Shown here: positions 1-64,000 of the stretch, piece by piece
Layout: each line of letters begins with the position of its first letter
Numbering within the stretch: position 1 is the stretch's first letter
Virus record (IMG/VR): IMGVR_UViG_3300021088_000005
Span: 1-64,000 of that record
Strand: one strand, 5' to 3'
DNA length: 64,000 bases
Source: a virus
The notes under the pieces: model-generated
What the model was told of the DNA's origin: nothing
Databases searched by the model: none
The model's input: the letters and a program-made list of their open reading frames with translations, nothing else
Position numbers and translations under genes: made by a program

Positions 1-541
1 TGGCGGATATCGTTGACTTGGTGAAGTAACGACAACTTATAACAATCAAGTTAAGAAGTTTCCGGCAGTCCGATTTGTCTGGATTCTCAACGTGAACGGT
101 AAAGATGGAAAGCCTCTTCAGGTGCAACAGCGCTTCAATGTCACCAGCTTGCATGAGAAGAGTAATGTGTACAAGGTGTTAAAGCAGATTCTAGGTGCTC
201 CCCCGGCCCAGAACCTGGACATCGAAACCCTGATCGGTCAGACCAGGTTGCTCTGGATTAACCGAGAGAAGAGTGCTGACGGAACCAAGGACTTCGCAAA
301 CATTATGGGTATTTTGCCAGCTATTCATAATGGCCAGCCTATGTCACTTCCAATCCCGGCTGATTACATCCGGGTTAAGAATCGCCCGGTAACCACGGCA
401 GGCCCTAATGGACAGCCTGTGCAGACCTACGCGACCCCTCAGGCCGCGCAAGCTTCGGCACAGTACAATCCTCCGGTGTCTATGCCAACACAGCAGTCTA
501 ACGTCCCGCCTGCATTCCAGGGAGCAGACATTAAGTTCTAA
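1..541 (+). CDS. Phage replication/SSB-like protein (resembles NGO0469 family), 5'-truncated, apparent 1-nt frameshift near nt 20
   Basis: Frame 3 reads ADIVDL, frame 2 continues GEVTTTYNNQVKKFPAVRFVWILN...DGKPLQV..RF..SLHEKS; this pattern fits the family; P/Q-rich tail ending DIKF. Confidence 0.55.
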
Positions 542-604
542 CACTTCGGAAAGCCGCGACTAGGCTTGGCGGCGGGAGAGACCGCACACTAAAATGGAGC
601 GACC

Positions 605-2647
605 GTGGGATTATTCAAACAAATAGCAGAACCTTTGATCGAACGCGGCGTTCCTGTTATTCCGCTTCGACCCAAGACAAAGATCGCCTTCCTAAATAAC
701 TGGCCGGACTCCGCCACGACTGATCCTGTTAAGATAGAACAATGGGATCGGGAGTACTCCGATGCTAACGCAGCCTGCGTTGCATTCGCGAAGCCCGACG
801 GGGTTTGGTTTTTCGAAATAGACCGACCAGGATTCCTAGATATCATCGAAAAAGAAACCGGGCACAAGATGCCCATGACGTTCATGGTGCGCAGTCGCCC
901 TGGCCGGGGACACTTCTATTTTAAGCACACCGATAAGAGCATTGCTATGGGCAACGCTCAAGCGAAGGATAGCCAGGGTGAGCTATGGTCAGCGAGAGCG
1001 GACAACCGCTATGTCGTGGCACCGGGCAGCTTCCATCCAGATACAGGGCGTCAGTACGAAATCATACGCAATATTCCGATAGCGGATGCACCGGACTGGC
1101 TTGTTCAGTGGTGCTTATCTCACAAGACCGAAGACAAGAAGGCTCCTACAACTGCGTCTGTTGACGGAGCGAAGATTCCACGTGGTGCCCACGACACAAC
1201 CTTAACCAGCATTGCGGGAAAGCTGCGTCAAGACGGATTGGAAGAAGAGTCCATATACAATGCCATAGTCGAAGTGTGCGAGAAACGCTGCGAGAACTAT
1301 GGTCCGGACTATCGGGACATGTGCCGTAAGATCGCTAAGAGTGTTAGCCGCTATAAGATCGCGGAGTCAGCACCGCCTGTTATTATGGGCGGGGTTCCGC
1401 TAGGCCAGCCACAACCGCAGACGATTGTCGAAGTCCCGGCGCTGCCAACTTTGGAGTATCCTGAGTTTCCTTCATGGATATTCAAGGGATGCCATGTCTA
1501 TGACAACTACATCAAACAGGTCTGCGAGCAAAATTCTCGCTACCCTGAAATGATGTTCATTCCGGCGCTAGCGATTAATCTCAACTATCTAGGCACTAAG
1601 TGTCATCTAGCCGGGATAGGTAAGATAAACGGAGCAATGATAAACATTATCGGTAAAGCTGGCAGGGTGATGAAGTCTACGTCCGTCCAGGACATGTTTG
1701 AGTATTACAGGTTCATGGGCGTGCTAGATATTCACGGCGGCGCGATAAGAATGGCTGAGGGTAAGTCAACAGTCTGGACAGCAGGCTCGACTGAGGGAGT
1801 CGGAGTCAGCGCGATGAAATCAAGGTGCAACAACATTATTTTGTACTATGATGAATTGAAGACCTTATCTGACAAAGCTGGAATCGAAGGCAGTAGCATG
1901 GGCGGACACATAATGACCATTCTACAGTCCGGGTTATTTGCCAACGAAACTAAATCAGCCAAGGGTAACTTTAGTTTCGACCCAGGCAGCTATACTGCGT
2001 CGATAATCACATGCTGCACTAATCAGATGTTTGCCCGTTACTGGTCTAAGCTGATCGCATTCTCAAACGGTTTGGAAGATCGTGCGACTCTGATTTTGCA
2101 GCCGAAGGTGTTGAAGGATATTACTCCGCGTGTCTATGTTCCGCCGACACCGGAAGCTATCGCTGAGGAAAAGCGCTTGCTTAATAAGGCTGTCGAGCAG
2201 AAGTCATTCCCGGTTGAGGACGATGGCCAGATAGATTTATTCACGTTCAAATACGGCAACCGACCCGAGGCAAGAGTTAGAGAGTGGGCGCTAGCGTTTG
2301 CTGTTCAAATGGGTAAGAGTGTTGTGGACTCCGGATGTATCGAACGTGGCATAGCTCTAGAGACCTACAACATTCAGGTTAAGAAGTTTCTAAATGTGCG
2401 TGAGGCTGAGACCCGCGAAGCGGTTATTCAGAACCACATCATACAACTGCTGATGCAGAACGAAGGGGTTATCCCTATGCGTGATTTGAATAGGCGCATG
2501 CATCCGGATAGGTACGGCACCGCGCTGTGGTATAGCTGCTATGCCGGACTCATCAAGAGCGGCTGGACCGCAGAAGTCGGTACAGGTGTTCCTGGCGACC
2601 CGAAGCGATTGGTACTACTACAAGTTCCAGAGAGTGAGGACGAATAA
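605..2647 (+). CDS. Bifunctional DNA primase/polymerase (Prim-Pol) with PriCT-like region and degenerate C-terminal ATPase/helicase-like domain
   Basis: N-terminal VIPLRPKTK...ATTDP...GRGHFYF...YVVAPGSFHP; IPRGAHDTTLTSIAGKLR; later GKAGRVMKST and ILYYDE. Confidence 0.8.
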   Translation: MGLFKQIAEPLIERGVPVIPLRPKTKIAFLNNWPDSATTDPVKIEQWDREYSDANAACVAFAKPDGVWFFEIDRPGFLDIIEKETGHKMPMTFMVRSRPGRGHFYFKHTDKSIAMGNAQAKDSQGELWSARADNRYVVAPGSFHPDTGRQYEIIRNIPIADAPDWLVQWCLSHKTEDKKAPTTASVDGAKIPRGAHDTTLTSIAGKLRQDGLEEESIYNAIVEVCEKRCENYGPDYRDMCRKIAKSVSRYKIAESAPPVIMGGVPLGQPQPQTIVEVPALPTLEYPEFPSWIFKGCHVYDNYIKQVCEQNSRYPEMMFIPALAINLNYLGTKCHLAGIGKINGAMINIIGKAGRVMKSTSVQDMFEYYRFMGVLDIHGGAIRMAEGKSTVWTAGSTEGVGVSAMKSRCNNIILYYDELKTLSDKAGIEGSSMGGHIMTILQSGLFANETKSAKGNFSFDPGSYTASIITCCTNQMFARYWSKLIAFSNGLEDRATLILQPKVLKDITPRVYVPPTPEAIAEEKRLLNKAVEQKSFPVEDDGQIDLFTFKYGNRPEARVREWALAFAVQMGKSVVDSGCIERGIALETYNIQVKKFLNVREAETREAVIQNHIIQLLMQNEGVIPMRDLNRRMHPDRYGTALWYSCYAGLIKSGWTAEVGTGVPGDPKRLVLLQVPESEDE

Positions 2648-2806
2648 TGTGCGGAGATATTAAGAAAGAAGAGGGTAAAGAGTACTCACCGTGCGGATGC
2701 GAGATCATACGCGGCGTGAAGTTCGTTGGAGGGGAATTAGACGGACTATATTGCACCGTATTGGTCTATCCAAAAGAACTACCAGCTAATTTGAAAGAGG
2801 GCGAGA

Positions 2807-3466
2807 ATGAAGATCATAGAGCCTAGAGCGGAAATAGTTCACCCAGGGCCAGAAGACGGAATCGGTCAGCTTCAGTTTATTGAGACCATGGCTAGGATAA
2901 GCCACAGATCAGAGGACAAGCAGACCTCAGATAGCTGGAAGACGTTCATTCCGGCAGTCGTGATGCAGCACGGAGACTGGTCCGTAGTCGAGCACGAATC
3001 AGCGACAGTGTTATTTCGGGTTGACCGTGGAGTGACCCATGAGCTAGTCCGGCACCGCTTGTTCAGCTTCACCCAGGAGTCAACCCGTTTTGTTCGCTAT
3101 GGAGCCAGGCATCAGTTTGAGTTTATACAGCCTGATGGAATCGAGACTGATTTTCAATCCTTAGAGTTGTTTAAGGTACACTGCAATAATAGTGAAAGTA
3201 TTTATAACACTTTGTTAGCTCGTGGGGGTCGCCCGCAAGAGGCACGTGCGGTTCTGCCAAATGCTTTAGCAGCGACAATCGCAGTTACGGGAAATTTGAG
3301 GAATTGGCGTCACTTTTTGTTAATGCGAACGTCTAAAGAGACTCACCCAGATTTCAAACGAGTGACAATTCCGTTGCTAGCAGAGTTTAAGAAGAGGATT
3401 CCGATTTTGTATGATGATATCGAGCCGGAACAACGGCAGATAGAAAACCTGAGGAAGCCAAGATGA
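2807..3466 (+). CDS. thyX: FAD-dependent thymidylate synthase
   Basis: ThyX motif HELVRHRLFSFTQESTRF; EARAVLPN; NLRNWRHFL. Confidence 0.95.
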   Translation: MKIIEPRAEIVHPGPEDGIGQLQFIETMARISHRSEDKQTSDSWKTFIPAVVMQHGDWSVVEHESATVLFRVDRGVTHELVRHRLFSFTQESTRFVRYGARHQFEFIQPDGIETDFQSLELFKVHCNNSESIYNTLLARGGRPQEARAVLPNALAATIAVTGNLRNWRHFLLMRTSKETHPDFKRVTIPLLAEFKKRIPILYDDIEPEQRQIENLRKPR

Positions 3467-3605
3467 TTAAAAAGATTATTTGTTTCTTTTTAGGGCACAA
3501 GGACAATGTGTGGGATGCTCACTACTACCCGCAAGATAACCCCACATTCGTAGTTGTGTATTCTTATCAGTGTGAACGGTGCAGCCGAAGAAGAGAGTAC
3601 GAAAG

Positions 3606-4049
3606 ATGATTAAATCAATCTACATTATAGGCTCACTGCGCAATCCAGAGATTCCGAAGTTTGCGAACGAGCTACAATCTCAAGGTTTCGAAGCATTCGC
3701 GGACTGGTATCAGCCTGGGCCGGAAGCGGATGATTTCTGGCGTAACTATTCGAAGGAACGTGGACTTACCTACAAGCAAGCCTTGGACAGTTACGGGGCT
3801 AAGCAGATATTCGACTTCGATAAGTACCATCTGGATCGATGCGATGCGGCAGTCATGTTGATGCCAGCGGGGAAGTCCGGGCACCTAGAGCTAGGATATA
3901 CAATCGGTAAAGGAAAACCGGGCTATATCCTGTTCGACCAGGAGCCTGAACGGTACGACGTGATGGTTCAGTTTGCAACCAGGGTATTCTTTAACAAGGA
4001 AGACCTATTCTACGAATTGAAAGAGGTTCAAAACAATGGCAAAGTATAA
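3606..4049 (+). CDS. Nucleoside 2-deoxyribosyltransferase-like protein
   Basis: IYIIGSLRN...FDKYHLDRCDAAVML...GKSGHLELGYTIGKGKP pattern. Confidence 0.7.
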   Translation: MIKSIYIIGSLRNPEIPKFANELQSQGFEAFADWYQPGPEADDFWRNYSKERGLTYKQALDSYGAKQIFDFDKYHLDRCDAAVMLMPAGKSGHLELGYTIGKGKPGYILFDQEPERYDVMVQFATRVFFNKEDLFYELKEVQNNGKV

Positions 4050-4419
4050 AATTAAGATCGACCGAGCAGCGGTATTGAACGAGCTAGCTAAGGAAGTCCA
4101 TACAGCAAACAAGAAGTGGTGGATTAACCCGGCTACAGGCGACCCCATCGAACGCAACCGGGCAGAGATGCTGATGCTTATTGTGTCAGAGATAGCCGAG
4201 GCTATGGAAGGCGAGCGCAAGAACCTGATGGACGATAAGCTTCCTCACCGTCCTATGGCGGAAGTTGAGCTAGCGGACGCAGTAATCCGCATATTCGACT
4301 ATGCTAGCGGATTAGGGTACGACTTGGGTGGAGCGTATGTTGAGAAAATGGCGTACAACGCGGTGCGCAAAGACCATACAGCAGCCGAGAGACTTAAGCC
4401 TAACGGGAAGAAATTCTAA
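4036..4419 (+). CDS. MazG-like nucleotide pyrophosphohydrolase
   Basis: SEIAEAMEGERK...EVELADAVIRIFD acidic helical motif. Confidence 0.75.
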   Translation: MAKYKIKIDRAAVLNELAKEVHTANKKWWINPATGDPIERNRAEMLMLIVSEIAEAMEGERKNLMDDKLPHRPMAEVELADAVIRIFDYASGLGYDLGGAYVEKMAYNAVRKDHTAAERLKPNGKKF

Positions 4420-4600
4420 TGAACATCAATCACGTAATCATACCTATGGGTCCTAGTGTTGCCGACCCTTCGGGTGTAATTAAGTTGGTTCTAATAGAAA
4501 CAGACGGAACATGTCATACCATCGGTAGCTTCGGGTGGCGGTGTTGGTGGAGATCATTCTTAGTTTGGGCGATACGTCGCCACGTGAGGAAAATTACCAG

Positions 4601-6790
4601 ATGATTCTAGTACTCGACTTCGAAACCAGGTCAGAGACAGAGATTAGAGATGTTGGGCTGTACAACTACGCCACACATCCTAGCACTCGTGCGCTTTTTC
4701 TCGCTTGGCGGATAGTCGATAACCTAGGAGATAAGACCCCGTTCGAAGTGTGGGATTTACGTCCAGGAGTTAACTACTCCCATGCAGAACAAATGCCCAA
4801 CAAACTTTGGGAAGCTATTCATGACCCGACAGTAGATATTATCGCATTCAACTCCGCATTCGAGCGATATATATTCAAATACATCCTAGGAATTGACATC
4901 CCTGCCGAGCGATTCCAGGACCCGCAAGCTAGTGGCAGGTATTTGTCTTTGCCTGCGAACCTGGAAGATGTCGGTATGGTACTCGGTCTGCCGTACGAGA
5001 TGCGCAAGGATAAGCGTGGTAAGGAATTGATGGAGCTATTCTCATTCCCGAAGACTCGCAAGAAAAAGGACGGCGGCGGAATCTATTTTAACGACTGGAA
5101 TTCACACCCTAAAGAGTGGGAAGAGTACAAAGAGTACTGTAAGCAGGATTGTGTCGCAGAGCAGGAAATAGCTCGCCGGGAAGCTCTCCTAGGTGCGTTC
5201 CCGTTGCCGGAGCGGGAGCGCAGGATATGGCTTTTCGACCAAAAAGTCAACGACCGAGGTATGCCTACAGACCGACGCTTCGTGCAAAATCTATTCGGAA
5301 TCGCAGATCGCAGCAAGCAAGAGAAGCTGGAGTGGCAGAACCTCAAAACCGGGCTAGACAACGCTAACTCTACTAAACAGCTAATGCCGTGGGTTCAGGA
5401 GCGCGGATACACCCTGAATAACATGCGTAAGCAGAATATTGAGTTAGTCTTGAAAGACCCGGAAGTCAAGTTGACCGAGGAATGCCGCGATGTTCTTACA
5501 GCGCGTTTGGAAGCTAGTTCTACTAGCTATAAGAAGCTTGAGTCAATCCTACAAAACATTGGCGATGATAATCGCTTGCACAATCAGTTCATTTTCATGG
5601 GTAGCTCTAGGTGTGGGCGCTGGTCCGGAAATGCTGTACAGCTTCATAACATGGCCCGCCCGGATGGTACATTCGAGGATTTGGAAAATGTAACCAAGGC
5701 GCGTGATTTTGTCTATCGAAATGATTATGATGGATTGAAGATCGCGTTCAAGACCAAGACCGGATATTATTCCCCGTTAATCATTGCGAAGAACCTAATC
5801 CGCACTGTGTTCGTCGCGCCACCAGGAAAGCGCTTCAACGTATGCGACCTGAACGCCATAGAAACCAGAGTAGGCGCATGGTTCGCAGGCTGCGAGCCAT
5901 TGCTGAGCGTATTCAGGCTGAACAGAGACCCGTACCTGGACTTTGCTTCAAAGATGTACGGCATCCCTTACGATAAGCTATGGGCCGACTACAAGGGTAA
6001 GAACGGCAAAGAAGCGCAAATCGCCGCTAAGAGAATGCGCCAGGTCGCGAAGCCTGGTGTGCTAGGCGCTATCTATCGTCTAAGTGGCGGCGGATGGGGC
6101 CGAGACAAGAATGGCGATCTAATCAAGACCGGGTTGTGGGGCTACTCCGAAGCAATGGGAGTGGACATGACCATGGAACAGGCTCACGAAGTTGTGAAGA
6201 TTTTCCGTGAAGCCTATAAGGAAATTCCCGAGACCTGGGTTGCTCTCGAAAACGCAATCATGGAAGTTCTACAAGGCGAGCGTACAATCCGTAAGATTGG
6301 ACCGGAAGGCTGCATCAAGATTGACAAGCTGACCATAGAGGAACGCAAACCGATTCTGAGGATTCAGCTTCCTAGTGGGCGCTACCTTCACTATATGGAC
6401 GCGGCAGTTGAGACTGTCAAGATGCCGTGGAAGCGCACGAATCCTGAAACAGGTGAGCAGGAAGATGTCTACCGTCCAGGATTCACGTATTACGGGCTGA
6501 ACCAAGACACTAAACAGTGGGAACTCGTAGTAAGCCATGGCGGAAAGATATTCGAGAATATCGTTCAGGCGATTGCTCGCGACGTTTTGGCTGAGAAATT
6601 GCTAGAGTTCGAAGACATGGGCTTAGAAACCGTCGGACATGTCCACGACGAGGGTATCTGTTTGTCCATAGACGATCCGTTCGCTCCTGGGGTTATAGAG
6701 ATGGTCGCTTGCATGTCTCGCCCGGTGTATTGGGCGCAGACCCTGCCTTTAGGGGCAGACGGCTTCGAGGACTACGTATATCATAAGTAA
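4601..6790 (+). CDS. polA: Family A DNA polymerase with 3'-5' exonuclease
   Basis: Exo motifs LDFET, FNSAFE, YCKQD; motif A DLNAIETRV, motif B RQVAKPGVLGAIY, motif C HVHDE. Confidence 0.95.
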   Translation: MILVLDFETRSETEIRDVGLYNYATHPSTRALFLAWRIVDNLGDKTPFEVWDLRPGVNYSHAEQMPNKLWEAIHDPTVDIIAFNSAFERYIFKYILGIDIPAERFQDPQASGRYLSLPANLEDVGMVLGLPYEMRKDKRGKELMELFSFPKTRKKKDGGGIYFNDWNSHPKEWEEYKEYCKQDCVAEQEIARREALLGAFPLPERERRIWLFDQKVNDRGMPTDRRFVQNLFGIADRSKQEKLEWQNLKTGLDNANSTKQLMPWVQERGYTLNNMRKQNIELVLKDPEVKLTEECRDVLTARLEASSTSYKKLESILQNIGDDNRLHNQFIFMGSSRCGRWSGNAVQLHNMARPDGTFEDLENVTKARDFVYRNDYDGLKIAFKTKTGYYSPLIIAKNLIRTVFVAPPGKRFNVCDLNAIETRVGAWFAGCEPLLSVFRLNRDPYLDFASKMYGIPYDKLWADYKGKNGKEAQIAAKRMRQVAKPGVLGAIYRLSGGGWGRDKNGDLIKTGLWGYSEAMGVDMTMEQAHEVVKIFREAYKEIPETWVALENAIMEVLQGERTIRKIGPEGCIKIDKLTIEERKPILRIQLPSGRYLHYMDAAVETVKMPWKRTNPETGEQEDVYRPGFTYYGLNQDTKQWELVVSHGGKIFENIVQAIARDVLAEKLLEFEDMGLETVGHVHDEGICLSIDDPFAPGVIEMVACMSRPVYWAQTLPLGADGFEDYVYHK

Positions 6791-6815
6791 GGACTTAAAA
6801 TCTTGAAAATAGGGC

Positions 6816-6844
6816 TTGACAAAAATCGAAAGTAATGGTATTAT
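6816..6844 (+). promoter_or_regulatory. Sigma70-type promoter
   Basis: TTGACA-17 nt-TATTAT with extended -10 TG, intergenic. Confidence 0.8.
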
Positions 6845-6862
6845 TGTACTAGGGAGAAACTA

Positions 6863-8017
6863 ATGTCAGAAAACTTTTTACCGATGTATGACCTTGAGTC
6901 GTTGACCGAGCCTCAGCGCCAGGAATACCTCAGGGCAGTTTGCAAGCACTTGGGCGTGCCGGACAACCTGAATCTAATCGCATTGACCTATGTTGACGAG
7001 ACCGACGGTCCGGCTAGGCTTGTGGCGTACGCTAAGCGTGGCGCTACTGAAGCGGTCCGCAATAATCTACAGATCGACGTGACCTCGCTGACAAACCAAA
7101 TGATCGGCGGGAGTATCGTATTCACCGCGACCGCGAAGTCTAAGGTTACCGGACGCCAAGAGGTCGCCACAGGATCGAAGTGGATTGACGGTTTACAGGG
7201 GGCGCAACTCGATGATGCCATTATGACCGCAAGCACCCGGTCACTACGTCGCGTCACCTTGCAGTTTATGGGCGCTGGCGTGCTGGATGAATCCGAAGTG
7301 AGCCAACGCAAGACTATCCATGTCCAGTCGGCACCGCAGGTAGTTCCGCCGCAGCCGACTGTTCAGCCGAGCAGCGCACCGGGCAAGGATGTCACCGAAA
7401 CAATTAAACTTCCGATTGCTGTAGAATTTGAAAGCGGAAAAGTCTGGAACAACCAGGAAGAGTTTGAGGCAGCAAAGGCTAAGATTCGCGCCGATGCTAT
7501 CGCGCAGTTGAACGCAAAAGCGAAAGCAGAATCAGGACCTGTTGAAGATACAGCGGTCAAAGAAGTCGTAAAGAAGCCGCGTAAACCACGCGGACCTAAC
7601 AAGGCGAAGGTTGACCTAGGTCCTTCAGTGCCGCCGCAACCGGACATTCCGGCAGCGGTTGTAGCTACAACACCAGCGCCTGCACCAGTTGTCGAGCAAC
7701 CGAAACCAGACATTTCAGCGGCACCGCCAGCCCAGGCTCAGCCGAAGCTGACCAAACAACAACTTCAACCTTTCCGCCAACGCAATTTTGCGATGATGGA
7801 AATCTTGGAGAAGGAAGGCAAGTTCCTTCAAAGCGAAGGTCGGGGTAGGTCAGATAAGATGCGTATGCTGGCGCAGCTTATGTTCCCGGAGATCGACAAC
7901 ATGAATCAGCTTGATGAAGTGCAGTGGGAAAGATTCCTATCTACCATCGAGAACAAGATCAAGACAGACGGACCGATAGCAGCAGTACAATACATCGAAG
8001 AATCAATCAACTTGTAG
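6863..8017 (+). CDS. Putative single-strand annealing (RecT/Bet-like) protein with P/A/K-rich linker
   Basis: DLESLTEPQRQEYLRAVCKHLG...LVAYAKRGATEAVR...AIMTASTRSLRR resembles phage annealing-protein N-domains; lies near helicase and nuclease. Confidence 0.5.
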   Translation: MSENFLPMYDLESLTEPQRQEYLRAVCKHLGVPDNLNLIALTYVDETDGPARLVAYAKRGATEAVRNNLQIDVTSLTNQMIGGSIVFTATAKSKVTGRQEVATGSKWIDGLQGAQLDDAIMTASTRSLRRVTLQFMGAGVLDESEVSQRKTIHVQSAPQVVPPQPTVQPSSAPGKDVTETIKLPIAVEFESGKVWNNQEEFEAAKAKIRADAIAQLNAKAKAESGPVEDTAVKEVVKKPRKPRGPNKAKVDLGPSVPPQPDIPAAVVATTPAPAPVVEQPKPDISAAPPAQAQPKLTKQQLQPFRQRNFAMMEILEKEGKFLQSEGRGRSDKMRMLAQLMFPEIDNMNQLDEVQWERFLSTIENKIKTDGPIAAVQYIEESINL

Positions 8018-8126
8018 GAGGCACGATGGCGGCATTCACAGTAATAGGGGTCGTAGTAGTTATTCTTCTAGCTGCATTAGGGCTAGGCACGATTATAGAC
8101 AAGTGCTTTTTCACATAGGAGGAACC

Positions 8127-8828
8127 ATGAAGAAATTAATTTTTGCGGTAGCATTAGCAGTAGCAATGATGTTCCCGGTACACGTTCACGCGCAAATGAG
8201 AGAGTTTGTCGGAGCGTCCGGAGTAGCAGCGTTCGATAACTACAGCGCCGGGATAACAGCCGGGGTTGAGTATCCTTTCCTAAAGCACTTCGAATTGGAC
8301 TTGAAAGATACCTTCAGTCCGATCACAGAGCACGTAGCTCTAGGTACCGGGCGTGCGAATAGCACAGCCGCAGGTGGGTTTGTTTGGCTAAGCAAATCTC
8401 TAGGCATTCACGGCGAAGCAACTGACTCGATGTATGACGTGACCAAGGTGTCGAAAGATGCTAACTACGCGTACGGTGGGTTAGGCTATCGCGTCACCCT
8501 AGGTGGGTTGCAGTCCAGGTTCACATTCGACTACATCCAACAGTTCAACAACGGTATCGCGCCTAACGGGGTCGAGACTTCGCATTTGAAGGGCGGAGAC
8601 GCCGGGGTAACAGTCGTACTAGGGTGTCCTAAGAGCATGTGTGTTCGCTTGACAGAAGATTTGGTATTCGGTCGTGTACTGACCCAAGGCAACCCGCAAT
8701 GCGACGGAACATTCGGAGTCACAGGTGGCAATGGTCCTAACGGATCATGCCCACGCGGTTCAGCGTTAAGCGGCGGAACCGAAGGGTCAATCCAGTTCGT
8801 ATTCGGCAAGGGCCGAGCAGGGTTTTAA
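8127..8828 (+). CDS. Secreted protein, probable outer-membrane beta-barrel
   Basis: Signal peptide MKKLIFAVALAVAMMFPVHVHA; alternating amphipathic strands (AGVEYPF, GGLGYRV, SIQFVFG); SD AGGAGG. Confidence 0.6.
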   Translation: MKKLIFAVALAVAMMFPVHVHAQMREFVGASGVAAFDNYSAGITAGVEYPFLKHFELDLKDTFSPITEHVALGTGRANSTAAGGFVWLSKSLGIHGEATDSMYDVTKVSKDANYAYGGLGYRVTLGGLQSRFTFDYIQQFNNGIAPNGVETSHLKGGDAGVTVVLGCPKSMCVRLTEDLVFGRVLTQGNPQCDGTFGVTGGNGPNGSCPRGSALSGGTEGSIQFVFGKGRAGF

Positions 8829-9355
8829 TGAAATGTGCTCGCTGTAAGAAGCCGAAGCCGCCTGTTGCGTTCTGCATAGATCGTGGCAGGCGGAACGGCA
8901 GAAATTGTTGGTGCAAGAAGTGTTGTAGGAAATACGCTCAAGATCACAGAGAAAAGTATCTTCCGGGAAAAAGGAAATCAGGTCGTGAGCGCCACAGAAA
9001 ACTTAGATTTGAAGTGCTTAGTCACTATAGTAGAGGAAAGCCAAGATGCGCGTGTTGTGGAATTGGCATCCTTGAATTTCTAGGCATAGATCACATCAAT
9101 GGCGGCGGTGTTCAGCATAAACGACTCGTTCGTCATGTCTATATGTGGCTACGAAAGAATAATTTTCCAAAGGGTTTTAGGGTTTTGTGCCACAACTGTA
9201 ATCAATCACTAGGAGCATACGGGTATTGTCCACATGATGCTAAACGGAGAACAGAGAGCGGTCGTAGAGGCTATCGACGGAGTGTGGGTCGTAATCAGCG
9301 GTCCGGGAAGCGGAAAAACAACATGCATGGTAGAACGATTCCTAGGGATGATTAG
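8828..9355 (+). CDS. HNH endonuclease with Zn-finger N-terminus
   Basis: CARC...CKKC, CACC...IDHINGGG...VLCHNCN; 3' end overlaps the helicase by 122 nt. Confidence 0.8.
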   Translation: MKCARCKKPKPPVAFCIDRGRRNGRNCWCKKCCRKYAQDHREKYLPGKRKSGRERHRKLRFEVLSHYSRGKPRCACCGIGILEFLGIDHINGGGVQHKRLVRHVYMWLRKNNFPKGFRVLCHNCNQSLGAYGYCPHDAKRRTESGRRGYRRSVGRNQRSGKRKNNMHGRTIPRDD

Positions 9356-10841
9356 CAAAGGCATCCAGACCAGGGACATACTCAACCTTACCTTCACCAA
9401 TAGCGCCGCAACCGAAGCGGCAAAGCGTGTAGGACTCTTAAACGCCGAGCAAGTCTTCCGAACATTCCACTCGTTCGCGTTGGAGCTAATCAAGCGGGAG
9501 CGAGATCATGTCCCGTTCAAACTAACCGACACAGTTATCCCGGTTCGCGGAGAAGACTACCAATTGCTGTTCGATCTGGTTAAGCAGTTCCCGGCTATCT
9601 CAAGCTTTAGGACTCTGCAAGGCAAGCTATCCGAGTGGAAGCGTGCTAACATAGAGCCTCAGCAGGCGATGCAGGAGTCAATCGGCACAGAGTATTACTA
9701 CGCTCTAGCGTATGAAGAGTATGAGAAGCGGTGTCGAGAGCAGGGCTGGCTAGACTTCGACTCTTTGATGCGCGAGACCGTAAAGTTATTGGAGACCAAC
9801 GATGGAGTTAGGCAGCGTAATAAGAAACGCTATCTTTCAGTGGATGAGTGCCAAGACACAGATATTACCCAATTCCGTTTCCTACAATTATTATTCGACG
9901 GAAATATCCTTGTTGTCGGAGACGAAAATCAACTTATCTATGAGTGGCGTTCAGCACAGCCTGGTAATCTCTCAAACTTTTCTCAGAAGTTTGCCGGAGC
10001 CAGAACGCTTTATCTCGGAAGAAATTATAGAAGCACTAAACGACTTGTACAATTTTTCAAAGAAATCCTACCTGTCAACAACGGACTCGCTTCGCATATG
10101 TTAACCGACAACGAAGAAGGTGTAGAGCCGAAGCTTATTCGGTACCCGCTAGACCCGGAGTTAGAGATCGAGTCAGTTCTAGACGAAGCTAGAAAAGACC
10201 CGGAGAACTCGGTTATCATTGCCAGGACAAACAGGCAGCTATTCAATGTCCAGCGTATCGCGTCGAGCAAAGGCATTAAGTACAAGAACCTAGGCAAGAA
10301 AGATTTCTGGGAGTTGAACGAAGTCAAGGCGCTACTGAATTTAGCCAAGGATGTTAACCCTGGTCAGGACGCCGGGGAAGCGCTAAGGGATATCATTCGA
10401 GACCACAACCTATACAACCGCTACCGGGGCTCCGGGGACGCTATGAACTCTGACCCGATTGAGAACCTAAACAACGTGGTCAAGATCGCGGCTAACAAGC
10501 GGGAAACAGTTAGCGCATTCCTAGGTCGGGTTCGCAAAATGACCTATGGCAGGAAAAGTAAGAAGGAAAAGGATTTGATGCTCGCGACAGTCCATCAAGC
10601 CAAAGGCCGGGAATGGAACAATGTTTTTATTGTCGCAGCAGATCACGGCATGATGCCCCACAAAGACGGTGAGCTAACAGAGGAACGCCGGATATTCTTT
10701 GTCGCATGCAGCCGAGCAGCGAAGAACTTACAGATAAGCTGGTCAGGCAATCGCAGCATGTTTTTGAACGGTTATGAGTATGACGAGTATCAACCCGAGG
10801 AATCGGGAGAGGGGAGCGATGGCTCATCTTTACATCAATAG
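9234..10841 (+). CDS. uvrD: UvrD/Rep-family SF1 helicase
   Basis: GPGSGKT, LTFTN, TFHS, VDECQD, VGDENQLIYEWR, NYRS, ATVHQAKGREW, EERRIFFVACSRA. Confidence 0.92.
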   Translation: MMLNGEQRAVVEAIDGVWVVISGPGSGKTTCMVERFLGMISKGIQTRDILNLTFTNSAATEAAKRVGLLNAEQVFRTFHSFALELIKRERDHVPFKLTDTVIPVRGEDYQLLFDLVKQFPAISSFRTLQGKLSEWKRANIEPQQAMQESIGTEYYYALAYEEYEKRCREQGWLDFDSLMRETVKLLETNDGVRQRNKKRYLSVDECQDTDITQFRFLQLLFDGNILVVGDENQLIYEWRSAQPGNLSNFSQKFAGARTLYLGRNYRSTKRLVQFFKEILPVNNGLASHMLTDNEEGVEPKLIRYPLDPELEIESVLDEARKDPENSVIIARTNRQLFNVQRIASSKGIKYKNLGKKDFWELNEVKALLNLAKDVNPGQDAGEALRDIIRDHNLYNRYRGSGDAMNSDPIENLNNVVKIAANKRETVSAFLGRVRKMTYGRKSKKEKDLMLATVHQAKGREWNNVFIVAADHGMMPHKDGELTEERRIFFVACSRAAKNLQISWSGNRSMFLNGYEYDEYQPEESGEGSDGSSLHQ

Positions 10842-12009
10842 TCGTGGAAACCCATGGCGCAAGCATTCGTATTCTGCGGGAAACACTTTCGATCAGTGCC
10901 CGTACAAGTATTATCTACAGAAGGTCCTGGGTTGGAAAGAACGAGATAACAAGGGAAGCTTTATGTTTGGGCGGGCTCTCGAAGAGTCTATCCAATACCA
11001 CCACGACCATGCCGGAGTAGGTGCTGCGGACGATTTTCTGAGACGATGGGCTGTACACAAGGAAAACGGCAATATAACGTACACCGACAAAGAGAAAGAT
11101 TGGCACACCTGCAATAAGATGGGGCATGACATGATTCGACTGTACGTGGCTGTGCAACCGAAGCTACCGATCCCGCTAGGCGGTAGGTCGGTATTCCAGC
11201 GAGAGTATGCTAAGGAAGTATTTCCAGGAGACCCTAATTATGGAGGAATTGAAGACGCAGGTAAACTCGATATTGTATCGTATGTCGAACCTAATCACCC
11301 GATGCTTCCGAAAGTCGAGTGGGATTTGCGATGGGGACATGTTCGGCCTGTCATCGTGGACATTAAGACATCAGCGGTCGATTTTCCTGAACAGCCTGGG
11401 ATGGCAGGGTTTGACACTCAGTTACGTCGCTATTCGTGGTTGTCGGGGATTCGAGACGTATCGCTTCTATGGTTCAAGAAATCCGGTTTGGGATACAAGA
11501 AGGGGTATTCCGTCACTTTCATTGAGCCCGCAGGACATTATTTGGCTGGAGACGAAGCTGTAGTTGCTAAGGTAGACGGTGACAACCTGTGGCTTGTCCA
11601 TAACGATTTTATGGTAGAAGAAATGGACAAGGCGCAAGGTAAGAAGGGAGACAAACTGGATACTACAGACGAAGCTAAACAGCGGCAGGAGAATTGGCTC
11701 AATCAGTTTGGACTACGTGTACCAGCCAATTTCATGACCCGTCAGCGCATGCAGTTTAACGCCGGACGAGTGTCAGATCAATCCGCAGAAGATGCTGGGA
11801 GAATTGCTGCGCGGCAGATCATCGGGATTGTCAATGCGTGGAAGAGCCAAGAGTGGCCGAATACATTCGGCATTCGCTATCCTAGGGACGACCGCAATGA
11901 TTCGTTTTTCCGAGCGTTCGTGCTAGGAGACGAGAACTACAAGAAACAGAACTTCACTAAGTCAGATGAGGAATCGTTTGACGACTTATTCACGGAGGAT
12001 TCGCAGTGA
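10819..12009 (+). CDS. PD-(D/E)XK (RecB/Cas4-like) exonuclease
   Basis: HSYSAGNTFDQCPYKYY; GKLDIV...IVDIKTS; QLRRY. Confidence 0.8.
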   Translation: MAHLYINSRGNPWRKHSYSAGNTFDQCPYKYYLQKVLGWKERDNKGSFMFGRALEESIQYHHDHAGVGAADDFLRRWAVHKENGNITYTDKEKDWHTCNKMGHDMIRLYVAVQPKLPIPLGGRSVFQREYAKEVFPGDPNYGGIEDAGKLDIVSYVEPNHPMLPKVEWDLRWGHVRPVIVDIKTSAVDFPEQPGMAGFDTQLRRYSWLSGIRDVSLLWFKKSGLGYKKGYSVTFIEPAGHYLAGDEAVVAKVDGDNLWLVHNDFMVEEMDKAQGKKGDKLDTTDEAKQRQENWLNQFGLRVPANFMTRQRMQFNAGRVSDQSAEDAGRIAARQIIGIVNAWKSQEWPNTFGIRYPRDDRNDSFFRAFVLGDENYKKQNFTKSDEESFDDLFTEDSQ

Positions 12010-12175
12010 ACACAATAAAATGTAATCATGAAGGGTGTGTAGCGATTCTTGAAAGTGACATTCCATTAACAGCGGACGCAAAGTACACATGCAGACTGCA
12101 CACTCCGAAGTCACCAGAAATTCATTTCCAGGAGTATCAGTTCGACCAGAACATACCACGTACTAAGAAGGCATA

Positions 12176-12580
12176 GTGACCAGGGAGCTAGACCAGCTTC
12201 GACGTATTCTAGACAGCAACGATCCGTTCATGACCGGGGGCCATCAGATTATCAAATCTGCTGGGGCTACACGTCACGCGGAGCGTATGCTACGGGTGCC
12301 TTCATGGGCCATGGATGATAATAAGATACGCGAACTAGTTAAGCGGTGTTTTCCTAACCCGGCGCAACGTGATCGAGCCGCTAGAATGGTACGCATTATT
12401 TATTTGTACTATCGAACAGGTTTGCCCGCCACACACATAGCGGAAGACCTGCACTTGAGTTTGAAAGCCGTTAAGCACATAATTAGTCGTGCCAACAAGA
12501 CAATGGTGCGTCCAGCCAAGCCGAGAGGAAGGCCGAGAAAGGAAACAAATGGAGAAAATAACAATTCAGTTTCCCTTTAG
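12176..12580 (+). CDS. HTH DNA-binding protein with C-terminal AT-hook-like motif
   Basis: YLYYRTGLPATHIAEDLHLSLKAVKHII (sigma region-4-like HTH); RGRPRK. Confidence 0.6.
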   Translation: MTRELDQLRRILDSNDPFMTGGHQIIKSAGATRHAERMLRVPSWAMDDNKIRELVKRCFPNPAQRDRAARMVRIIYLYYRTGLPATHIAEDLHLSLKAVKHIISRANKTMVRPAKPRGRPRKETNGENNNSVSL

Positions 12581-13118
12581 TCCGATAGTTTATGTTTATT
12601 GGGGAGACGCAGACTACGAATGTCTCTATGTTGGACAGAGCGGTTTTGGCTTAGCACGCCCGTTTGATAAAAATCACAAAATGTACAGCCACAGGAAAGA
12701 AGTATCTTCTATTGATATCTATCAGCTAGAATCAGGAGAAGAGGCCAGGATTGTAGAAGATGCGTTAACTCAATTACTCAACCCGAAATACGATGAGAGC
12801 AACTTAGCAGGAAACGGACGAAAGCTCCATATTAAGCGCATATCAAATCCCCCGGCATGGGCTTTAGATAGGGACAAAGTGTTAAGTTATCTAAGGTCTA
12901 GGTTTCCTAATTGGGAAACAAATAAGAGTCAAAGAAAAACCGCTAATCGTCTGCTTCAGATTATTCGCCTCTACTACGGGTTAGGCTTCACTAGGGGTAT
13001 AGTAGCTAGAAGGCTGAACACGACGCAAGGCGCGATAGGGCAGGTACTACGTAGGCTGAACAAGGCAGTGGATAGGCCAGCAAAACGACCTGGTAGGCCG
13101 AGAAAAACGACCTGGTAG
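12549..13118 (+). CDS. GIY-YIG nuclease domain fused to an HTH/AT-hook paralogous to the upstream gene
   Basis: IVYVYW...LYVGQS...E..L...LNPKY; C-half PPAWALD...YYGLG...RPAKRPGRPRK. Confidence 0.6.
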   Translation: MEKITIQFPFSPIVYVYWGDADYECLYVGQSGFGLARPFDKNHKMYSHRKEVSSIDIYQLESGEEARIVEDALTQLLNPKYDESNLAGNGRKLHIKRISNPPAWALDRDKVLSYLRSRFPNWETNKSQRKTANRLLQIIRLYYGLGFTRGIVARRLNTTQGAIGQVLRRLNKAVDRPAKRPGRPRKTTW

Positions 13119-13129
13119 GCCGAGAAAAA
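13082..13129 (+). repeat. 22-bp perfect tandem duplication AAAACGACCTGGTAGGCCGAGA
   Basis: Copies at 13082-13103 and 13104-13125, followed by AAAA. Confidence 0.95.
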
Positions 13130-13225
13130 TTACCGGGGCCATAGGGACACCTAGTGGGACACAGGGCGACGATAGCCATACTTCCCTATGATAATCTAGG
13201 CCAATTTACTGAATCCAAGGGAGAT

Positions 13226-13765
13226 ATGGAGATAAAGAAGATCAAGGTACACACCTGCAATCAGAAGATCGAAGGCTATGTAGTAGACAAATGCAAATGC
13301 CGCAGGTACGTGACCAACGAAAAGGCGGAAGAGTTAATCGGGGACGGCTTCGCAGCCTATGTAATCAAGTCGCTCAGCACTATAACAATCGAAGAAGCGT
13401 GCCCTATCTGCGCTGGTACAGACATTAAGAAGTCGTGCAGGTTATGCGGCAAGTCCGGGAAAGTTGAACGGGAAAAGGTCCACATTGAATTGGGTGAGGA
13501 TATTTACATGCGCCCGTTCCTCAAAACCCCCAGGACAGCAACTATCGAGGAAGAGCACATCGAGTACGCATATGTCAAAGGCGATAAAGACGCCATCAAG
13601 CGTATCGAGCTATACAACCAAATGTGCCAAGCTAGCCTAGCCAGATTAGGCGCTGAACTTCACGATTCGCGCACCAAAGAGATTATGGTAGAAGGAAAGC
13701 CGGAGCCCGAGAATAATGCTAAGAAGTGGGAAGGCCGCGACTTTGATTGGGGCAAGAGCATATGA
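13226..13765 (+). CDS. Zn-finger hypothetical protein
   Basis: CPICAG...CRLCG; SD AAGGGAG. Confidence 0.6.
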   Translation: MEIKKIKVHTCNQKIEGYVVDKCKCRRYVTNEKAEELIGDGFAAYVIKSLSTITIEEACPICAGTDIKKSCRLCGKSGKVEREKVHIELGEDIYMRPFLKTPRTATIEEEHIEYAYVKGDKDAIKRIELYNQMCQASLARLGAELHDSRTKEIMVEGKPEPENNAKKWEGRDFDWGKSI

Positions 13766-14070
13766 ACAAGAACCAATTCCTACTACTCAAGCTTGCTGAA
13801 GAGTGCGCCGAAGTAGCTCATGTCGCTATGAAACAGATTCAATTTGGCAAGAACAACATCCGCAAAGACAAGACAGACACTAACACCGAGCGCTTGAAAG
13901 ACGAAGTCATGGACCTATTCGCCATGGTCACTCTACTAATAAAGGCCGAAGAGATTCCGTTCATTTGGGACGACGAGATGGCCGAAGCTAGAGCGCGTAA
14001 GGTAGAGAAGATGCAGAAGTATCTCGACCAGTCATTCAAATTAGGACAACTACCGGAGATAAAACTGTGA
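13762..14070 (+). CDS. Second MazG-like protein
   Basis: KLAEECAEV...LKDEVMDL. Confidence 0.6.
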   Translation: MNKNQFLLLKLAEECAEVAHVAMKQIQFGKNNIRKDKTDTNTERLKDEVMDLFAMVTLLIKAEEIPFIWDDEMAEARARKVEKMQKYLDQSFKLGQLPEIKL

Positions 14071-14471
14071 CCGAAGAAAACGATTTCATAGTAGATCAGA
14101 ACCCGGAAGCGACTAAGGAAGGTATCGAAGCCGCTGCCGCCGCGTTGGAAGAAATCAGAAATCGATCCTTCTCCGGGCGAAATCCACATTTAGGTCGCAT
14201 GATAAATTGTGCATTTTGTGGCTTACGACACAGGGAGAATCATTTTCCTGAGTGCAAGCAGACTTTCGCTACTAAGACTCGCGAAGGCGACCCGATCCAG
14301 GGCGAACTACAGCCGCCAGAAGGATTGACCAATCTAACCGCAAGACAAACCTACGGTGCTGCTATGTTTAATAAACGTAGGCAGAAACCGCGTACCCGCC
14401 CTACCAAACCACTGACGAAGTGGCAAAGAATAATAGTCGAAGCGCATAAGAGGAAGCATGCTAAAGCTTAA
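14067..14471 (+). CDS. Hypothetical protein
   Basis: Coupled ORF; CAFC..H motif; basic tail. Confidence 0.55.
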   Translation: MTEENDFIVDQNPEATKEGIEAAAAALEEIRNRSFSGRNPHLGRMINCAFCGLRHRENHFPECKQTFATKTREGDPIQGELQPPEGLTNLTARQTYGAAMFNKRRQKPRTRPTKPLTKWQRIIVEAHKRKHAKA

Positions 14472-14865
14472 AATCTGGCTGTATAAACATCTTAGAGCAC
14501 GTTTTGCTAGGCTCGAACGAGAAGTTATACAAGCCTACGAATATGAGAAGGCCGAACTAGCGCAAAAGAAGTTTCGTAGAAATATGACCGCATCGCGCTA
14601 CAGAACACTTACGTCTCGCCCTGACCAGGAAGAATGCGGTCATCTAAAAGGTCATAGTAAATGGTACGGGTCTAGCAAGTTTCCGCGAAATGACTACGCT
14701 ATCTCATGGCACATTCATGCGGACGCGCACCACGAAGTAAAATGTATGATATGCGGAAAGCAGTTCGATCCGAAAGACCCGGAAACTCGTAGGATGATGG
14801 ATAGTTCTACAAATTCGATTACGGCTAGCGAAGTAGGGCTATTCATCCCAAGGAAGGCGCAATGA
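14458..14865 (+). CDS. Zn-binding protein, paralog of 54979..55509
   Basis: CGHLKG...DYA...CMICG...STNSITASEV. Confidence 0.65.
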   Translation: MLKLKIWLYKHLRARFARLEREVIQAYEYEKAELAQKKFRRNMTASRYRTLTSRPDQEECGHLKGHSKWYGSSKFPRNDYAISWHIHADAHHEVKCMICGKQFDPKDPETRRMMDSSTNSITASEVGLFIPRKAQ

Positions 14866-15794
14866 GCTACGCCCCGCATATCATAATGTACCATAACAAC
14901 TGTCCTGACGGATTTACCGCAGCGTATGTCGCAAAATTACGGTATCCGTTCGCGCAGCTAGTAGGTCTAGATCACGGCTTGTCCGAAGAATACATCACTT
15001 CGTTAATCTCGGGGTGCGCCGAAACGGACGTGTTGATGGTTGACTTCAGCTTCCGGACTCGCGAGCAGAACGACATGCTAGCTAAATCTGCTCTGTCATT
15101 ACGAATTCTAGACCACCACAAGACCGCCCAGAAAGTCCTGGAAGGCGCACCGTACGCTACGTTTGATTTAGAGCGATCCGGCGCAGGACTAGCATGGGAC
15201 TTTCTATTCGGAAAAGATAGCCGCGAAGCATGCTACGATGGAGACTTCGAAGACAGACCATGGTATGTTGACTACGTAGAAGATCGCGACCTATGGCGTT
15301 TCAAGCTGCCCATGTCCCGAGAAGTCAACGCATATATCATGACCTTCCCGTACGATATCACCGGATGGGATAAGATGGTTAACTCCGGCTTCATGTACGC
15401 GGCAACCGCAGGCGAAGCGGTTATTCTACAGATCGAGAAATATGTCCGTGAGGCAGTCAAGCAGGCCCAGGCGGGTACTCTGAACATCGGAGACAAGCAC
15501 TACACAGTCGGGATTGTGAACATTCCGTACCTCAATACTTCGGAAGTCGGGCACGCATTGGCGGCTAGGTACGACATCGGGCTCGGATGGTTTGAACGGG
15601 CTGACGGCATAATCCAGTTTTCGGCTCGGTCAATAGGAGATATAGACGTATCAGTGATCGCCCAGGCATTCGGCGGAGGCGGGCATAAGAACGCGGCGGG
15701 CTGGCAGGTCCCGGTAGGCAAAGGACGCGAAATAATCGATACAATTCTAGGAAGAGTTCACCCGGAGCCAGAGCAGGCATTTGGAGCGTACTAA
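14862..15794 (+). CDS. DHH/DHHA1 family phosphoesterase
   Basis: YHNNCPDG, VDFS, LDHH, EDRDLW, FSARS...GGGGHKNAAG. Confidence 0.9.
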   Translation: MSYAPHIIMYHNNCPDGFTAAYVAKLRYPFAQLVGLDHGLSEEYITSLISGCAETDVLMVDFSFRTREQNDMLAKSALSLRILDHHKTAQKVLEGAPYATFDLERSGAGLAWDFLFGKDSREACYDGDFEDRPWYVDYVEDRDLWRFKLPMSREVNAYIMTFPYDITGWDKMVNSGFMYAATAGEAVILQIEKYVREAVKQAQAGTLNIGDKHYTVGIVNIPYLNTSEVGHALAARYDIGLGWFERADGIIQFSARSIGDIDVSVIAQAFGGGGHKNAAGWQVPVGKGREIIDTILGRVHPEPEQAFGAY

Positions 15795-15803
15795 GAATAA
15801 AGC

Positions 15804-15832
15804 TTGACATCGAAACCAGGTTGTGGTATTAT
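15804..15832 (+). promoter_or_regulatory. Sigma70-type promoter
   Basis: TTGACA-17-TATTAT with TG extension. Confidence 0.8.
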
Positions 15833-15849
15833 CTTAATCGGGAGAAATC

Positions 15850-16449
15850 ATGAGCGCTTATATCAAGAATTTCAAATCAAACGCGGACATCATAGAGCAG
15901 TACGCGGCTGCTGCTGACGCCCTAGCCAACGCGGTGGTGCATTTGGCTTGGTACGGTTACGGGAGCTATTGTGGTAGCTCTCTCGTTGTGTTCGAGAAAG
16001 ATGGCAAGCTGTATGAAGTCAATGGCTCACACTGTTCGTGTAATGGTCTTGAGGGCCAATGGACTCCGGAAGAAACAACCTGGGAAGCTCTAAAAATGCG
16101 CGATTTAAGCGGTGCCGGATGTGATGGTAGCAGGGAGGCGCAAGACTTGCTGGCGGTGCTTGTTAACCAGCACTTAAATGGTCCTGTTAAGATTTGGATA
16201 GTCGAAGGTACAACCGGGGAGTATTCGGACGCTAGCTATTGGGCTGTCTGCGCCTACAAGACCAAAGAGCAGGCGGAAGAACACGCACGTAACGCTATGC
16301 TTCGCGGCAAGGAAATACAGAAGCAGCACCCTGGGCACACCTACCACAATTGGGACGAAAACCGTGTCAAGAACGAGTTCGATCCGAACATGAGATCGGA
16401 CTACACCGGAACCGAGTACTACACAGTCGAAACCGAACTGAAAGACTAA
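15850..16449 (+). CDS. Hypothetical protein, apparently two fused small phage domains
   Basis: LYEVNGSHCSCNGLEGQW; second half IWIVEGTTGEYSD. Confidence 0.65.
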   Translation: MSAYIKNFKSNADIIEQYAAAADALANAVVHLAWYGYGSYCGSSLVVFEKDGKLYEVNGSHCSCNGLEGQWTPEETTWEALKMRDLSGAGCDGSREAQDLLAVLVNQHLNGPVKIWIVEGTTGEYSDASYWAVCAYKTKEQAEEHARNAMLRGKEIQKQHPGHTYHNWDENRVKNEFDPNMRSDYTGTEYYTVETELKD

Positions 16450-16450
16450 A

Positions 16451-17125
16451 ATGTCAATTACGGTCATAGGCGACATCCATGGACGAACCAAAACGTACCA
16501 GAAGTGGCTTCGAGATAATCTCGACCCGGACCACCGAAGTATCCAAATCGGAGACATGGGACTCGGGTTCGCCGGAGTTGGATTGCCAGCCCCAGGACAG
16601 CCGATTCTGGGCATGTCACATAGATTTTTCCGGGGAAATCATGACTCCCCAGAAAAGTGCCGAGCGCACAAGAATTATCTCGGAGATTACGGCTATCTTA
16701 AGGAAGACTCTTTGTTCTGGTGCGCCGGAGCGTTCTCAATCGACCGAGATTTCCGGATCGAAGGGGTCAGTTGGTGGAGAGACGAAGAGCTAAGCTACCA
16801 GGAACTAGGCGCAGCTAGCTACAAGTATGTCACATCGAAGCCGCGTTTCATGCTGTCACACGAAGCGCCAGCAAAAGCGGCGGAAGTTTTGTTGTACAAC
16901 CTGGAAGGCCCGTACTTCGCAGCTAAGGGCGGGTGTGTAAATAGCCGTACCGCGCAAGCTTTGATGCACATGTTAGACCAGCACCAGCCGGAGAAATGGG
17001 TTTTCGGGCACTACCACGTCAATAGAAGTTTCTACGTACCGGGTTTCAAGACCGAGTTTATTTGTGTCGGAGGAATCATGGACGATTACGGACAGCCACA
17101 CACGTACGAATTGGAGACCAAATGA
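16451..17125 (+). CDS. Calcineurin-like metallophosphoesterase
   Basis: GDIHG, IGDMG, RGNHD, LSHEAP, FGHYH. Confidence 0.9.
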   Translation: MSITVIGDIHGRTKTYQKWLRDNLDPDHRSIQIGDMGLGFAGVGLPAPGQPILGMSHRFFRGNHDSPEKCRAHKNYLGDYGYLKEDSLFWCAGAFSIDRDFRIEGVSWWRDEELSYQELGAASYKYVTSKPRFMLSHEAPAKAAEVLLYNLEGPYFAAKGGCVNSRTAQALMHMLDQHQPEKWVFGHYHVNRSFYVPGFKTEFICVGGIMDDYGQPHTYELETK

Positions 17126-17285
17126 CAGTAGAAGTTCATTTGTATACGCAGTCAAATGCAGTCAAGATCGCTGATGTCCGCAACACATATACAGAGGATG
17201 GTTTGTACTGCGCAATGCTTAACGATCAGGTGACAGTGTACAAGTTTCCGTATCAACATATTTTCAGAATTAAGGAAACTAGCTG

Positions 17286-17657
17286 ATGCAGCACCTACTC
17301 GGTCATTACGAACTAGGGTTCAGGAACGTCCGGCTGTATGTGGACACCGATCATGGCAACGGATCGGTTGTTATAGTCCCGAAAGACAACGGTAGCTCCA
17401 AGATCATTGTTGGGATCGATTCCCCGTTGTACGAAGCGGTGTCGGTTCTGCTACATGAGCTATATGAGGCAGCACTGATCGACTTAAACACTCGGTACAA
17501 GAAACAACCAAGCTTTTCCGGGGAGTCATCTGACTTTGTATTCATGATGACTCACAATGAGCTAGGCGAAGCGCACGAAAGAGTAGGCACGATGCTAGTC
17601 AAGGCGATGCCAGTATTTGTGAAAGCGTATGCTAAATATTCAAACTATGAGGATTGA
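17286..17657 (+). CDS. Hypothetical protein with LLHELYE zincin-like motif
   Basis: HExxE motif in a coupled ORF. Confidence 0.5.
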   Translation: MQHLLGHYELGFRNVRLYVDTDHGNGSVVIVPKDNGSSKIIVGIDSPLYEAVSVLLHELYEAALIDLNTRYKKQPSFSGESSDFVFMMTHNELGEAHERVGTMLVKAMPVFVKAYAKYSNYED

Positions 17658-17658
17658 A

Positions 17659-18405
17659 ATGCCGAAGACTTATCTGATATCCGACACTCACCTAAAGCAT
17701 GCTAAGGTTGCGACCTATTGCAAGCGTCCGGAGAATTTTACCGAATTGCTGAATCGCAACATAAAGCAGGTTATGCGCCCTGAGGATATACTGATACATC
17801 TCGGGGATGTCGGCATAGACAAGGCAGAGGGCACCGAAGGATTCATGAAGCATGTCCGGGAGTGGCCTGGACGTAAGATACTTGTGCGTGGCAATCACGA
17901 CAATAAGTCAGTGATGTACTACATGGAGCATGGATTTGATTTCGCGTGCGATGCGATGGTGTTTCGCGGAGCATGGCTGACTCACAAGCCATGGCTTGGC
18001 GAGTTGCCAGAAGGCACTCATGTCAACGTACATGGACATCTCCATAATGTTTGGGATGGATTTCTGCCGGAAGACCCGGAGAAGGAACAAGAAGACTTCG
18101 TATTCGCGGCACGCAACGGACGGTTGCAGCGACCGTGGCACCGTTTATTTGCAGTAGAGTATACAGACTACCGTCCGGTTGATTTTGACAAGTTCATAGC
18201 GAAGCCGGACAAGTACCAAGCACGACACCCGAAGAACCCGATAGTTGTGGAGTCAGCGGAGCACTTCAAGCAACTAACTGGCAAAGAATATTCAGCTAAG
18301 GATACAGTCAAGTTTGAATATGACACGTGCCCACGCTGCGCAATTCGTGGGTGTGAGGGCGACTGTTACACCGGACCCGGAACGCTCGGGATAGGACCGA
18401 TCTAA
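17659..18405 (+). CDS. Second calcineurin-like metallophosphoesterase
   Basis: ISDTH, HLGDV, RGNHD, LTHKP, VHGHLH. Confidence 0.9.
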   Translation: MPKTYLISDTHLKHAKVATYCKRPENFTELLNRNIKQVMRPEDILIHLGDVGIDKAEGTEGFMKHVREWPGRKILVRGNHDNKSVMYYMEHGFDFACDAMVFRGAWLTHKPWLGELPEGTHVNVHGHLHNVWDGFLPEDPEKEQEDFVFAARNGRLQRPWHRLFAVEYTDYRPVDFDKFIAKPDKYQARHPKNPIVVESAEHFKQLTGKEYSAKDTVKFEYDTCPRCAIRGCEGDCYTGPGTLGIGPI

Positions 18406-18956
18406 TGGCTAACTTCGAACCAATTATTCAATGGCTAATTTATCAAGAGGATTCGCATAAAGAACCCGGCAAGGTCGAAGACCTCCAAGATGGCGCTGGG
18501 CTGACTCGTTTCGGGTTGACTCAGCGTTGGCATCAGAAAGATTTGCCGATGGAGTTCTGGTCTACTATGGAGTTTGACGAAGCGGTGAAGTACGCTAAGA
18601 TAGCGTACAAGAAAAATTACTGGAATCTAATCGACGGAGACCTGATTAACTCAGATCAGGTCGCGGCTCCGGTGCTAAGCTTTGCGGTCAACGATACTGT
18701 CCACATAGCAGTCAAGACCCTTCAGGCTGTGCTACAAATTCCCGAAGACGGACTAATCGGACCGAAGACTTTGGAGGAATTAAATTCGAAAGACCCGGAT
18801 ATTGTAGCAAAATTGTTCCGAGCAGAATGGATCAGCTTCTACCAGCTTGATGTCAGGCTTAACCCGAGCAAGCAAAAGTTCCTGGAAGGCTGGATCAATC
18901 GTGCCAACTTCCCGTACCCTTCAAATCTAGTACCGGAGATATATGGGGATAAATGA
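18405..18956 (+). CDS. Glycoside hydrolase family 108-like endolysin with peptidoglycan-binding C-domain
   Basis: E...D.AG.TRFGLT; YKKNYW; LQAVL..PEDGLIGPKTL; KFLEGWINRA. Confidence 0.8.
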   Translation: MANFEPIIQWLIYQEDSHKEPGKVEDLQDGAGLTRFGLTQRWHQKDLPMEFWSTMEFDEAVKYAKIAYKKNYWNLIDGDLINSDQVAAPVLSFAVNDTVHIAVKTLQAVLQIPEDGLIGPKTLEELNSKDPDIVAKLFRAEWISFYQLDVRLNPSKQKFLEGWINRANFPYPSNLVPEIYGDK

Positions 18957-20297
18957 TTATCTGAATCCGACTAGTAAAGGTCCCGCCGACCCGCAACATC
19001 GATGGTCGTGCCCACGATGTAGGAAATATATTGTAGCGTTCACCGCTGGCGGCTTAGCAGTGCTGTCGGATGAACACATGGATCAGCACCGCCGCGAAGA
19101 CAAGGAACGCGGCAATATGACCATGGCGATGGCTGTGTTCCGCCCGAAGAATTATGACGTGTTGTCATTAACCCCGGAAGATTATGGTTTTTTAAAGACA
19201 CGTGGCATTAAGTTAGATGATAAAATCGAAGTAGATTTAACGTCAGAGAGAAGCCCGTCGGATGGCGAACTAGACCAGGCACGATGGGCTGACATATTGA
19301 GGCGAGCATGGAGAATCAAGTAAACGATAAAGAGATGGATATAGCTTACGCTGGATCATTCTTGCAGGAGTGGGCTCGCGGCGAGAAAGAGACTGTCAAG
19401 TTACAGTTAGCGGATAATGTTGAAACCTTGGTCAACGGGGTTACCTACTACCGAGAAAAGTATTTCACGGCTAAGGAAGACTACCAGACTCTTCTAGACA
19501 AGTACAACCAATTGACCGCGCTAAGCGCCGGGTACTTGAACCTAATGAACCAACAGAAGCAGCAGATCGATCAATTCTTAATTGAAGGGCAGAGAGACCT
19601 ACACCATGGCGAAGAGTAAGCGGAATGAAAAGCGTACGCGATTCACACTAGTGTCCGACAATAGCGGCCACTATTACAGCCTTCCGGTAGACGAGGAAAC
19701 AGACTTTTACGAATGGCTTGACGATGAAGAGCGATCAACATATACCGAGTCTAGCAAGTACGATCACTATCGAATAGAAGTATCAAGGTTGACTTTCACC
19801 GATCCTAAATGCGAATAGTATGGAACGACCAAGAATCGTGGTTTCAAGCCGAGCTAGGACTGAATGAGTTCTGGCGAGACGATATGGAACTAGTACGTTC
19901 GCTTGGCTTCAAGACAACTGGTCCGCCTACGTGGCAGTGGCACACCTCAAAGATTAGTCTCCTAGATAAGCTACGCAGTCAGCAGCCGAAGTCCGGGCTG
20001 TCGATTACTGAATTAGCCCTGCAAAAGTATCAATTCCTGAAACAACAATCCGATCAGAAGAAACAGCTTAAAAAGCAGTTTACCAAGGCTGCGGAAGAAC
20101 TGCGTCCGTCCAACTGGAAAGAGTACATCGATCCGGAAACAGGCATTGTGTGCAAGGAAGTTCCGCCTGCGGACGAGCCTTTCACATGGAAGTACATTCC
20201 GCCTGAGCCTCCTTCCGCCTGGTGTTTCATTTGCGGAGACGCCGTTTATGACTATGAGGGAACAGATTGTTGTTTGTGGTGCTCGAAAGTTTCTTAA
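18943..20297 (+). CDS. Four coupled hypothetical genes (18943-19323, 19308-19619, 19606-19818, 19809-20297)
   Basis: Overlapping start/stop codons on the same strand; Cys motifs in first and last. Confidence 0.55.
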
Positions 20298-20305
20298 AAT
20301 AATGC

Positions 20306-20334
20306 TTGACAAATAAACCGAAGTATGAGATACT
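20306..20334 (+). promoter_or_regulatory. Sigma70-type promoter upstream of a non-coding region
   Basis: TTGACA-17-GATACT; upstream context AAAATA.TGCTTGACAAATAAAC shared with the 22977 promoter. Confidence 0.7.
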
Positions 20335-20341
20335 ATGTTCA

Positions 20342-20407
20342 CGGTGAGAGGAAGGGAAACGGCACTGAGACATGCCGTCGGCGTGCATACGCCGGGAGCC
20401 CTCACCG
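20342..20407 (+). ncRNA. Structured RNA of unknown family (three-way junction)
   Basis: CGGTGAG/CTCACCG closing stem enclosing hairpins ACGGCA/TGCCGT and CGGCGT/ACGCCG. Confidence 0.5.
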
Positions 20408-20480
20408 AAAATCTTAAGCACTCGGCTCGCTTGTAACCGAGCACAGACAAGTCTGATAGACTTTAGTCATGTCGAGTGAG

Positions 20481-20570
20481 GCCCGTCAGCTAAGCTAACG
20501 GTCGCTCCGTTAGGGGACAAGCACTCAGCCTTGAACTGAGGAATGTGGGTTCGAATCCCACCGGGCACAA
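20481..20570 (+). tRNA. Atypical tRNA-Gln(UUG)-like element
   Basis: T arm GTGGG-TTCGAAT-CCCAC; anticodon arm CTCAG-CCTTGAA-CTGAG; only a 5-bp acceptor GCCCG/CGGGC; extra hairpin in the D loop; C33. Confidence 0.55.
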
Positions 20571-20586
20571 TTTTATAGGAGATAAA

Positions 20587-21630
20587 ATGGCTGCTAAGCT
20601 GAACACAAAGGACCACCGACAGAGAAAGAACCCGAAGTCTGCTGAGGCGTATCAGAAGGAACGCCGGGAGCGGAACGAATCACGACCGAAGCAAGTATGG
20701 GATGGTGATAAATGGGTCCGCACAACTGTCGAGAACTAGGGGCTCGCGGAGAGTTCATCTATTTGTGCTCCAGGTGCGGTGGGTGCTACCGATGCCAGCA
20801 CAAGCTGATCTGGCTAGACGAAGCTGAGAAATATATGTGGAAGTGCAAAGATCGAAAATTACGTCCGGTAATTAACGACGGAAAGTTGAAACATGAGTCA
20901 CAGTAAGTTAGTGCCGAATCCACATATTCCGCCTACCCGACGGGTTGAGGATTGTATTTGTGGCGGGATGACCTCTAGCACCGGGTGGCGACGTATGATT
21001 GTGTGCCCTGCATGTGACGGAGTTGTATCGTTCCACACCGAACCATGTGACTGCGGGGACGTATTTTGGGATGGACCAATAGGAGAGCACCAATGAGGAT
21101 TCCTGTGTGGATGAAAGTTATCGGAATGTATTTCGCGCTAATGGCTGGCGTAGCAGTTACATTTTTCTTCTTTGAAATTCTGTTTATTTACGCGGATAAA
21201 TTCGACCACTGGTTGAGGTGAGCATGAAAAATTTCACAGTTAAACTTATAGCAGAAGGAAATCCGGGCTCCGGTAAGACTACTGTACTGGAGATAGCACG
21301 CGAAGCGCTTCGCAAAGCAGGTTACGGAGTCACAGAGATTAAAAGATTCGGAGACGAATGGGTCATAGAAGTCATGGAAGTAACTACCGCGATTGAGAAA
21401 ACGGAGGTCATATGGCTGAACAACCAAAAACAGAAGTCAAAAAAGAACTAACCCCAGATCAGTTGGCGTATCGGCAGGCTCATAAGATGTCGAATCGCCA
21501 GATGTCCCGCCGATTGAAGCGGATCGCACGCACAACTCCGCACAACATGGACGCGGTCTGGGCGATTGTGCTGTCCCAGGTCGTGGACAATACCAAGCCT
21601 CTCGGCAGAATGGAGCCGTTTCTAAGATGA
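20587..21630 (+). CDS. Cluster of small hypothetical genes (20587-20739, 20893-21096, 21224-21451 mini P-loop protein, 21412-21630)
   Basis: SD-led short ORFs; GNPGSGKTT in 21224-21451. Confidence 0.5.
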
Positions 21631-21656
21631 CGTTCGATCAGGCGCAAGAAATAATC

Positions 21657-21685
21657 TTGACACTCCACCGGATTGGTGGTATAAT
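21657..21685 (+). promoter_or_regulatory. Consensus sigma70 promoter
   Basis: TTGACA-17-TATAAT with TG extension. Confidence 0.88.
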
Positions 21686-21733
21686 AGCTGCGTTGCTGGT
21701 TTTTAAGTTTCTTCGCTGGCTTTTGGAGGGCAA

Positions 21734-22624
21734 ATGACATTCAAACCGATGCTCGCGGCTGGAATCACCGATATGTCGAAGCTGAAGTACCCTCTGTACG
21801 CTTCGATCAAGTACGACGGAATCCGTGCGACTATGCAGGGCGGCAAGCTGCTGAGCCGTACTCTGAAGCCGATTCCCAACGAGAACGTGCAGAAGATGTT
21901 CGCGCACCTGCCTGAAGGCTTCGACGGAGAGTTGATGTTCGGAGACCCGGCTGCGAAAGATGTGTTCCAATTGACCACTTCGGTGGTAATGTCCCACACG
22001 AAGCAGGCTGCGGGGATTAAGTTTTATGCGTTCGATCAATACGACACAGGACTATTCAAAGAGCGTACCGGAAATACGTACACTCAAGTTTTCGATATGG
22101 ATGACGAAAATGTCGAATATGTTGACCACCATTTGATTCGTGACGAAAAAGAGCTACTCCAGTATGAAGAGACAGTACTAAGCGCAGGGTACGAGGGTCT
22201 GATTCTTCGTTCAGTGGACGGACCGTACAAAGAGGGCCGCTCAACCGAGAAGCAGGGCTGGCTATTAAAGCTTAAGCGATTCGAGGATGCTGAGGCTAAG
22301 ATTGTAGACTTCGTGGAAGAGCAGGAGAATACGAACGAAGCCAAGACAAACCTGCTAGGGCGCACCGAGCGCAGCACCAAGAAAGAAGGCATGGTCGGCA
22401 AGGGAACCTTGGGCAAGTTCGAGGTGATCGGCATCAACGGCAAGTACAAAGATGTCGAGTTCTCTGTCGGTGGCGGGCTGACTGCTGAGCAGCGGGATTC
22501 GTTCTGGAAGAAACGCAAATCACTCGTAGGCAAGATCATCAAGTACAAGTTCTTCCCGGTCGGCTGCGTAGACAAACCACGGTTCCCGGTGTTCCTGGGG
22601 TTCCGAGACAAGAAGGATATGTGA
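21734..22624 (+). CDS. lig: ATP-dependent DNA ligase
   Basis: KPMLA, SIKYDGIR (KxDGxR), FDGEL, EGLILR, LLKLK, PRFPVF. Confidence 0.92.
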   Translation: MTFKPMLAAGITDMSKLKYPLYASIKYDGIRATMQGGKLLSRTLKPIPNENVQKMFAHLPEGFDGELMFGDPAAKDVFQLTTSVVMSHTKQAAGIKFYAFDQYDTGLFKERTGNTYTQVFDMDDENVEYVDHHLIRDEKELLQYEETVLSAGYEGLILRSVDGPYKEGRSTEKQGWLLKLKRFEDAEAKIVDFVEEQENTNEAKTNLLGRTERSTKKEGMVGKGTLGKFEVIGINGKYKDVEFSVGGGLTAEQRDSFWKKRKSLVGKIIKYKFFPVGCVDKPRFPVFLGFRDKKDM

Positions 22625-22976
22625 AATTCTTAAAGAAACTATTCGGATGCAAATGCGGTGACCACGTTGCGGCTCCAGCGGAGTCGAATACATACTGTCC
22701 GCTTCCGCGCTACGGTGCAAAATGACCAAACTTTATCAGAAGGTCTACCAATTGAAAACAGGCGCGGAGCACGCCATGGACGTGGCGCTAAACGCCGGAC
22801 AGCGGGACGCTGCGGAGAAGTGGGACATACAGGCTAACGCCTACACCAAGGTGCTGTCGTTGCTCGGAGACCCGGAGATCACACCGACAAAGTGGCAGCG
22901 ATTGCTTTGCCGGATATTCCATCAACGCCATAGCCTGAACTGTCCGAACTGCGGCGGAACATACTGAAAATAGTGC

Positions 22977-23005
22977 TTGACAAATAAACAGTTTTCTGGT
23001 AGAAT
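22977..23005 (+). promoter_or_regulatory. Sigma70-type promoter
   Basis: TTGACA-17-TAGAAT with TG extension. Confidence 0.8.
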
Positions 23006-23021
23006 CTATTTCTACAATGCA

Positions 23022-23073
23022 GACGAAGGCGGACGGACCGGATCAAACCTAGCCTGTCCAACCCGCCTTCGTC
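23022..23073 (+). other. Long leader hairpin
   Basis: GACGAAGGCGG/CCGCCTTCGTC 11-bp stem plus inner GGAC/GTCC, between promoter and RBS of 23090. Confidence 0.6.
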
Positions 23074-23089
23074 AGAAAGAGAGGATAAA

Positions 23090-24274
23090 ATGGATAAGCT
23101 ACTTAAAGCATTCGGAGTTTTCTTTGTGGCAATTATTCTCGGATTTTTGCTTAATTATCCGACTATGTTGATTGTCAACTACTTGTTCGCTCCGACGTTC
23201 CTGCTGCATGTGTTCGGGGTTGCGAAATTGACGTTCTGGCGCACATACCTGCTTAGCGTTCTGGCAGTCTGGAAGTTTGGGGCCAAGTAATGCTATTTTG
23301 TGAAGATTGTCGGATTAACAAAGGCTGGCCGGACTCCTTAGTCTGGCCTAGAACCAAGTGTGAAGTTTGCGGAGCAACCGGGGAGTGCTATGATGTTCCT
23401 GCGGTCATGCTGATACCGGAAGATAAGCTTAGTCTAGAGCAAAAGGGGATTCGCAGGATGTTGCTCGCGGGGTTTCAGGATAAGGCGGAACAAATGGTTA
23501 TCACCTACCTGGACGGTAGGGTTGACAATCGAATGACAGACTTATTGAAACAGGTATTCATCAAGAGAAACAACGAAATAGACTGGTACGCGACGTTCGC
23601 GGCTCGACTGAAGGTGCAGGACGGCCATCGGGAGTCACAACGCGCTCGAAGAGATAGGAGAAAACATGAATTATAAAATCGGAGACAAGGTTGAAGTCAA
23701 GTACGGCTATTCGTGGAACGGCACCGGAGAGATCGTTCGGGTTCGTCCGGAAGGTTTCTTAGGCGCAACTTACATTGTCCGTTACGATAATTCGGAGAGA
23801 GAAGGCGGATTCCTTGCTAAACATTCGGCTCTGGTTGCTCCAACTCTCGGCGGATTCAAAGTCGGGGACAAGGCGTTCGCGCCGGGTCGTCGCTTCTATG
23901 AGAATCCATGCACAGTCACAAAGATCAACAAGGAATTTGTTTACTTGACAACTGACGCTGCCCCAATCGTAACTGGCGGGTTCTATCCGTACAATGTCAA
24001 GCTGATCGCTCCGGCGAAAACAGTCACTACAAAGTCGAGAGCGTACACAGTCGCCAAGACTATGGCTATCAATCTCGCGAAGCGCAACGGGACAGTCAAC
24101 GCTGACCAGGTTCAGCAAGAGATCGCAGCACTCGGCTACAAGTCTACCGATTTGGGCAACGCAGCCGGGGTGTTGTTCCGTGGCAAGAATTGGGAGAAAG
24201 TCGGCACCGTGAAGAGTGCTCGCAAGGGTAACCACTTCCGGACGATTGTCAACTGGAAGTACATCGGAGCGTAA
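23090..24274 (+). CDS. Membrane protein (23090-23290), Zn-finger protein (23290-23676), tandem SH3/KOW-like repeat protein (23666-24274)
   Basis: Hydrophobic helices; CEDC..CEVC; YKIGDKV and FKVGDKA repeats. Confidence 0.55.
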
Positions 24275-24541
24275 ATGAAAACCTTAACATGGGCATCTGC
24301 GATTTTGCTAGCGGGTGCCCTTATCTACGGGTGCGCATCGGACGGAGTACAAACCGTTCAAACAAATAATCATGATATTCATGTGACATTTCTGTTTGAG
24401 CATGACGGTTGCAAGGTGTATCGCTTCATGGACGCTGGAAACTATATCTATTACGCCAACTGCGGGCTGTCTTCGGACACCGCATGGAACCACATGGTGG
24501 GAAGGGTTAATCGGCATGAGCAAGTCCCAACAAACCAGTGA
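24275..24541 (+). CDS. Small lipoprotein (DUF4884-like)
   Basis: Lipobox LIYGC; LFEHDGCKVYRF. Confidence 0.6.
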   Translation: MKTLTWASAILLAGALIYGCASDGVQTVQTNNHDIHVTFLFEHDGCKVYRFMDAGNYIYYANCGLSSDTAWNHMVGRVNRHEQVPTNQ

Positions 24542-24956
24542 AGAAACACGAATCTATGTTGCGGTCGCAGCAACCATTCAGGTCCCGGTGGTCGCCAACA
24601 GCCACAAGCCACCACTGCGTACGGTTGTCCAGCCCGCAGGTCGGCAGATCGCCCAGGCATGCCATGTGGTAAGCAAGCTTCGTCATGACCAGAAGCTTCC
24701 TAACGAAGGTATGTTTGTTCTAGCGTCCGACAACAAATTTCAAGCAGTTACGACAATCATTCTACAGGCTCGGGATTCCGCAGAGTTAAGCCACATCTGG
24801 TCTCTTGCGTTTCACAGGCGGCTGAATCCTATCATATTTTCGGACGACAATCCCGAATATGGTCCTGGTAGTTGGCCTACTGCGGTAGCGATGTTCGCGA
24901 CCCCTAAACAGACCAAAAGAATTTTAGACTATCTACCGTTGTGGAGCGGAAAATGA
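24516..24956 (+). CDS. Peptidyl-tRNA hydrolase type 2-like protein
   Basis: IYVAV...GRQIAQACH...IILQARD..EL...D...TAVA...LPLW matches the PTH2 layout. Confidence 0.65.
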   Translation: MSKSQQTSEETRIYVAVAATIQVPVVANSHKPPLRTVVQPAGRQIAQACHVVSKLRHDQKLPNEGMFVLASDNKFQAVTTIILQARDSAELSHIWSLAFHRRLNPIIFSDDNPEYGPGSWPTAVAMFATPKQTKRILDYLPLWSGK

Positions 24957-25098
24957 AACGCAAACCAAGCACTTGGGGAGTTATCAATTTGTGCTGCTCT
25001 ATATTCAATTTCGGGGAGTACATCATAGAGCAGAGAACACTTCCATTAGTTCTCGCGGTAATATGTTTGACTCTCGCGGTTGTTTATTGGAACGATTG

Positions 25099-25497
25099 AT
25101 GAAGATTTTACTACTGATCGCCGCGCTAGTCCTGCTCGCTCCCGGCATTAGCTCGGGAACTCCGGACCCACTGGACGCGTGGTACCGTGGGTATAACGAA
25201 GTTTATTTTAATAACGAACTGCCGAATGTCCTTATCGACCACAGTTTGACCGATGATAGGTTCATGGCACTGACAAGTTTTTCGAACGGATTTTATCATA
25301 TTCAGTTTAACCCGAAGTTCGGATACCATCCGAATCCTAAGGGAACTAGTATCACCGAGCTAAGGAATCTACTTCACGAATCGTGTCATGTAGAAATCTT
25401 TATTCAGAACGCGGAGCAGTTTGACGATCACGGTTCGCACTGGCAATCATGCATGTATCGGTTAGCGAAACTGAAAGCATTTGAAAACTTGTGGTAG
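25099..25497 (+). CDS. Secreted SprT-like zinc metalloprotease
   Basis: Signal peptide; YNEVYFNNELP; LLHESCH; HGSHWQ. Confidence 0.7.
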   Translation: MKILLLIAALVLLAPGISSGTPDPLDAWYRGYNEVYFNNELPNVLIDHSLTDDRFMALTSFSNGFYHIQFNPKFGYHPNPKGTSITELRNLLHESCHVEIFIQNAEQFDDHGSHWQSCMYRLAKLKAFENLW

Positions 25498-25505
25498 GAG
25501 GCGAC

Positions 25506-26937
25506 ATGGAATTGACGAAGGAACAAATTAAGAATATGCAGGAAGGGTTGAGTAATCCCGTTCCCTGGGACTCCTATGTTTACGCAACTGCGGTTTCAAA
25601 TCTTCTCGACACCATCGCCGCAAGGGACGCCGAGATAGCCGCCCTGCGCGGGAGGATGGAGGCGCTGGTCAATCGCTTGCAACATGACTATGAGAAAGTT
25701 CCGGTCAACGGCGTGTGGACGGTGAAATGCAAACTCGATTGCCGAAAATGTGCGTTTCTCGCCGCCCTGGACGCTCCACTCGAAACGGGCAAGCCAACTG
25801 ATGAAGAATTGTCAAAAGGGACCTTTTCTTGCCCAGTTTGCGGAGTGGGTACTCCTCACTCCGTCGATGCCCACCCAAGTTATAATATGTTGCCTGAAGT
25901 GGTCTATGGGGTTCCTTCGTACGACAAAACATTTCTCGTATGGACTGGCACCGAAAAACACAAAGCAATATCATTGGCCGACTTTAGTCGGAATGTAATT
26001 GAATACCGGAGAGTGAACCCCGTTAGGGAGAGTATAGAACGCATCGCTAGGCAGGCAGAAGAACTAGGTGAATATGACAAGTTCGTTCCGCCAGCCGGGA
26101 AAGGAGATTCAAATGGATAGCGCGAAGGAGTCGGCCAAGATTCGATTGGAAGAGGCGGAATGGTGGGCAGATAGAATTGGAACGGTGACTACGGCTGAAC
26201 AAAAACGTCTCGCTGCCTGTCGTGCGGCAGCCGAAGCGGGCAAGCCTGCCGGGAGCGAGAAACCAAAACATGATCCTAACTGTAGACGTTGCTTCGGCAC
26301 AGGCTTTCGAGGAGCTTCAATAGACATGGGGATGTTAGAGTGTGACTGTCAACCGCCAGCCGGGAAAGGAGATTCAAAGTGAGTCAACTCACAAAGGTTT
26401 TTGTTGTTCTAAATCAACACGACTCCTTGCTAGGAGTTTATTCTACTGAATCAGAAGCAAGAATGAAGGCGGAGGTTTTCACAAACGCTAACCGTGAACA
26501 TGGTGATATTAATTCTGCCCATCGGGTTGTGGAATACATAAGTGCAAGTCAGAACAAGGTGGCCGGGAAAGGAGATTCAAATGGGGATAGGTGATTGCTA
26601 TTCTGAAAAGGATGAGCGTGAAGCTCGTAATCTAGCGCGTGACCGAGGGCAGACTCCACGAGGCGAGATTCAAATGGATAGCGCGAGGGAGTTTGCGGGT
26701 AAATTGCTTGCTGAGGTTTCTGTTGACAAGACGGGAATGAGGGGATTTAGAACCGCTGGAATTGATATGATCCTTGCTCGTGACGCCGAACTCTGGCGCA
26801 CGGCACAGGAGCAGGCGCTAGAGAAGGCAAAAGAGGCCTACACCGCAGGTTATGCAGACGGCGAAGAAGGTTACGCTTTCGATCTCAGCCGCGCACTCCC
26901 GCTTGATCCTCTGCCTAACGGAGACAATCATGAGTAA
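25506..26937 (+). CDS. Array of small genes (25506-26120, 26113-26382, 26379-26594, 26581-26937) joined at repeats
   Basis: Three ORFs end in (PP)AGKGDS; two units start MDSA(K/R)E. Confidence 0.65.
26088..26686 (+). repeat. Four dispersed direct repeats with core GCCGGGAAAGGAGATTCAAATGG (RBS plus start codon)
   Basis: 26088-26125; 26353-26378 (26 nt identical); 26562-26584 (23 nt); 26665-26686 (22 nt). Confidence 0.92.
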
Positions 26938-27343
26938 CCACAAACTAATCAGTTGGATTAAGAGCGCAGTCCGAATACTAGGCTGCGGAATCGGCATGAT
27001 TCATTACGCGGCATACGCGCCGAATGTCCGAGTGTGGGTTCCCGGCACAGTCCGTGTGGCATTCCTGGTGCTGCTGATAGCCGAGATTGTAGGAATCATT
27101 GAAGAGGTGTTCGAATGATGTTCGATCCCGAATCGTTGATGTTCTCGCTTCCGTGGGACGAGATCGAAGCTGCGTTTGTTCATGCAGCAAATCAAGCCGG
27201 ATACTACGGTGCGGACGTATACAAGTTTTCGTGGGACTTAGGTACGTACAAACCTTCTCCGGAAATGCAGATGATATTTGACACAGCAAATGAACTAGCA
27301 TATAATGCCGGACGAAGTATAGCGAAACTATACGAGGAAGCCA

Positions 27344-27754
27344 ATGAAGAAAACCTTAATTAGAATCCCTACAAATGAGCGTTGCCTGATAGTTGAAGAC
27401 TCCGAAGCCCGCAACGACTGGTTCAGGGAGAAGTTGCCCGAATCTATTATTTGCACGAATCCGCATGAGGCTACGGTCGAGCTAGTAGCTGCGGACCAAT
27501 ACGGCTATAGGTTTGGTATTGTGTTCCTAGACCATGACTGTGTACCGCGTTTTGTTGAGCACGAAGAGCCTGAATACCGGAAACTTACCTTTTGGGCGGT
27601 TGCCGAGTATTTGGCGGTCAAAAAGTTCGCCGGGATAGTTGTTATTCACAGTGGCAACCCGGTCGGAGCAAAGCGGATGGCGGACTTGCTCGAATCAGCG
27701 GGGGTCCTGGTTAGTATTATTCCGTTCGGAATGTTTGATATAGCGGAGGCATAA
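27344..27754 (+). CDS. Cyclic-phosphate-processing receiver-like domain protein
   Basis: LIVED...VFLDHD...IHSGNPVGAKRM. Confidence 0.7.
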   Translation: MKKTLIRIPTNERCLIVEDSEARNDWFREKLPESIICTNPHEATVELVAADQYGYRFGIVFLDHDCVPRFVEHEEPEYRKLTFWAVAEYLAVKKFAGIVVIHSGNPVGAKRMADLLESAGVLVSIIPFGMFDIAEA

Positions 27755-28095
27755 TGAAGACAATCATCGATTTCTTGCTCGGGCTGTGGAGTCTAATCAA
27801 GATGCGGTACAGCAAGTGAAGGATTGCCGTAAGCCGCCGATTTACTGCGGGCCACACGGTCATCGCGTCATTATATTTCTAAACGAGATAGGATTTTGCC
27901 GGAAGTGCGCGGACGAGTTAACAGAGTATCTCAAAAGGAAGCAAAATATTCGGAGCATTCAGAGGAGCGAAAATGACTAAATTACAGCTTAGAATTTTGT
28001 CGTTAGTGATACTTGTTTCAATGGGTTGGACGATTCCGTCGGCCTGGGAAAAGTACGGGCAGATAGTAGATTTTGTTAGCTCACAAAAATAGTGC

Positions 28096-28124
28096 TTGAC
28101 AAATTTGTGTGTTTATGTGATACT
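28096..28124 (+). promoter_or_regulatory. Promoter of the integrase, possibly giving a leaderless mRNA
   Basis: TTGACA-17-GATACT; ATG begins 7 nt after the -10; no SD. Confidence 0.6.
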
Positions 28125-28130
28125 TATACT

Positions 28131-29144
28131 ATGTTAGACAAAAACGGAAACGAGATTCGACGCGGCGACACAATTCGGAAAGCATACGAGACTGGTGTGG
28201 CTTCCGGACGCGGAGCCACGAAAATCAAAGCTAAGACAGTGACCTTCGCGGATCAGGCCGAGAAGTTCCTAGCCGATGGCGCAACCAGGAAGCGCAACCC
28301 GCTTCGTCCGGCGTCTCTTCGGACCTATCGGACGGTACTCAACACTTTGTTACCTCTAATAGGTAAACTTTCTCTGGAAACTGTTGGTAACAAAGTAGTT
28401 AAGGATGTTGTAACAAAACTATCCGACGAAGGGTACTCAGCGCGGTCAATCGCCCTTAATGTCGTTCTTATCAAGAAGATACGACGATCTGCCATCTCTG
28501 AAGACGGTGATCCGCTGTTCCCGTACGAGTGGAATACCGATGTTATCGATGCGCCGTCTACGGATGGTGATAAACAGCCCACGGTTAGCGCACAGCAGGT
28601 CCAGGACGCGATATCTAAGGCAGATACGTCCCGGAAGGCTCTGTACGCTCTATTGGCGTCCACGGGGCTCAGGATCGCGGAAGCGCTGGCAATTAAAGCA
28701 GGTCCGGACGACGGAGTAAGCACTATTTGGCTTCCGTTCGAGTCTAAGATCATAGTCCGGCAGCAGATGACCCGTACCGGGCTTGGGCCTACCAAGACCA
28801 AGGCGGGAGTCCGGGAAGTTGACTTGGCTCCGGAATTGAACGAATATCTATCCAAGATTGTAAACTCGGATACCGCGCTGTACCCGGTGTTCATGGAATC
28901 GGAAAGCAACTATCGTGGTTTGCTTAAGAAGGACGGCATCGCCGGAGGCTTTCATGCGTTCCGGCGCTTCCGGATCACCCATCTTCGGCTTAGCGGGGTT
29001 CCGGATGCGTTAATAAAGTTCTGGGTCGGGCACGCGGCTGGCAATGTCACCGAGCACTATACACAGGTGGCCGGGGAGATCGAGTCCCGGAAGTCATGGG
29101 CGGCTAAGGCAGGAATCGGATTCAAGCTACCGGAGGCCGAATGA
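28131..29144 (+). CDS. int: Tyrosine recombinase/integrase
   Basis: TGLRIAE, TKT, FHAFRR, VGHA, EHY catalytic set intact. Confidence 0.9.
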   Translation: MLDKNGNEIRRGDTIRKAYETGVASGRGATKIKAKTVTFADQAEKFLADGATRKRNPLRPASLRTYRTVLNTLLPLIGKLSLETVGNKVVKDVVTKLSDEGYSARSIALNVVLIKKIRRSAISEDGDPLFPYEWNTDVIDAPSTDGDKQPTVSAQQVQDAISKADTSRKALYALLASTGLRIAEALAIKAGPDDGVSTIWLPFESKIIVRQQMTRTGLGPTKTKAGVREVDLAPELNEYLSKIVNSDTALYPVFMESESNYRGLLKKDGIAGGFHAFRRFRITHLRLSGVPDALIKFWVGHAAGNVTEHYTQVAGEIESRKSWAAKAGIGFKLPEAE

Positions 29145-30343
29145 TTAAGGAACTGCAAGACCTAGCGCATGTAGCTATCAACACTTTTCTCCACAACCCG
29201 AACCAGTTTGCTTCGGGCGGTATTCTATTAATGGCAATCGGCGCAGTCGGTGCTATGCTCCGCAAGATTCCTTACCAAATTTGGGGATGGATTGTCCATC
29301 AGACTACTGTCACCATGAGCATCACAGACGATCAGCACGCGTACTATTGGATGAAGTCATGGATGGAAAACCAGCGCATCATGAAGCGCACCCGGCACAT
29401 GGATGTTTATAGCCGGGGAGTCTATAGTTACACAATGGTTCCCGCGCCGGGTCACCACTGGATGCTGTACAAGGGACGTATTCTGAGCGTACAGATAACC
29501 AGGACCGAAGAGAAAGTTTTGCAGAAGACACAACGCTCCGAGACCATCTCGTTCACAACTTTCGGTCGGAAGCAGAAGATATTCCGAGACATGATGGAAG
29601 AAATTCGCGAAGCGTCCGGGGAGAAGCAGGAGAAGGTTCCCGAGCTACACGCTTGGGGGTCATATTCGGAGTGGCAGCAGATTCACGGCTATGTGCCACG
29701 TCCATTAGAGTCAGTCATCCTGCCGCAGGCGGACAAGGATAAGCTGATTAAGGATATCGAGCACTTCCACGCGAGCCGCAAGTGGTATGGCGATATGGGA
29801 ATCCCTTATCACAAGGGATATCTGTTCTACGGACCGCCAGGGACCGGGAAGACAAGCTTGGTGACAGGTTTGTCGAGCTACTTCAAGTCGAATGTTTACG
29901 TGCTTAAGCTAGCCGATATGTCAGACAGCACACTGCGGGAAGCGGTCAGCGGAGTCGAGCCGAATTCGTTCCTGGTGATGGAAGATATCGACACAGTTAA
30001 CGCATCCAATACCAGAGAAGGCGAAGTCGAGAAGGATAAGGAACCGAAGCGCGGGGTTACTCTATCCGGGTTGCTTAATGTGATCGATGGTATCTTTTCT
30101 CCGTCTGGCGCTGTGTTTGTCATGACCACGAACCACAAAGAGAAGCTAGACCCGGCACTGATTCGTCCCGGTAGGGTTGACATGGAGTTGCACATTACTT
30201 TCGCAACCCCGGAGCAGAAGCAGGCATTGTACAATAGATTCTTTCCAGGCGACTGCCCGGAGAAGTATATCAGCCAGGTTATGACCATGGCGGAATTGCA
30301 GCAATCGCTTATGGAAGACAAGCAGATCGCGGAGGCTCGATAA
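29141..30343 (+). CDS. BCS1-like AAA+ ATPase with N-terminal TM helix
   Basis: TM segment; PAPGHHW..YKGR (BCS1_N-like); RPLESVIL; GIPYHKGYLFYGPPGTGKTS; MEDID; TLSGLLNVIDG; LDPALIRPGRVD. Confidence 0.88.
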   Translation: MIKELQDLAHVAINTFLHNPNQFASGGILLMAIGAVGAMLRKIPYQIWGWIVHQTTVTMSITDDQHAYYWMKSWMENQRIMKRTRHMDVYSRGVYSYTMVPAPGHHWMLYKGRILSVQITRTEEKVLQKTQRSETISFTTFGRKQKIFRDMMEEIREASGEKQEKVPELHAWGSYSEWQQIHGYVPRPLESVILPQADKDKLIKDIEHFHASRKWYGDMGIPYHKGYLFYGPPGTGKTSLVTGLSSYFKSNVYVLKLADMSDSTLREAVSGVEPNSFLVMEDIDTVNASNTREGEVEKDKEPKRGVTLSGLLNVIDGIFSPSGAVFVMTTNHKEKLDPALIRPGRVDMELHITFATPEQKQALYNRFFPGDCPEKYISQVMTMAELQQSLMEDKQIAEAR

Positions 30344-30718
30344 TGTGCATACTAGGCGGAGTACTAGGTGGTCTATTTGTTTTGGCCGTGATTTGGGTTG
30401 CGATGTTTATCATCGGGATAACGGCAGACTAATGTGCGAACACAGAGAATGCAAGCATAGCCTGGGTCCTGGCAGTCATTGCACGGAGTGCGACCGCCTA
30501 GCTCGTCTGGTAGCAGAACAGATGAAGAAGCAGTACAGGCCGTTATACGTTCAACGAACTACAACGACGATCCAGAATCCGTTTCGATTCCGGCCAGGTC
30601 AAATCGGCGGAATAGCCGATACACACGATACTACACCGCACGATGCGTTTAAGTTTATAACAGTGCGTGCTGTCCCGGACCCGGCGCATCAATCGAGTCT
30701 GGACTACTTGAAGGGCGT

Positions 30719-30976
30719 ATGAAGCGCTATGTATATCGATGGGGATTTGTTTTCCGGGAGCCTGTTAATCAGGACTACACATACGTGTACCGATGGGGGT
30801 TTGTTTTCCGGAAACCGAGGCCGTGTTCGCCTGATTCGACAATCCCTGGATGGACTAGCACAGGAATTAATCGACAATTCTTTCAGTGCCGCCCAGGGCA
30901 GGTTATAGATTGTAACATGATTTCAGATTTAGTTTCTTTAGGCACACAAGGGATGTTCTTGAGGAAACGAGCATGA
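30719..30976 (+). CDS. Small protein with duplicated YVYRWGFVFR motif
   Basis: Two identical 10-aa repeats with synonymous DNA differences. Confidence 0.55.
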   Translation: MKRYVYRWGFVFREPVNQDYTYVYRWGFVFRKPRPCSPDSTIPGWTSTGINRQFFQCRPGQVIDCNMISDLVSLGTQGMFLRKRA

Positions 30977-31377
30977 ACGTATTCTGCTACTACTGCGGAT
31001 GCTTGACCACGACCGCCAGACACAACAATAAGAAGGGCGGAACCCTGCCCGACAATTTCCGAACGACTGACCACATGCTGCCGAGGTCCAAGGGCGGGCA
31101 CAGTTGGAGTTCGAACACAGTCTTCTGCTGCGATAAGTGCAACCGGGACAAGGGCTGCTTGACATTTGACGAGTACCGGGCTGTCATGGCGCACCGGAAA
31201 CAGCTATTGACCATCCCGGCTGCTAGGGTGTTCGCCGGGGAACGGTTCCCGAAGGCTATTTTCGCTGTAGTCCCAAATAAAGCGCAAAAGTTGGAGATTT
31301 TGCTTGACAACATCGTGGTGGTTGTGATACTATACATCATCGGGACTTTGATCCCTGCTGTTACGAGGCACACATGA
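30973..31377 (+). CDS. HNH endonuclease
   Basis: CYYCG...TTDHMLPRSKGG...CCDKCNRDKG. Confidence 0.85.
   Translation: MNVFCYYCGCLTTTARHNNKKGGTLPDNFRTTDHMLPRSKGGHSWSSNTVFCCDKCNRDKGCLTFDEYRAVMAHRKQLLTIPAARVFAGERFPKAIFAVVPNKAQKLEILLDNIVVVVILYIIGTLIPAVTRHT
31304..31333 (+). promoter_or_regulatory. Sigma70-type promoter inside the 3' end of the HNH gene
   Basis: GCTTGACA-18-TACTAT with TG extension. Confidence 0.6.
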
Positions 31378-31911
31378 GGAATCCGTATATCGCCGCAGTT
31401 GAACGAAGGCTAACCGGGTCGTTTACTGTCCCTTGCGGGGGCGGCGTAATGCGTTCCTTGAACGAGGGCGAACTTAAGCTGTTAACTGATCTACTGAAGG
31501 AGCTTCAGAGGATGGACAAAAAATATAGCCTTCCGGTAGTCAGTAAACTTAGGCATGTCGCGGACGCGTGCGAGGCAGGTGGGCATAAGAGTCGCGCTAA
31601 GATGTTCCGTGCCTTAGCGAAAGAGTTTGAGGTGAACCTGTGACCAGACAGTACCACACAGAGATAGACGCGGACTTGAAGTGCGGCACCAGGGTTTACT
31701 TGATTCAGCGTGAGCCTGGGATGATATTCGAGTTCGAAGTCACCCCGCCGCCCGGAATCACAATTGAGGATTCCGCGAACGTCAAAGATGGCAAGCTGTA
31801 TGTCCGCATGACCAGGGAATCGATGGTCGGGCTGTTCCAGTTGTTTTACATGGTGCTGTTTCCGGGATACAAGCGCAGGAAGAAATTCTTAGGAATATTT
31901 TAAGGAGACAT

Positions 31912-32508
31912 ATGAAGATCAGAAAAGCGAAGTCCAAACTATTTACAAATGCGGACATTTATTACGTTCCGTCGAAGTCTGGCGGGGACGAGCACATTGT
32001 AGTCCAGGTTGATGGAAGGCTGTTCTGCGACTGCAAGGATTTCATGACCCGCAGGTTGCCGTTGCTAACGTCGCCGGGATTCTCGATGTGTACTCACGGC
32101 AAACAGGTAGCGGCGCAGTTCGGGGTAATCCGCCCGGTTACTAAGCCCGCGAAGGTATTTAATATCTTCCGCAAGAGCCCGACTGCCGGATGGGTTGAAT
32201 CCCAACTAGGATCGAAGAATCAGTATTCGACTCACGAAGAAGCCCAAGCAGAACTGGACCGCCATCTTCGTCAATGCGAAGTCGGGCAGCACAAGTGCCC
32301 GCACACCAGAAAGGTATTCGAAGTCCAGGATGGTAAGCCGATCATCGAAGACAAAAAGTACGGAGTGTTCTTTACGCTCGGTGGACGACCGATGCGCTCA
32401 GAAGAATTGCCCAAAGTATATCCGACTCACGAAGCGGCGCAGAATGCAATCAAACGCTGCGGGCACAACGGAACGCTTGTTGATTTCTACGTCCAAGAGA
32501 TTAGCTAG
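31912..32508 (+). CDS. SWIM Zn-finger protein with two internal repeats
   Basis: VPSKSG...FCDCKDF...CTH; YSTHEEAQ and YPTHEAAQ. Confidence 0.65.
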   Translation: MKIRKAKSKLFTNADIYYVPSKSGGDEHIVVQVDGRLFCDCKDFMTRRLPLLTSPGFSMCTHGKQVAAQFGVIRPVTKPAKVFNIFRKSPTAGWVESQLGSKNQYSTHEEAQAELDRHLRQCEVGQHKCPHTRKVFEVQDGKPIIEDKKYGVFFTLGGRPMRSEELPKVYPTHEAAQNAIKRCGHNGTLVDFYVQEIS

Positions 32509-32722
32509 GAGGAATCATGGATTCCAAGTATTGGTTTGTTGTTGAAGGATTGTTCGAGGTCCGGTCAGACGGCACAATTAACTATCTGCCCGGATACACC
32601 CCGGAGAAGGCTAGTCAGGCGTTCGACACTTGGTATAACTCTAGGACTACGATGTTCGACTCTCACGGTCCGGCCATCGAGGGACATGAAATTGCGGTCA
32701 TAAAGAAGATTGAGGAAACCAA

Positions 32723-34195
32723 ATGAATCCGATTTTCTACATAGACTTCTACAAGGTTGGACACGTAGTCCAGTACGCCAAAGGGACTCAACAGGTCTGG
32801 TCTAACTGGACTGCCAGGTCGAGTCGCACAAACCGCAACTCGGTGGTGTTCGTCGGGCTCCAATACTTTATTAAGAAGTATTTGATTGAAGAGTTCAATA
32901 AGAATTTCTTCGGACGCTCGCTGCAAGGGCTATTGAACGAATACCGGGAAGTTATCAAGGCAACCCTAGGCGTAGAATACCCGAAGACCGATCATATCGA
33001 GTATCTTCACAATCTAGGCTATTTGCCACTGGACTTCTACGCTCTGCCAGAAGGGGTTAGTGTACCAACTAAGGTACCATCGGTGGTTGTCACGAACACT
33101 GACGACAATTGCTACTGGCTACCGAACTATATTGAATCCGTGATGTCCGCTATTTTGTGGAAGCCAAGCACATCGGCTACGACCGCGCAGGACTATCGTG
33201 ATCTGTTCATTCACCATGCCAAGCGTTCCGGGGAGACCGATCTTTCGTTTGTTAACTGGCAAGGGCACGACTTCTCGTTCCGTGGCATGTCCGGGCTAGA
33301 GGATGCTATTTTGTCCGGTATGGGTCATTTGACTTCGTTCAACGGCACCGATACTCTGCCTGCTATCCTGGCAGCTAGACAATACTACGGTGCTGATTTG
33401 TCAGTCGGCGGGTCGGTTCCTGCGACAGAGCATTCGGTTATGTGCTCCGGCGGACAGGACGGAGAGTTCGACACATTCAAGCGGCTAATCACCGAGACTT
33501 ACCCTACCGGAATTGTTTCGGTCGTATCGGACACATGGGATTTGTGGAAGGTACTGACCGACTATGTTCCCAGGCTCAAGGAAACCATCTTAGCTCGGGA
33601 TGGCAAGCTGGTTATCCGTCCGGACTCGGGAGACCCGGTTGAGATCATTTGCGGAGCCAAAACTGCTACCTGGCATTCCGCGCCTATGGCAACCCCGGCT
33701 GACAAGGGTACGTTGCGTCTGTTAGCTGAGACGCTAGGAACGAATCTCCCCGATGGGTGCCGTTTGCCGTTAATCAATAAAGCAGGTGCTATCTACGGAG
33801 ATTCGATTACTCTGAAGCGTGCCGATCAGATTCTGACCCGGACGATTGACGAGCTAAAGCTGAGCCCGTACAACATGGTGTTTGGAATCGGCAGCTACAC
33901 CTATGAATATGTCACCAGGGACACCTACGGGCACGCGATGAAGGCTACCGCAGTCCGAAACAACAATCAGATTATCCCGATCTTCAAGAAGCCTGTCACA
34001 GACGACGGATTGAAGACAAGTCTTAAGGGCATACCGTGCGTATACCAGAAGGAATGGAGCACTAGCTATTATGTGATCGATGGCTGCAAGCCTGAGTCAC
34101 TTGACAACTGTGCGTTCCGCAAGGTATTCTCGGACGGCAGATTATTAATTGACGAAAAATTCGATACAATCAGAAAGCGAGCGAGACATGAGTGA
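32723..34195 (+). CDS. nadV: Nicotinamide phosphoribosyltransferase-family protein (probable Namat of NARP1)
   Basis: IDFYKVGH, HDFSFRG, GTDT, SVPATEHSVM, VVSDTWD, IRPDSGDP, IYGDSIT, FGIGSYTY. Confidence 0.9.
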   Translation: MNPIFYIDFYKVGHVVQYAKGTQQVWSNWTARSSRTNRNSVVFVGLQYFIKKYLIEEFNKNFFGRSLQGLLNEYREVIKATLGVEYPKTDHIEYLHNLGYLPLDFYALPEGVSVPTKVPSVVVTNTDDNCYWLPNYIESVMSAILWKPSTSATTAQDYRDLFIHHAKRSGETDLSFVNWQGHDFSFRGMSGLEDAILSGMGHLTSFNGTDTLPAILAARQYYGADLSVGGSVPATEHSVMCSGGQDGEFDTFKRLITETYPTGIVSVVSDTWDLWKVLTDYVPRLKETILARDGKLVIRPDSGDPVEIICGAKTATWHSAPMATPADKGTLRLLAETLGTNLPDGCRLPLINKAGAIYGDSITLKRADQILTRTIDELKLSPYNMVFGIGSYTYEYVTRDTYGHAMKATAVRNNNQIIPIFKKPVTDDGLKTSLKGIPCVYQKEWSTSYYVIDGCKPESLDNCAFRKVFSDGRLLIDEKFDTIRKRARHE

Positions 34196-34439
34196 TATAT
34201 TCGAGCAAGATCATAGCCTAAAAGGATTTCCAGAGCGTATCTATGTTGCCGATCAGGTTGCTTACGGCAGCTACAGTCACGATAGGTTTTCCGCTGCGTT
34301 TGAAGATGTGGACCTTGCAGTTGGTGTCGGGGAGCCTGTAGAAGTAGGAATCTACCAGCTTGTCCGGGTCGCGAAGTTCCAGAAGACTGCGGTCGAGGTC
34401 AAAACCCTAAAGGAAATCAAAAATGATACTAACATTTAA
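34188..34439 (+). CDS. Small hypothetical protein between the two NAD-pathway genes
   Basis: Overlaps both neighbours; FPERIYV...VEVGIYQLV. Confidence 0.55.
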   Translation: MSDIFEQDHSLKGFPERIYVADQVAYGSYSHDRFSAAFEDVDLAVGVGEPVEVGIYQLVRVAKFQKTAVEVKTLKEIKNDTNI

Positions 34440-35280
34440 CTTCCCTGAAAACACAGGGCTAGACCAATTCAACATGTTCCGGTACCCAGGCGGAGAAGTC
34501 CAGGTTCGACTGACCGAGCTAGCGGTGCGGTATTTGACCAGACTGAATCCCGAGACCGATAATGTCATTGTCATAGCTCGAATCCAAGACGGCGAGATTG
34601 TCTCGATAGCTCAACTACTGGACGCCATCAGATCGGTTACCGCAGCCAACGTGCAGTTGATTCTTCCTTATCTTCCGTATGGCAGAGCGGATCGCAGGTT
34701 TGTTGAAGGTGACTCGGACGGTCTCGCGGTCTTCGGCAGGCTACTTGGCATGATGGCTTACGATATTGTCACCCTGGACGCGCATTCACCGAAGGCTGTC
34801 CGCAACATCCGGCACCTTCTGGACGTGAGCCCGAAACCGATCATTGAGCAAGTTCTACAGATGATTCCAGGTTCAACCAACATCTTGCTTCCGGATAACG
34901 GCGCTAGACGTTACGGATTCGGGGATTTGTCGGCAGAAAAGCAGCGCGACCCGGCAACCGGGAAGCTGTCCGGTTTCAAAGTCCCTGATAAGGCGGCATT
35001 CGGCGCGGACAACATCTTGATTATCGATGACATCTGCGACGGTGGTAGGACATTCATCGGAATCGCGGATGCATTGCGGGAAGCCGGGGTTTACAAGCCG
35101 TTGTATCTGTATGTCACTCATGGCATTTTCTCGCAAGGAATCGGAGAATTATTGCACAGGTTCGAGCACATCTACACTACTGACAGCTTCAATAACGAAC
35201 CGTGGAATTCAAACAGGCTGACAAGAATACCGTGCGCGTTGACTATTGTCAGCGCCATCAAGAATAGGAACGCAAAATGA
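34423..35280 (+). CDS. prs: Ribose-phosphate pyrophosphokinase-family protein (probable Adps of NARP1)
   Basis: YPGGEVQV, LPYLPYGRADR, LDAHS, LPDNGA, IIDDICDGGRTF, YVTHGIFS. Confidence 0.88.
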   Translation: MILTFNFPENTGLDQFNMFRYPGGEVQVRLTELAVRYLTRLNPETDNVIVIARIQDGEIVSIAQLLDAIRSVTAANVQLILPYLPYGRADRRFVEGDSDGLAVFGRLLGMMAYDIVTLDAHSPKAVRNIRHLLDVSPKPIIEQVLQMIPGSTNILLPDNGARRYGFGDLSAEKQRDPATGKLSGFKVPDKAAFGADNILIIDDICDGGRTFIGIADALREAGVYKPLYLYVTHGIFSQGIGELLHRFEHIYTTDSFNNEPWNSNRLTRIPCALTIVSAIKNRNAK

Positions 35281-35725
35281 GATTCTTATTCTGGCTAGTA
35301 ACCCCCACCGTTAATCTCGACCCCGGTGTTGTGGCTCGTAGATAAGATTATAGAATGGAGGAACAAATGAAGAAAGCTTTGTTGAAGATTTTCTTTAAGA
35401 AGTGGCTTATGGTTGCCGGATACTTAGCGGGGACGGTAGTCGCTGTCGGAATCCCTATGACAATAGGTATCCTGCTTAAGCACCATCTGATTGCCGAAGC
35501 AGTCTACGTATTTTTGCTATTCACAGGGTTGTTTGCTTTGCTAGAAACCGCCTGTGAGGGAGAGAATAACGGAGGCGACCCGCGATGACAAAACAATTGA
35601 CATTCGATCTGGAATTTAAGAAAGACGGGATAGTCGCGCTGACAGACGCAGGGGTAACATTCCTGAGTCTATACCGGGACAACCAAGACTTGTCCCATGC
35701 GTATCGAACAGCAACCGGATACGGA

Positions 35726-35869
35726 CTACACGTCCGGTTCGAGACCGCTGATATCCGTGACCGAATCGCTCGGGTTCCGATCAGCTAGCTCTTCCGGAGC
35801 TATCACCTTATCGTAGAACTTCGCCCGGATGTCTGCGATCTCTTGGAATAGTTCGTTTAGCTCGGTCAT
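35726..35869 (-). CDS. 47-aa acidic protein coupled (ATGA) to the giant ejection protein
   Basis: MTELNELFQEIADIRAKFYDKVIAPEELADRNPSDSVTDISGLEPDV; below the ORF-track cutoff; 3' end overlaps the convergent + ORF. Confidence 0.5.
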   Translation of the reverse strand: MTELNELFQEIADIRAKFYDKVIAPEELADRNPSDSVTDISGLEPDV

Positions 35870-38800
35870 TTCTTCCCAAATAATGAATTAAGAGTCTTTT
35901 GTCCGTCTTCAACGAACCAACTTGACAGATCACTTCTCATGTGAGTTACGCTCAATATGTAGTCTATAGCCTGAAGTTTGTCTTCGGCAGTCTTAGCCAT
36001 CATCAAGTCCGCCGCGCCGCGTTCCAGTTTGTCCATTCCGTAATCTGTGATTCTCCAGCCACCTTTTCCGTCATCAAAGAAGTTTTCATTTTTCTCGAAG
36101 TGCCCTTCCGGAACCTTGTCGCCAGTTATGTCTTCTGCGTACTCTTCTGGACTGTACGGAGAGTGTCCGGTCAAAATATTGTTAGCGTGAAGTTTGTGTA
36201 TGTTCTCCAGGACAGTATCCGCGATCCTATCTATGCCAGCTTCGTCCCTGACAAACCCGTTCTTAGCATAGTCATTCCAAATCTTCTTCAATCTTCCCGC
36301 AGGAACTACGCTCCACTTCTGACGTTGATCCGGCTTCCCTAGGGAGTCTTTATACTCCGACATGACATTATCGGCAACTTGATTTCGTCTATCGATATAA
36401 TTTTCCACAACTTCGTAGGGAACTTCTCGATTCGGGCTCAGCTTCGGGTTCTCCGGGGTCTTCAGTGCCTCAATTCCGGCTGCGAACTTTGCGCGGCTGT
36501 CCGCAAGTCTCTGCCTGATTGCTTCCGCAGTTATCGGCTCTGTAGCCTTAATGTTTAGGGTTGATCCGGTCTTAGGGTCGTGGAACGATTTTAGCTCATA
36601 CGGCTCCCCAGGGAACATTCGTCCCGCAGGGATAGCGCCAGCGTCACGGATAGCCTCATCAGCTTTTGGGTCTCCGGTGGTAGTCTCGCGTAGTCCTAGC
36701 TTTGGGTTTTCTGGGGTTTCAACTGCTCGTCCAGGTGCTTCCGGACTTCCGCCTTCTGTTCCGGGGACATTTTCTGGATGTCCTGAGCCGCCTTCTCCGC
36801 CATTTGCTGTATTGTTAGCTCCATTTTGTGCTCTCCGTTGAATTTCGTTATGCATTGCTCGAAGTCTATCTTCGCTATAGTGGAACTGACGAGATAGACC
36901 CGGCTCTCTAAACCCTGCATTCTCCTTAATGATATCAGAAACTTCCGGTTTTGTCAAGTGAGATTTTGCAGAGTCTACTGCCTGATGTAGTTTTTCTTGA
37001 ATCTCACCCTCAGTATACCCCGCACGCAACATCATCCTACGCGCCATACCAGCGTCTGATCCTGGGCGCGTCGAGTCGAAATTGACATTATTGTCTCTTG
37101 GCTGCTCGTTAAAAACCTCATCCGCAGCTATTCCACCCATCAAACTACGTACAAGACTAGGAACACTCTCTGGCTTTATAGCGCCACTAGGGTCGGATAT
37201 ATTATCGTACTCGAATCTTACAGCGCCCCTCTTCGCTCCTATGGCCTGCAAATCTGGATGAAGATGGCTAAGCATGCCGCGAACATCTAACCCGCTAGCA
37301 AGCCCCACAAGAGCATGGCCTAGCTCATGTCGCTCTACATTTATATCCGGTTTTGTGAATTCCTGGTTAACTCCGGGGTTCCCAAAACGGTGCGACTTGC
37401 CAGTTGGAACCTTATACTCCCCCGCAGGAATCGGCTCGGGTCCGGTCGTGGTGCCCCAAGTAGACTCGCCTGGGAACTTCTTCTGCGCAACTCTGATAGC
37501 ATCCTTACTACTGAACGCAGGAACTTTCTCAATGCGGGAGTTTCCCTGGGAGTCTATGACTTCAATAGGCCAGTTTTGTTTTCTGGCTGATTGAAGCTCA
37601 TGCATCAGGTCTTCGGATTCTTCCGCGCCTAGCTTTGGGTTTTCCGGCTTTAAATTTTCAATTGGCACGTATGCCTTTATAGTTTTATCCCCTCGCATAT
37701 CTGCCGCAGCTATTCTATGATTGCCATCTACAACTTCACCGTCTCGGTCAAGAACAATAGCTGGAAGAGGAGATTTCAACTTCGCGTATTTTTCAGCTAA
37801 CGCTGGATTGTAATTATCTCCAGCATATACATATCCTTTTCTAGGAACAAAATTATCCAAATCTTCTTGGGTGTCGGGAACACGCTGTATAGGAACATCT
37901 TTTAAAGCGTATTTTCCTGCACCGTATTGTTTAGTGAGATATCTCGCGTCCTCTTCAGATATCTTAGATGTCTTCATCAAGTGGTTAACTACATCGCTGC
38001 CGTCTACTATTTTTGTCCCTAGCTTTGGGTTTGCTGGTCTGGGCTGGGGCTCTGTTGCGGCTGATTCATTTCTTCGTACGCCTTCGCCTTTTCCTTTAGC
38101 AGGTCCCTTCCCCTTCGGTCGAAGCTTTGCTGGATTCCCTTCCTCAGTTGCTGTTTCTGATCCGGCTCCATTCCCTGTAGCTGGTCCCTTAGCTCCTGGG
38201 CCATTTGCTGGAGGCTTCCCTGTTGGCTGTTCATTTGATGCTCCCTTAGTGTCCTGTATAATTTGTTGTAGCCTGCCAGGAGACACATGATGCTGATTGT
38301 CTAGTCCTGCTTCTCTAAACGACGCGTGATCTTCGATTACTTTCTGAACTCCGGGCTTAGACAGCACTGTCGCAGCATCTTCCTGTGCCTGACGTATCAT
38401 CTTGTTAGCTTCTACTTCTGTGAACCCGGCGTCCTTAAATATGCCTTTCAACGCTTTCATATCCGCGCCTAGGTGATGGTTCTCTCCTGCTGGAATATCG
38501 TGGTAAAGGTCATTGGCGACCCCACCAGCCACGTATGTAGCCGCGATGTCCGCCATGCGTGATTTAATCTTGTTCCAGTCAATCTGTTTATCTTCACCTA
38601 CGAAGTCGGTCCAGTCAATCGGAGTGCTCATTAAGCTACCCAAAGATACGTTCTCCGGGTGAATGTGACTTCTGATTCCGTCAGACACCTTAAGCCCGCG
38701 TGCATCTGCGACAACCGCATGAGCTATGTCATGAACTATTCCCATTTGGGTGTCCATTCCCTTAGCTAACCCGGAACGCGGAGCCTGTAGTAGTGGCTCG

Positions 38801-40983
38801 ACCTTCTCCGGAAGAGTAGCGGTTGGCAACTGCTTACCGGACTCTATGTTCTGCTGCATTTGCTTCTGCGCAGCTATTGTGTCTGCGGCATTCGCCTTGT
38901 TAATCTCGGTAACTATCTTCTTCTCATCCGGCTCTAGCGGCAATCCATGGCTCTGTTTATCTGCGACATCGTCCAGGAATCTCTTCTCTAGATCGACATA
39001 GCTAGACTTCCCTAAAATCTCACCGTAGTGGCTAGCGATAGCAACATGCAGTGGGGTGTTCTCGCGTTGCGGAACGAACATCTGCATAACCGGGCTAACG
39101 GGTTCCGGTGGGCCATATTGTCCCGCAGCTTTGCCTTCGTAGCCAAGGTTTGTTAACGCTACTCCCTTGTCCTTGACAGTGTGAATTCGGTCAGCTAGCT
39201 GATCTCGGGTCAGGTCTCCAGGAGCTATTCGCTTACCTAGTCGGTCTCCAAATGCTTTACCCATTCCATACCCGAGTGTTCCGCCGACTTCCGCACCTAC
39301 TACTCCACCTACATTGTATCCAATAGTTCCGCCTATTCCCGCTCCGCCTGCGGCTCCTAGGGTCGAAGCACCCTTCGCCAAGTTCTTAACAAACCATCCG
39401 GACTCTCCTGAACCTCGAACCGGCTGATCGCCCTTGCTGGCTACCTTCTCTAGAGCAGTCTTAACACGTATAATAGACGCTTGGTCTCTGCGCAGTCCTC
39501 TTACTCCGCTAACTCCACGTTCTTGCAGCGCACCGTCTATGCCAGTTCGGAGGCTATCCGCAGCCCAATACCTAGCTGCAAATTCCGGATCGGCGCGTAG
39601 TGCGGTAGCGACATCCCAGAAATTTCTCTTAAGAGTAGCTCTATTCAGTGCGTTTATGTCTGTGAGTATCTTTTGTGCTTCTTCTACCGTAGGATCGGTT
39701 AGGTTGAACTTTTGTGACAGATGGTTCATTCCGTCTTCTACAAAATCCTGCTGCGGACTGTCAGCTAGTTTATCGCGAACGTCTTGATTAACATTTGTAG
39801 TGATCGCGTCCTTTCCATACTTGTCTACGTGTCTTCCTACTTCGGTGTCGATATCATCTGATAGCTGCTGAGCAGCGTTCACATGATCTTCTACCGTATG
39901 GATAGGATTAGTTTCATGCAGCTTCTCCGAAGCGCCTAAGAATATCTGTGCATCTTTATCCGAATATGCGCCTTGTGTTGTATTAGTCGGAGGAGCCATC
40001 TTCTTAAAGTTATCAACAGCTTGGCGAACTGCTCTATCCTGCTTCTCACTAGTCTTCGGTATGTTTTGAACCTTACGGTTTAGCCTATCCAGTTCTGCCC
40101 CGGCCTCTATTCTTGCAGTGTGGGCGTCCTGTAGCGCAGTGCTTGCCTTACGTGAGTTTGCAGCCGCAGCGGACGCTCGGTTGTTCGCGTCGTCTACGTG
40201 CTGCTGAGTTACATTCGGATCGCCGCTATCGTGGGCCTGGGTTATTCTCTCGGCTTCCTCGCGTGCTTTGACAGCCTGGTCGGTAGCGATCTGCTGTTCT
40301 CTCAAACGCTGATCGAACATAGCGGTCGCAGAATCATGCGTAGCGCTAGCGACCTGATGCGCACGGATATCTGACCGGAAGGTCTTAGCGATTCTCTCAT
40401 GCTCGCCGCCGATTAACGTAGCTGCGATAGCAGGTACAGATTCTCCTACTATTCCTGCGATGTCTCCCTTGGCTGCTCTTTCGCGTATTCCTTCTGGGTC
40501 GAGACCAGCAACTCCGCCGATACCGCTAGCGACTGAAGATATAACAGGCTGGCCTTCATCGCGAGCCCTAGTATATCCTTCGTATACGCCTTTCGCGCCT
40601 TCGTACGCGCTATAAACTCCGCCTGTCACAAGATTAGCAGCGACAGACTTTGCGGTTTCGGTTGCAGAACTAGGCAACATAGCCTTTGTTCCCGCAGCTA
40701 CTCCGGAACCAAATCTAGACACCGCTCCCGGTTGCGCCTGCGGTTGATTATCGAACCCGAAATCGTATCCGGCCTGCGGAGTGGGCGCAGAAGCTGGTGC
40801 CGCAGCAACTGACTGAGGCTTCCCGAATCCGAAATCGAATCCGGACGATTGTGGCTGAGCCTGCGGGTCAACTGGCCCTAGTGGTTTGCCCGAAATGTCG
40901 TATGCAACACCGTTTTCTACCCTGGTCGCGTTAGGATATTGCGCAGGGGTTTGAATCTGCTCTGGTTCTGGAGTATCAACCAT
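35866..40983 (-). CDS. Giant multidomain (polyvalent-type) ejection protein: two M41-like peptidase domains, ParB-like domain, unknown C-terminal domain
   Basis: Last large gene of the virion module; HDIAH...AGGVA and HELGH...MGGIAAD; PAIVLD..GEVVDGNHRIAAA; four ENPKL-type linkers. Confidence 0.75.
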   Translation of the reverse strand: MVDTPEPEQIQTPAQYPNATRVENGVAYDISGKPLGPVDPQAQPQSSGFDFGFGKPQSVAAAPASAPTPQAGYDFGFDNQPQAQPGAVSRFGSGVAAGTKAMLPSSATETAKSVAANLVTGGVYSAYEGAKGVYEGYTRARDEGQPVISSVASGIGGVAGLDPEGIRERAAKGDIAGIVGESVPAIAATLIGGEHERIAKTFRSDIRAHQVASATHDSATAMFDQRLREQQIATDQAVKAREEAERITQAHDSGDPNVTQQHVDDANNRASAAAANSRKASTALQDAHTARIEAGAELDRLNRKVQNIPKTSEKQDRAVRQAVDNFKKMAPPTNTTQGAYSDKDAQIFLGASEKLHETNPIHTVEDHVNAAQQLSDDIDTEVGRHVDKYGKDAITTNVNQDVRDKLADSPQQDFVEDGMNHLSQKFNLTDPTVEEAQKILTDINALNRATLKRNFWDVATALRADPEFAARYWAADSLRTGIDGALQERGVSGVRGLRRDQASIIRVKTALEKVASKGDQPVRGSGESGWFVKNLAKGASTLGAAGGAGIGGTIGYNVGGVVGAEVGGTLGYGMGKAFGDRLGKRIAPGDLTRDQLADRIHTVKDKGVALTNLGYEGKAAGQYGPPEPVSPVMQMFVPQRENTPLHVAIASHYGEILGKSSYVDLEKRFLDDVADKQSHGLPLEPDEKKIVTEINKANAADTIAAQKQMQQNIESGKQLPTATLPEKVEPLLQAPRSGLAKGMDTQMGIVHDIAHAVVADARGLKVSDGIRSHIHPENVSLGSLMSTPIDWTDFVGEDKQIDWNKIKSRMADIAATYVAGGVANDLYHDIPAGENHHLGADMKALKGIFKDAGFTEVEANKMIRQAQEDAATVLSKPGVQKVIEDHASFREAGLDNQHHVSPGRLQQIIQDTKGASNEQPTGKPPANGPGAKGPATGNGAGSETATEEGNPAKLRPKGKGPAKGKGEGVRRNESAATEPQPRPANPKLGTKIVDGSDVVNHLMKTSKISEEDARYLTKQYGAGKYALKDVPIQRVPDTQEDLDNFVPRKGYVYAGDNYNPALAEKYAKLKSPLPAIVLDRDGEVVDGNHRIAAADMRGDKTIKAYVPIENLKPENPKLGAEESEDLMHELQSARKQNWPIEVIDSQGNSRIEKVPAFSSKDAIRVAQKKFPGESTWGTTTGPEPIPAGEYKVPTGKSHRFGNPGVNQEFTKPDINVERHELGHALVGLASGLDVRGMLSHLHPDLQAIGAKRGAVRFEYDNISDPSGAIKPESVPSLVRSLMGGIAADEVFNEQPRDNNVNFDSTRPGSDAGMARRMMLRAGYTEGEIQEKLHQAVDSAKSHLTKPEVSDIIKENAGFREPGLSRQFHYSEDRLRAMHNEIQRRAQNGANNTANGGEGGSGHPENVPGTEGGSPEAPGRAVETPENPKLGLRETTTGDPKADEAIRDAGAIPAGRMFPGEPYELKSFHDPKTGSTLNIKATEPITAEAIRQRLADSRAKFAAGIEALKTPENPKLSPNREVPYEVVENYIDRRNQVADNVMSEYKDSLGKPDQRQKWSVVPAGRLKKIWNDYAKNGFVRDEAGIDRIADTVLENIHKLHANNILTGHSPYSPEEYAEDITGDKVPEGHFEKNENFFDDGKGGWRITDYGMDKLERGAADLMMAKTAEDKLQAIDYILSVTHMRSDLSSWFVEDGQKTLNSLFGKK
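36696..36824 (-). CDS. Overprinted 42-aa helical protein after peptidase domain 2
   Basis: SD GGAG-8nt-ATG; MELTIQQMAEKAAQDIQKMSPEQKAEVRKHLDEQLKPQKTQS; homologous to 38019..38234. Confidence 0.7.
   Translation of the reverse strand: MELTIQQMAEKAAQDIQKMSPEQKAEVRKHLDEQLKPQKTQS
38019..38234 (-). CDS. Overprinted 71-aa helical protein after peptidase domain 1
   Basis: SD AAGGGAG-6nt-ATG; MNSQQGSLQQMAQELRDQLQGMEPDQKQQLRKGIQQSF...TQS. Confidence 0.7.
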   Translation of the reverse strand: MNSQQGSLQQMAQELRDQLQGMEPDQKQQLRKGIQQSFDRRGRDLLKEKAKAYEEMNQPQQSPSPDQQTQS

Positions 40984-40992
40984 CTTATATCC

Positions 40993-43185
40993 TTACAGCG
41001 GCTGTCCCGTCTGTTGACTATACTTCTTTCCTGTTGCGTCCTGAATCGAACCGTCAGACATCTTCCATACCGGAGTTCCGTTTGCAGCCTTTCCTGGGTT
41101 CGGGTTGACTGCGCCCTTAGGTGCTGCCGGAGTCTGATCTACTGGCTGACCTGCCATCTTAGCGAGAATATTACGCTGAGCATTCATAGTTGCCAGGTCC
41201 CCAGGCATGCGAGCCGCGTATTCCTTGCTTGGAGCACTCTCGTCCCATGTGTCCTTTAGGGTTCCAAACTTGTCCATCATAGACTGTGCCTGGGTTGTGA
41301 TTGCTGCTTCGCGGCCTCCAGGAAGATTAGCTGCCAACGTAGATTTGATGTTGGCAATAGCCGGAACTGTACTATCTCCGTAGAATGCCGCCAATTCTGT
41401 TGACAAAGTGTCAATCTTGTTCATGTAGGCATTGTACGCAGGGGTTCCCGGAACGTGACTTGTGTTGGTGTTGAGTGCCATTGCTTCCTGCAAATGCTTC
41501 AACGCAGTGACTCCGCTCTTAAGCTGATCTCCGGTCTTCCCAGAAGTGTACTTTGTGTAATTTTCCATATAACTCTTGATCTTGTCTGGTTCGAAATCCG
41601 GATATGCTCTTGTAACCGCGTTGATTACTTCTGGCTTACGCGATAGCAAGTAGCTCAAGTTATTAATAGGAGCCTTTCCTTGCCCGATCAAGTCCACTGT
41701 TGAGCGAGCCGCAGATGGCAAGCTAGCTCTAAATGCCTCTGGGGTTGTTGCGTTCTCGTCGCCCGCGAAGTCGCCGTTCTTAAGCTTGTCTGCCGCAGCC
41801 TTAGCATTTATCTCCAAGACTTTGTTCTCTTCCTCTTGCTTATTGTGCCTCTCAACTTCGGTCTGCTTGCGATCTTCCTCTACCTTCTTCTCGTAGTTTT
41901 CCTTTGCAGCCGGGGTCAGTGCAGACATAGCTAAGTCAATCTTACGTGATGCGTCTTCCATCTGCTGTTTCTTCTGCTGCAATGCCTGGGTCACCGGATT
42001 CGGTTGTCCAGGTTGACTCGGGTTCTTCTTTTCTACAGCATCGATCATCTGATCTACCGCTGCTAGATGAGCGTCAGCGTTCTTACGTGCTTCGGTCAAC
42101 CCGCCGACTGGATCGATGGCGATGTAGTGCTGAATCTGAGGATCGGTCAAAGCATCGTTAACTCTGCGAGACTGTTCCGCAGACATGTCTTCTTGGTTTG
42201 CTTTCTCCATCCTAGTCTGAGCCGCCCGTACACCGTCGGCTTGTGATGATAGCGCGTCTAGCTCTGAGAAACTCAATGATGTGTTTGCTGGTATCTTCTT
42301 GCCTGTCCATCTTGATAGATACTCGGCCTCGGCACTTGATATTGGCTGTCTCTTCTCGGTCATGTCAGTCTTAGAAATAGAATATGTCGGAGACATTACC
42401 GGATTTCCGTTCTTATCCACTGCTGGCTTGCCATCTTTGTAAACAGGCTGTTCTCCGGTAGGACGACCTGTGTGGGTCTTCCAGAAGTTTGGGTCTTTAG
42501 ACAGCATGTCGTTTAACTGATCTTGGGTGACATCATCCTGATTGTTAGAAGTGTCGTACCTAGATCGCAGGTTCTTCATGAACGATGTGCCCTGGTCGTA
42601 CTCGGTCTTTCTATCCTGCATGTCCTGACGGTACATGTTGCGGGTGTTCATTGCGATACGCTGAGTGGTTTCAGCACGTAGCAATTCCTGATTCTTCTCT
42701 TTCGAGATAGCTTCCTTCTCTTGAGCCTGACGCTGACCGCGTGCTTGTAGTGTTCTGGCAACTCCGGTCAGTGCTCCGCCGCCGTTCGGGGCGGGTTCTC
42801 CCGCAGCCGCAGCATCACTGATGCTGCCCATCATACCAGTCACTCCGGCTAGAACAGCCTTAGCCCATCCACCGGGCGCAGCAACCGCAGCCGGATTAGA
42901 CTTAGCCGCAGCATCCATTCCCTGCGCCATCCTTGTAACAGCCGGAGACTTTACAGGTCGTAGGATGTTCTGTAGAGCCTGAACCCCAGGCAGGTCGCCT
43001 AAAGTAGCGCGGGTCTGGTCTTCGTCCTGGTTATCTTGGTCAGGTTGTTCCGCGTTCTGTGGTGCAGCTTGTAGCGCGGCGACCCCAGGGGCCATGGTCT
43101 GTCCGACCATGCCTGCGGGAGTAGTATTTCCTAGAACGTCCGTGCTAGGAGAGCTAGGAAGTTGTCCTGGTACTATCTCTGTCAT
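40993..43185 (-). CDS. Internal virion/ejection protein (coiled-coil)
   Basis: A/Q-rich helical 730 aa in podoviral ejection-gene position. Confidence 0.65.
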   Translation of the reverse strand: MTEIVPGQLPSSPSTDVLGNTTPAGMVGQTMAPGVAALQAAPQNAEQPDQDNQDEDQTRATLGDLPGVQALQNILRPVKSPAVTRMAQGMDAAAKSNPAAVAAPGGWAKAVLAGVTGMMGSISDAAAAGEPAPNGGGALTGVARTLQARGQRQAQEKEAISKEKNQELLRAETTQRIAMNTRNMYRQDMQDRKTEYDQGTSFMKNLRSRYDTSNNQDDVTQDQLNDMLSKDPNFWKTHTGRPTGEQPVYKDGKPAVDKNGNPVMSPTYSISKTDMTEKRQPISSAEAEYLSRWTGKKIPANTSLSFSELDALSSQADGVRAAQTRMEKANQEDMSAEQSRRVNDALTDPQIQHYIAIDPVGGLTEARKNADAHLAAVDQMIDAVEKKNPSQPGQPNPVTQALQQKKQQMEDASRKIDLAMSALTPAAKENYEKKVEEDRKQTEVERHNKQEEENKVLEINAKAAADKLKNGDFAGDENATTPEAFRASLPSAARSTVDLIGQGKAPINNLSYLLSRKPEVINAVTRAYPDFEPDKIKSYMENYTKYTSGKTGDQLKSGVTALKHLQEAMALNTNTSHVPGTPAYNAYMNKIDTLSTELAAFYGDSTVPAIANIKSTLAANLPGGREAAITTQAQSMMDKFGTLKDTWDESAPSKEYAARMPGDLATMNAQRNILAKMAGQPVDQTPAAPKGAVNPNPGKAANGTPVWKMSDGSIQDATGKKYSQQTGQPL

Positions 43186-43194
43186 GTTATCCTC

Positions 43195-43893
43195 TTATCC
43201 CTTAAGTCCGCCAGCGAACCCGCTAAAGAAGTTACCTACCTGTTCGCCACCTGTCGAGGTTCCCGCTGTGTCTAGGTTACCTAAACCGCCACTAATACCG
43301 CCCATCAAGCCGCCAGCTAATGAAGTAATACCACCTGCGATAGCCATCTGCTCTTGATTCTTCTGTTCTTGGACTGTCTTAGCTTCACCGAACGCGCTTT
43401 GGTTTGACGCACTAGTCTCGCCAGCTAGTTGACCCGGAGCGTAATCTGCTTGTAGAGCCTGCAACCCACCTGCGGCGGTCTGCCAGTTCTGTCTTCCCTG
43501 ATTATAGTTCGCATTCGTGATGGCAAGGCTTTCTTGAGACGATTGGTTTGCCGCTGCGTTAGCTGCGGTTTGCCTTAAAGTGTCTTCTCCGCCAGTCGGA
43601 AGATACTCGTTTCCGCCGCCGCGTGCAGCCAAGGTATTGTTCAAACTTGTCTGAGCTTTCGCGTAGTTAGCAGCGACCCCTTCTCCCGCTTCGGTGTTCA
43701 GCGCAGCTAGTTGCTGTGGTTCGAACCCCTGCTGATCCGGACCTGCCTGGAATATAGGAGTGTAAACATTGTTCATGTTTTGCAACACCCCGGCCTGGTC
43801 AGCGAAGTTTGTTGCATACTGACCTTGCAGCAACCGACTGAACGCCGATTCCTGGGAAGCTAACTGTTTTTCTGAATCACTTGGTCCGCAAAT
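43195..43893 (-). CDS. Internal virion/pilot protein, likely ATT start
   Basis: A/Q/G-rich with Gly-zipper C-terminus; frame is open upstream of the TTG to ATT-TGC-GGA-CCA behind SD GAGGGT. Confidence 0.6.
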   Translation of the reverse strand: MCGPSDSEKQLASQESAFSRLLQGQYATNFADQAGVLQNMNNVYTPIFQAGPDQQGFEPQQLAALNTEAGEGVAANYAKAQTSLNNTLAARGGGNEYLPTGGEDTLRQTAANAAANQSSQESLAITNANYNQGRQNWQTAAGGLQALQADYAPGQLAGETSASNQSAFGEAKTVQEQKNQEQMAIAGGITSLAGGLMGGISGGLGNLDTAGTSTGGEQVGNFFSGFAGGLKG

Positions 43894-44315
43894 ATGGCTA
43901 CCCTCACCTGGTAATCGCTACCGCCTGCTGGTTCGAATCCGAATTTTCGTTTCATAAAATCAATAAGCAATTTACTAGTCGATTGGAATACGACCAGATT
44001 GGCTTGCTGCTGTTTACTGTAGTCAAGAACAATCGGAACACACTTAATCATTGCCTTAACCAATCGAAGCTTCTGCACATCTCCGCGAGGCGCGAACTGG
44101 GTGTGCAATCTGATCGCTCCGAATAAGTCTTTCGGGTCGAGTCTGACATAACAGATCGATCCGGTGTCATCGTCCAGTCTGAATGACAACAGACTTCCTG
44201 GAACGCCTGTCAGCCACCAGATCGGATCGAGGCAATCCTTATGGTAAGGATCGTTCTGAATCCATCTGGTAAGCTGATCGATGTCTTCCTGTGTTGATGG
44301 GATTAGTTTAATCAT
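43860..44315 (-). CDS. GNAT-like protein
   Basis: Position before the ejection genes; IRLHTQF...STSKLLIDFMKRKFGF. Confidence 0.5.
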   Translation of the reverse strand: MIKLIPSTQEDIDQLTRWIQNDPYHKDCLDPIWWLTGVPGSLLSFRLDDDTGSICYVRLDPKDLFGAIRLHTQFAPRGDVQKLRLVKAMIKCVPIVLDYSKQQQANLVVFQSTSKLLIDFMKRKFGFEPAGGSDYQVRVAIFADQVIQKNS

Positions 44316-46057
44316 TAGGTTATCGTTGTGTCTACAATTGTGTACTGGATAGACAAAGTTACAGTGCCGTCTCCGACGGTAGGATCGGCCACGTCCGTAA
44401 ATGCGAACAACGCTGTGTTAACCTGATCGGCTGTTGGTATATTGCGGTCAAAAGACCCACCGTTGTTGTAGGCATCCGTAGCTTGATCTATAAATCCAGC
44501 GTTAGACGCTAAAAACCACACGGATGAGGCTTGATTATTGTTAAAGCACAATCCGATTTGAGACGAACCGTTCAGTGTAAACGCCGTCGTGTTGTGACGG
44601 TAGTGTGCTAACGTAGACACAATTAGATAGGTCTTGTTAGCTCCCGGTGCCGGAAGTACTTGTGTCGGCACTGAATGCAGGGTCTTTATCTGTGCTGCTG
44701 TCAGTGTAAATGTCTTCGACTGGATGTACGCAGCGCTCCCGCTTGTAGAATTCTGGAACTGCAACGCACCCGATACAGATACTCCGCCCCAAGTGAACGC
44801 ACCGGAGTTGCTGATATTAGTTGTCGTAGTAGCGTTGGTTCCCGCGCCGACCGTATCGTTTATAGATGTAGACGACAAAATGCCCGCAGAACCGTTCCAC
44901 CATGAGCTATCTACGATGAAACTTGTCGAATTGACATTTCCAATTGCAGTCGCTAACGCGGAAGTCAAAGTAACATTTCCACCGACAAACTGAGACTGAG
45001 TTGACAACTGACCTGTAGACACTGAAACAGGCATACTTATTAATGAGTTAGCAAGACTCTGCTTATTTTTAATGGTCAGAGTCTGACCACCGATTCCTGC
45101 ATTCCCCACGCCGACAGAAACCTGCATCGTGAACGAATCATCTTCGGTTGCCGATCCGGTCCATACCTGTCCGCCGATCTCGAATATCGGAGAGTTCTGG
45201 TTAGCAAGGCTTGTGGCTGCTGTGCGATTAAATATCTGCGTAGTTGTTGTGGCGGTTCCGCCAAAGAAGTTATTCGCGCTAGCGGAATAGAATCCGAAAC
45301 CACTTCCTGTCTGAGGGTCCGCATGGAACGCCGCGCTTAAAGTATCGCCCGCCAATCCCTGGTCGTCAGAATGAAAACCGAAGTTATTGTGCATTGTTCC
45401 GGAGTTAGAAGCAGACACTGCCCAAAATGCCATATTGGTAGTAGTCGTACCTCCTTGGCAATTAGTTTCTCCAAGAACGCTGAACATCTTAGTAACTGTA
45501 CCAGGGCCATTATTTGCGGCGAAAGTTACAATTGCGCCGTTAAAAGATTGAACTGCTCCTATGCTAGGAGCGCTAAAAGTATCCGCTTCTACCGCGAACA
45601 TACTAGAATCAGCAGTTCCTTCTGCTAATGTAGTAGAATAAACTCCTGACGAAGTAGTGTTATTTGTAGACTGCCCAACGGCCATTACAGCATACTGATT
45701 TCCAACCGACCCGCTTATCAGCGCAGAAAATCTTGATGTTGTAGGCTGCGGTGTTATAGAAGAAAACAAAGGGTCGAGTCCACTGATAGACCCGACTTCT
45801 AGTTCTTGCGCAACCGTATTCCATGTGAAGTTAGGGTCGCCTATCAAGGTGTCCGTTCCGGAACCGAAACCTACTTGTCCCGCAGGTAAAGTAGCACCAG
45901 TACCAAATAGCAGACTACCCTGAAGATGTCCATCAGAATCGATCCACCCGAACACCTGTCCGCCCTGGCTATTTGCAAGCTGAAGGAAATCGAACGTGGC
46001 GCGGCGCGGATTTACGAACTGACCTATAACTGTCTGTGTTGTTGGAGTAAGTCCCAT
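44315..46057 (-). CDS. Tail fibre/spike protein
   Basis: T/S/G/A-rich beta composition; C-terminal LTAAQIKTLHSVPTQVLPAPGA domain. Confidence 0.65.
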   Translation of the reverse strand: MGLTPTTQTVIGQFVNPRRATFDFLQLANSQGGQVFGWIDSDGHLQGSLLFGTGATLPAGQVGFGSGTDTLIGDPNFTWNTVAQELEVGSISGLDPLFSSITPQPTTSRFSALISGSVGNQYAVMAVGQSTNNTTSSGVYSTTLAEGTADSSMFAVEADTFSAPSIGAVQSFNGAIVTFAANNGPGTVTKMFSVLGETNCQGGTTTTNMAFWAVSASNSGTMHNNFGFHSDDQGLAGDTLSAAFHADPQTGSGFGFYSASANNFFGGTATTTTQIFNRTAATSLANQNSPIFEIGGQVWTGSATEDDSFTMQVSVGVGNAGIGGQTLTIKNKQSLANSLISMPVSVSTGQLSTQSQFVGGNVTLTSALATAIGNVNSTSFIVDSSWWNGSAGILSSTSINDTVGAGTNATTTTNISNSGAFTWGGVSVSGALQFQNSTSGSAAYIQSKTFTLTAAQIKTLHSVPTQVLPAPGANKTYLIVSTLAHYRHNTTAFTLNGSSQIGLCFNNNQASSVWFLASNAGFIDQATDAYNNGGSFDRNIPTADQVNTALFAFTDVADPTVGDGTVTLSIQYTIVDTTIT

Positions 46058-46065
46058 GTGTCCTC

Positions 46066-46317
46066 TTATGTCTTGCTAATACCTGTGAATCCTGGTCGTG
46101 TCCAGTCTTCTGGGTGCGCCGGAGCAGGCTCTGCCTTCCAGCCCGGTCCCGCCTTCGGGCTCGGAGAAATCTTGTCGTCCGCGTCTCCCGGCTTCGGAAG
46201 CGACTGATCGGTGTATGTTTTCGGCTTGGTCTGGTCTATGACACCTTCGATCTCCATAGACGATTCGCCCTTACGGGCGTTGCGAGCCGATTTATATGAT
46301 GGTTTGTTGTCTGCCAT
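46066..46317 (-). CDS. Small hypothetical protein
   Basis: In operon, short intergenic gaps. Confidence 0.5.
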   Translation of the reverse strand: MADNKPSYKSARNARKGESSMEIEGVIDQTKPKTYTDQSLPKPGDADDKISPSPKAGPGWKAEPAPAHPEDWTRPGFTGISKT

Positions 46318-46326
46318 AATATCTCT

Positions 46327-47187
46327 TTATAGATCAGAAACTATAAAAACTTGTTCGAGTGTAAGAGCGCTGGACCCGCTGGTAAAGCATTCACTTGACG
46401 CGCAATACCGCAAATTAGTACTAGCAGATGGGAGGTGTGTTGTAATAGTAGCAACAAGAGCGCCATTTATATAAAATGTAACATTAGGAATAGTATCATT
46501 AAAAATTATTCCGAATTCAACCGGACCGTTGATAATCGGGGCAATTCCAGAACTTACGATAGTCTGGGTCGTTCCATCTTTTGTAATACACTGCCACGAT
46601 GTGTCGGGTACTGTAGTATCATACCTAAATGCAGCGTAATTTCCGGCGGGATTAGCGCTTGCACCCTGCGTTGCAAGAGTTTGATCTGTTAACCCAAACC
46701 ACCATCTTTCGTCTGTAATCCTTCCTCCGGGACCTGCTATCATCAAAAAAGCTATATTTCTTCCGGTTCTGTAGTTAGCGTTTCCGGATGCACCGCTTAC
46801 AACATTATTGCTGTTTACGAAAATACCGATTGCCGGGCCTAGTGTTGCATTTACTATGTCTGCAACTGAACTTCCTGAAGTAGTGTTGACATCCCCTATT
46901 GTAGAAAATGTCGTAGTAGAACCGTCTGCGCTGCCTATGGTCTGTCGTCTATGGCCCAACACACCCGCTGTGGACCCGCTACCAGCGTTGGCCTGAACGA
47001 ATGCGGTAGTCGCTATCTGATTTGTATTAGTGCCAAGTGTCGCTGTAGGAGCAGTTGGAATACTGGTCAGAGCAGGGGACACAGACAGAACAACTGTTCC
47101 CGACCCTGTAGTACCATCCGATAGGTCTGCCGCAGCGGGCTGCTGAAGACCTACCGGAGTCAGATACTTGTTAGTTGCATTGCTCAT
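46327..47187 (-). CDS. Tail fibre protein with lectin-like C-domain
   Basis: SPALTSIPTAPTA..GTNTNQIATTAFVQA fibre motif; VTFYINGALVATITTHLP. Confidence 0.7.
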   Translation of the reverse strand: MSNATNKYLTPVGLQQPAAADLSDGTTGSGTVVLSVSPALTSIPTAPTATLGTNTNQIATTAFVQANAGSGSTAGVLGHRRQTIGSADGSTTTFSTIGDVNTTSGSSVADIVNATLGPAIGIFVNSNNVVSGASGNANYRTGRNIAFLMIAGPGGRITDERWWFGLTDQTLATQGASANPAGNYAAFRYDTTVPDTSWQCITKDGTTQTIVSSGIAPIINGPVEFGIIFNDTIPNVTFYINGALVATITTHLPSASTNLRYCASSECFTSGSSALTLEQVFIVSDL

Positions 47188-48341
47188 TAGATTCCTATTG
47201 CTCTAGCTCTATAGGCAAACTGCATCGGAGTAGCTCCGCTAGACGCATATGCGGTTACCTGCCCGACATCAAACTGGATATTTGTAGACGCCTTTGCGTT
47301 TACGACAAATGTTCCCTGAACAAATGTCGATAAGGTGTTTGTCGTAAGCCCGGATGTCAACGGAACAGTAATCGTTGCTCCGCTATCTTGGTCCGTCCAC
47401 TTGATTCTAGAATCCGGTAAGGTAGATGAAACAGTAGCGGCTTGACTTACTATCATGAATACTTCTATCAAATACAACCCCGCACTAACTACAGCAAACA
47501 GGGTTGTCGCTGCTATGTTAGCAGACTGTGCTGTTAAATTTGCGGAACCTGATACAGAAATTCCGCCGCCTGTGCCATTTGACACCGCTGTAATAATGCC
47601 CTGAGCATCTACAGTTAGGTTTGTATTTGTGTACGATCCGGCTACAACTCCTGCCTGAGCCTTGACCGCTATTGTGTTATTCGGCCACGAACCTGTAATC
47701 GTTATATCCGCGCCCTGTACTAAACCAGGGGTCGCTGTTCCTGTACCACCAGATGCTATGCCAAGTATTCCGGATATGTCTGTGAACGCAAGCTGTCCCA
47801 CAGTAAACGATCCGCCAACTGTGCTTTGCTGGACAACTTGGTGCGCTCCACCAGTAGCCGATAGGATAGACCCCGTTCCACCAGATGCCACGCCTAGCGG
47901 ATTGCTAATAGTCAAACTTCCTATAATTGATAGAGTGCTGGTACCGTTGTTCCACTCAAACTGCGCCGCTCCTGCAAGCGCTCCGCCGTTATTAAACTGA
48001 ACAGCGCTGTTAGGACCTGCGGCAGCAGCGTTAACAAACTCCTGCACTGTAGATGTAACAGACGAAGCCGCTGCGGAGTTTATGCTTGGTATTCCGCTAG
48101 GCGGAAGCGGCGCGATACGGAATGAGCTAAGGCCGGGACGATTGTACTGCTTTAGAGTATCCGGCGAATACTGCAACGGCAGAGGAATCGTTGTACGTAA
48201 ATAAGGTGAAGATTGAGTCTCTGCTGTCGGTGACTGGCTCGGTCCTGTCGGAGTAAGGTTCGGAATTTGCGGCTGCGGAACATCTGGTGGTGGCGCAGGC
48301 GTCCAGCCTTTCATTTCCGGGAAGAAATCGGAAAGAGCCAT
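47187..48341 (-). CDS. Tail fibre protein
   Basis: VQFNNGG, LGVASGGTG repeats, AGSYTNTNLTVDAQG. Confidence 0.7.
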   Translation of the reverse strand: MALSDFFPEMKGWTPAPPPDVPQPQIPNLTPTGPSQSPTAETQSSPYLRTTIPLPLQYSPDTLKQYNRPGLSSFRIAPLPPSGIPSINSAAASSVTSTVQEFVNAAAAGPNSAVQFNNGGALAGAAQFEWNNGTSTLSIIGSLTISNPLGVASGGTGSILSATGGAHQVVQQSTVGGSFTVGQLAFTDISGILGIASGGTGTATPGLVQGADITITGSWPNNTIAVKAQAGVVAGSYTNTNLTVDAQGIITAVSNGTGGGISVSGSANLTAQSANIAATTLFAVVSAGLYLIEVFMIVSQAATVSSTLPDSRIKWTDQDSGATITVPLTSGLTTNTLSTFVQGTFVVNAKASTNIQFDVGQVTAYASSGATPMQFAYRARAIGI

Positions 48342-48344
48342 CCT

Positions 48345-51300
48345 TTATTCCTCTGGAGGCTGCTCTACCGTACCGAAAACGGTTAGGGACAATACCTCGT
48401 TCGCAAAATTTTCCGCAGGGAAGCTTACCTTGACCTGCATGTGTTCCGCTAGAGCAGGAACTCCTGCCGCACGGAAGTAATACGCATTTGAATACAAACT
48501 TGTCGGCTGTTTAGTAGCCCCGTATATCTGCCACGGATACGCCTGAGACTGCGGGAATGTCGTGAATGTTCCGGATATTTCGTTCAACAAGAATCCGACA
48601 GTTGGGGTTGTTCCTACGCGAGTTGCTCGCAGGTTAACGAATGTCAATCCGGCGATCTGCCCTGGGTTTACCAGGTTGATGTTGCCCATCGTGAAACTGC
48701 AAGTATATGGGGTTCCGTCGTCCTCGTAAGTTGAGAAGTCTCTTTGCAAAATATGCTTGTTTGAGCCGATTCCGCCTACAAGTAGTCTGTGAACGCCATT
48801 AGAAACTTCGATGCTCAACACTGCTCCCGCACCACCTGTAATTGTCGCAAACGGACTCCATACTGCAAGGTTGTTCGGGAATTGGCTCGGATTCAGTCGG
48901 TACCAGCCTGTTACTCCGTCTGATATATAGACAGCATTGTCATTGCCGCTTTCGTGAACGGTGACGAATACTTTGGTTGAATCGAACAATGCGAGCTTGT
49001 CCTGGATAGGACCGCCCATACGCTGCGCACCACCGCTAGGGTCTAAACTGATAAACTGGTTGTCGGAAGTGTACATGTAAATAACGCCGCCATGAATATC
49101 CAGAGCGTTGTAGTGCAGCAATCCGACTCCTGGAATCATCGGGGTTGGGAAGAACGTAGTGAATACAGGTCCGCCCAATATAGCGTAAACATCTGATGTT
49201 AAGAATACCAAAATGCCTGTTGCTGTCGGCACAATCCTAGTTACCGGACTCGGGAACTCAAAGAAGTCCAACGGGTCGAACGCTTCGTTCGGATTTCCGG
49301 TCAATACATCCGGTCCGCCAGAAGCAAACACGAAGTTTCCTACCGCACCCCAAATTCTCTCGAAGTGATACGCCATAGGCAAGAATCCCGCAGGCGGAGG
49401 GTTGTTTTGGTTGTTGATCGGCGCTTCGATGAACTGGTTTATAACAGAATCCGGCTGCACGTCCTTGACAGTTTGGAACTGTTGAATTCCGCCAATCGGA
49501 GGAGTATTTGGAACTTCGGTCAAGAAGAACAAAGTGCTTCCGCCGTCTAGAGTTCTCCAGATTACGATAGTATCTACCTGAGGGTCAGGTGATCCCGGAA
49601 TTGTCAACGTGACCACAGATGTAGGGAACGCAGACGAGAACGTAAACAACGGTGACGCAGTTGACACATGCCCGGTTCCCGACCCTGTCGGAGGTCCTAG
49701 AGCACTCGGCCAGTCTGGGGGAGCAGTCGTATTATAGATATCGTTTGCAGTACGACTCTTGTAGCTATACGCATACGACACACTCTTTGTGATCGAAAAT
49801 CCTTGAGTCTGCGCTACTCCAAGATTGAACCAAACTAATCCGTGGGTTGCTATGCCAGAGTGGGTTTCGTTAACTTGGGTTGTGGTTGTGACAACCAATG
49901 TTGTTGCGGTTGAAGCTGTCACCTTTGCTATTACGTTATTTCCGAAGTTCGTGAACCCAGAGAACAAAAATGAGCTACCAGCATAAGCGTTTCCCGCACC
50001 GCCAGTTATTGTTCCGGTATACGTAGTTGACGGTCCGGCAACAGTTACTTGGGTCAGAGCAAAAATACTATCGCTGTCTGCTGTAAGATTTCCAGACGCA
50101 GCCCACGTAGGATGCGCACCTGTCTTACTTTGGCCTGACCTGACCGCAGCTTCGATATTGTTGTTGCTATCGATAATCAGCGCTCCGCCATATGGAACTG
50201 CTCCGCTAGGAGGGAACCATCCGGTAGTCGGCAAATACCATGTCTGATTAGCAGCCCAAGTTAACACTTGTCCTACGCAGGTCCATACTACAGTACCGTC
50301 TACAGTGGTCTGCCCGTATCCTTCTGCCCACGAAATACTTGATGTAGCCGTAGCAGACGAGACTCCGCTAGTGGTGCAAACCTGGAAGTTAGCGTTAGCA
50401 TCAATGATTACAGAGAATACCGTGCCTTGAGCGGTAAACGCCACATACGCAGTGTTTGTCAACCTTGTAGAAGACCCAAGGTTCAACCACGCAAGTTGGT
50501 TATCCCCGGTCACTGTTCCTGTGGTGATCGACCACGGTGGTGAAGTTCCACCTGCTCCGGTTGTCTGTGTTGACCCTGTGAAGTTTACCTGATAGAAAAC
50601 CGTCTGATTACTTGGCAATCCACCAGCTAGACCAACAGGCTCGACTACTGTGTTGGTTCGCGAACCGTCTAGTGTGGGAACAACCATTCCTGGCTTCCAC
50701 GGCTGCGGAGTCTTCTGCACGCCAAAGTTAAACCAGATCAGGTTGTTATCTGGGACTGATCCGCCGACTGCTGCGGAGAAGTTCGGACGTGTTGTTCCGC
50801 TTGTTCCGGCGGGGTTAGCCTGCACCTGACAGCAATTTGTGATCGGATCAAATATGATGCAAGGGCTTAATAAAGTTCCACCTGTGGCACTGTTATTGTA
50901 CGAATGCCCCGGTTGCCAGAACGTAATCGGGCCGAAGTTCGTCCAGTCCCACCCGTTATCTAGAGTGAATCCGCCGGGAGTCTGATTCCAGTTTGGCTCT
51001 CCGTTTCCGCCCAATCCGAAACGAGTAGAGTTAGGGTTTGTTGCTGGCTGCGCGTTAACTGAAATTAACTGCTCGATGTTTCCGTTAGAATCTAAGATCA
51101 GCCCCATCGTAGAGAATACGGTATCCTGCTGCCACTGCACTGTCGCAGATGCGCTCGGAGTGATTGTAACGACCGGAGCCGTAGGTCCGGCCACTATTCC
51201 CCAATTCGATACCTTACCGTTAGCCGGGTTGCAGTCCGCTCCGAGAATGAACTTCTGTAAATCAACTCCGTCTCCGTAATACAGGGTATCTGCTACGCCC

Positions 51301-51701
51301 TGGTACTGCCCCTGGTGCGCTCCCGCAGACTTCGTGAAGATCAGGTTCTGGGTTGTCGCACTCTGAATATAAGTAGACGTAGTTGTATCTACAACCACCT
51401 TAGGACCGCAAGACAAAGTTCTCCAATCGTAGAACCAGTTTATCTGATCTGGGACTGTGACTGAAGACCATTCGGACAATCCTGGGCGACGTATAAGAGT
51501 AAGCGCGTTGCTTATCTCCATGTTGCTGCCGTCGATCAATGCATCCGGATAGCCGCCATACTTTGAAATGTACCAAGACGCAGGATCGTGAAGTGGAGAC
51601 CTATTGGTGAACAACCCGGTCTCCATTCTCGCGATATGTATTGGCTTGCCACGCGAAGGATTTCTTACCTGCGCTCCGACAGCTTCCAGCATTCCTGTCA
51701 T
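48345..51701 (-). CDS. Tail nozzle (tubular protein B-like) with inserted Trp-rich repeats
   Basis: N-terminal NMEISNALTLIRRPG; propeller-like C-part; five W..D...W.(N/C).G repeats. Confidence 0.7.
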   Translation of the reverse strand: MTGMLEAVGAQVRNPSRGKPIHIARMETGLFTNRSPLHDPASWYISKYGGYPDALIDGSNMEISNALTLIRRPGLSEWSSVTVPDQINWFYDWRTLSCGPKVVVDTTTSTYIQSATTQNLIFTKSAGAHQGQYQGVADTLYYGDGVDLQKFILGADCNPANGKVSNWGIVAGPTAPVVTITPSASATVQWQQDTVFSTMGLILDSNGNIEQLISVNAQPATNPNSTRFGLGGNGEPNWNQTPGGFTLDNGWDWTNFGPITFWQPGHSYNNSATGGTLLSPCIIFDPITNCCQVQANPAGTSGTTRPNFSAAVGGSVPDNNLIWFNFGVQKTPQPWKPGMVVPTLDGSRTNTVVEPVGLAGGLPSNQTVFYQVNFTGSTQTTGAGGTSPPWSITTGTVTGDNQLAWLNLGSSTRLTNTAYVAFTAQGTVFSVIIDANANFQVCTTSGVSSATATSSISWAEGYGQTTVDGTVVWTCVGQVLTWAANQTWYLPTTGWFPPSGAVPYGGALIIDSNNNIEAAVRSGQSKTGAHPTWAASGNLTADSDSIFALTQVTVAGPSTTYTGTITGGAGNAYAGSSFLFSGFTNFGNNVIAKVTASTATTLVVTTTTQVNETHSGIATHGLVWFNLGVAQTQGFSITKSVSYAYSYKSRTANDIYNTTAPPDWPSALGPPTGSGTGHVSTASPLFTFSSAFPTSVVTLTIPGSPDPQVDTIVIWRTLDGGSTLFFLTEVPNTPPIGGIQQFQTVKDVQPDSVINQFIEAPINNQNNPPPAGFLPMAYHFERIWGAVGNFVFASGGPDVLTGNPNEAFDPLDFFEFPSPVTRIVPTATGILVFLTSDVYAILGGPVFTTFFPTPMIPGVGLLHYNALDIHGGVIYMYTSDNQFISLDPSGGAQRMGGPIQDKLALFDSTKVFVTVHESGNDNAVYISDGVTGWYRLNPSQFPNNLAVWSPFATITGGAGAVLSIEVSNGVHRLLVGGIGSNKHILQRDFSTYEDDGTPYTCSFTMGNINLVNPGQIAGLTFVNLRATRVGTTPTVGFLLNEISGTFTTFPQSQAYPWQIYGATKQPTSLYSNAYYFRAAGVPALAEHMQVKVSFPAENFANEVLSLTVFGTVEQPPEE

Positions 51702-53758
51702 TATCCGCGTCCTCTAGCTGCTTCGCCCTGTTGGGTTTGAATCTGGTTTATCAACTGCTGTGCGTTGACGTTCATGTAGCTCGCCATGAATGCTACACGA
51801 TCCATCTGTGTTAATCCTTCTGTCTTGCCTAGAAGTCCTGCTACTCCACGAGCGATATACTGTGGTGCGCGTGGGTCTTGGCATGAGTCCATGTAATACC
51901 CTAAGCATAGATTGTTGTATATATCCGAGAACGAATCCGGAATTGGGGACCAGGAGTCAGTAACCGCTGTGAACTGAACAGGTTTCTTCTGGTATATCAA
52001 GTTAACTGGAAATATCTTATTTGGTACGGCTGAAAATCTAAATATAGGAGAGACATTTCCTAGGCCGGGAAGTGTCGGATATCCGACAAGTACTGCCTGC
52101 CACTCCGCTGAGGACGCCTGCGTCCAACTTGATGAGTATGTACCCGCTGTAGAAGCCAGCAGCGCAGCAGTACTTAGTTGAACATTGACAAGAGCCGAAT
52201 CCGCAATGGTCCCTGATTGTAGAAGGCTAAACGGCGCTGTAGCCGTAGCTGGCGGAGCGTACCCGGTTGTGAAGGATATTAAAACTTCATTATCCAGTGG
52301 GGTAACTATAGAAGTGGAAGACCAAGATGATCCGGTGCCCTGGCTGTTAACCGGAAATGTAAGCTGTATTGGACCGACTCCTGTTAGAAGCGCCCCCTGA
52401 ACGAGGAAGTTTCTAGGTCCCGGTCCGGTGATAGTGATAACGCTGGTTCCGGAAGCCGTCACAGGCATATTGTATACAACAAATTGGTGATCGTCAACAA
52501 CTGATGGAACTGTCGCAACTGTGAGTGTAACCGCAGTTGCGATGGTAACAGCCCCGGAACTAGTTACTATGCCAGCTAGGGCTCGACCATTAAAAGTTCC
52601 GCCGCCAAGAGTAATACTCGTATTAGCCAGAATGTTGCCGTTAAATACTCCTATGGTTCCTACAGTGGTAGCAGAACTACCTACAAGCCAAACCACATTT
52701 TCAGCACGAGCACCGTTAACCAAAAGAATGGATGCCCCGCTCTCCAAAGTAAGCGTGCTTCCAGCCTTAAAAACGAACATGGCATTTGAATTTCCTTGCG
52801 CGTCCAATGTAATGCTGGTCGGAATGTCCATACTTGTACCAGCGGAATAATTGCCAGGAATATAGGTGCTAGCGTTAGAACCGTTTCCTAGAACAGATAG
52901 ATTAGCAGAAGAACCGCTCAATGACGTAAAACTTAATGCGCTGTAAAAGTTATACGCAGTAAGCGCATCGGTTAACGCCGCAGAAGCACCAGTATTGTTG
53001 ATTGCCGCAGGAGGGGTGAAATTTGCCCCGGTAAAGCCTGTCTCGGTAGCAGTCGGGAACGATCCGATATTACCGCCAGTAATTAGGGTTGCGCCGGAGT
53101 TCGTAATTCCCGCTGCGGCAAGGATAGCGTACGCAGCAGCCGTGCCTAGTTTCGTTGCTACCGGGTCCGATCCCGGAAATGACGCGTTCTGTGATGAAAC
53201 TAGGGTTATCACATTGCCCAAATTATCCGAAACACTTGTGGGATTCCCTACACCGTCACTCATATCAAGCCCGAATACGAGAGTATCTCCGGCTAAAATT
53301 GTTTGAGGTACGGTAAAGCTAAAAGTTGTCTGTCCCGTAAAATTTGAAGAAGAGAAGCTAGTCTTGATTACGGAGTTCAGATTCGGCGTTAGCGGCGTTA
53401 CTCCGAAACGCTGAACTGATATAACTTCAGGACGAGCCTGTGTTGAAGACTTTGCAAGAGACACGGTATTCTGAATGTCCTTCAACTCATAAAGTTTACC
53501 ATCGGTATCCTGCACTGTAGTCTGTTCTAGGAACCCGAAATCCAGGATACTTGTCGGGTAATCTTGTTGAGATATAACTGTTGTGATACTGTCGTCAAAG
53601 TTACGATTGAACGGCCAGGTGAACGGTGCAGATAGGATTAAGTTACGAACAATGTTCGCAATTCCTATGAATGGCATGCCGTTAGTGCCTATATTGGCTG
53701 GCATATACCGACAGTACGGTACGACATAGTTGATGGTGTCTTGTAGAGTATTAGTCAT
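51701..53758 (-). CDS. Head-tail adaptor-like protein carrying a DUF3494 ice-binding domain
   Basis: Adaptor halves (PFTWPFNR...QQDY / FRFSAVPNK...IYQKKP...PIPD) flank LGTAAAYAILAAAGITNSG...ITLDAQGNSNAMFVFK...NGARAENVVWLVGSSAT...GRALA. Confidence 0.8.
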   Translation of the reverse strand: MTNTLQDTINYVVPYCRYMPANIGTNGMPFIGIANIVRNLILSAPFTWPFNRNFDDSITTVISQQDYPTSILDFGFLEQTTVQDTDGKLYELKDIQNTVSLAKSSTQARPEVISVQRFGVTPLTPNLNSVIKTSFSSSNFTGQTTFSFTVPQTILAGDTLVFGLDMSDGVGNPTSVSDNLGNVITLVSSQNASFPGSDPVATKLGTAAAYAILAAAGITNSGATLITGGNIGSFPTATETGFTGANFTPPAAINNTGASAALTDALTAYNFYSALSFTSLSGSSANLSVLGNGSNASTYIPGNYSAGTSMDIPTSITLDAQGNSNAMFVFKAGSTLTLESGASILLVNGARAENVVWLVGSSATTVGTIGVFNGNILANTSITLGGGTFNGRALAGIVTSSGAVTIATAVTLTVATVPSVVDDHQFVVYNMPVTASGTSVITITGPGPRNFLVQGALLTGVGPIQLTFPVNSQGTGSSWSSTSIVTPLDNEVLISFTTGYAPPATATAPFSLLQSGTIADSALVNVQLSTAALLASTAGTYSSSWTQASSAEWQAVLVGYPTLPGLGNVSPIFRFSAVPNKIFPVNLIYQKKPVQFTAVTDSWSPIPDSFSDIYNNLCLGYYMDSCQDPRAPQYIARGVAGLLGKTEGLTQMDRVAFMASYMNVNAQQLINQIQTQQGEAARGRG

Positions 53759-53761
53759 AAA

Positions 53762-54847
53762 TTATCTCGGGTACTGGAACGGCCACGCCGCCCCCTGATA
53801 TCGACCGTTTCTTCCGCCTCCGCCCCTGCTGGTGACTCCCTGCTCCGGGACGAATCGGTTCTCTTCAAGTTCACGGTCTTCGTTCGCACGTAGGTCGTTC
53901 AAACTCTTTAGCCAAATCTGGTAGTTCTTCTCGAACTTCGCCTGGACAGATGCAACTGAACTGTAGCGATAGCACTGCGCGATAACTCCCTGGCGGAAGT
54001 ACGGCTCGTATCTATCCGGCATCGGAGCTAGGGTGTTATCCAAACTTGTAAATCGAACAGGAGGCATCTGTGCGACTAGCTTAAACTGGAACACTGGCCC
54101 GGTCTTTGACGGCACTGGAAGAATACGGATGCCTACTCCGTCAGGGTCTACTACTGTCCAAACTGTGCCGCCGTCTACTGTGTTTGTTCCTGGTGCTGCG
54201 CCAGCGTTCGGCCAATTAGGTGCGGTTGCTCCGCAGGTGCCGTATGTTGTGACAACCTGAAGGTTGCCGTTCGGATCAATTATCTGTGTGATGGGGTTTG
54301 AAGGCTGGTCGTTCGCAGTTGCGTTCAATGGGTTTGTGTACACTGCGTTCGGGCCTGGGTTGTTTCCGATTGTAGGATTACCTGTGTCGGTAGCTCCCCA
54401 TGTTCCGTAGTACAACATGCTGTTCGGAAACCAACTTGCCAAGAATGTCGGGTAAGACCATCCTGCAACCTGCTGGAAGGTTCCTGTGGCTTGCGCCAAC
54501 TGGCGACCACACTCTACGTACCCAAATGGCTTCGGTATCGCATTATTGGTTGACATCAGAATAGCAACCCCGCGCTCAAGCCATTCAACATTGTAGACGC
54601 TAGTGCCGTTCGGATTCAATAGAGCATAGTCCTGTTGGTAGCTGTTTGTGTAGAAATCGGGCAGCTTGACTTCGTTCCACTTGTGAGGGAACGGAACCCC
54701 GCAGATTTCAGTCATAACATCGGTGCAGATAGTAATGAACGGCTCCAACTGGAAGCCGCCGACATTAGCTAAAACCGGGTTCACGTCTCCGAGAGGCTGA
54801 ACCTTATCGAGAATGTTTTGTAGTGTGTATCTAGGTAGAGGAGCCAT
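53762..54847 (-). CDS. Second adaptor-like protein (paralog)
   Basis: PFPHKWN...YQQDY; IRILPVP...PVRFTSL...PMPD; one Trp-rich insert. Confidence 0.65.
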   Translation of the reverse strand: MAPLPRYTLQNILDKVQPLGDVNPVLANVGGFQLEPFITICTDVMTEICGVPFPHKWNEVKLPDFYTNSYQQDYALLNPNGTSVYNVEWLERGVAILMSTNNAIPKPFGYVECGRQLAQATGTFQQVAGWSYPTFLASWFPNSMLYYGTWGATDTGNPTIGNNPGPNAVYTNPLNATANDQPSNPITQIIDPNGNLQVVTTYGTCGATAPNWPNAGAAPGTNTVDGGTVWTVVDPDGVGIRILPVPSKTGPVFQFKLVAQMPPVRFTSLDNTLAPMPDRYEPYFRQGVIAQCYRYSSVASVQAKFEKNYQIWLKSLNDLRANEDRELEENRFVPEQGVTSRGGGGRNGRYQGAAWPFQYPR

Positions 54848-54943
54848 GGTGTTCGACCAGGCTACGGAAAGGCGGGTCTCCAAGACCCATTGTGCCGTAG
54901 TCTTAGAGTGATTCGGAATGGTATATCAGGGTCGATCTCCTAT

Positions 54944-54970
54944 AAAAGTTGGGGCTCGTGTGAGCCCCTA
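54944..54970 (-). terminator. Rho-independent terminator
   Basis: Minus strand GGGGCTC-ACAC-GAGCCCC then AACTTTT. Confidence 0.6.
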
Positions 54971-54978
54971 GACTGCGC

Positions 54979-55509
54979 TTAGGCTAAATCTGCGGTATTG
55001 GTTTGGATCGGCTGCGTATTCAACTGAACTTCTGATGCTGCTGCCGTGTTTGTAGACTCCTGGACCATCGCATACGCTTGCTTCCAGCCTATTCCCGTAT
55101 GGTTCGGAACCTTCTGTCCCTTTCGGACTAGGGTTTCCGCTGTGTCCAAGCTACGCCACTTCATTCCGCAAATCTGGCAACGGATATAGCTTGAGGCATC
55201 GGTAAACGTAAAGAAATACACCGCGTAATCGGTCTTCGGTGACTTCAATCCTCTGCCGCCCTTCTTGTGAGTACACATTTGCTGAATCTTATTCTTTTCG
55301 GCAACTGAGTACTCGGCGTTGATGCGGCGCTGCTCGTTCTTAGCCGCTAACGCTCGTGCTTTCTCTTGTCTATCTTGCAGTGCTTCCTGGCGCTCTGCCA
55401 ATAGAAGCTGGACCAACATTTGTAAGGTCGCTGCATCGGTTGCTGCTGGTGTTGCTGGCGCTGGAGCAGGAGTGCCCTGTCCAGACGCAGGCTTCGTCTG
55501 ATCTGTCAT
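54979..55509 (-). CDS. Zn-binding protein, paralog of 14458..14865
   Basis: CTHKKG...DYA...CQICG...STNTAAASEV. Confidence 0.65.
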   Translation of the reverse strand: MTDQTKPASGQGTPAPAPATPAATDAATLQMLVQLLLAERQEALQDRQEKARALAAKNEQRRINAEYSVAEKNKIQQMCTHKKGGRGLKSPKTDYAVYFFTFTDASSYIRCQICGMKWRSLDTAETLVRKGQKVPNHTGIGWKQAYAMVQESTNTAAASEVQLNTQPIQTNTADLA

Positions 55510-55587
55510 GATGACTCACTTCAGGGCACTGCCCTGGTTTCCGGTTAACCCCGGTAAGGTTGTTTTCGGCTACAAGCCGTCGGAATT

Positions 55588-56238
55588 CTACTCCTGGTCC
55601 GCCCAGGTTGCATTGCTTGTTAGCTCTCGTCTATTACGGAGCCAGTACAAGCTTTTGCGGAATCGCCTGCTGACAGGTCCGTCAGTAGGGTGACCGAATA
55701 TCTCATGGGCTCTTGCCTCTGAGACGATTCCTTTTTCGATCAACTGGACTTCGACTGTGCGCCATCCGCGAAATGCCTCTCCATTTGGCATGCCACGTTT
55801 GTCCAGTCGCAAGACAGACCATTCGTACATAGCGGGCACTTGGAGGTAGCACACTGGTACGACGTGATCTGTTCCTGGTTTGAAAGCCCATAATGCCACG
55901 GTAGCGGGCGGGAACCCGTTATCGATGGTGTAGCACTTAACGCCTTCGTTACGAAGTTTCTCTATGAAGTCCCGAGTACGGATGGGATTGACCTTCCTTG
56001 CTAATTCATTGATTAGCAATTCCTGATCTTCCATCTTGTACCGATACGCCATTTTATCTGACACTTCTTTGTCAGCGAGAATCGCTTCTTGGGCGAATGC
56101 TTTATAGTCTTTCGGCCACTTGAACCAATTTGGGGTTCCACCAGCGAGAAGTTTCTTGATTGTCTCTCGCGTAGTCTTCAAATCCCGATTAACCTCCCAC
56201 GGTTTATCGAGGTTTTGCAGCGGCGGCTTATTAGCCAT
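55588..56238 (-). CDS. Hypothetical protein in the head module
   Basis: 216-aa ORF with SD AAGGA. Confidence 0.65.
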   Translation of the reverse strand: MANKPPLQNLDKPWEVNRDLKTTRETIKKLLAGGTPNWFKWPKDYKAFAQEAILADKEVSDKMAYRYKMEDQELLINELARKVNPIRTRDFIEKLRNEGVKCYTIDNGFPPATVALWAFKPGTDHVVPVCYLQVPAMYEWSVLRLDKRGMPNGEAFRGWRTVEVQLIEKGIVSEARAHEIFGHPTDGPVSRRFRKSLYWLRNRRELTSNATWADQE

Positions 56239-56240
56239 GT

Positions 56241-56768
56241 TCAGTCCTTTATTGCTCTTCGGCGCTGCTGCGCCAAAGACAAATTGTGTTTATGCTCTTC
56301 CGTAAAAACACGACCTTTTGCCTTTTCAGACATCAGTCTTTTTGTTTCTTCGGAGTGCTTCATGCCGAGGCGAGCTTTATTGCCCATCTTAGCGACGGAA
56401 ATCTTTTTGCAATGCTCATCAGACTTCACGTGCTCTGACATACGACGTTTGGTGTCTTCGGACAAACGGAAGCCTAACATCCCTCCGCCGCCGTCAGTTA
56501 GATTATACCCCTTTTCGGGGTTCCTCAAGTCTAAAAACTTAATTAATTCGCGTTCGTAGAAATCCATATCTTCTTTTGTTTTAACAAAAGCCAAGGTTTC
56601 TATCTCAAAATTATCTATGCCGTACTTCTGAATGGCATTATATAAATACGATGGTCTGCGGTGAGTGAATGGCTTTTGATGCCTCTTCCACCGTTTGTCT
56701 AGGCTTTGAGATGTTTGCCCAACATACTGCTTACCGTTAATTTTGTTTGTAACAATATAAATCTGCAT
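56241..56768 (-). CDS. Free-standing GIY-YIG homing endonuclease with NUMOD3-like repeats
   Basis: IYIVTNKINGKQYVGQT...GYNLTDGG; LSEDTKRRMS, HSEETKRLMS, FTEEHKHNLS. Confidence 0.9.
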   Translation of the reverse strand: MQIYIVTNKINGKQYVGQTSQSLDKRWKRHQKPFTHRRPSYLYNAIQKYGIDNFEIETLAFVKTKEDMDFYERELIKFLDLRNPEKGYNLTDGGGGMLGFRLSEDTKRRMSEHVKSDEHCKKISVAKMGNKARLGMKHSEETKRLMSEKAKGRVFTEEHKHNLSLAQQRRRAIKD

Positions 56769-56788
56769 TTTGTTCTCCTCAAAAGAAC

Positions 56789-56856
56789 GGGTCGGGAGAT
56801 ATGTTTGAGGCATATCTCCCACCCTAATCCTAACACGGATGGCCGTCCGTTGTCAA
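56789..56856 (-). promoter_or_regulatory. Promoter and leader hairpin of the GIY-YIG gene
   Basis: TTGACA-18-TAGGAT; 10-bp stem GGGAGATATG/CATATCTCCC followed by TTCTTTT just before SD GAGGAG. Confidence 0.65.
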
Positions 56857-56863
56857 GAGTTAT

Positions 56864-58145
56864 TTACTGAATGGCCGGAACGCTGTCGATCCAACGCATT
56901 CTCTGCGTATTGGCCCCGCGTGCCGGAGGAAGTGATACTGTTTGGTGGCAGTTTTGTTACCTCAATCTCTTGAGGGGTTAGTCATTTCTGCTAACCTCAC
57001 ACGGTTGTTATTCCCGTGTAGCTCAGACTATTGCATCACCCTGTCGGGTGTTCTCTCGCTTAGTCGTTCAGGCTACCTTTCGGCTTGCCCCTCGTTGGCA
57101 TTTCAGCGTTCGAGTCAATCAGAGAGAATTTTCTAACGATAGATTACGCTATCGCGAGTCCATTGTTAACGGATGTATCAAGTCCATTAACGTCAAACTT
57201 ATATGAGCACCAGCCCCCGATTGTTGCTGTCGGGTCGAAGCTGGACGGTGGTGCATTGTCCACAACCTTACAGTCAATCGTGCGCCAGTCGCCTTCACCT
57301 AGGTCCACGTCGCCCGGAACTTCCAACCATACGCCGATCAAAGCGTAGTTACCGAACACATAGGTTCGATAGCCGATCTTACTAGTTGACTGGTAGTTCG
57401 CGGTTGTGGTAACGAACGGAGTCTGACGTAGCACTATGTTCGTACCCGGAAGCTCGATGTCCATCTTCTGGTCTGCACCAGCGATCTTGTCGAACTTCTC
57501 GATGTTGCCAAGCTTCCACAAGTCAACGATTGAGTTGTTCACTGTCGTTGCGTTGAAGATGTCGCCTAGCACGTTCGGGGAAACTGCGCCCATGAACTTC
57601 CCGGCCTTGCAAGGAAGCACGTTCTTTGAAACTAGCTGCTGCTTCAACTCACGGATTGTGCCCAAATCGAGCGTGTACGGAGATGATAGCAAGCTGCTTT
57701 GGTTAACCTGGGTGTCTACAGAAGATGCGCCTGCTGCGTCAGCTACTGCGCTGTACAACTCAGAGATGCTCTGTCCTGCCTGGTAGCCTAGCTCGACTGC
57801 GCTGTTTCCAACTACGTCGTCTAGTGCGCTGGCAATAACAAAGGAACTGAAGTTGCTGTAATTGTTCCACTCACCCACCTGAGCAGGAGAACTGATCTGC
57901 CCGATGAATTCAGGTGAACCTACAACACCGTCTCCAACCTGGGTTGTGTCCCCGGTTAGGGTGTTGTACTGGAAGAACTGACGGTTGATACCAGCGTTCA
58001 ACGGCTGGACACGTCGTTCTGCCGCCGCCAAGAATGCATCTGTTTCTCCCTTTAGGTTCGGGATAAGTTCCTTATCGAACAAGATGCTCTGTGCGGTCAA
58101 TATATTTCCTACGTTTGCTGCTGATGGGGTTGGTGATCCAGCCAT
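56864..58145 (-). CDS. Major capsid protein, spliced: join(58145..57196, 56948..56864), 344 aa
   Basis: Follows the scaffold; exon 1 ends DPTATIGGWCSYK-TT, exon 2 C-HQTVSLPPARGANTQRMRWIDSVPAIQ restores the frame. Confidence 0.85.
56949..57195 (-). mobile_element. Group I intron (247 nt, no ORF) in the capsid gene
   Basis: P1 AAGTT^T/GGACTT with U-G at the splice site; P3 TTCTCTC/GAGAGAA; P7 GACTA/TAGTC in AACGACTAAG and GCAATAGTCT; terminal G. Confidence 0.88.
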
Positions 58146-58188
58146 GGCTGAACCTCGTGTGCGTTAACTCCGCTTGCGCGGGATGCGG

Positions 58189-59343
58189 TTATTTCTTAGC
58201 CTGCGAACGGGATGCGGCGAAAGCTTCTATTTGTGCTCTGATTGCGGGATTACGCATCTTCAGACGCATCGTCGCTCCGTCCCATGACTTAATTTCTTCC
58301 GCTGTGAGTCCTTTCGGGGCTGCTGCACTTGGACGAACGCCTGAGTTCTGTCCAGGTTCAATACCACCGTTGACTCCCGGCCTATGCGCGGCGACTACCG
58401 GATTTGCCGGAGACGCTGCTGGTGCCGGAGCAACTACCTGCGGCTGCACGCTCACAGGTGTTACTGGCTGTTGTACTACTGGTGCTACTACCGGAACCGG
58501 ATTAGCCGGGGGTGTAGGCACGACTGGCTTCTCAACAGGAGCCAGTTCAGATTCCAATGCATGAAAAGCTAGCTCAAGGTTATCGGATGTCCAGGCGAGT
58601 TCGTTCTCCACGAAATACGCCTCGATCATCTTGATATTGGCTTGGCAATTGTTGTAATCGTGCTTGTGATCCGCCAAGAACTTCTGACTTACCATTTGCT
58701 GGCGGTGCAATTCCTGGGCTTCGGCAACTTTCTTGTCTGCCTCTGCCTGAATCTTTCGGGTGTCAGCTTCGTTAACCTTTCGAACAGCTTCTAGCTGCTT
58801 CTGAGGGTCGTCCGACTTCAAGTCCTTCATGTACGCCAATAGCTCTTCGTCTGTCGCCTTTGGAGCGGCTGGTGCTACTGGTTCTTTGAAGGTAAGCTTC
58901 TGCTTCTTCAAGCGGTGAAATGCTCGGGTCGCCTGAACGTGCGCTTCTATGATCTTGCCGCGCATCTCTTCTTCGGTTGCTGCTTCGAGGTGAGTCGGAC
59001 GCCCAATCGGGTTTCCGTCTTCGTCCTTCACCTGATAGTCAACCACAATTTTCTTCGGTGCTACCGAGATTACGGGCTCTACCGGAACAACTTCTGCTAC
59101 AGGGACTACCGGGGTCTCGACCACGGGCTCTGCAACGGTCTCGACTACAGGCTCCGCTACCGGAGTCCTGGACTCGATCTCTGCCTGTGCTGCCTCGACT
59201 TCTGCAATAGGCTTGGCTGCAATGACCTTATAGATGGCTTCGCGCATCTCTGGACGGCGCATCTGGTCTTTCATTGTCTGTCCGTCCCACGATTTAATGT
59301 GATCGAACGTGAGAGTTTCAGGCGTTACGCTTGGTGTTGTCAT
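58189..59343 (-). CDS. Capsid scaffolding protein
   Basis: Between portal and capsid; P/V/E-rich linkers, coiled coil; IKSWDG.TM motif at both termini. Confidence 0.7.
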   Translation of the reverse strand: MTTPSVTPETLTFDHIKSWDGQTMKDQMRRPEMREAIYKVIAAKPIAEVEAAQAEIESRTPVAEPVVETVAEPVVETPVVPVAEVVPVEPVISVAPKKIVVDYQVKDEDGNPIGRPTHLEAATEEEMRGKIIEAHVQATRAFHRLKKQKLTFKEPVAPAAPKATDEELLAYMKDLKSDDPQKQLEAVRKVNEADTRKIQAEADKKVAEAQELHRQQMVSQKFLADHKHDYNNCQANIKMIEAYFVENELAWTSDNLELAFHALESELAPVEKPVVPTPPANPVPVVAPVVQQPVTPVSVQPQVVAPAPAASPANPVVAAHRPGVNGGIEPGQNSGVRPSAAAPKGLTAEEIKSWDGATMRLKMRNPAIRAQIEAFAASRSQAKK

Positions 59344-59674
59344 TATTTAATCCTTTTACTATTCGATTAGGTTCCGGCTTAAGCTCCTTCTCTTCCTGCT
59401 GGACAGTGAGTAATCGTTCTTGTAACTCAATAGTCTGTAGGATTAGAAGGGAGAATTCATTACGTTCGCGAGCCCGTGACTGGAGGGCTTTAAGCTTTCG
59501 CTCATAGCCCTCGTCAGTTGGATTCAAGCTTATAACTTCTTCGGTGGCTCTCTTGCAAGCCGCCATGAACAGCTTTTCTAGAACAGGATATCCAGGTTGA
59601 TGTTTCAGAGCCGATAGAGACACTCTCTCGGTCTGGGTTAGATCACCCGGTTCCATTAGTAGCGGTACTGGCAT
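59318..59674 (-). CDS. Small helical protein downstream of the portal
   Basis: Position and helical composition. Confidence 0.55.
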   Translation of the reverse strand: MPVPLLMEPGDLTQTERVSLSALKHQPGYPVLEKLFMAACKRATEEVISLNPTDEGYERKLKALQSRARERNEFSLLILQTIELQERLLTVQQEEKELKPEPNRIVKGLNNDNTKRNA

Positions 59675-59685
59675 TTATATTCCTT

Positions 59686-61806
59686 TTATAGCGAGGTCTC
59701 TGAGCCGAATGACTCAGGATTATTGCTCGGCTGTCCCTGTTCTTCCATATTCAAACTATGCTCTGTAGCTGCACGTAGGGCTTCCGCGCCAGCCTTGCCC
59801 AAGGTCTTCTGATCTTCCAAAACCTGGTCTTGCTGGAACTTCTGCTGTTGCATAGCCTGCTGACCCTTGATCTGCTGCGCTTGCATTGCGGCAGGAGAGT
59901 TAGCTTCGTATCTTTGTACTTGTTCCGGCGTCATCGGCTTCAAGAAGTCCTGACTGAACTTCCATCCTGCCGCGTCAGTAAATGCCTTGAAGATCGCCAC
60001 TGCGTCAAACATCCAGTGCGCGTCATTGACACTCTTCTGGAACGTCGGGTTGTTCAACAACTGTATGATTACTGGTAGCGCCTGGGCCATTTCCTTCTTT
60101 GCGCCCAACTTTGCGCCTGCTAGGACTTCATACTCGAACTTCGCAGTGCGAAACTCGATATGATCCCCTAGATACTTAGTTCCCATCTCTTCGCCAAGAA
60201 CTCGGCGGAGAACTGATGTTGGGAGCAACAGGTTGTTTAGCTCGTCCATCTGGTAGAGCCACGGTTCGAAAACCTGCTCTACTAAACGGCTGGTGGGTCC
60301 GTCCAATCGAGACGCATTAGCCTGTCCGACTAATGACGCTCCGGTTGCGGAACGCATTCCGGTTGTCTTAACACCCGGACTGCCTGCGCCCATCATAACT
60401 TGTTCGTTAGCGCCTGATGTCTGCTGCGCGGTAGACGCTGCCTGCTGCAAAAACTGCCACGCTTCGCCGGGAACCGGAGGCATCGTCAAGAACTTGAATG
60501 CCTTGTCCACGTCGTCGTCCACGTCGATAATGCCGCCCTGCTTCCAGCGGGTCATCTGCGTAGGAACATTGAATCCCTTCTTACGAATAGCAGTTGGCTG
60601 CAACCCGTATGCAAGTAGATCGAGAGCCAGGTTAGTGATACCCTGCTCTACAACTTGCTCAGGACCGATTAACTGACCGAGACCCTGGCCATAGAAGCTG
60701 TCAGGAAGATCGCGCCAGTTTGCGCTAAAGAATGGAAGCTTACCGTATGGGTTAGCTTCATTCCTGATTAGAATGTTTATGCCGTTGAATGTCAGAACAA
60801 CGATAACCCTATCCTTATCCCATCGCTCAAGGATTTCCATCGGGTTGTCTAGAGGGTTGGCACTGGTCTTCCTGCTTCTCGGAAGAGCCTGCTGCAAATA
60901 CCCCCACATGCCTTCCGGGATGGTCATGCTGATATTGTCTGCGCCGACTGTCGGGGCTGACAAAAAGAATGACTTCAAGTCTGCTTCGCTCGGGATGCTG
61001 TACCCCGGAACACCACGGAGAATGTTTAGATCGTCGTAGGTCGCGTAGTCTCGGTAGATAACCCACTTAGCTTCGCGAATATCACCAACTCGACAACCCA
61101 TGTCAACCAAAACCGTACGGATATCGCAGTACCTGATCCACGGTCGAGAAATCTTAACTGCTTCAACGAATACTTCGTACTCGTCGGAATCGGGCGTATC
61201 AATAGCGGGTGTTGGAGCTATCGAGTCGAGATTAAGCTGTTGAGCCTTGCGGCGAACACTCTTAACCTTATCGTCGCGCTCTAGGTAACCCCACTTGAAT
61301 ATGGTCGTTCCTAGTAGAGCCATCTGGTCTACGCCGCGCTGCATCTGGGTTCTGAACTTCATGTCCCATAGCTGTGCGGAGAACAGAGCAGTCTTGGCTC
61401 GGGTCACGTCTGGCTTCGTTCCCGGACGCGGGCGAAGCAAGAATGGTGGGTCTTCGTAAAACAAACCCTCTATGACCTTAGGGCTGATTGCGCTCAAATG
61501 ATTTGATAGAGTAAACTTCGGAACATTAGCCTGAGCCACGTTTCCGCCGTCAAAAGCTGACGAGTCACGCGGGCTCTGCAAAAGAATCAAACTTTCAGTC
61601 CAGTTAGACGCCCACTGGTTAATGTTGGCGTAGGTGTCAGCAGCCGCAGCATCGTCTATAACAAGCTTTAACGCTGCTTCGTTATCGAACATGTACGCCC
61701 CGGTTTCGGCGTCCTGGGTCATGTTCTCTGATGTTATGGTGCCCACAGGCTCAACCGCTATCCTCTCGATAGTATCGGCTGCATGCTGGTTTAAGGCTTC
61801 CGTCAT
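59686..61806 (-). CDS. Portal protein
   Basis: Follows the terminase; LGTTIFKWG, NPYGKLPF...SFYGQGLG, RSATG, Q-rich C-terminal barrel region. Confidence 0.85.
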   Translation of the reverse strand: MTEALNQHAADTIERIAVEPVGTITSENMTQDAETGAYMFDNEAALKLVIDDAAAADTYANINQWASNWTESLILLQSPRDSSAFDGGNVAQANVPKFTLSNHLSAISPKVIEGLFYEDPPFLLRPRPGTKPDVTRAKTALFSAQLWDMKFRTQMQRGVDQMALLGTTIFKWGYLERDDKVKSVRRKAQQLNLDSIAPTPAIDTPDSDEYEVFVEAVKISRPWIRYCDIRTVLVDMGCRVGDIREAKWVIYRDYATYDDLNILRGVPGYSIPSEADLKSFFLSAPTVGADNISMTIPEGMWGYLQQALPRSRKTSANPLDNPMEILERWDKDRVIVVLTFNGINILIRNEANPYGKLPFFSANWRDLPDSFYGQGLGQLIGPEQVVEQGITNLALDLLAYGLQPTAIRKKGFNVPTQMTRWKQGGIIDVDDDVDKAFKFLTMPPVPGEAWQFLQQAASTAQQTSGANEQVMMGAGSPGVKTTGMRSATGASLVGQANASRLDGPTSRLVEQVFEPWLYQMDELNNLLLPTSVLRRVLGEEMGTKYLGDHIEFRTAKFEYEVLAGAKLGAKKEMAQALPVIIQLLNNPTFQKSVNDAHWMFDAVAIFKAFTDAAGWKFSQDFLKPMTPEQVQRYEANSPAAMQAQQIKGQQAMQQQKFQQDQVLEDQKTLGKAGAEALRAATEHSLNMEEQGQPSNNPESFGSETSL

Positions 61807-61818
61807 CTTGATTCCCTA

Positions 61819-64000
61819 TTACCGTCCCCAATATTTCTTCTTGATATTATCGATTGGAGTTTCCGGCTTCTGTTGTTGCTCTATTTGTTCGGTTCTTCTT
61901 TGAAACACATCGTAGTCTCTTCCGAACATCATGTCATGCTGTGCCTGAAGTAATTTAGCGCCTATTTCCCTATCTTCTTGTGCTAAATCTTGTTGCTGTT
62001 GTTCAGGTGACTTCGGAGTACTGCTAGGAAGATATCGACTAATAAACGACATCGCATCCGGAATGTCATCTTTCCTCGTTCGAGTGCTCTTAGCTCCGGT
62101 GTACTGGCTCAACTGCGTAAAGGTCTCGTCATTCCACGGACCCATAGAGAAGAACAGCCTATCGGCTTTAAGAAGCACTTCGAGCCCTTTGATGCGGTTA
62201 CGTTTTGCGTCGTACCCCTGCTCAACTGGTGCCCAATAGATGTGATAGCACGGCAAACCTGTCTGCTTGAACGCCATCGGGATAGCTAGCGAGATGAAGG
62301 ACTCTAGACCGCCTGTATTCTCGATCTGAATCTTTCTCGGCAACCATTTCTGGTTCATTTTAGCCAAATGGGTTGCTATCTCGGTCTGCGTCCACTTTCC
62401 GTAGTCTACGTCCAACACTACGGTAGCCACGTCGCCGTCTTGAATCCCGGTGTCGGGATTCCTCTTTCTGAAAATCTTCATGGCAATGAAGGTTGACCAA
62501 TCGGAGTTCTTCTTGGCTTCCTTCGCCATGTCGCCCATAATGTAGACATCGCCCTTGAGCGCCGCTGCCTCTGTTGGCAGCATCTGGCGACTCTTCAATA
62601 ACTCTAGAGGGATGTTTACACCGTCGTCGCCCCAAACTGGCTCATTCAGATACTGACAACGGAACGTGTACTCGTTTCTTAGCTTGCCCTGAAGGAACTT
62701 CCAGCTTGCGTGCTCTGGAAAAGTCAGAGTGACCATGTGTTCTTCAAGTTCTTTAACCTTTCGGTTGCCTGGGTTAGCAAATTCAGGCTTAACATACCAC
62801 GCTGCTCTCTTGAACAGCTTAATGCTAAGTTCTTCTGGTTTGTCTTTGGCTGATGTTTCGAGATACCCGTAATAATCATCAGGGAAGTAGCGGGTGCCGA
62901 TGAAATCGATCCAGCCCCAGGTATCGCACACAGACATAGTAGTATCTATGTGATTCTTAAGCTTCTCTCTGGTGATAGGAGTTTGACAGTTGGTATTAGA
63001 TACCACGTCGTCAAACTTCAACACATCACAGTGCAATCCGGACAACGTGGAATCGATAGAGTCCGCCCAAAGAGTTGCGTAAGGACGTTCGATTCTGCGG
63101 GCGGGACACTCTAGCGGTTCATTAGACGTTCCCTTGACTCCACGCAATACGTATTCTGGGAATAATAGATGAAGTGGACTCGGCGTTGCGCCCGCCGCAA
63201 GAAAGAATTTCTTCTTGATCTCGTTCACGAATATCTCTGCAAGGTTGTTATCCGCGCAAAGAATAATCATGGTAATGTCAGGGCATGCAAGCATGTGCTG
63301 AATAGCATCAGCACGTCCAATGGTTGACTTAAAGAAATCGCGGGCGTCCTGAGTCAAAGAAATCCGGTCGTAATTGCACGGGTCTTCGACATCGGTTTGC
63401 GATTTCGGAATATAGTTCTTGGTTTCCGGATTCCATCTCTGCGGAACGCGGTTTTGTCGCTGAATTGCGGAAGTTAGCTCGTGGATGAGATATCCAGGTC
63501 GATAAACTCCGTCATAGTTCTTTGAGACGAACTGATCGCAGACAGTCTGATGGACCCGTTCGATCACTAGGCTGTTACCTAGGACTTCTTGGTTCAGCCA
63601 CAGCAAGTCTTTACGAGCCTGATCGCGTGCGTAAAGCCAATCCGGAAAGTCCAGATAGCCGTCGTCATGGAAGTGGGCACCGTACGTAAATCCGTTCGGT
63701 ACTGGGATTCCATTCTTATCGAACACAGAAGTGAAGCAAACACGTCGTGCTTTGATTGGCTCTATCGCCAGGTCTTCACGACCTTTCTTGGCTTTCTTTG
63801 GTTTTTCCTTTCCGCGTAGCTGATCTTCTTCGGAAAGATACTGGACGCCGATATACAAGTACCACAACTCCTCCATCGGAGTCTTGCTGCTATTGTTTCC
63901 GTCTGCCGGACTCACGTGACCTTCGCCACGAAAATACTTGCCTTCAAGACAACACTCTAGGATTTCCTTGTCCACCTTAGACAAGTCGAGACCTTCGATC
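61819..64000 (-). CDS. terL: Terminase large subunit (frame open to the window edge)
   Basis: ARDFFKST, GLHCDVLKFDD, IGTRY...DYYG, FRCQYLNEP, MGDMA...SDWS, DDIPDAMS. Confidence 0.88.
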   Translation of the reverse strand, partial: IEGLDLSKVDKEILECCLEGKYFRGEGHVSPADGNNSSKTPMEELWYLYIGVQYLSEEDQLRGKEKPKKAKKGREDLAIEPIKARRVCFTSVFDKNGIPVPNGFTYGAHFHDDGYLDFPDWLYARDQARKDLLWLNQEVLGNSLVIERVHQTVCDQFVSKNYDGVYRPGYLIHELTSAIQRQNRVPQRWNPETKNYIPKSQTDVEDPCNYDRISLTQDARDFFKSTIGRADAIQHMLACPDITMIILCADNNLAEIFVNEIKKKFFLAAGATPSPLHLLFPEYVLRGVKGTSNEPLECPARRIERPYATLWADSIDSTLSGLHCDVLKFDDVVSNTNCQTPITREKLKNHIDTTMSVCDTWGWIDFIGTRYFPDDYYGYLETSAKDKPEELSIKLFKRAAWYVKPEFANPGNRKVKELEEHMVTLTFPEHASWKFLQGKLRNEYTFRCQYLNEPVWGDDGVNIPLELLKSRQMLPTEAAALKGDVYIMGDMAKEAKKNSDWSTFIAMKIFRKRNPDTGIQDGDVATVVLDVDYGKWTQTEIATHLAKMNQKWLPRKIQIENTGGLESFISLAIPMAFKQTGLPCYHIYWAPVEQGYDAKRNRIKGLEVLLKADRLFFSMGPWNDETFTQLSQYTGAKSTRTRKDDIPDAMSFISRYLPSSTPKSPEQQQQDLAQEDREIGAKLLQAQHDMMFGRDYDVFQRRTEQIEQQQKPETPIDNIKKKYWGR

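Follow-up and report, generated by a model that had tools for sequence, protein, structure and literature searches.

Two probable overprinted genes in the linkers of a giant phage virion protein and the predicted binding of their product to an adjacent FtsH-like peptidase domain

In a window of 64,000 nucleotides (positions 1 to 64,000 of IMG/VR virus record IMGVR_UViG_3300021088_000005), we found two homologous small open reading frames (ORFs) in the +1 frame of a giant virion protein gene, each lying in the linker behind a peptidase domain. Judging from their pattern of conservation across relatives, both ORFs are very probably real overprinted genes. Our best explanation of their role, which we hold with moderate confidence, is that they encode small domain-binding proteins, most likely the cognate inhibitor or safety catch of the peptidase. 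The phage carrying them is known from metagenomes only.

The giant gene occupies 35866..40983 on the minus strand, and according to the ORF list and its translation the main frame encodes a multidomain (polyvalent) virion protein of 1705 aa. It sits in the minus-strand structural arm, with tail-fibre-like and major-head-like genes as neighbours. Compared with the GenBank phage collection, the gene gave no match at the DNA or protein level, and the protein had no match in Pfam and PHROGs. Its 25 homologues range from 1000 to 2500 aa, and they share an N-terminal region and the peptidase, followed by domains that are swapped between relatives, some of which carry ART-PolyVal, GNAT, FtsK_gamma or DUF7178. 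With a zincin-like peptidase and variable effector domains, the giant protein is, by its domain make-up, a polyvalent protein as defined by Iyer et al. 2017 (PMC5512222). Polyvalent proteins contain at least one zincin-like metallopeptidase domain, which has been proposed to process the polypeptide, and overlapping genes are not mentioned in that study.

Both peptidase domains of the giant protein have the fold of the FtsH/M41 proteases. Domain A (38239..38811, minus strand, aa ~725-915) carries the zinc motif HDIAH, and its paralogue domain B (36799..37416, minus strand, aa ~1190-1395) carries an intact HELGH; the two are 27% identical (E 7e-21). For the AF2 model of domain B (pLDDT 85), the structural comparison by VIA gave Z 13.4 with an rmsd of 3.1 A over 153 residues against 3kds_F, and the top 21 rows of the list were all FtsH-family structures, the next one having Z 7.1. 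Likewise, the top Foldseek matches of this model were all FtsH protease domains. Across the relatives, the H..H, H.H and D columns are invariant in the peptidase domains. The motif of domain A is HDxxH in most relatives and HELAH in two type A domains (L012 and L015). At the sequence level, the peptidase domains had no Peptidase_M41 match in Pfam at E<=0.1, the peptidase profile found no real match among PDB sequences, and the AAA+ module is absent before domain A and before domain B. Because of these missing matches and the missing AAA+ module, we regard both domains as M41-like in fold, yet not as members of the FtsH family.

Behind each domain, the main frame runs through a linker and continues into further conserved domains. 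Small gene A (38019..38234, minus strand) lies in the +1 frame of linker A and encodes 71 aa plus a stop, and small gene B (36696..36824, minus strand) lies in the +1 frame of linker B and encodes 42 aa plus a stop. The ATG of small gene A is preceded at 6 nt by a Shine-Dalgarno-like AAGGGAG (38241..38247, minus strand), and that of small gene B at 8 nt by a Shine-Dalgarno GGAG (36833..36836, minus strand), which is formed by main-frame Arg-Arg codons. The two +1-frame ORFs of the original prediction, each with its own ATG and Shine-Dalgarno sequence, were both found in place. Small protein A is predicted to be a helical hairpin, with helices at residues 8-20 and 24-56 in the AF2 model (pLDDT 81). 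In the window, both genes end at a TAG that arises from AAG CTA GGx in the NPKLG motif between domains, which reads PANPKLG behind small gene A (38017..38037, minus strand) and PENPKLG behind small gene B (36694..36714, minus strand). This shared stop had been claimed for both genes and holds for the window, but the stop site varies in the relatives. We also considered the CTA in NPKL as a special codon and rejected this idea, CTA being the commonest Leu codon of the giant gene.

The comparison with relatives was made on 22 homologous linkers from soil phage contigs (12 type A and 10 type B), which were recovered by alignment-based scans of viral contigs, a single-sequence scan having given nothing. 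A +1 ORF follows the peptidase domain at each of these loci, where domain identity ranges from 25 to 87%. Of these ORFs, 20 start with ATG and 2 with GTG. Over the start, the main-frame residue varies between N, D, H and Y (AAT, GAT, CAT or TAT, then G), while the AT-G remains constant. An (A)GGAG is located 6-8 nt upstream of the ATG in 10/10 type B ORFs, and a purine-rich, AAGGGAG-like Shine-Dalgarno sequence is found in most type A ORFs, being weak or badly spaced in three of them (L002, L003 and L010). Stops in the alternative frame of homologues, or a lack of start signals there, had been named beforehand as evidence against the original prediction; we found the opposite, with the ORF, its ATG and its Shine-Dalgarno sequence retained and the alternative frame under purifying selection.

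Several measures point to a maintained alternative frame. First, no stop occurs in the alternative frame of 18 ORFs (1098 codons), compared with 17.8 +/- 3.3 expected from the main-frame peptides and the codon usage of the giant gene. Conversely, if the alternative-frame codons were free, 11.9 +/- 3.3 stops would be expected in the main frame of these 18 ORFs, and again there are none. For the window taken by itself, an open +1 frame is no surprise, with P(open) of 0.54 and 0.68 given the hydrophilic main-frame peptide and the codon usage. We examined whether the open frame is a mere effect of a hydrophilic linker lacking T at codon position 2, and rejected this across the relatives on the count of 0 versus 17.8 stops. 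Second, pN/pS ranges over 0.16-0.73 in the alternative frame, compared with 0.96-3.65 in the main frame; the alternative-frame value is the lower one in 76/78 pairs and, for type B, in 15/15 pairs. The differences between type A sequences at alternative-frame positions 1/2/3 number 437/282/635, which makes the third position of the main frame the least variable. In type B, the alternative frame has an amino-acid identity of 0.44 and the main frame one of 0.30, and 42/45 pairs are more alike in the alternative frame. Third, in an unbiased scan covering all 1705 codons of the giant gene (10 homologues, 30-codon windows), the main-frame third position was the most variable nearly everywhere (0.60-0.75). 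The only exceptions, with values of 0.31-0.49, were at aa ~916-990 and ~1381-1425, which are the two small ORFs.

The two small proteins also resemble each other in the alternative frame only. The original prediction had aligned them without gaps over 32 residues, and we obtained the same 11 identities. The best segment score between the alternative-frame peptides A and B is 66, compared with 28.7 +/- 4.5 in 500 shuffles (maximum 48), whereas this DNA read in the main frame shows no significant similarity (29 versus 37 +/- 6.7). When the type A and type B small proteins were compared as profiles with hhalign, the probability was 92.8% (E 4e-7), and by these sequence comparisons the two families are homologous to each other.

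No known family could be assigned to the small proteins. Searches of the small ORFs against Pfam and PHROGs gave sub-threshold noise only, the ESM Atlas gave no usable match to the small protein, and Foldseek found no match in the PDB for its model. When the small-protein profile was run against 1.84 billion representative proteins, 10 matches were obtained, all on short contigs. One of them, P0034, has a hydrophobic tail. Scans of viral contigs with two of the profile matches (P0034 and P0037) returned nothing.

Binding to the adjacent domain, as the original prediction had proposed, was examined by co-folding of the type A pair. Domain A with small protein A reached an ipSAE of 0.78, compared with 0.00 for the best of 3 controls. 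The ipSAE mark applied is met by 58/80 solved complexes and by 2/110 mismatched pairs, a calibration that is only rough here, where own alignments were used. The co-fold runs shared at least 91% of contacts, and the pLDDT of the partner was at least 80. In the models, the small protein touches the second His of HDIAH and the invariant Asp of GAD, and its own conserved GIQQSF motif takes part in the interface. The co-fold thus supports binding of small protein A to the peptidase domain encoded immediately upstream.

We propose the following mechanism. Past each peptidase domain, the main frame would serve as a disordered, sequence-tolerant tether up to the PENPKL border motif. Read in the +1 frame from its own Shine-Dalgarno sequence and ATG, the tether DNA would yield a small helical-hairpin protein of 71 aa behind domain A and of 42 aa behind domain B. 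The peptidase domain and the small gene would form one module that was duplicated as a unit. The small protein would then cover the zinc-ligand face of the peptidase domain encoded upstream. In the producing cell, this would keep the peptidase inactive up to packaging or injection of the polyprotein. Once released, the peptidase may cut the polyprotein at the PENPKL borders or turn against host proteins. Inhibition, its timing and the cleavage sites are our inference in this mechanism. A more far-reaching version of this proposal is conceivable, and we put it forward tentatively. Here, each module would be a self-contained, duplicable cassette, in which the small protein is the antidote for an effector buried in an injected polyprotein, made in the producer only and left behind at injection, so that the protease switches on in the next host and cuts the PENPKL borders. 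The overlap would be older than the domain duplication, and would represent an ancient and stable dual-coding unit in dsDNA phages.

The small genes may instead encode a stabilising, activating or assembly subunit of the peptidase, such as a chaperone or cofactor, possibly co-packaged. We consider this rather unlikely, but it fits the dual-coding and predicted-binding evidence equally well, and a cofactor or structural subunit could make the modelled zinc-site contact just as well. The most confident co-fold contacts follow the helices flanking the active site and are not confined to the cleft. In addition, domain A, which is HDxxH in most relatives, may be catalytically weak, so that an inhibitor would be less obviously needed. 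On the other hand, the predicted interface touches two zinc-site residues, which suggests occlusion. One stand-alone A-type domain (L014), the only exception among the 23 domain copies examined, exists without a small ORF, and its fold would thus be independent of the small protein; this domain without a partner also counts against the proposed inhibitor role.

Less likely again is that the overprinted genes are real but have a function unrelated to the peptidase, for example as a regulator or a host-directed factor, and lie where they do as the linker is the only part tolerating a second frame. Overprinting generally favours disordered, sequence-tolerant protein regions, and the lack of any known family among the small proteins is consistent with this reading. 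It accounts poorly for the behaviour of the module, in which the small ORF follows the domain in 22/23 copies, and domain and small gene, as their sequences indicate, are tightly linked, co-inherited and duplicated together. In one relative (L011), the giant gene terminates within linker A and has no downstream domains, but the small ORF is kept and extends 52 nt beyond that stop; the small gene therefore appears to travel with the peptidase and not with the linker. The other inter-domain borders of the giant protein are short and have no second ORF, and the co-fold passes with every control at 0.00, which also argues for a partnership with the peptidase.

It is very improbable that a fraction of ribosomes undergoes a programmed +1 frameshift at the end of each peptidase domain and makes a truncated protein, the C-terminal hairpin of which would pack against its own domain. 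The predicted contact between hairpin and domain would suit such an intramolecular arrangement equally, and in the window ~19 stop-free codons of the +1 frame precede each ATG. In most relatives, however, the +1 frame is closed by a stop 1-6 codons ahead of the ATG, and in two of them (L017 and L019) the distance is 1 codon, which leaves no room for a shift site. Moreover, the ATG is conserved despite the varying main-frame residue, the Shine-Dalgarno sequence is conserved, and no conserved slippery motif was seen. The least credible reading, that no second gene exists and that the open frame is a by-product of the hydrophilic linker and the similarity a relic of DNA duplication, is permitted by the window alone but already contradicted by the comparative sequence evidence, namely some 18 expected stops of which none was found, stronger conservation of the alternative frame (pN/pS <1) than of the main frame, a gene-wide signal confined to the two ORFs, and domains so diverged (27% identity) that a passive relic would not hold a segment score of 66 in just one of the frames.

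In conclusion, we propose that a giant phage virion protein gene carries two overprinted genes, most likely encoding inhibitors or safety catches of its peptidase domains. Long-lived overlapping genes are textbook examples in tiny ssDNA and RNA viruses, but few have been documented for large dsDNA phages. Here, the signal from the comparison of relatives is unusually clean, and the embedded protein is predicted to bind the domain encoded directly upstream. Such genes are systematically missed by gene callers, as illustrated by the 10 related predictions among 1.84 billion proteins, and the low-complexity linkers of polyvalent and polymorphic effector proteins are worth screening for hidden partner genes. 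Our proposal also provides a testable model of how a protease could be carried within an injected polyprotein without harm to the phage's own assembly, and the small protein can be regarded as a natural predicted binder of an FtsH-fold protease domain.

Our literature searches found no partner gene overprinted within a virion protein or polyvalent protein of a phage, and the arrangement resembles several known systems in part. As in Rz/Rz1 of lambda, a small gene lies wholly within a larger phage gene, in its +1 frame and with its own start. In the Rz/Rz1 spanins, the product of the embedded gene binds the product of its host gene. Unlike Rz/Rz1, the host gene here is that of a giant virion polyprotein, the embedded genes are located in linkers after peptidase domains and occur as two homologous copies per gene, the small proteins lack both a lipoprotein signal and Cys, and lysis is not their role.

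The small helical proteins CIII of lambda and SpoVM of Bacillus are inhibitors of an M41-type zinc protease, FtsH, and CIII is also encoded by a phage. CIII inhibits FtsH competitively and is itself a substrate of it (PMC1838920), and this precedent favours the inhibitor reading of our small helical proteins. There is no sequence relationship between them, and CIII is a free-standing gene directed against the host FtsH, whereas the candidate target here is an M41-like domain of the phage itself, which lacks the AAA+ module, and the small gene is overprinted.

With the polyvalent proteins of Iyer et al., the giant protein shares the organization of a large injected or packaged multidomain protein with variable effectors, including ART-PolyVal and GNAT in its relatives. 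Its peptidase differs in having the FtsH/M41 fold, and is not MPTase-PolyVal, with no Pfam match. Finally, as in the immunity pairs of polymorphic toxins and MuF toxins, a cognate small binder would be encoded right after its domain. In those pairs the immunity genes are separate downstream genes, whereas here the candidate neutralising partner is overprinted in the same gene as the domain that it is predicted to bind.

The giant virion protein gene carries two dual-coding modules, each made up of a peptidase domain and a small gene overprinted on the linker that follows it. The gene (35866-40983, minus strand; 1705 aa by the ORF list and translation) lies in the structural arm of its IMG/VR viral record. 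This record has a length of approximately 100.8 kb and an estimated completeness of 95%, and its two divergent gene arms meet near 35.3-35.9 kb. No match to the giant protein was found in Pfam or PHROG, and no nucleotide or protein relative of the gene in the GenBank phage collection; relatives stem from contigs of approximately 100 kb in soil and peat metagenomes. The 25 relatives found for the giant protein swap effector-type domains (ART-PolyVal, GNAT, FtsK-gamma and DUF7178) behind a shared part; the giant protein is among the polyvalent proteins as Iyer et al. 2017 (PMC5512222) define them.

The two peptidase domains, A and B, are paralogous (27% identity, E 7e-21) and contain the zinc motifs HDIAH (aa 751) and HELGH (aa 1219), respectively. 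The original prediction had called them M41-like, which is right at the level of fold because the AlphaFold2 model of domain B (pLDDT 85) matches FtsH protease domains best. The top 40 or so Foldseek matches of this model were FtsH-family, VIA-align placed FtsH-family structures in its top 21 rows (3kds_F: Z 13.4, rmsd 3.1 Å, 153 residues) with the next at Z 7.1, and comparably good matches were confined to FtsH protease domains. Sequence-level membership in M41 was not found in Pfam or among PDB sequences, and an AAA+ module is absent beside the domains. The Glu-to-Asp exchange that gives domain A its HDxxH is widespread in the lineage without being universal, since A-type domains at two homologous loci (L012:4001-4597 and L015:4001-4582) keep an intact HELAH. 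The motif P-E-N-P-K-L-(G/S), or P-(E/A)-N-P-K-L-(G/S) when Ala is allowed, stands at four borders between domains in the giant protein (36436-36456, 36694-36714, 37627-37647 and 38017-38037, minus strand), and three of the four copies have 19-20 of 20 nucleotides in common. This motif also occurs at domain borders of many homologues, with up to 6 copies in the relative P0025, and these are candidate processing sites for in-cis peptidases or a head protease. Between the first two NPKLG motifs lies a domain (37639-38016, minus strand; aa 990-1115) with a DGNHR stretch reminiscent of ParB/sulfiredoxin nucleases, and a Pfam search to E<=1 gave no match for it.

Small genes A (38234-38019, 71 aa) and B (36824-36696, 42 aa), both on the minus strand in the +1 frame of the linkers after domains A and B, are present exactly as first described, each with an SD-like site, an ATG and a TAG stop, which is formed by AAG CTA GGx of NPKLG. 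An open +1 frame is unsurprising as long as only the window is considered; it stays open in 54% and 68% of re-encodings of the same main-frame peptides with the codon usage of the gene. The similarity between the two alternative-frame peptides is remarkable, with a segment score of 66 versus 28.7 ± 4.5 after shuffling (0 of 500 shuffles reached 66), whereas translating the same DNA in the main frame gave peptides that scored 29 versus 37 ± 6.7, a likeness no greater than that of shuffles.

Loss of the frame or start signals in homologues would have spoken against this prediction. At the homologous loci L002-L015 and L016-L024, taken from viral and metagenome contigs and with a domain identity to the window that runs from 87% (L007) down to approximately 25%, 22 small ORFs instead stay open, 20 with ATG and 2 with GTG. 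Type A ORFs follow the A-type domain at 12 loci and share the core QGSLQ, LEPEQK, then KGIQQSFD.R.KDLLKEKA, and type B ORFs follow the B-type domain at 10 distinct loci in the form LTTEQL, MSPE(E/Q)KA, then R. The 'AT' of the ATG comes from a main-frame AAT, GAT, CAT or TAT codon, and since the main-frame residue varies among N, D, H and Y, it is the start codon that is conserved and not the main-frame amino acid. An (A)GGAG built from main-frame Arg-Arg codons lies 6-8 nt upstream of all type B ORFs, and AAGGGAG-like sites precede most type A ORFs (three weak). Programmed frameshifting at the linker could also yield a +1-frame product, but the conserved ATG and SD argue against it and for independent initiation, as does a +1-frame stop 1-6 codons before the ATG in most relatives (only one codon in L017 and L019).

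Several measures of selection distinguish the two frames. First, over the same nucleotides the alternative frame shows more pairwise amino-acid identity than the main frame for type A (0.54 versus 0.34) and type B (0.44 versus 0.30; higher in 42 of 45 pairs). Second, type A differences at alternative-frame positions 1/2/3 number 437/282/635; variation is thus lowest at the main-frame third position, opposite to the pattern of ordinary coding sequence. Third, the Nei-Gojobori pN/pS ratio ranges from 0.16 to 0.73 for the alternative frame and from 0.96 to 3.65 for the main frame; the alternative frame has the smaller value in 76 of the 78 type A pairs and in all 15 type B pairs. Fourth, in a blind scan of third-position variability over the whole gene (10 homologues, 30-codon windows), the main-frame third position was the most variable (0.60-0.75) everywhere except two stretches (aa ~916-990 and ~1381-1425; 0.31-0.49), which coincide precisely with the two small ORFs. 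Finally, stops are absent from both frames, although 11.9 ± 3.3 main-frame stops would be expected with free choice of alternative-frame codons and 17.8 ± 3.3 alternative-frame stops from the main-frame peptides; stop avoidance protects both frames. Because of this evidence, both ORFs are very probably real protein-coding genes overprinted on the linkers.

The type A and type B small-protein families are homologous (hhalign probability 92.8%, E 4e-7, 35 columns), so the overlap is older than the event that duplicated the peptidase module. When 1.84 billion representative proteins were searched by profile, only 10 relatives (60-156 aa) came up, every one of them on a short contig, and two scans of viral contigs gave no match. 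The type A relative P0034 (129 aa) has a hydrophobic, probably membrane-spanning C-terminal extension, and could represent a form that stands alone or is embedded differently. The AlphaFold2 prediction for small protein A is a helical hairpin (helices 8-20 and 24-56; pLDDT >90 over residues 10-50) with a disordered tail, for which no fold match was found in the PDB and no lead in the Atlas.

At L011 (2-1172), the giant-protein homologue ends inside linker A, without the downstream domains, and its small ORF (990-1172) overlaps the last 131 nt of the gene and runs 52 nt past its stop. Since the small ORF is kept though the giant gene ends there, it travels with the peptidase domain and not with the linker. 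A collagen-like Gly-X-Y gene comes next at this locus (1695-2345). The sole copy lacking the small ORF among the domain copies examined is a stand-alone 224-aa A-type (HDMAH) domain (L014:112-786, on a 1743-nt contig). In a controlled co-fold of the type A pair (20-row alignment for domain A, 19-row for small protein A), the ipSAE was 0.78 against 0.00 for the best of three controls. Among solved complexes, 58 of 80 reached that mark, as did 2 of 110 mismatched pairs; these counts are a rough guide since custom alignments were used. At least 91% of contacts were shared between runs, with a partner pLDDT of at least 80. The predicted interface involves the conserved GIQQSF.RR stretch of the small protein and, on domain A, the HDIAH motif through its second His, the invariant GAD Asp (whose position relative to FtsH makes it the likely third zinc ligand) and surrounding helices. 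The model supports, but does not prove, binding of small protein A to the catalytic face.

Immunity genes normally sit after toxin domains. We propose that, in the producing cell, the small protein may serve as an inhibitor or safety catch, that the long disordered main-frame linker would be a sequence-tolerant tether ending at the PENPKL border, a possible processing site, and that the peptidase would be active after packaging or injection. The main rival, in which the small protein is a cofactor or chaperone of the peptidase domain, is compatible with the same data as the inhibitor role. Embedded +1-frame genes whose product binds that of the gene around them are known, lambda Rz/Rz1 being an example, and our modules resemble it in both respects, with the binding here predicted. 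Autoprocessing has been proposed for metallopeptidase domains of polyvalent proteins (PMC5512222), and the small helical protein CIII of phage lambda is able to inhibit an M41 protease competitively (PMC1838920). In the literature we found no description of a virion polyprotein in which the linker behind an internal domain is overprinted with a cognate binder and this binder was duplicated along with the domain.

Follow-up and report, generated by a model that had tools for sequence, protein, structure and literature searches.

An uncultured soil phage carries a complete DUF3494 domain, the microbial 'ice-binding protein' fold, nested inside a second inserted domain of the head-tail adaptor, the ring protein that joins head to tail, so that about a dozen copies probably project from each particle. 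The gene (51701-53758, minus strand) lies within the 64,000-nt window (positions 1 to 64,000 of the IMG/VR record IMGVR_UViG_3300021088_000005) and encodes a protein of 685 residues, hereafter P0001. A first-pass annotation from the sequence alone had placed a DUF3494-like sequence at 52520-53160 (residues 200-412), within a beta-sandwich inserted between two adaptor halves and absent from the neighbouring paralog, and this observation held in full. Its interpretation was only partly supported: every structural claim was confirmed, whereas the proposed roles (tethering to ice, freeze-thaw protection or adhesion) and the presence of the protein in virions remain inferences, the latter from homology alone.

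The DUF3494 cassette

The Pfam profile PF11999 (Ice_binding/DUF3494) matched residues 212-406 over profile positions 1-202 of 208 (E 5.5e-36; 124.6 bits against a cut-off of 28.7), and a six-frame search of the genome returned the same place (52538-53125, 126.7 bits). A phmmer search of the PDB found 23 ice-binding or antifreeze chains, the best being 5UYT (1.9e-26) and 7BWX (3.5e-21). When residues 191-425 were modelled separately with AlphaFold2 from 105 sequences, the domain was predicted with high confidence (pLDDT 94.5, pTM 0.91) as a discontinuous beta-solenoid of stacked strands with a helix alongside (model residues 68-83), and all 26 matches listed by Foldseek at E≤1e-7 were DUF3494 ice-binding proteins, a result far beyond chance. 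The closest of these are the cap-less single-domain IBP-1 proteins EfcIBP (6EIO; TM 0.77/0.81, rmsd 2.4 Å), AnpIBP (7BWX/7BWY) and IBPv (5UYT), which as a group superpose with TM 0.73-0.85 and rmsd 2.4-3.1 Å at 33-35% identity. Those are free proteins of cold-adapted cells with proven ice binding, whereas the phage domain is an internal cassette, without a signal peptide, in a phage structural protein. Two residues of AnpIBP, S153 and T156, whose Tyr substitutions cut activity to 17% (PMC7277481), align with S361 and T364, and the rungs S334-T335-x-T337, S361-S362-x-T364 and T380-S381-x-T383 of the flat B face are conserved. Stacked S/T-S/T-x-T rungs are likewise kept in 126 phage-side domains. 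However, the same Thr/Ser ladder is equally conserved in cellular PF11999 homologs, which are common in soil bacteria not known as cold specialists such as Streptomyces, Clavibacter and Nocardioides, so that it does not discriminate between ligands and the family name alone does not show ice binding. In this respect the first-pass description of DUF3494 proteins as belonging to cold-adapted microbes was too narrow.

Comparison with 185,579 species genomes placed the cassette in a clade kept apart from 79 bacterial and archaeal homologs (at most 48% identical). Members of this clade lack signal peptides, as judged by a crude hydropathy heuristic that is biased upward for the cellular set, and the assignment of all 106 phage-side metagenome proteins to viruses rests only on this feature and on the tree. 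In other viral contigs the same domain sits in nozzle-like, fibre-like and small proteins and stays 59-87% identical across unrelated carriers, related domains also occur on long contigs (150-465 kb), and the present genome encodes a second DUF3494 protein next to a collagen-like fibre gene. No PHROG family matched either DUF3494 protein of this phage, none of 50,697 GenBank phage records matched the domain, and in BFVD the fold was found only in Hyperionvirus sp. (A0A3G5A745, A0A3G5AEI1, A0A3G5ACG7; E 1e-12 to 1e-7), a giant virus of eukaryotes whose proteins are not known to be virion parts and share only 23-32% identity. In the literature searched, DUF3494, ice-binding and phage came together in one paper, with none of these terms in its title or abstract. 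Both components are known families, while their combination is not described in anything we could search.

An adaptor with nested insertions

The carrier is a podophage head-tail adaptor of the SU10/T7-gp11 type. Its N-half (residues 1-116; 53411-53758, minus strand) comprises two helices plus beta strands and holds the family-conserved residues P29, P45, W48, N51, R52, D66, E78 and P110, while its C-half (residues 573-685; 51704-52042, minus strand) comprises beta strands plus four helices with conserved R574, Y583, Q590, W603, P607, D608, L642, G648, L649 and F657. Plain Foldseek on the full-length model gave only weak adaptor matches (E 0.05-0.6), and a profile of short adaptors against PDB sequences gave a single marginal hit (tail tubular protein A, E 0.87). 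With VIA-align, by contrast, the top 14 matches were all solved podophage adaptors (among them PDB 7Z47, 8JOV, 9K09 and 9LC0), spanning model residues 1 to ~653 with 168-191 residues aligned: GP4 at Z 13.6 (189 of 213 residues), A4 at 13.2, SU10 (7Z47_B) at 11.2 (178 of 228) and N4 at 11.0, the next unrelated folds scoring Z 7 or less. The model shows the helix-bundle plus beta-domain layout of these adaptors. At the sequence level, P0001 scores 17 bits and a second sequence, P0002, 19.1 bits against the PF24175 (SU10_adaptor) cut-off of 27, whereas 62 of 93 short family members match at E≤0.01 (best 8.7e-12) and the relatives P0130 and P0132 pass the cut-off.

Gene order fits this identity. 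The terminase (61819-63984), a portal of the SU10 type (59686-61806, minus strand; PF23899 at 9e-18) and the capsid gene (57144-58145) are followed by an adaptor paralog, the present gene and a large protein, an order also seen in the isolated phage Tunturi_3 and in L007, the source of a 243-aa adaptor. The divergent upstream paralog (53762-54883, minus strand; 373 aa) matches the adaptor family by hhalign (probability 97.8%, E 9.9e-13), is the ortholog of Tunturi_3 gp12 (38% identity, 2e-68), has no PF11999 match and carries a different insert at the equivalent place. The start of the cassette-bearing gene lies 3 nt after the stop of this paralog, and its stop overlaps the start of the next gene by 1 nt. 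That downstream gene (48345-51701, minus strand) encodes a 1118-aa probable tail hub or nozzle, so designated by position only, as it gave no PDB sequence match and only feature-level leads; it holds one copy of a ~70-aa repeat (49836-50021), and nozzle-like relatives in other viral contigs carry the DUF3494 cassette. An Rfam search at gathering threshold found nothing in 48000-58500, and no RNA data set carrying the gene was found.

Solved adaptors have about 195-236 residues, whereas a loop in the beta part of P0001 carries a 456-aa insert (residues 117-572). The first part of beta-sandwich A (residues 117-198; 53165-53410, minus strand) was predicted with pLDDT 86-94 for residues 131-190, lower (73 and 55) in the 10-residue blocks at either end, and the region 124-459 aligns to jelly-roll and CBM-like sandwiches at Z 6-7. 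The cassette proper (residues 199-427; 52478-53164, minus strand), with a solenoid core at 204-411 and short linkers on either side, occupies a loop of this sandwich, and is followed (52043-52477, minus strand) by the rest of sandwich A (residues 428-460) and a second beta-sandwich B (residues 465-565). The full-length AlphaFold2 model did not fold the cassette (pLDDT below 50 for residues 195-420), because only 8 alignment rows covered it, and so gives no position for the B face relative to the ring; a mixed alignment of adaptors and ice-binding proteins misaligned the flanks and was discarded.

Relatives display a stepwise nesting. The 243-aa adaptor of L007 is 53% and 70% identical to the N- and C-halves and has an empty site of about 10 residues, and Tunturi_3 has a 304-aa gp13 with the same break point. 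A 452-aa form (P0124) has the sandwich without the ice-binding domain, and its three-way alignment with P0001 and L007 set the cassette boundaries. The 685-aa form adds the cassette, and 775-924-aa forms have further repeats; in P0005, P0006 and P0008, of the metagenomic orthologs P0004-P0010, one to three ~70-aa repeats are nested at about residues 445-450. None of 148 other adaptor-family representatives has a DUF3494 domain. An independent soil run from another study contains an identical 821-nt contig (52315-53135) that bridges the downstream cassette junction at 52477/52478, which is therefore not an assembly chimera, and the contigs aligned to the gene, in a set covering only small shares of the stretch, showed no cassette-less joint.

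The cassette is the most conserved part of the protein, being 81-87% identical among seven orthologs against 42-74% for the other parts, with dN of 0.09 against 0.19-0.32. As synonymous sites are saturated, no dN/dS ratio can be given for the cassette. Its GC content (0.486) does not differ from that of the rest of the gene (0.469) or of the window (0.498), giving no sign of recent foreign origin.

What the cassette may bind

Taken together, the analysis establishes, with little doubt, the anatomy: a SU10/T7-gp11-type adaptor with a nested insert, close relatives with an empty site or the sandwich alone, and a cassette under the strongest purifying selection in the protein, from a clade whose members also sit in other tail proteins. 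Display on the particle and ligand binding, by contrast, are inferred. Adaptors form a 12-subunit ring under the portal, and in SU10 and T7 the beta domain is the outward-facing fibre dock (for SU10, PMC9509320), so that the cassette is likely displayed about 12 times around the neck of the tail, the second DUF3494 protein probably adding more copies. We favour a mechanism in which the flat, Thr/Ser-lined B face binds ice, as it does in proven relatives, and the multivalent ring would hold the particle at ice surfaces and liquid veins in freezing soil, or keep ice crystals near the tail small, which would improve survival and host encounter through freeze-thaw cycles. The retention of the AnpIBP ice-face residues is consistent with this, and a domain that is more conserved than any scaffold and recurs on unrelated scaffolds suits a ligand that does not evolve. 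We nevertheless put the probability that ice is the selected ligand at only about 0.45, since the reading is extrapolated from relatives and the sole habitat on record is 'soil metagenome', which does not show cold exposure. A precedent for an ice-binding beta-solenoid that positions a biological particle on ice, rather than acting as a soluble antifreeze, is the Marinomonas primoryensis adhesin MpIBP (PMC5550230, PMC3492233), although this is a 1.5-MDa cellular surface protein of unrelated RTX-type fold and not a virion component.

A generic non-ice adhesin, possible and close behind, would bind a common hydrated surface such as host or biofilm exopolysaccharide, plant or microbial polysaccharide, or mineral and organic soil surfaces, and raise host encounter in the way proposed for Ig-like and carbohydrate-binding decoration domains of other phages. 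Such domains (T4 Hoc, for example) are optional, surface-exposed add-ons inserted into essential virion proteins that related phages gain, lose and exchange; their fold is different, and here the add-on is more conserved than its carrier. In favour of this view, the cassette is optional, relatives gain or lose it, and it moves between adaptor, nozzle-like, fibre-like and small proteins as accessory binding modules do. Moreover, ordinary fibre genes are present (46327-47187), making the cassette accessory, PF11999 homologs are widespread in bacteria not known as cold specialists, the literature treats DUF3494 as substrate-binding and adhesive as well as ice-binding (PMC12337378), and weak fold echoes to cellulose-binding tapirins appear at E about 0.1. 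However, we found no non-ice ligand shown for any PF11999 member, all solved relatives are ice binders, and the residues critical for ice binding in AnpIBP are retained.

It is unlikely that the solenoid has no ligand and serves as a rigid spacer, a stabiliser of the tail neck or a tolerated hitch-hiker: beta-solenoids are robust folds that tolerate grafting and nested insertions pile up in what seems a permissive loop, but the very low dN with saturated dS and the conservation of surface Thr/Ser rungs across more than 100 clusters argue for a selected surface rather than only a stable core, and a spacer role does not explain recurrence on many different scaffolds. Least likely is a primary receptor-binding domain that sets host range, since, although the cassette sits where tail fibres dock on related adaptors and occurs in fibre-like and nozzle-like proteins, receptor-binding domains usually diverge faster than their scaffolds whereas this is the slowest-evolving part, its identity holds across unrelated carriers, close relatives do without it and separate fibre genes exist.

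The series of empty site, sandwich, sandwich plus cassette, and added repeats is a clear natural example of stepwise nested domain insertion in an essential virion protein. It remains a tentative possibility that the phage particle itself binds ice, in which case a pool of DUF3494 cassettes, exchanged among soil phages and grafted onto adaptor, nozzle, fibre and other virion proteins, would be a structural cold adaptation of viruses and, to our knowledge, the first structural ice-binding module described in any virus particle. If the cassette binds ice, it would explain how soil and peat phages persist and find hosts through freezing, and would supply naturally multivalent ice-binding scaffolds; if it binds something else, it would be direct evidence that DUF3494 is a general adhesion fold, which bears on how thousands of 'ice-binding' annotations in non-cold microbes are read.

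A DUF3494 domain within a podophage tail adaptor

The segment 52520-53160, in which the first-pass annotation had seen an ice-binding domain built into a virion tail-adaptor protein, lies on the minus strand inside ORF 51701-53758, which encodes a protein of 685 aa (P0001). Pfam PF11999 (Ice_binding, DUF3494) matches aa 212-406 of P0001 over profile positions 1-202 of 208 (E 5.5e-36, 124.6 bits, cut-off 28.7), and a six-frame search of the whole 100,810-bp virus record gave the same place. A phmmer search of PDB sequences returned 23 ice-binding or antifreeze chains and nothing else, led by IBPv 5UYT (1.9e-26) and AnpIBP 7BWX (3.5e-21). Structure prediction of aa 191-425 by AlphaFold2 with a 105-row alignment provided additional support (pLDDT 94.5, pTM 0.91), as Foldseek with this model found only DUF3494 ice-binding proteins at E<=1e-7, the best being EfcIBP 6EIO (TM 0.77/0.81, rmsd 2.4 A, 34% identity) and AnpIBP 7BWY/7BWX (TM 0.74/0.85). 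The observation made in the first-pass annotation is therefore confirmed.

The window is the structural and replication region of a podophage-like genome and encodes, on the minus strand, a large terminase (61819-63984), an SU10-type portal (PF23899, 9e-18), a capsid protein, a GIY-YIG endonuclease, a 373-aa protein (P0002), P0001 and then a 1118-aa protein (P0003). The endonuclease gene (56241-56822, minus strand) is a free-standing GIY-YIG/NUMOD3 homing endonuclease gene just downstream of the capsid gene (PF01541 at 1.9e-11). ARAGORN calls a 102-nt tRNA-Arg(TCT) at 49260-49361 (minus strand), inside the coding frame of P0003, but this is probably a false call, since Rfam at gathering threshold finds no tRNA there (and no family in 48000-58500).

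P0001 and P0002 both touch PF24175 (SU10_adaptor), but below its cut-off. Three further lines settle the identity of P0001 as a tail adaptor: (i) a full-library HMMER search with its last 133 residues found 190 clusters, most of them 200-350 aa long, and of 93 short members 62 match PF24175 (best 8.7e-12), while two longer relatives pass its cut-off; (ii) the AlphaFold2 model of the full protein is confident for aa 1-190 (pLDDT 86-98, apart from one block of 73 at aa 121-130) and mostly confident for aa 421-685 (block means 61-98, most at or above 76); (iii) VIA-align with this model places solved podophage adaptors in the top 14 ranks (GP4 Z 13.6 over 189 of 213 residues, cyanophage A4 13.2, VP1 12.1, SU10 11.2, N4 11.0), each aligning to model residues 1..~650, that is, to both ends of the protein at once. 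P0002 (53762-54883, minus strand) is a divergent paralog of the same family (hhalign probability 97.8%, E 9.9e-13), which carries a different insert and, as the first-pass annotation had stated, has no PF11999 match. The two paralogs are encoded in tandem with a 3-nt gap between the two genes, and the stop of the second gene overlaps the start of the next gene by 1 nt; the pair could form two stacked rings or one mixed ring.

Stepwise nesting of the insert

Relatives of P0001 show the steps by which the insert is nested. At one extreme, IMG/VR contig L007 encodes a 243-aa adaptor that is 53% identical to aa 1-115 and 70% identical to aa 573-674, with about 10 residues standing where P0001 has 456, and with the same neighbours (a 364-aa paralog upstream and a 1056-aa protein downstream). 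An isolate agrees, as the Arctic Acidobacteria phage Tunturi_3 (PP885686) has the same pair, gp12 (371 aa) and gp13 (304 aa, annotated 'tail protein'), and P0001 aa 116 and 565 flank gp13 residues 183 and 187. The 452-aa relative P0124 has the beta-sandwich insert only: it aligns to aa 1-198 (49%) and aa 450-683 (50%), but passes straight from '...GTD' to 'VYN...' where P0001 holds aa 199-427. In contrast, orthologs P0006, P0008 and P0005 (775-924 aa) add one to three copies of a ~70-aa repeat inside the sandwich, just after the cassette. The series is therefore adaptor, then sandwich, then DUF3494, then repeats. In the model, aa 124-195 and 420-460 together align to jelly-roll and CBM-like sandwiches (Z 6-7), and aa 465-565 form a second sandwich. 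Among 148 other adaptor-family representatives, none has a DUF3494 domain and only P0124 has the sandwich.

The ~70-aa repeat (motif Y-T-G-T-I-T-G-G-A-x-N and a later GFT..GNN...ETH) has no Pfam or PHROG match. Besides its nested copies in the orthologs, it occurs once in the hub-like P0003 (49836-50021, minus strand) and more than once in the second DUF3494 protein of this genome, and it looks like another mobile decoration module. The assembly is sound at the downstream cassette junction, which is bridged by an identical 821-nt contig (52315-53135) from a soil run of a different study, and the probable source run covers the whole gene without differences.

A conserved cassette in a pool shared among phages

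The same genome holds a second PF11999 gene outside the window (genome 74001-75758, minus strand, corresponding to L004:10001-11758 in the locus L004), which encodes a 585-aa protein (P0028). The domain sits at the extreme N-terminus of P0028 and is followed by the ~70-aa repeats, and the gene lies beside a collagen-like tail-fibre gene (L004:9256-9921) and a trypsin-like protease gene (L004:11982-12746). As its domain is 72% identical to that of P0001, it is not a recent duplicate. Eleven IMG/VR contigs carry domains 59-87% identical to the P0001 domain, and the carriers are another adaptor, small proteins of ~390-410 aa, an N-terminal fibre-like form, two proteins of 1431 and 1705 aa whose N-termini resemble P0003, and an open frame of 1180 codons that reaches the end of its locus. 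In the two P0003-like proteins (L016:1962-6257 and L021:1020-6137) the cassette lies at aa 1013-1219 and 1327-1535, respectively.

Cellular homologs are distant, the best being only 38-48% identical in a search of one genome for each of 185,579 species. In a FastTree of 206 domains, the 79 cellular rows form one side of a branch (support 100), all but one of the 107 metagenome proteins fall on the viral side, and the adaptor-borne domains form a clade with one nozzle-like copy (support 99), that of L016, which suggests exchange between adaptor and hub-like genes. By a crude hydropathy test, 60 of 76 cellular homologs have a signal-peptide-like N-terminus, against 2 of 119 on the phage side.

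Among seven orthologs the cassette is 81-87% identical to that of P0001, while the adaptor halves are 42-74% and the sandwich parts 49-73% identical. Against the L012 ortholog, dN is 0.09 for the cassette and 0.19-0.32 elsewhere, with synonymous sites saturated. The cassette is thus the most constrained part of an essential protein.

Both DUF3494 proteins of this phage lack a PHROGs family, and tblastn of P0001 against 50,697 GenBank phage records hit only the adaptor C-half of Tunturi_3. BFVD holds the fold only in three proteins of Hyperionvirus sp., a giant virus (A0A3G5A745, A0A3G5AEI1, A0A3G5ACG7). Full-text literature searches on ice-binding proteins and viral contigs turned up no mention of a viral ice-binding protein, and a search on DUF3494 and ice binding in phages led to a single paper, judged on its title and abstract alone, neither of which contains these terms. 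While adaptor and DUF3494 domain each belong to known kinds of protein, the adaptor as carrier of the domain and the full stepwise series of forms are new within the databases and literature searched.

Inferred ligand and display

The analysis thus establishes the identity of the domain, its adaptor carrier and the nested architecture, whereas the ligand and the display on the particle are inferred, such that the interpretation in the first-pass annotation (display on the virion that could tether particles to ice, protect them in freeze-thaw or serve as an adhesin) is only partly supported. AnpIBP binds ice through its B face, and the S153Y and T156Y substitutions cut its activity to 17% (PMC7277481). 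In the HMMER alignment these residues are S361 and T364 of P0001, and stacked rungs S/T-S/T-x-T (334-337, 361-364, 380-383, and also 314-317 and 219-221) are conserved across 126 phage-side domains, which fits an ice-competent face. However, the same rungs are conserved in cellular homologs from Streptomyces, Clavibacter, Nocardioides, Telluria and many temperate-soil genomes assembled from metagenomes, and a recent study treats DUF3494 as both ice-binding and substrate-binding (PMC12337378). Moreover, the only habitat on record is 'soil metagenome', and the isolated relative, which comes from Arctic tundra, lacks the insert.

We therefore tentatively favour ice binding (probability about 0.45), because every tested family member binds ice, the critical residues are kept and the conservation pattern suggests an invariant ligand. 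A role as a non-ice adhesin is possible and follows close behind, whereas a solenoid without any ligand is unlikely. A primary receptor-binding role is the least likely, as the constraint on the cassette is the opposite of what a host-specific receptor-binding tip would show.

How the cassette might be displayed can be inferred from SU10 gp11, which forms a dodecamer between portal and nozzle and consists of a helix bundle, an outward fibre-dock domain and an embracing loop (PMC9509320). In the P0001 model the helices are at aa 5-42 and 608-684, and the insert leaves and re-enters between strands 112-120 and 569-575 of the beta part. By this analogy, about 12 copies of the cassette should therefore project from the rim where fibres dock in SU10 and T7.
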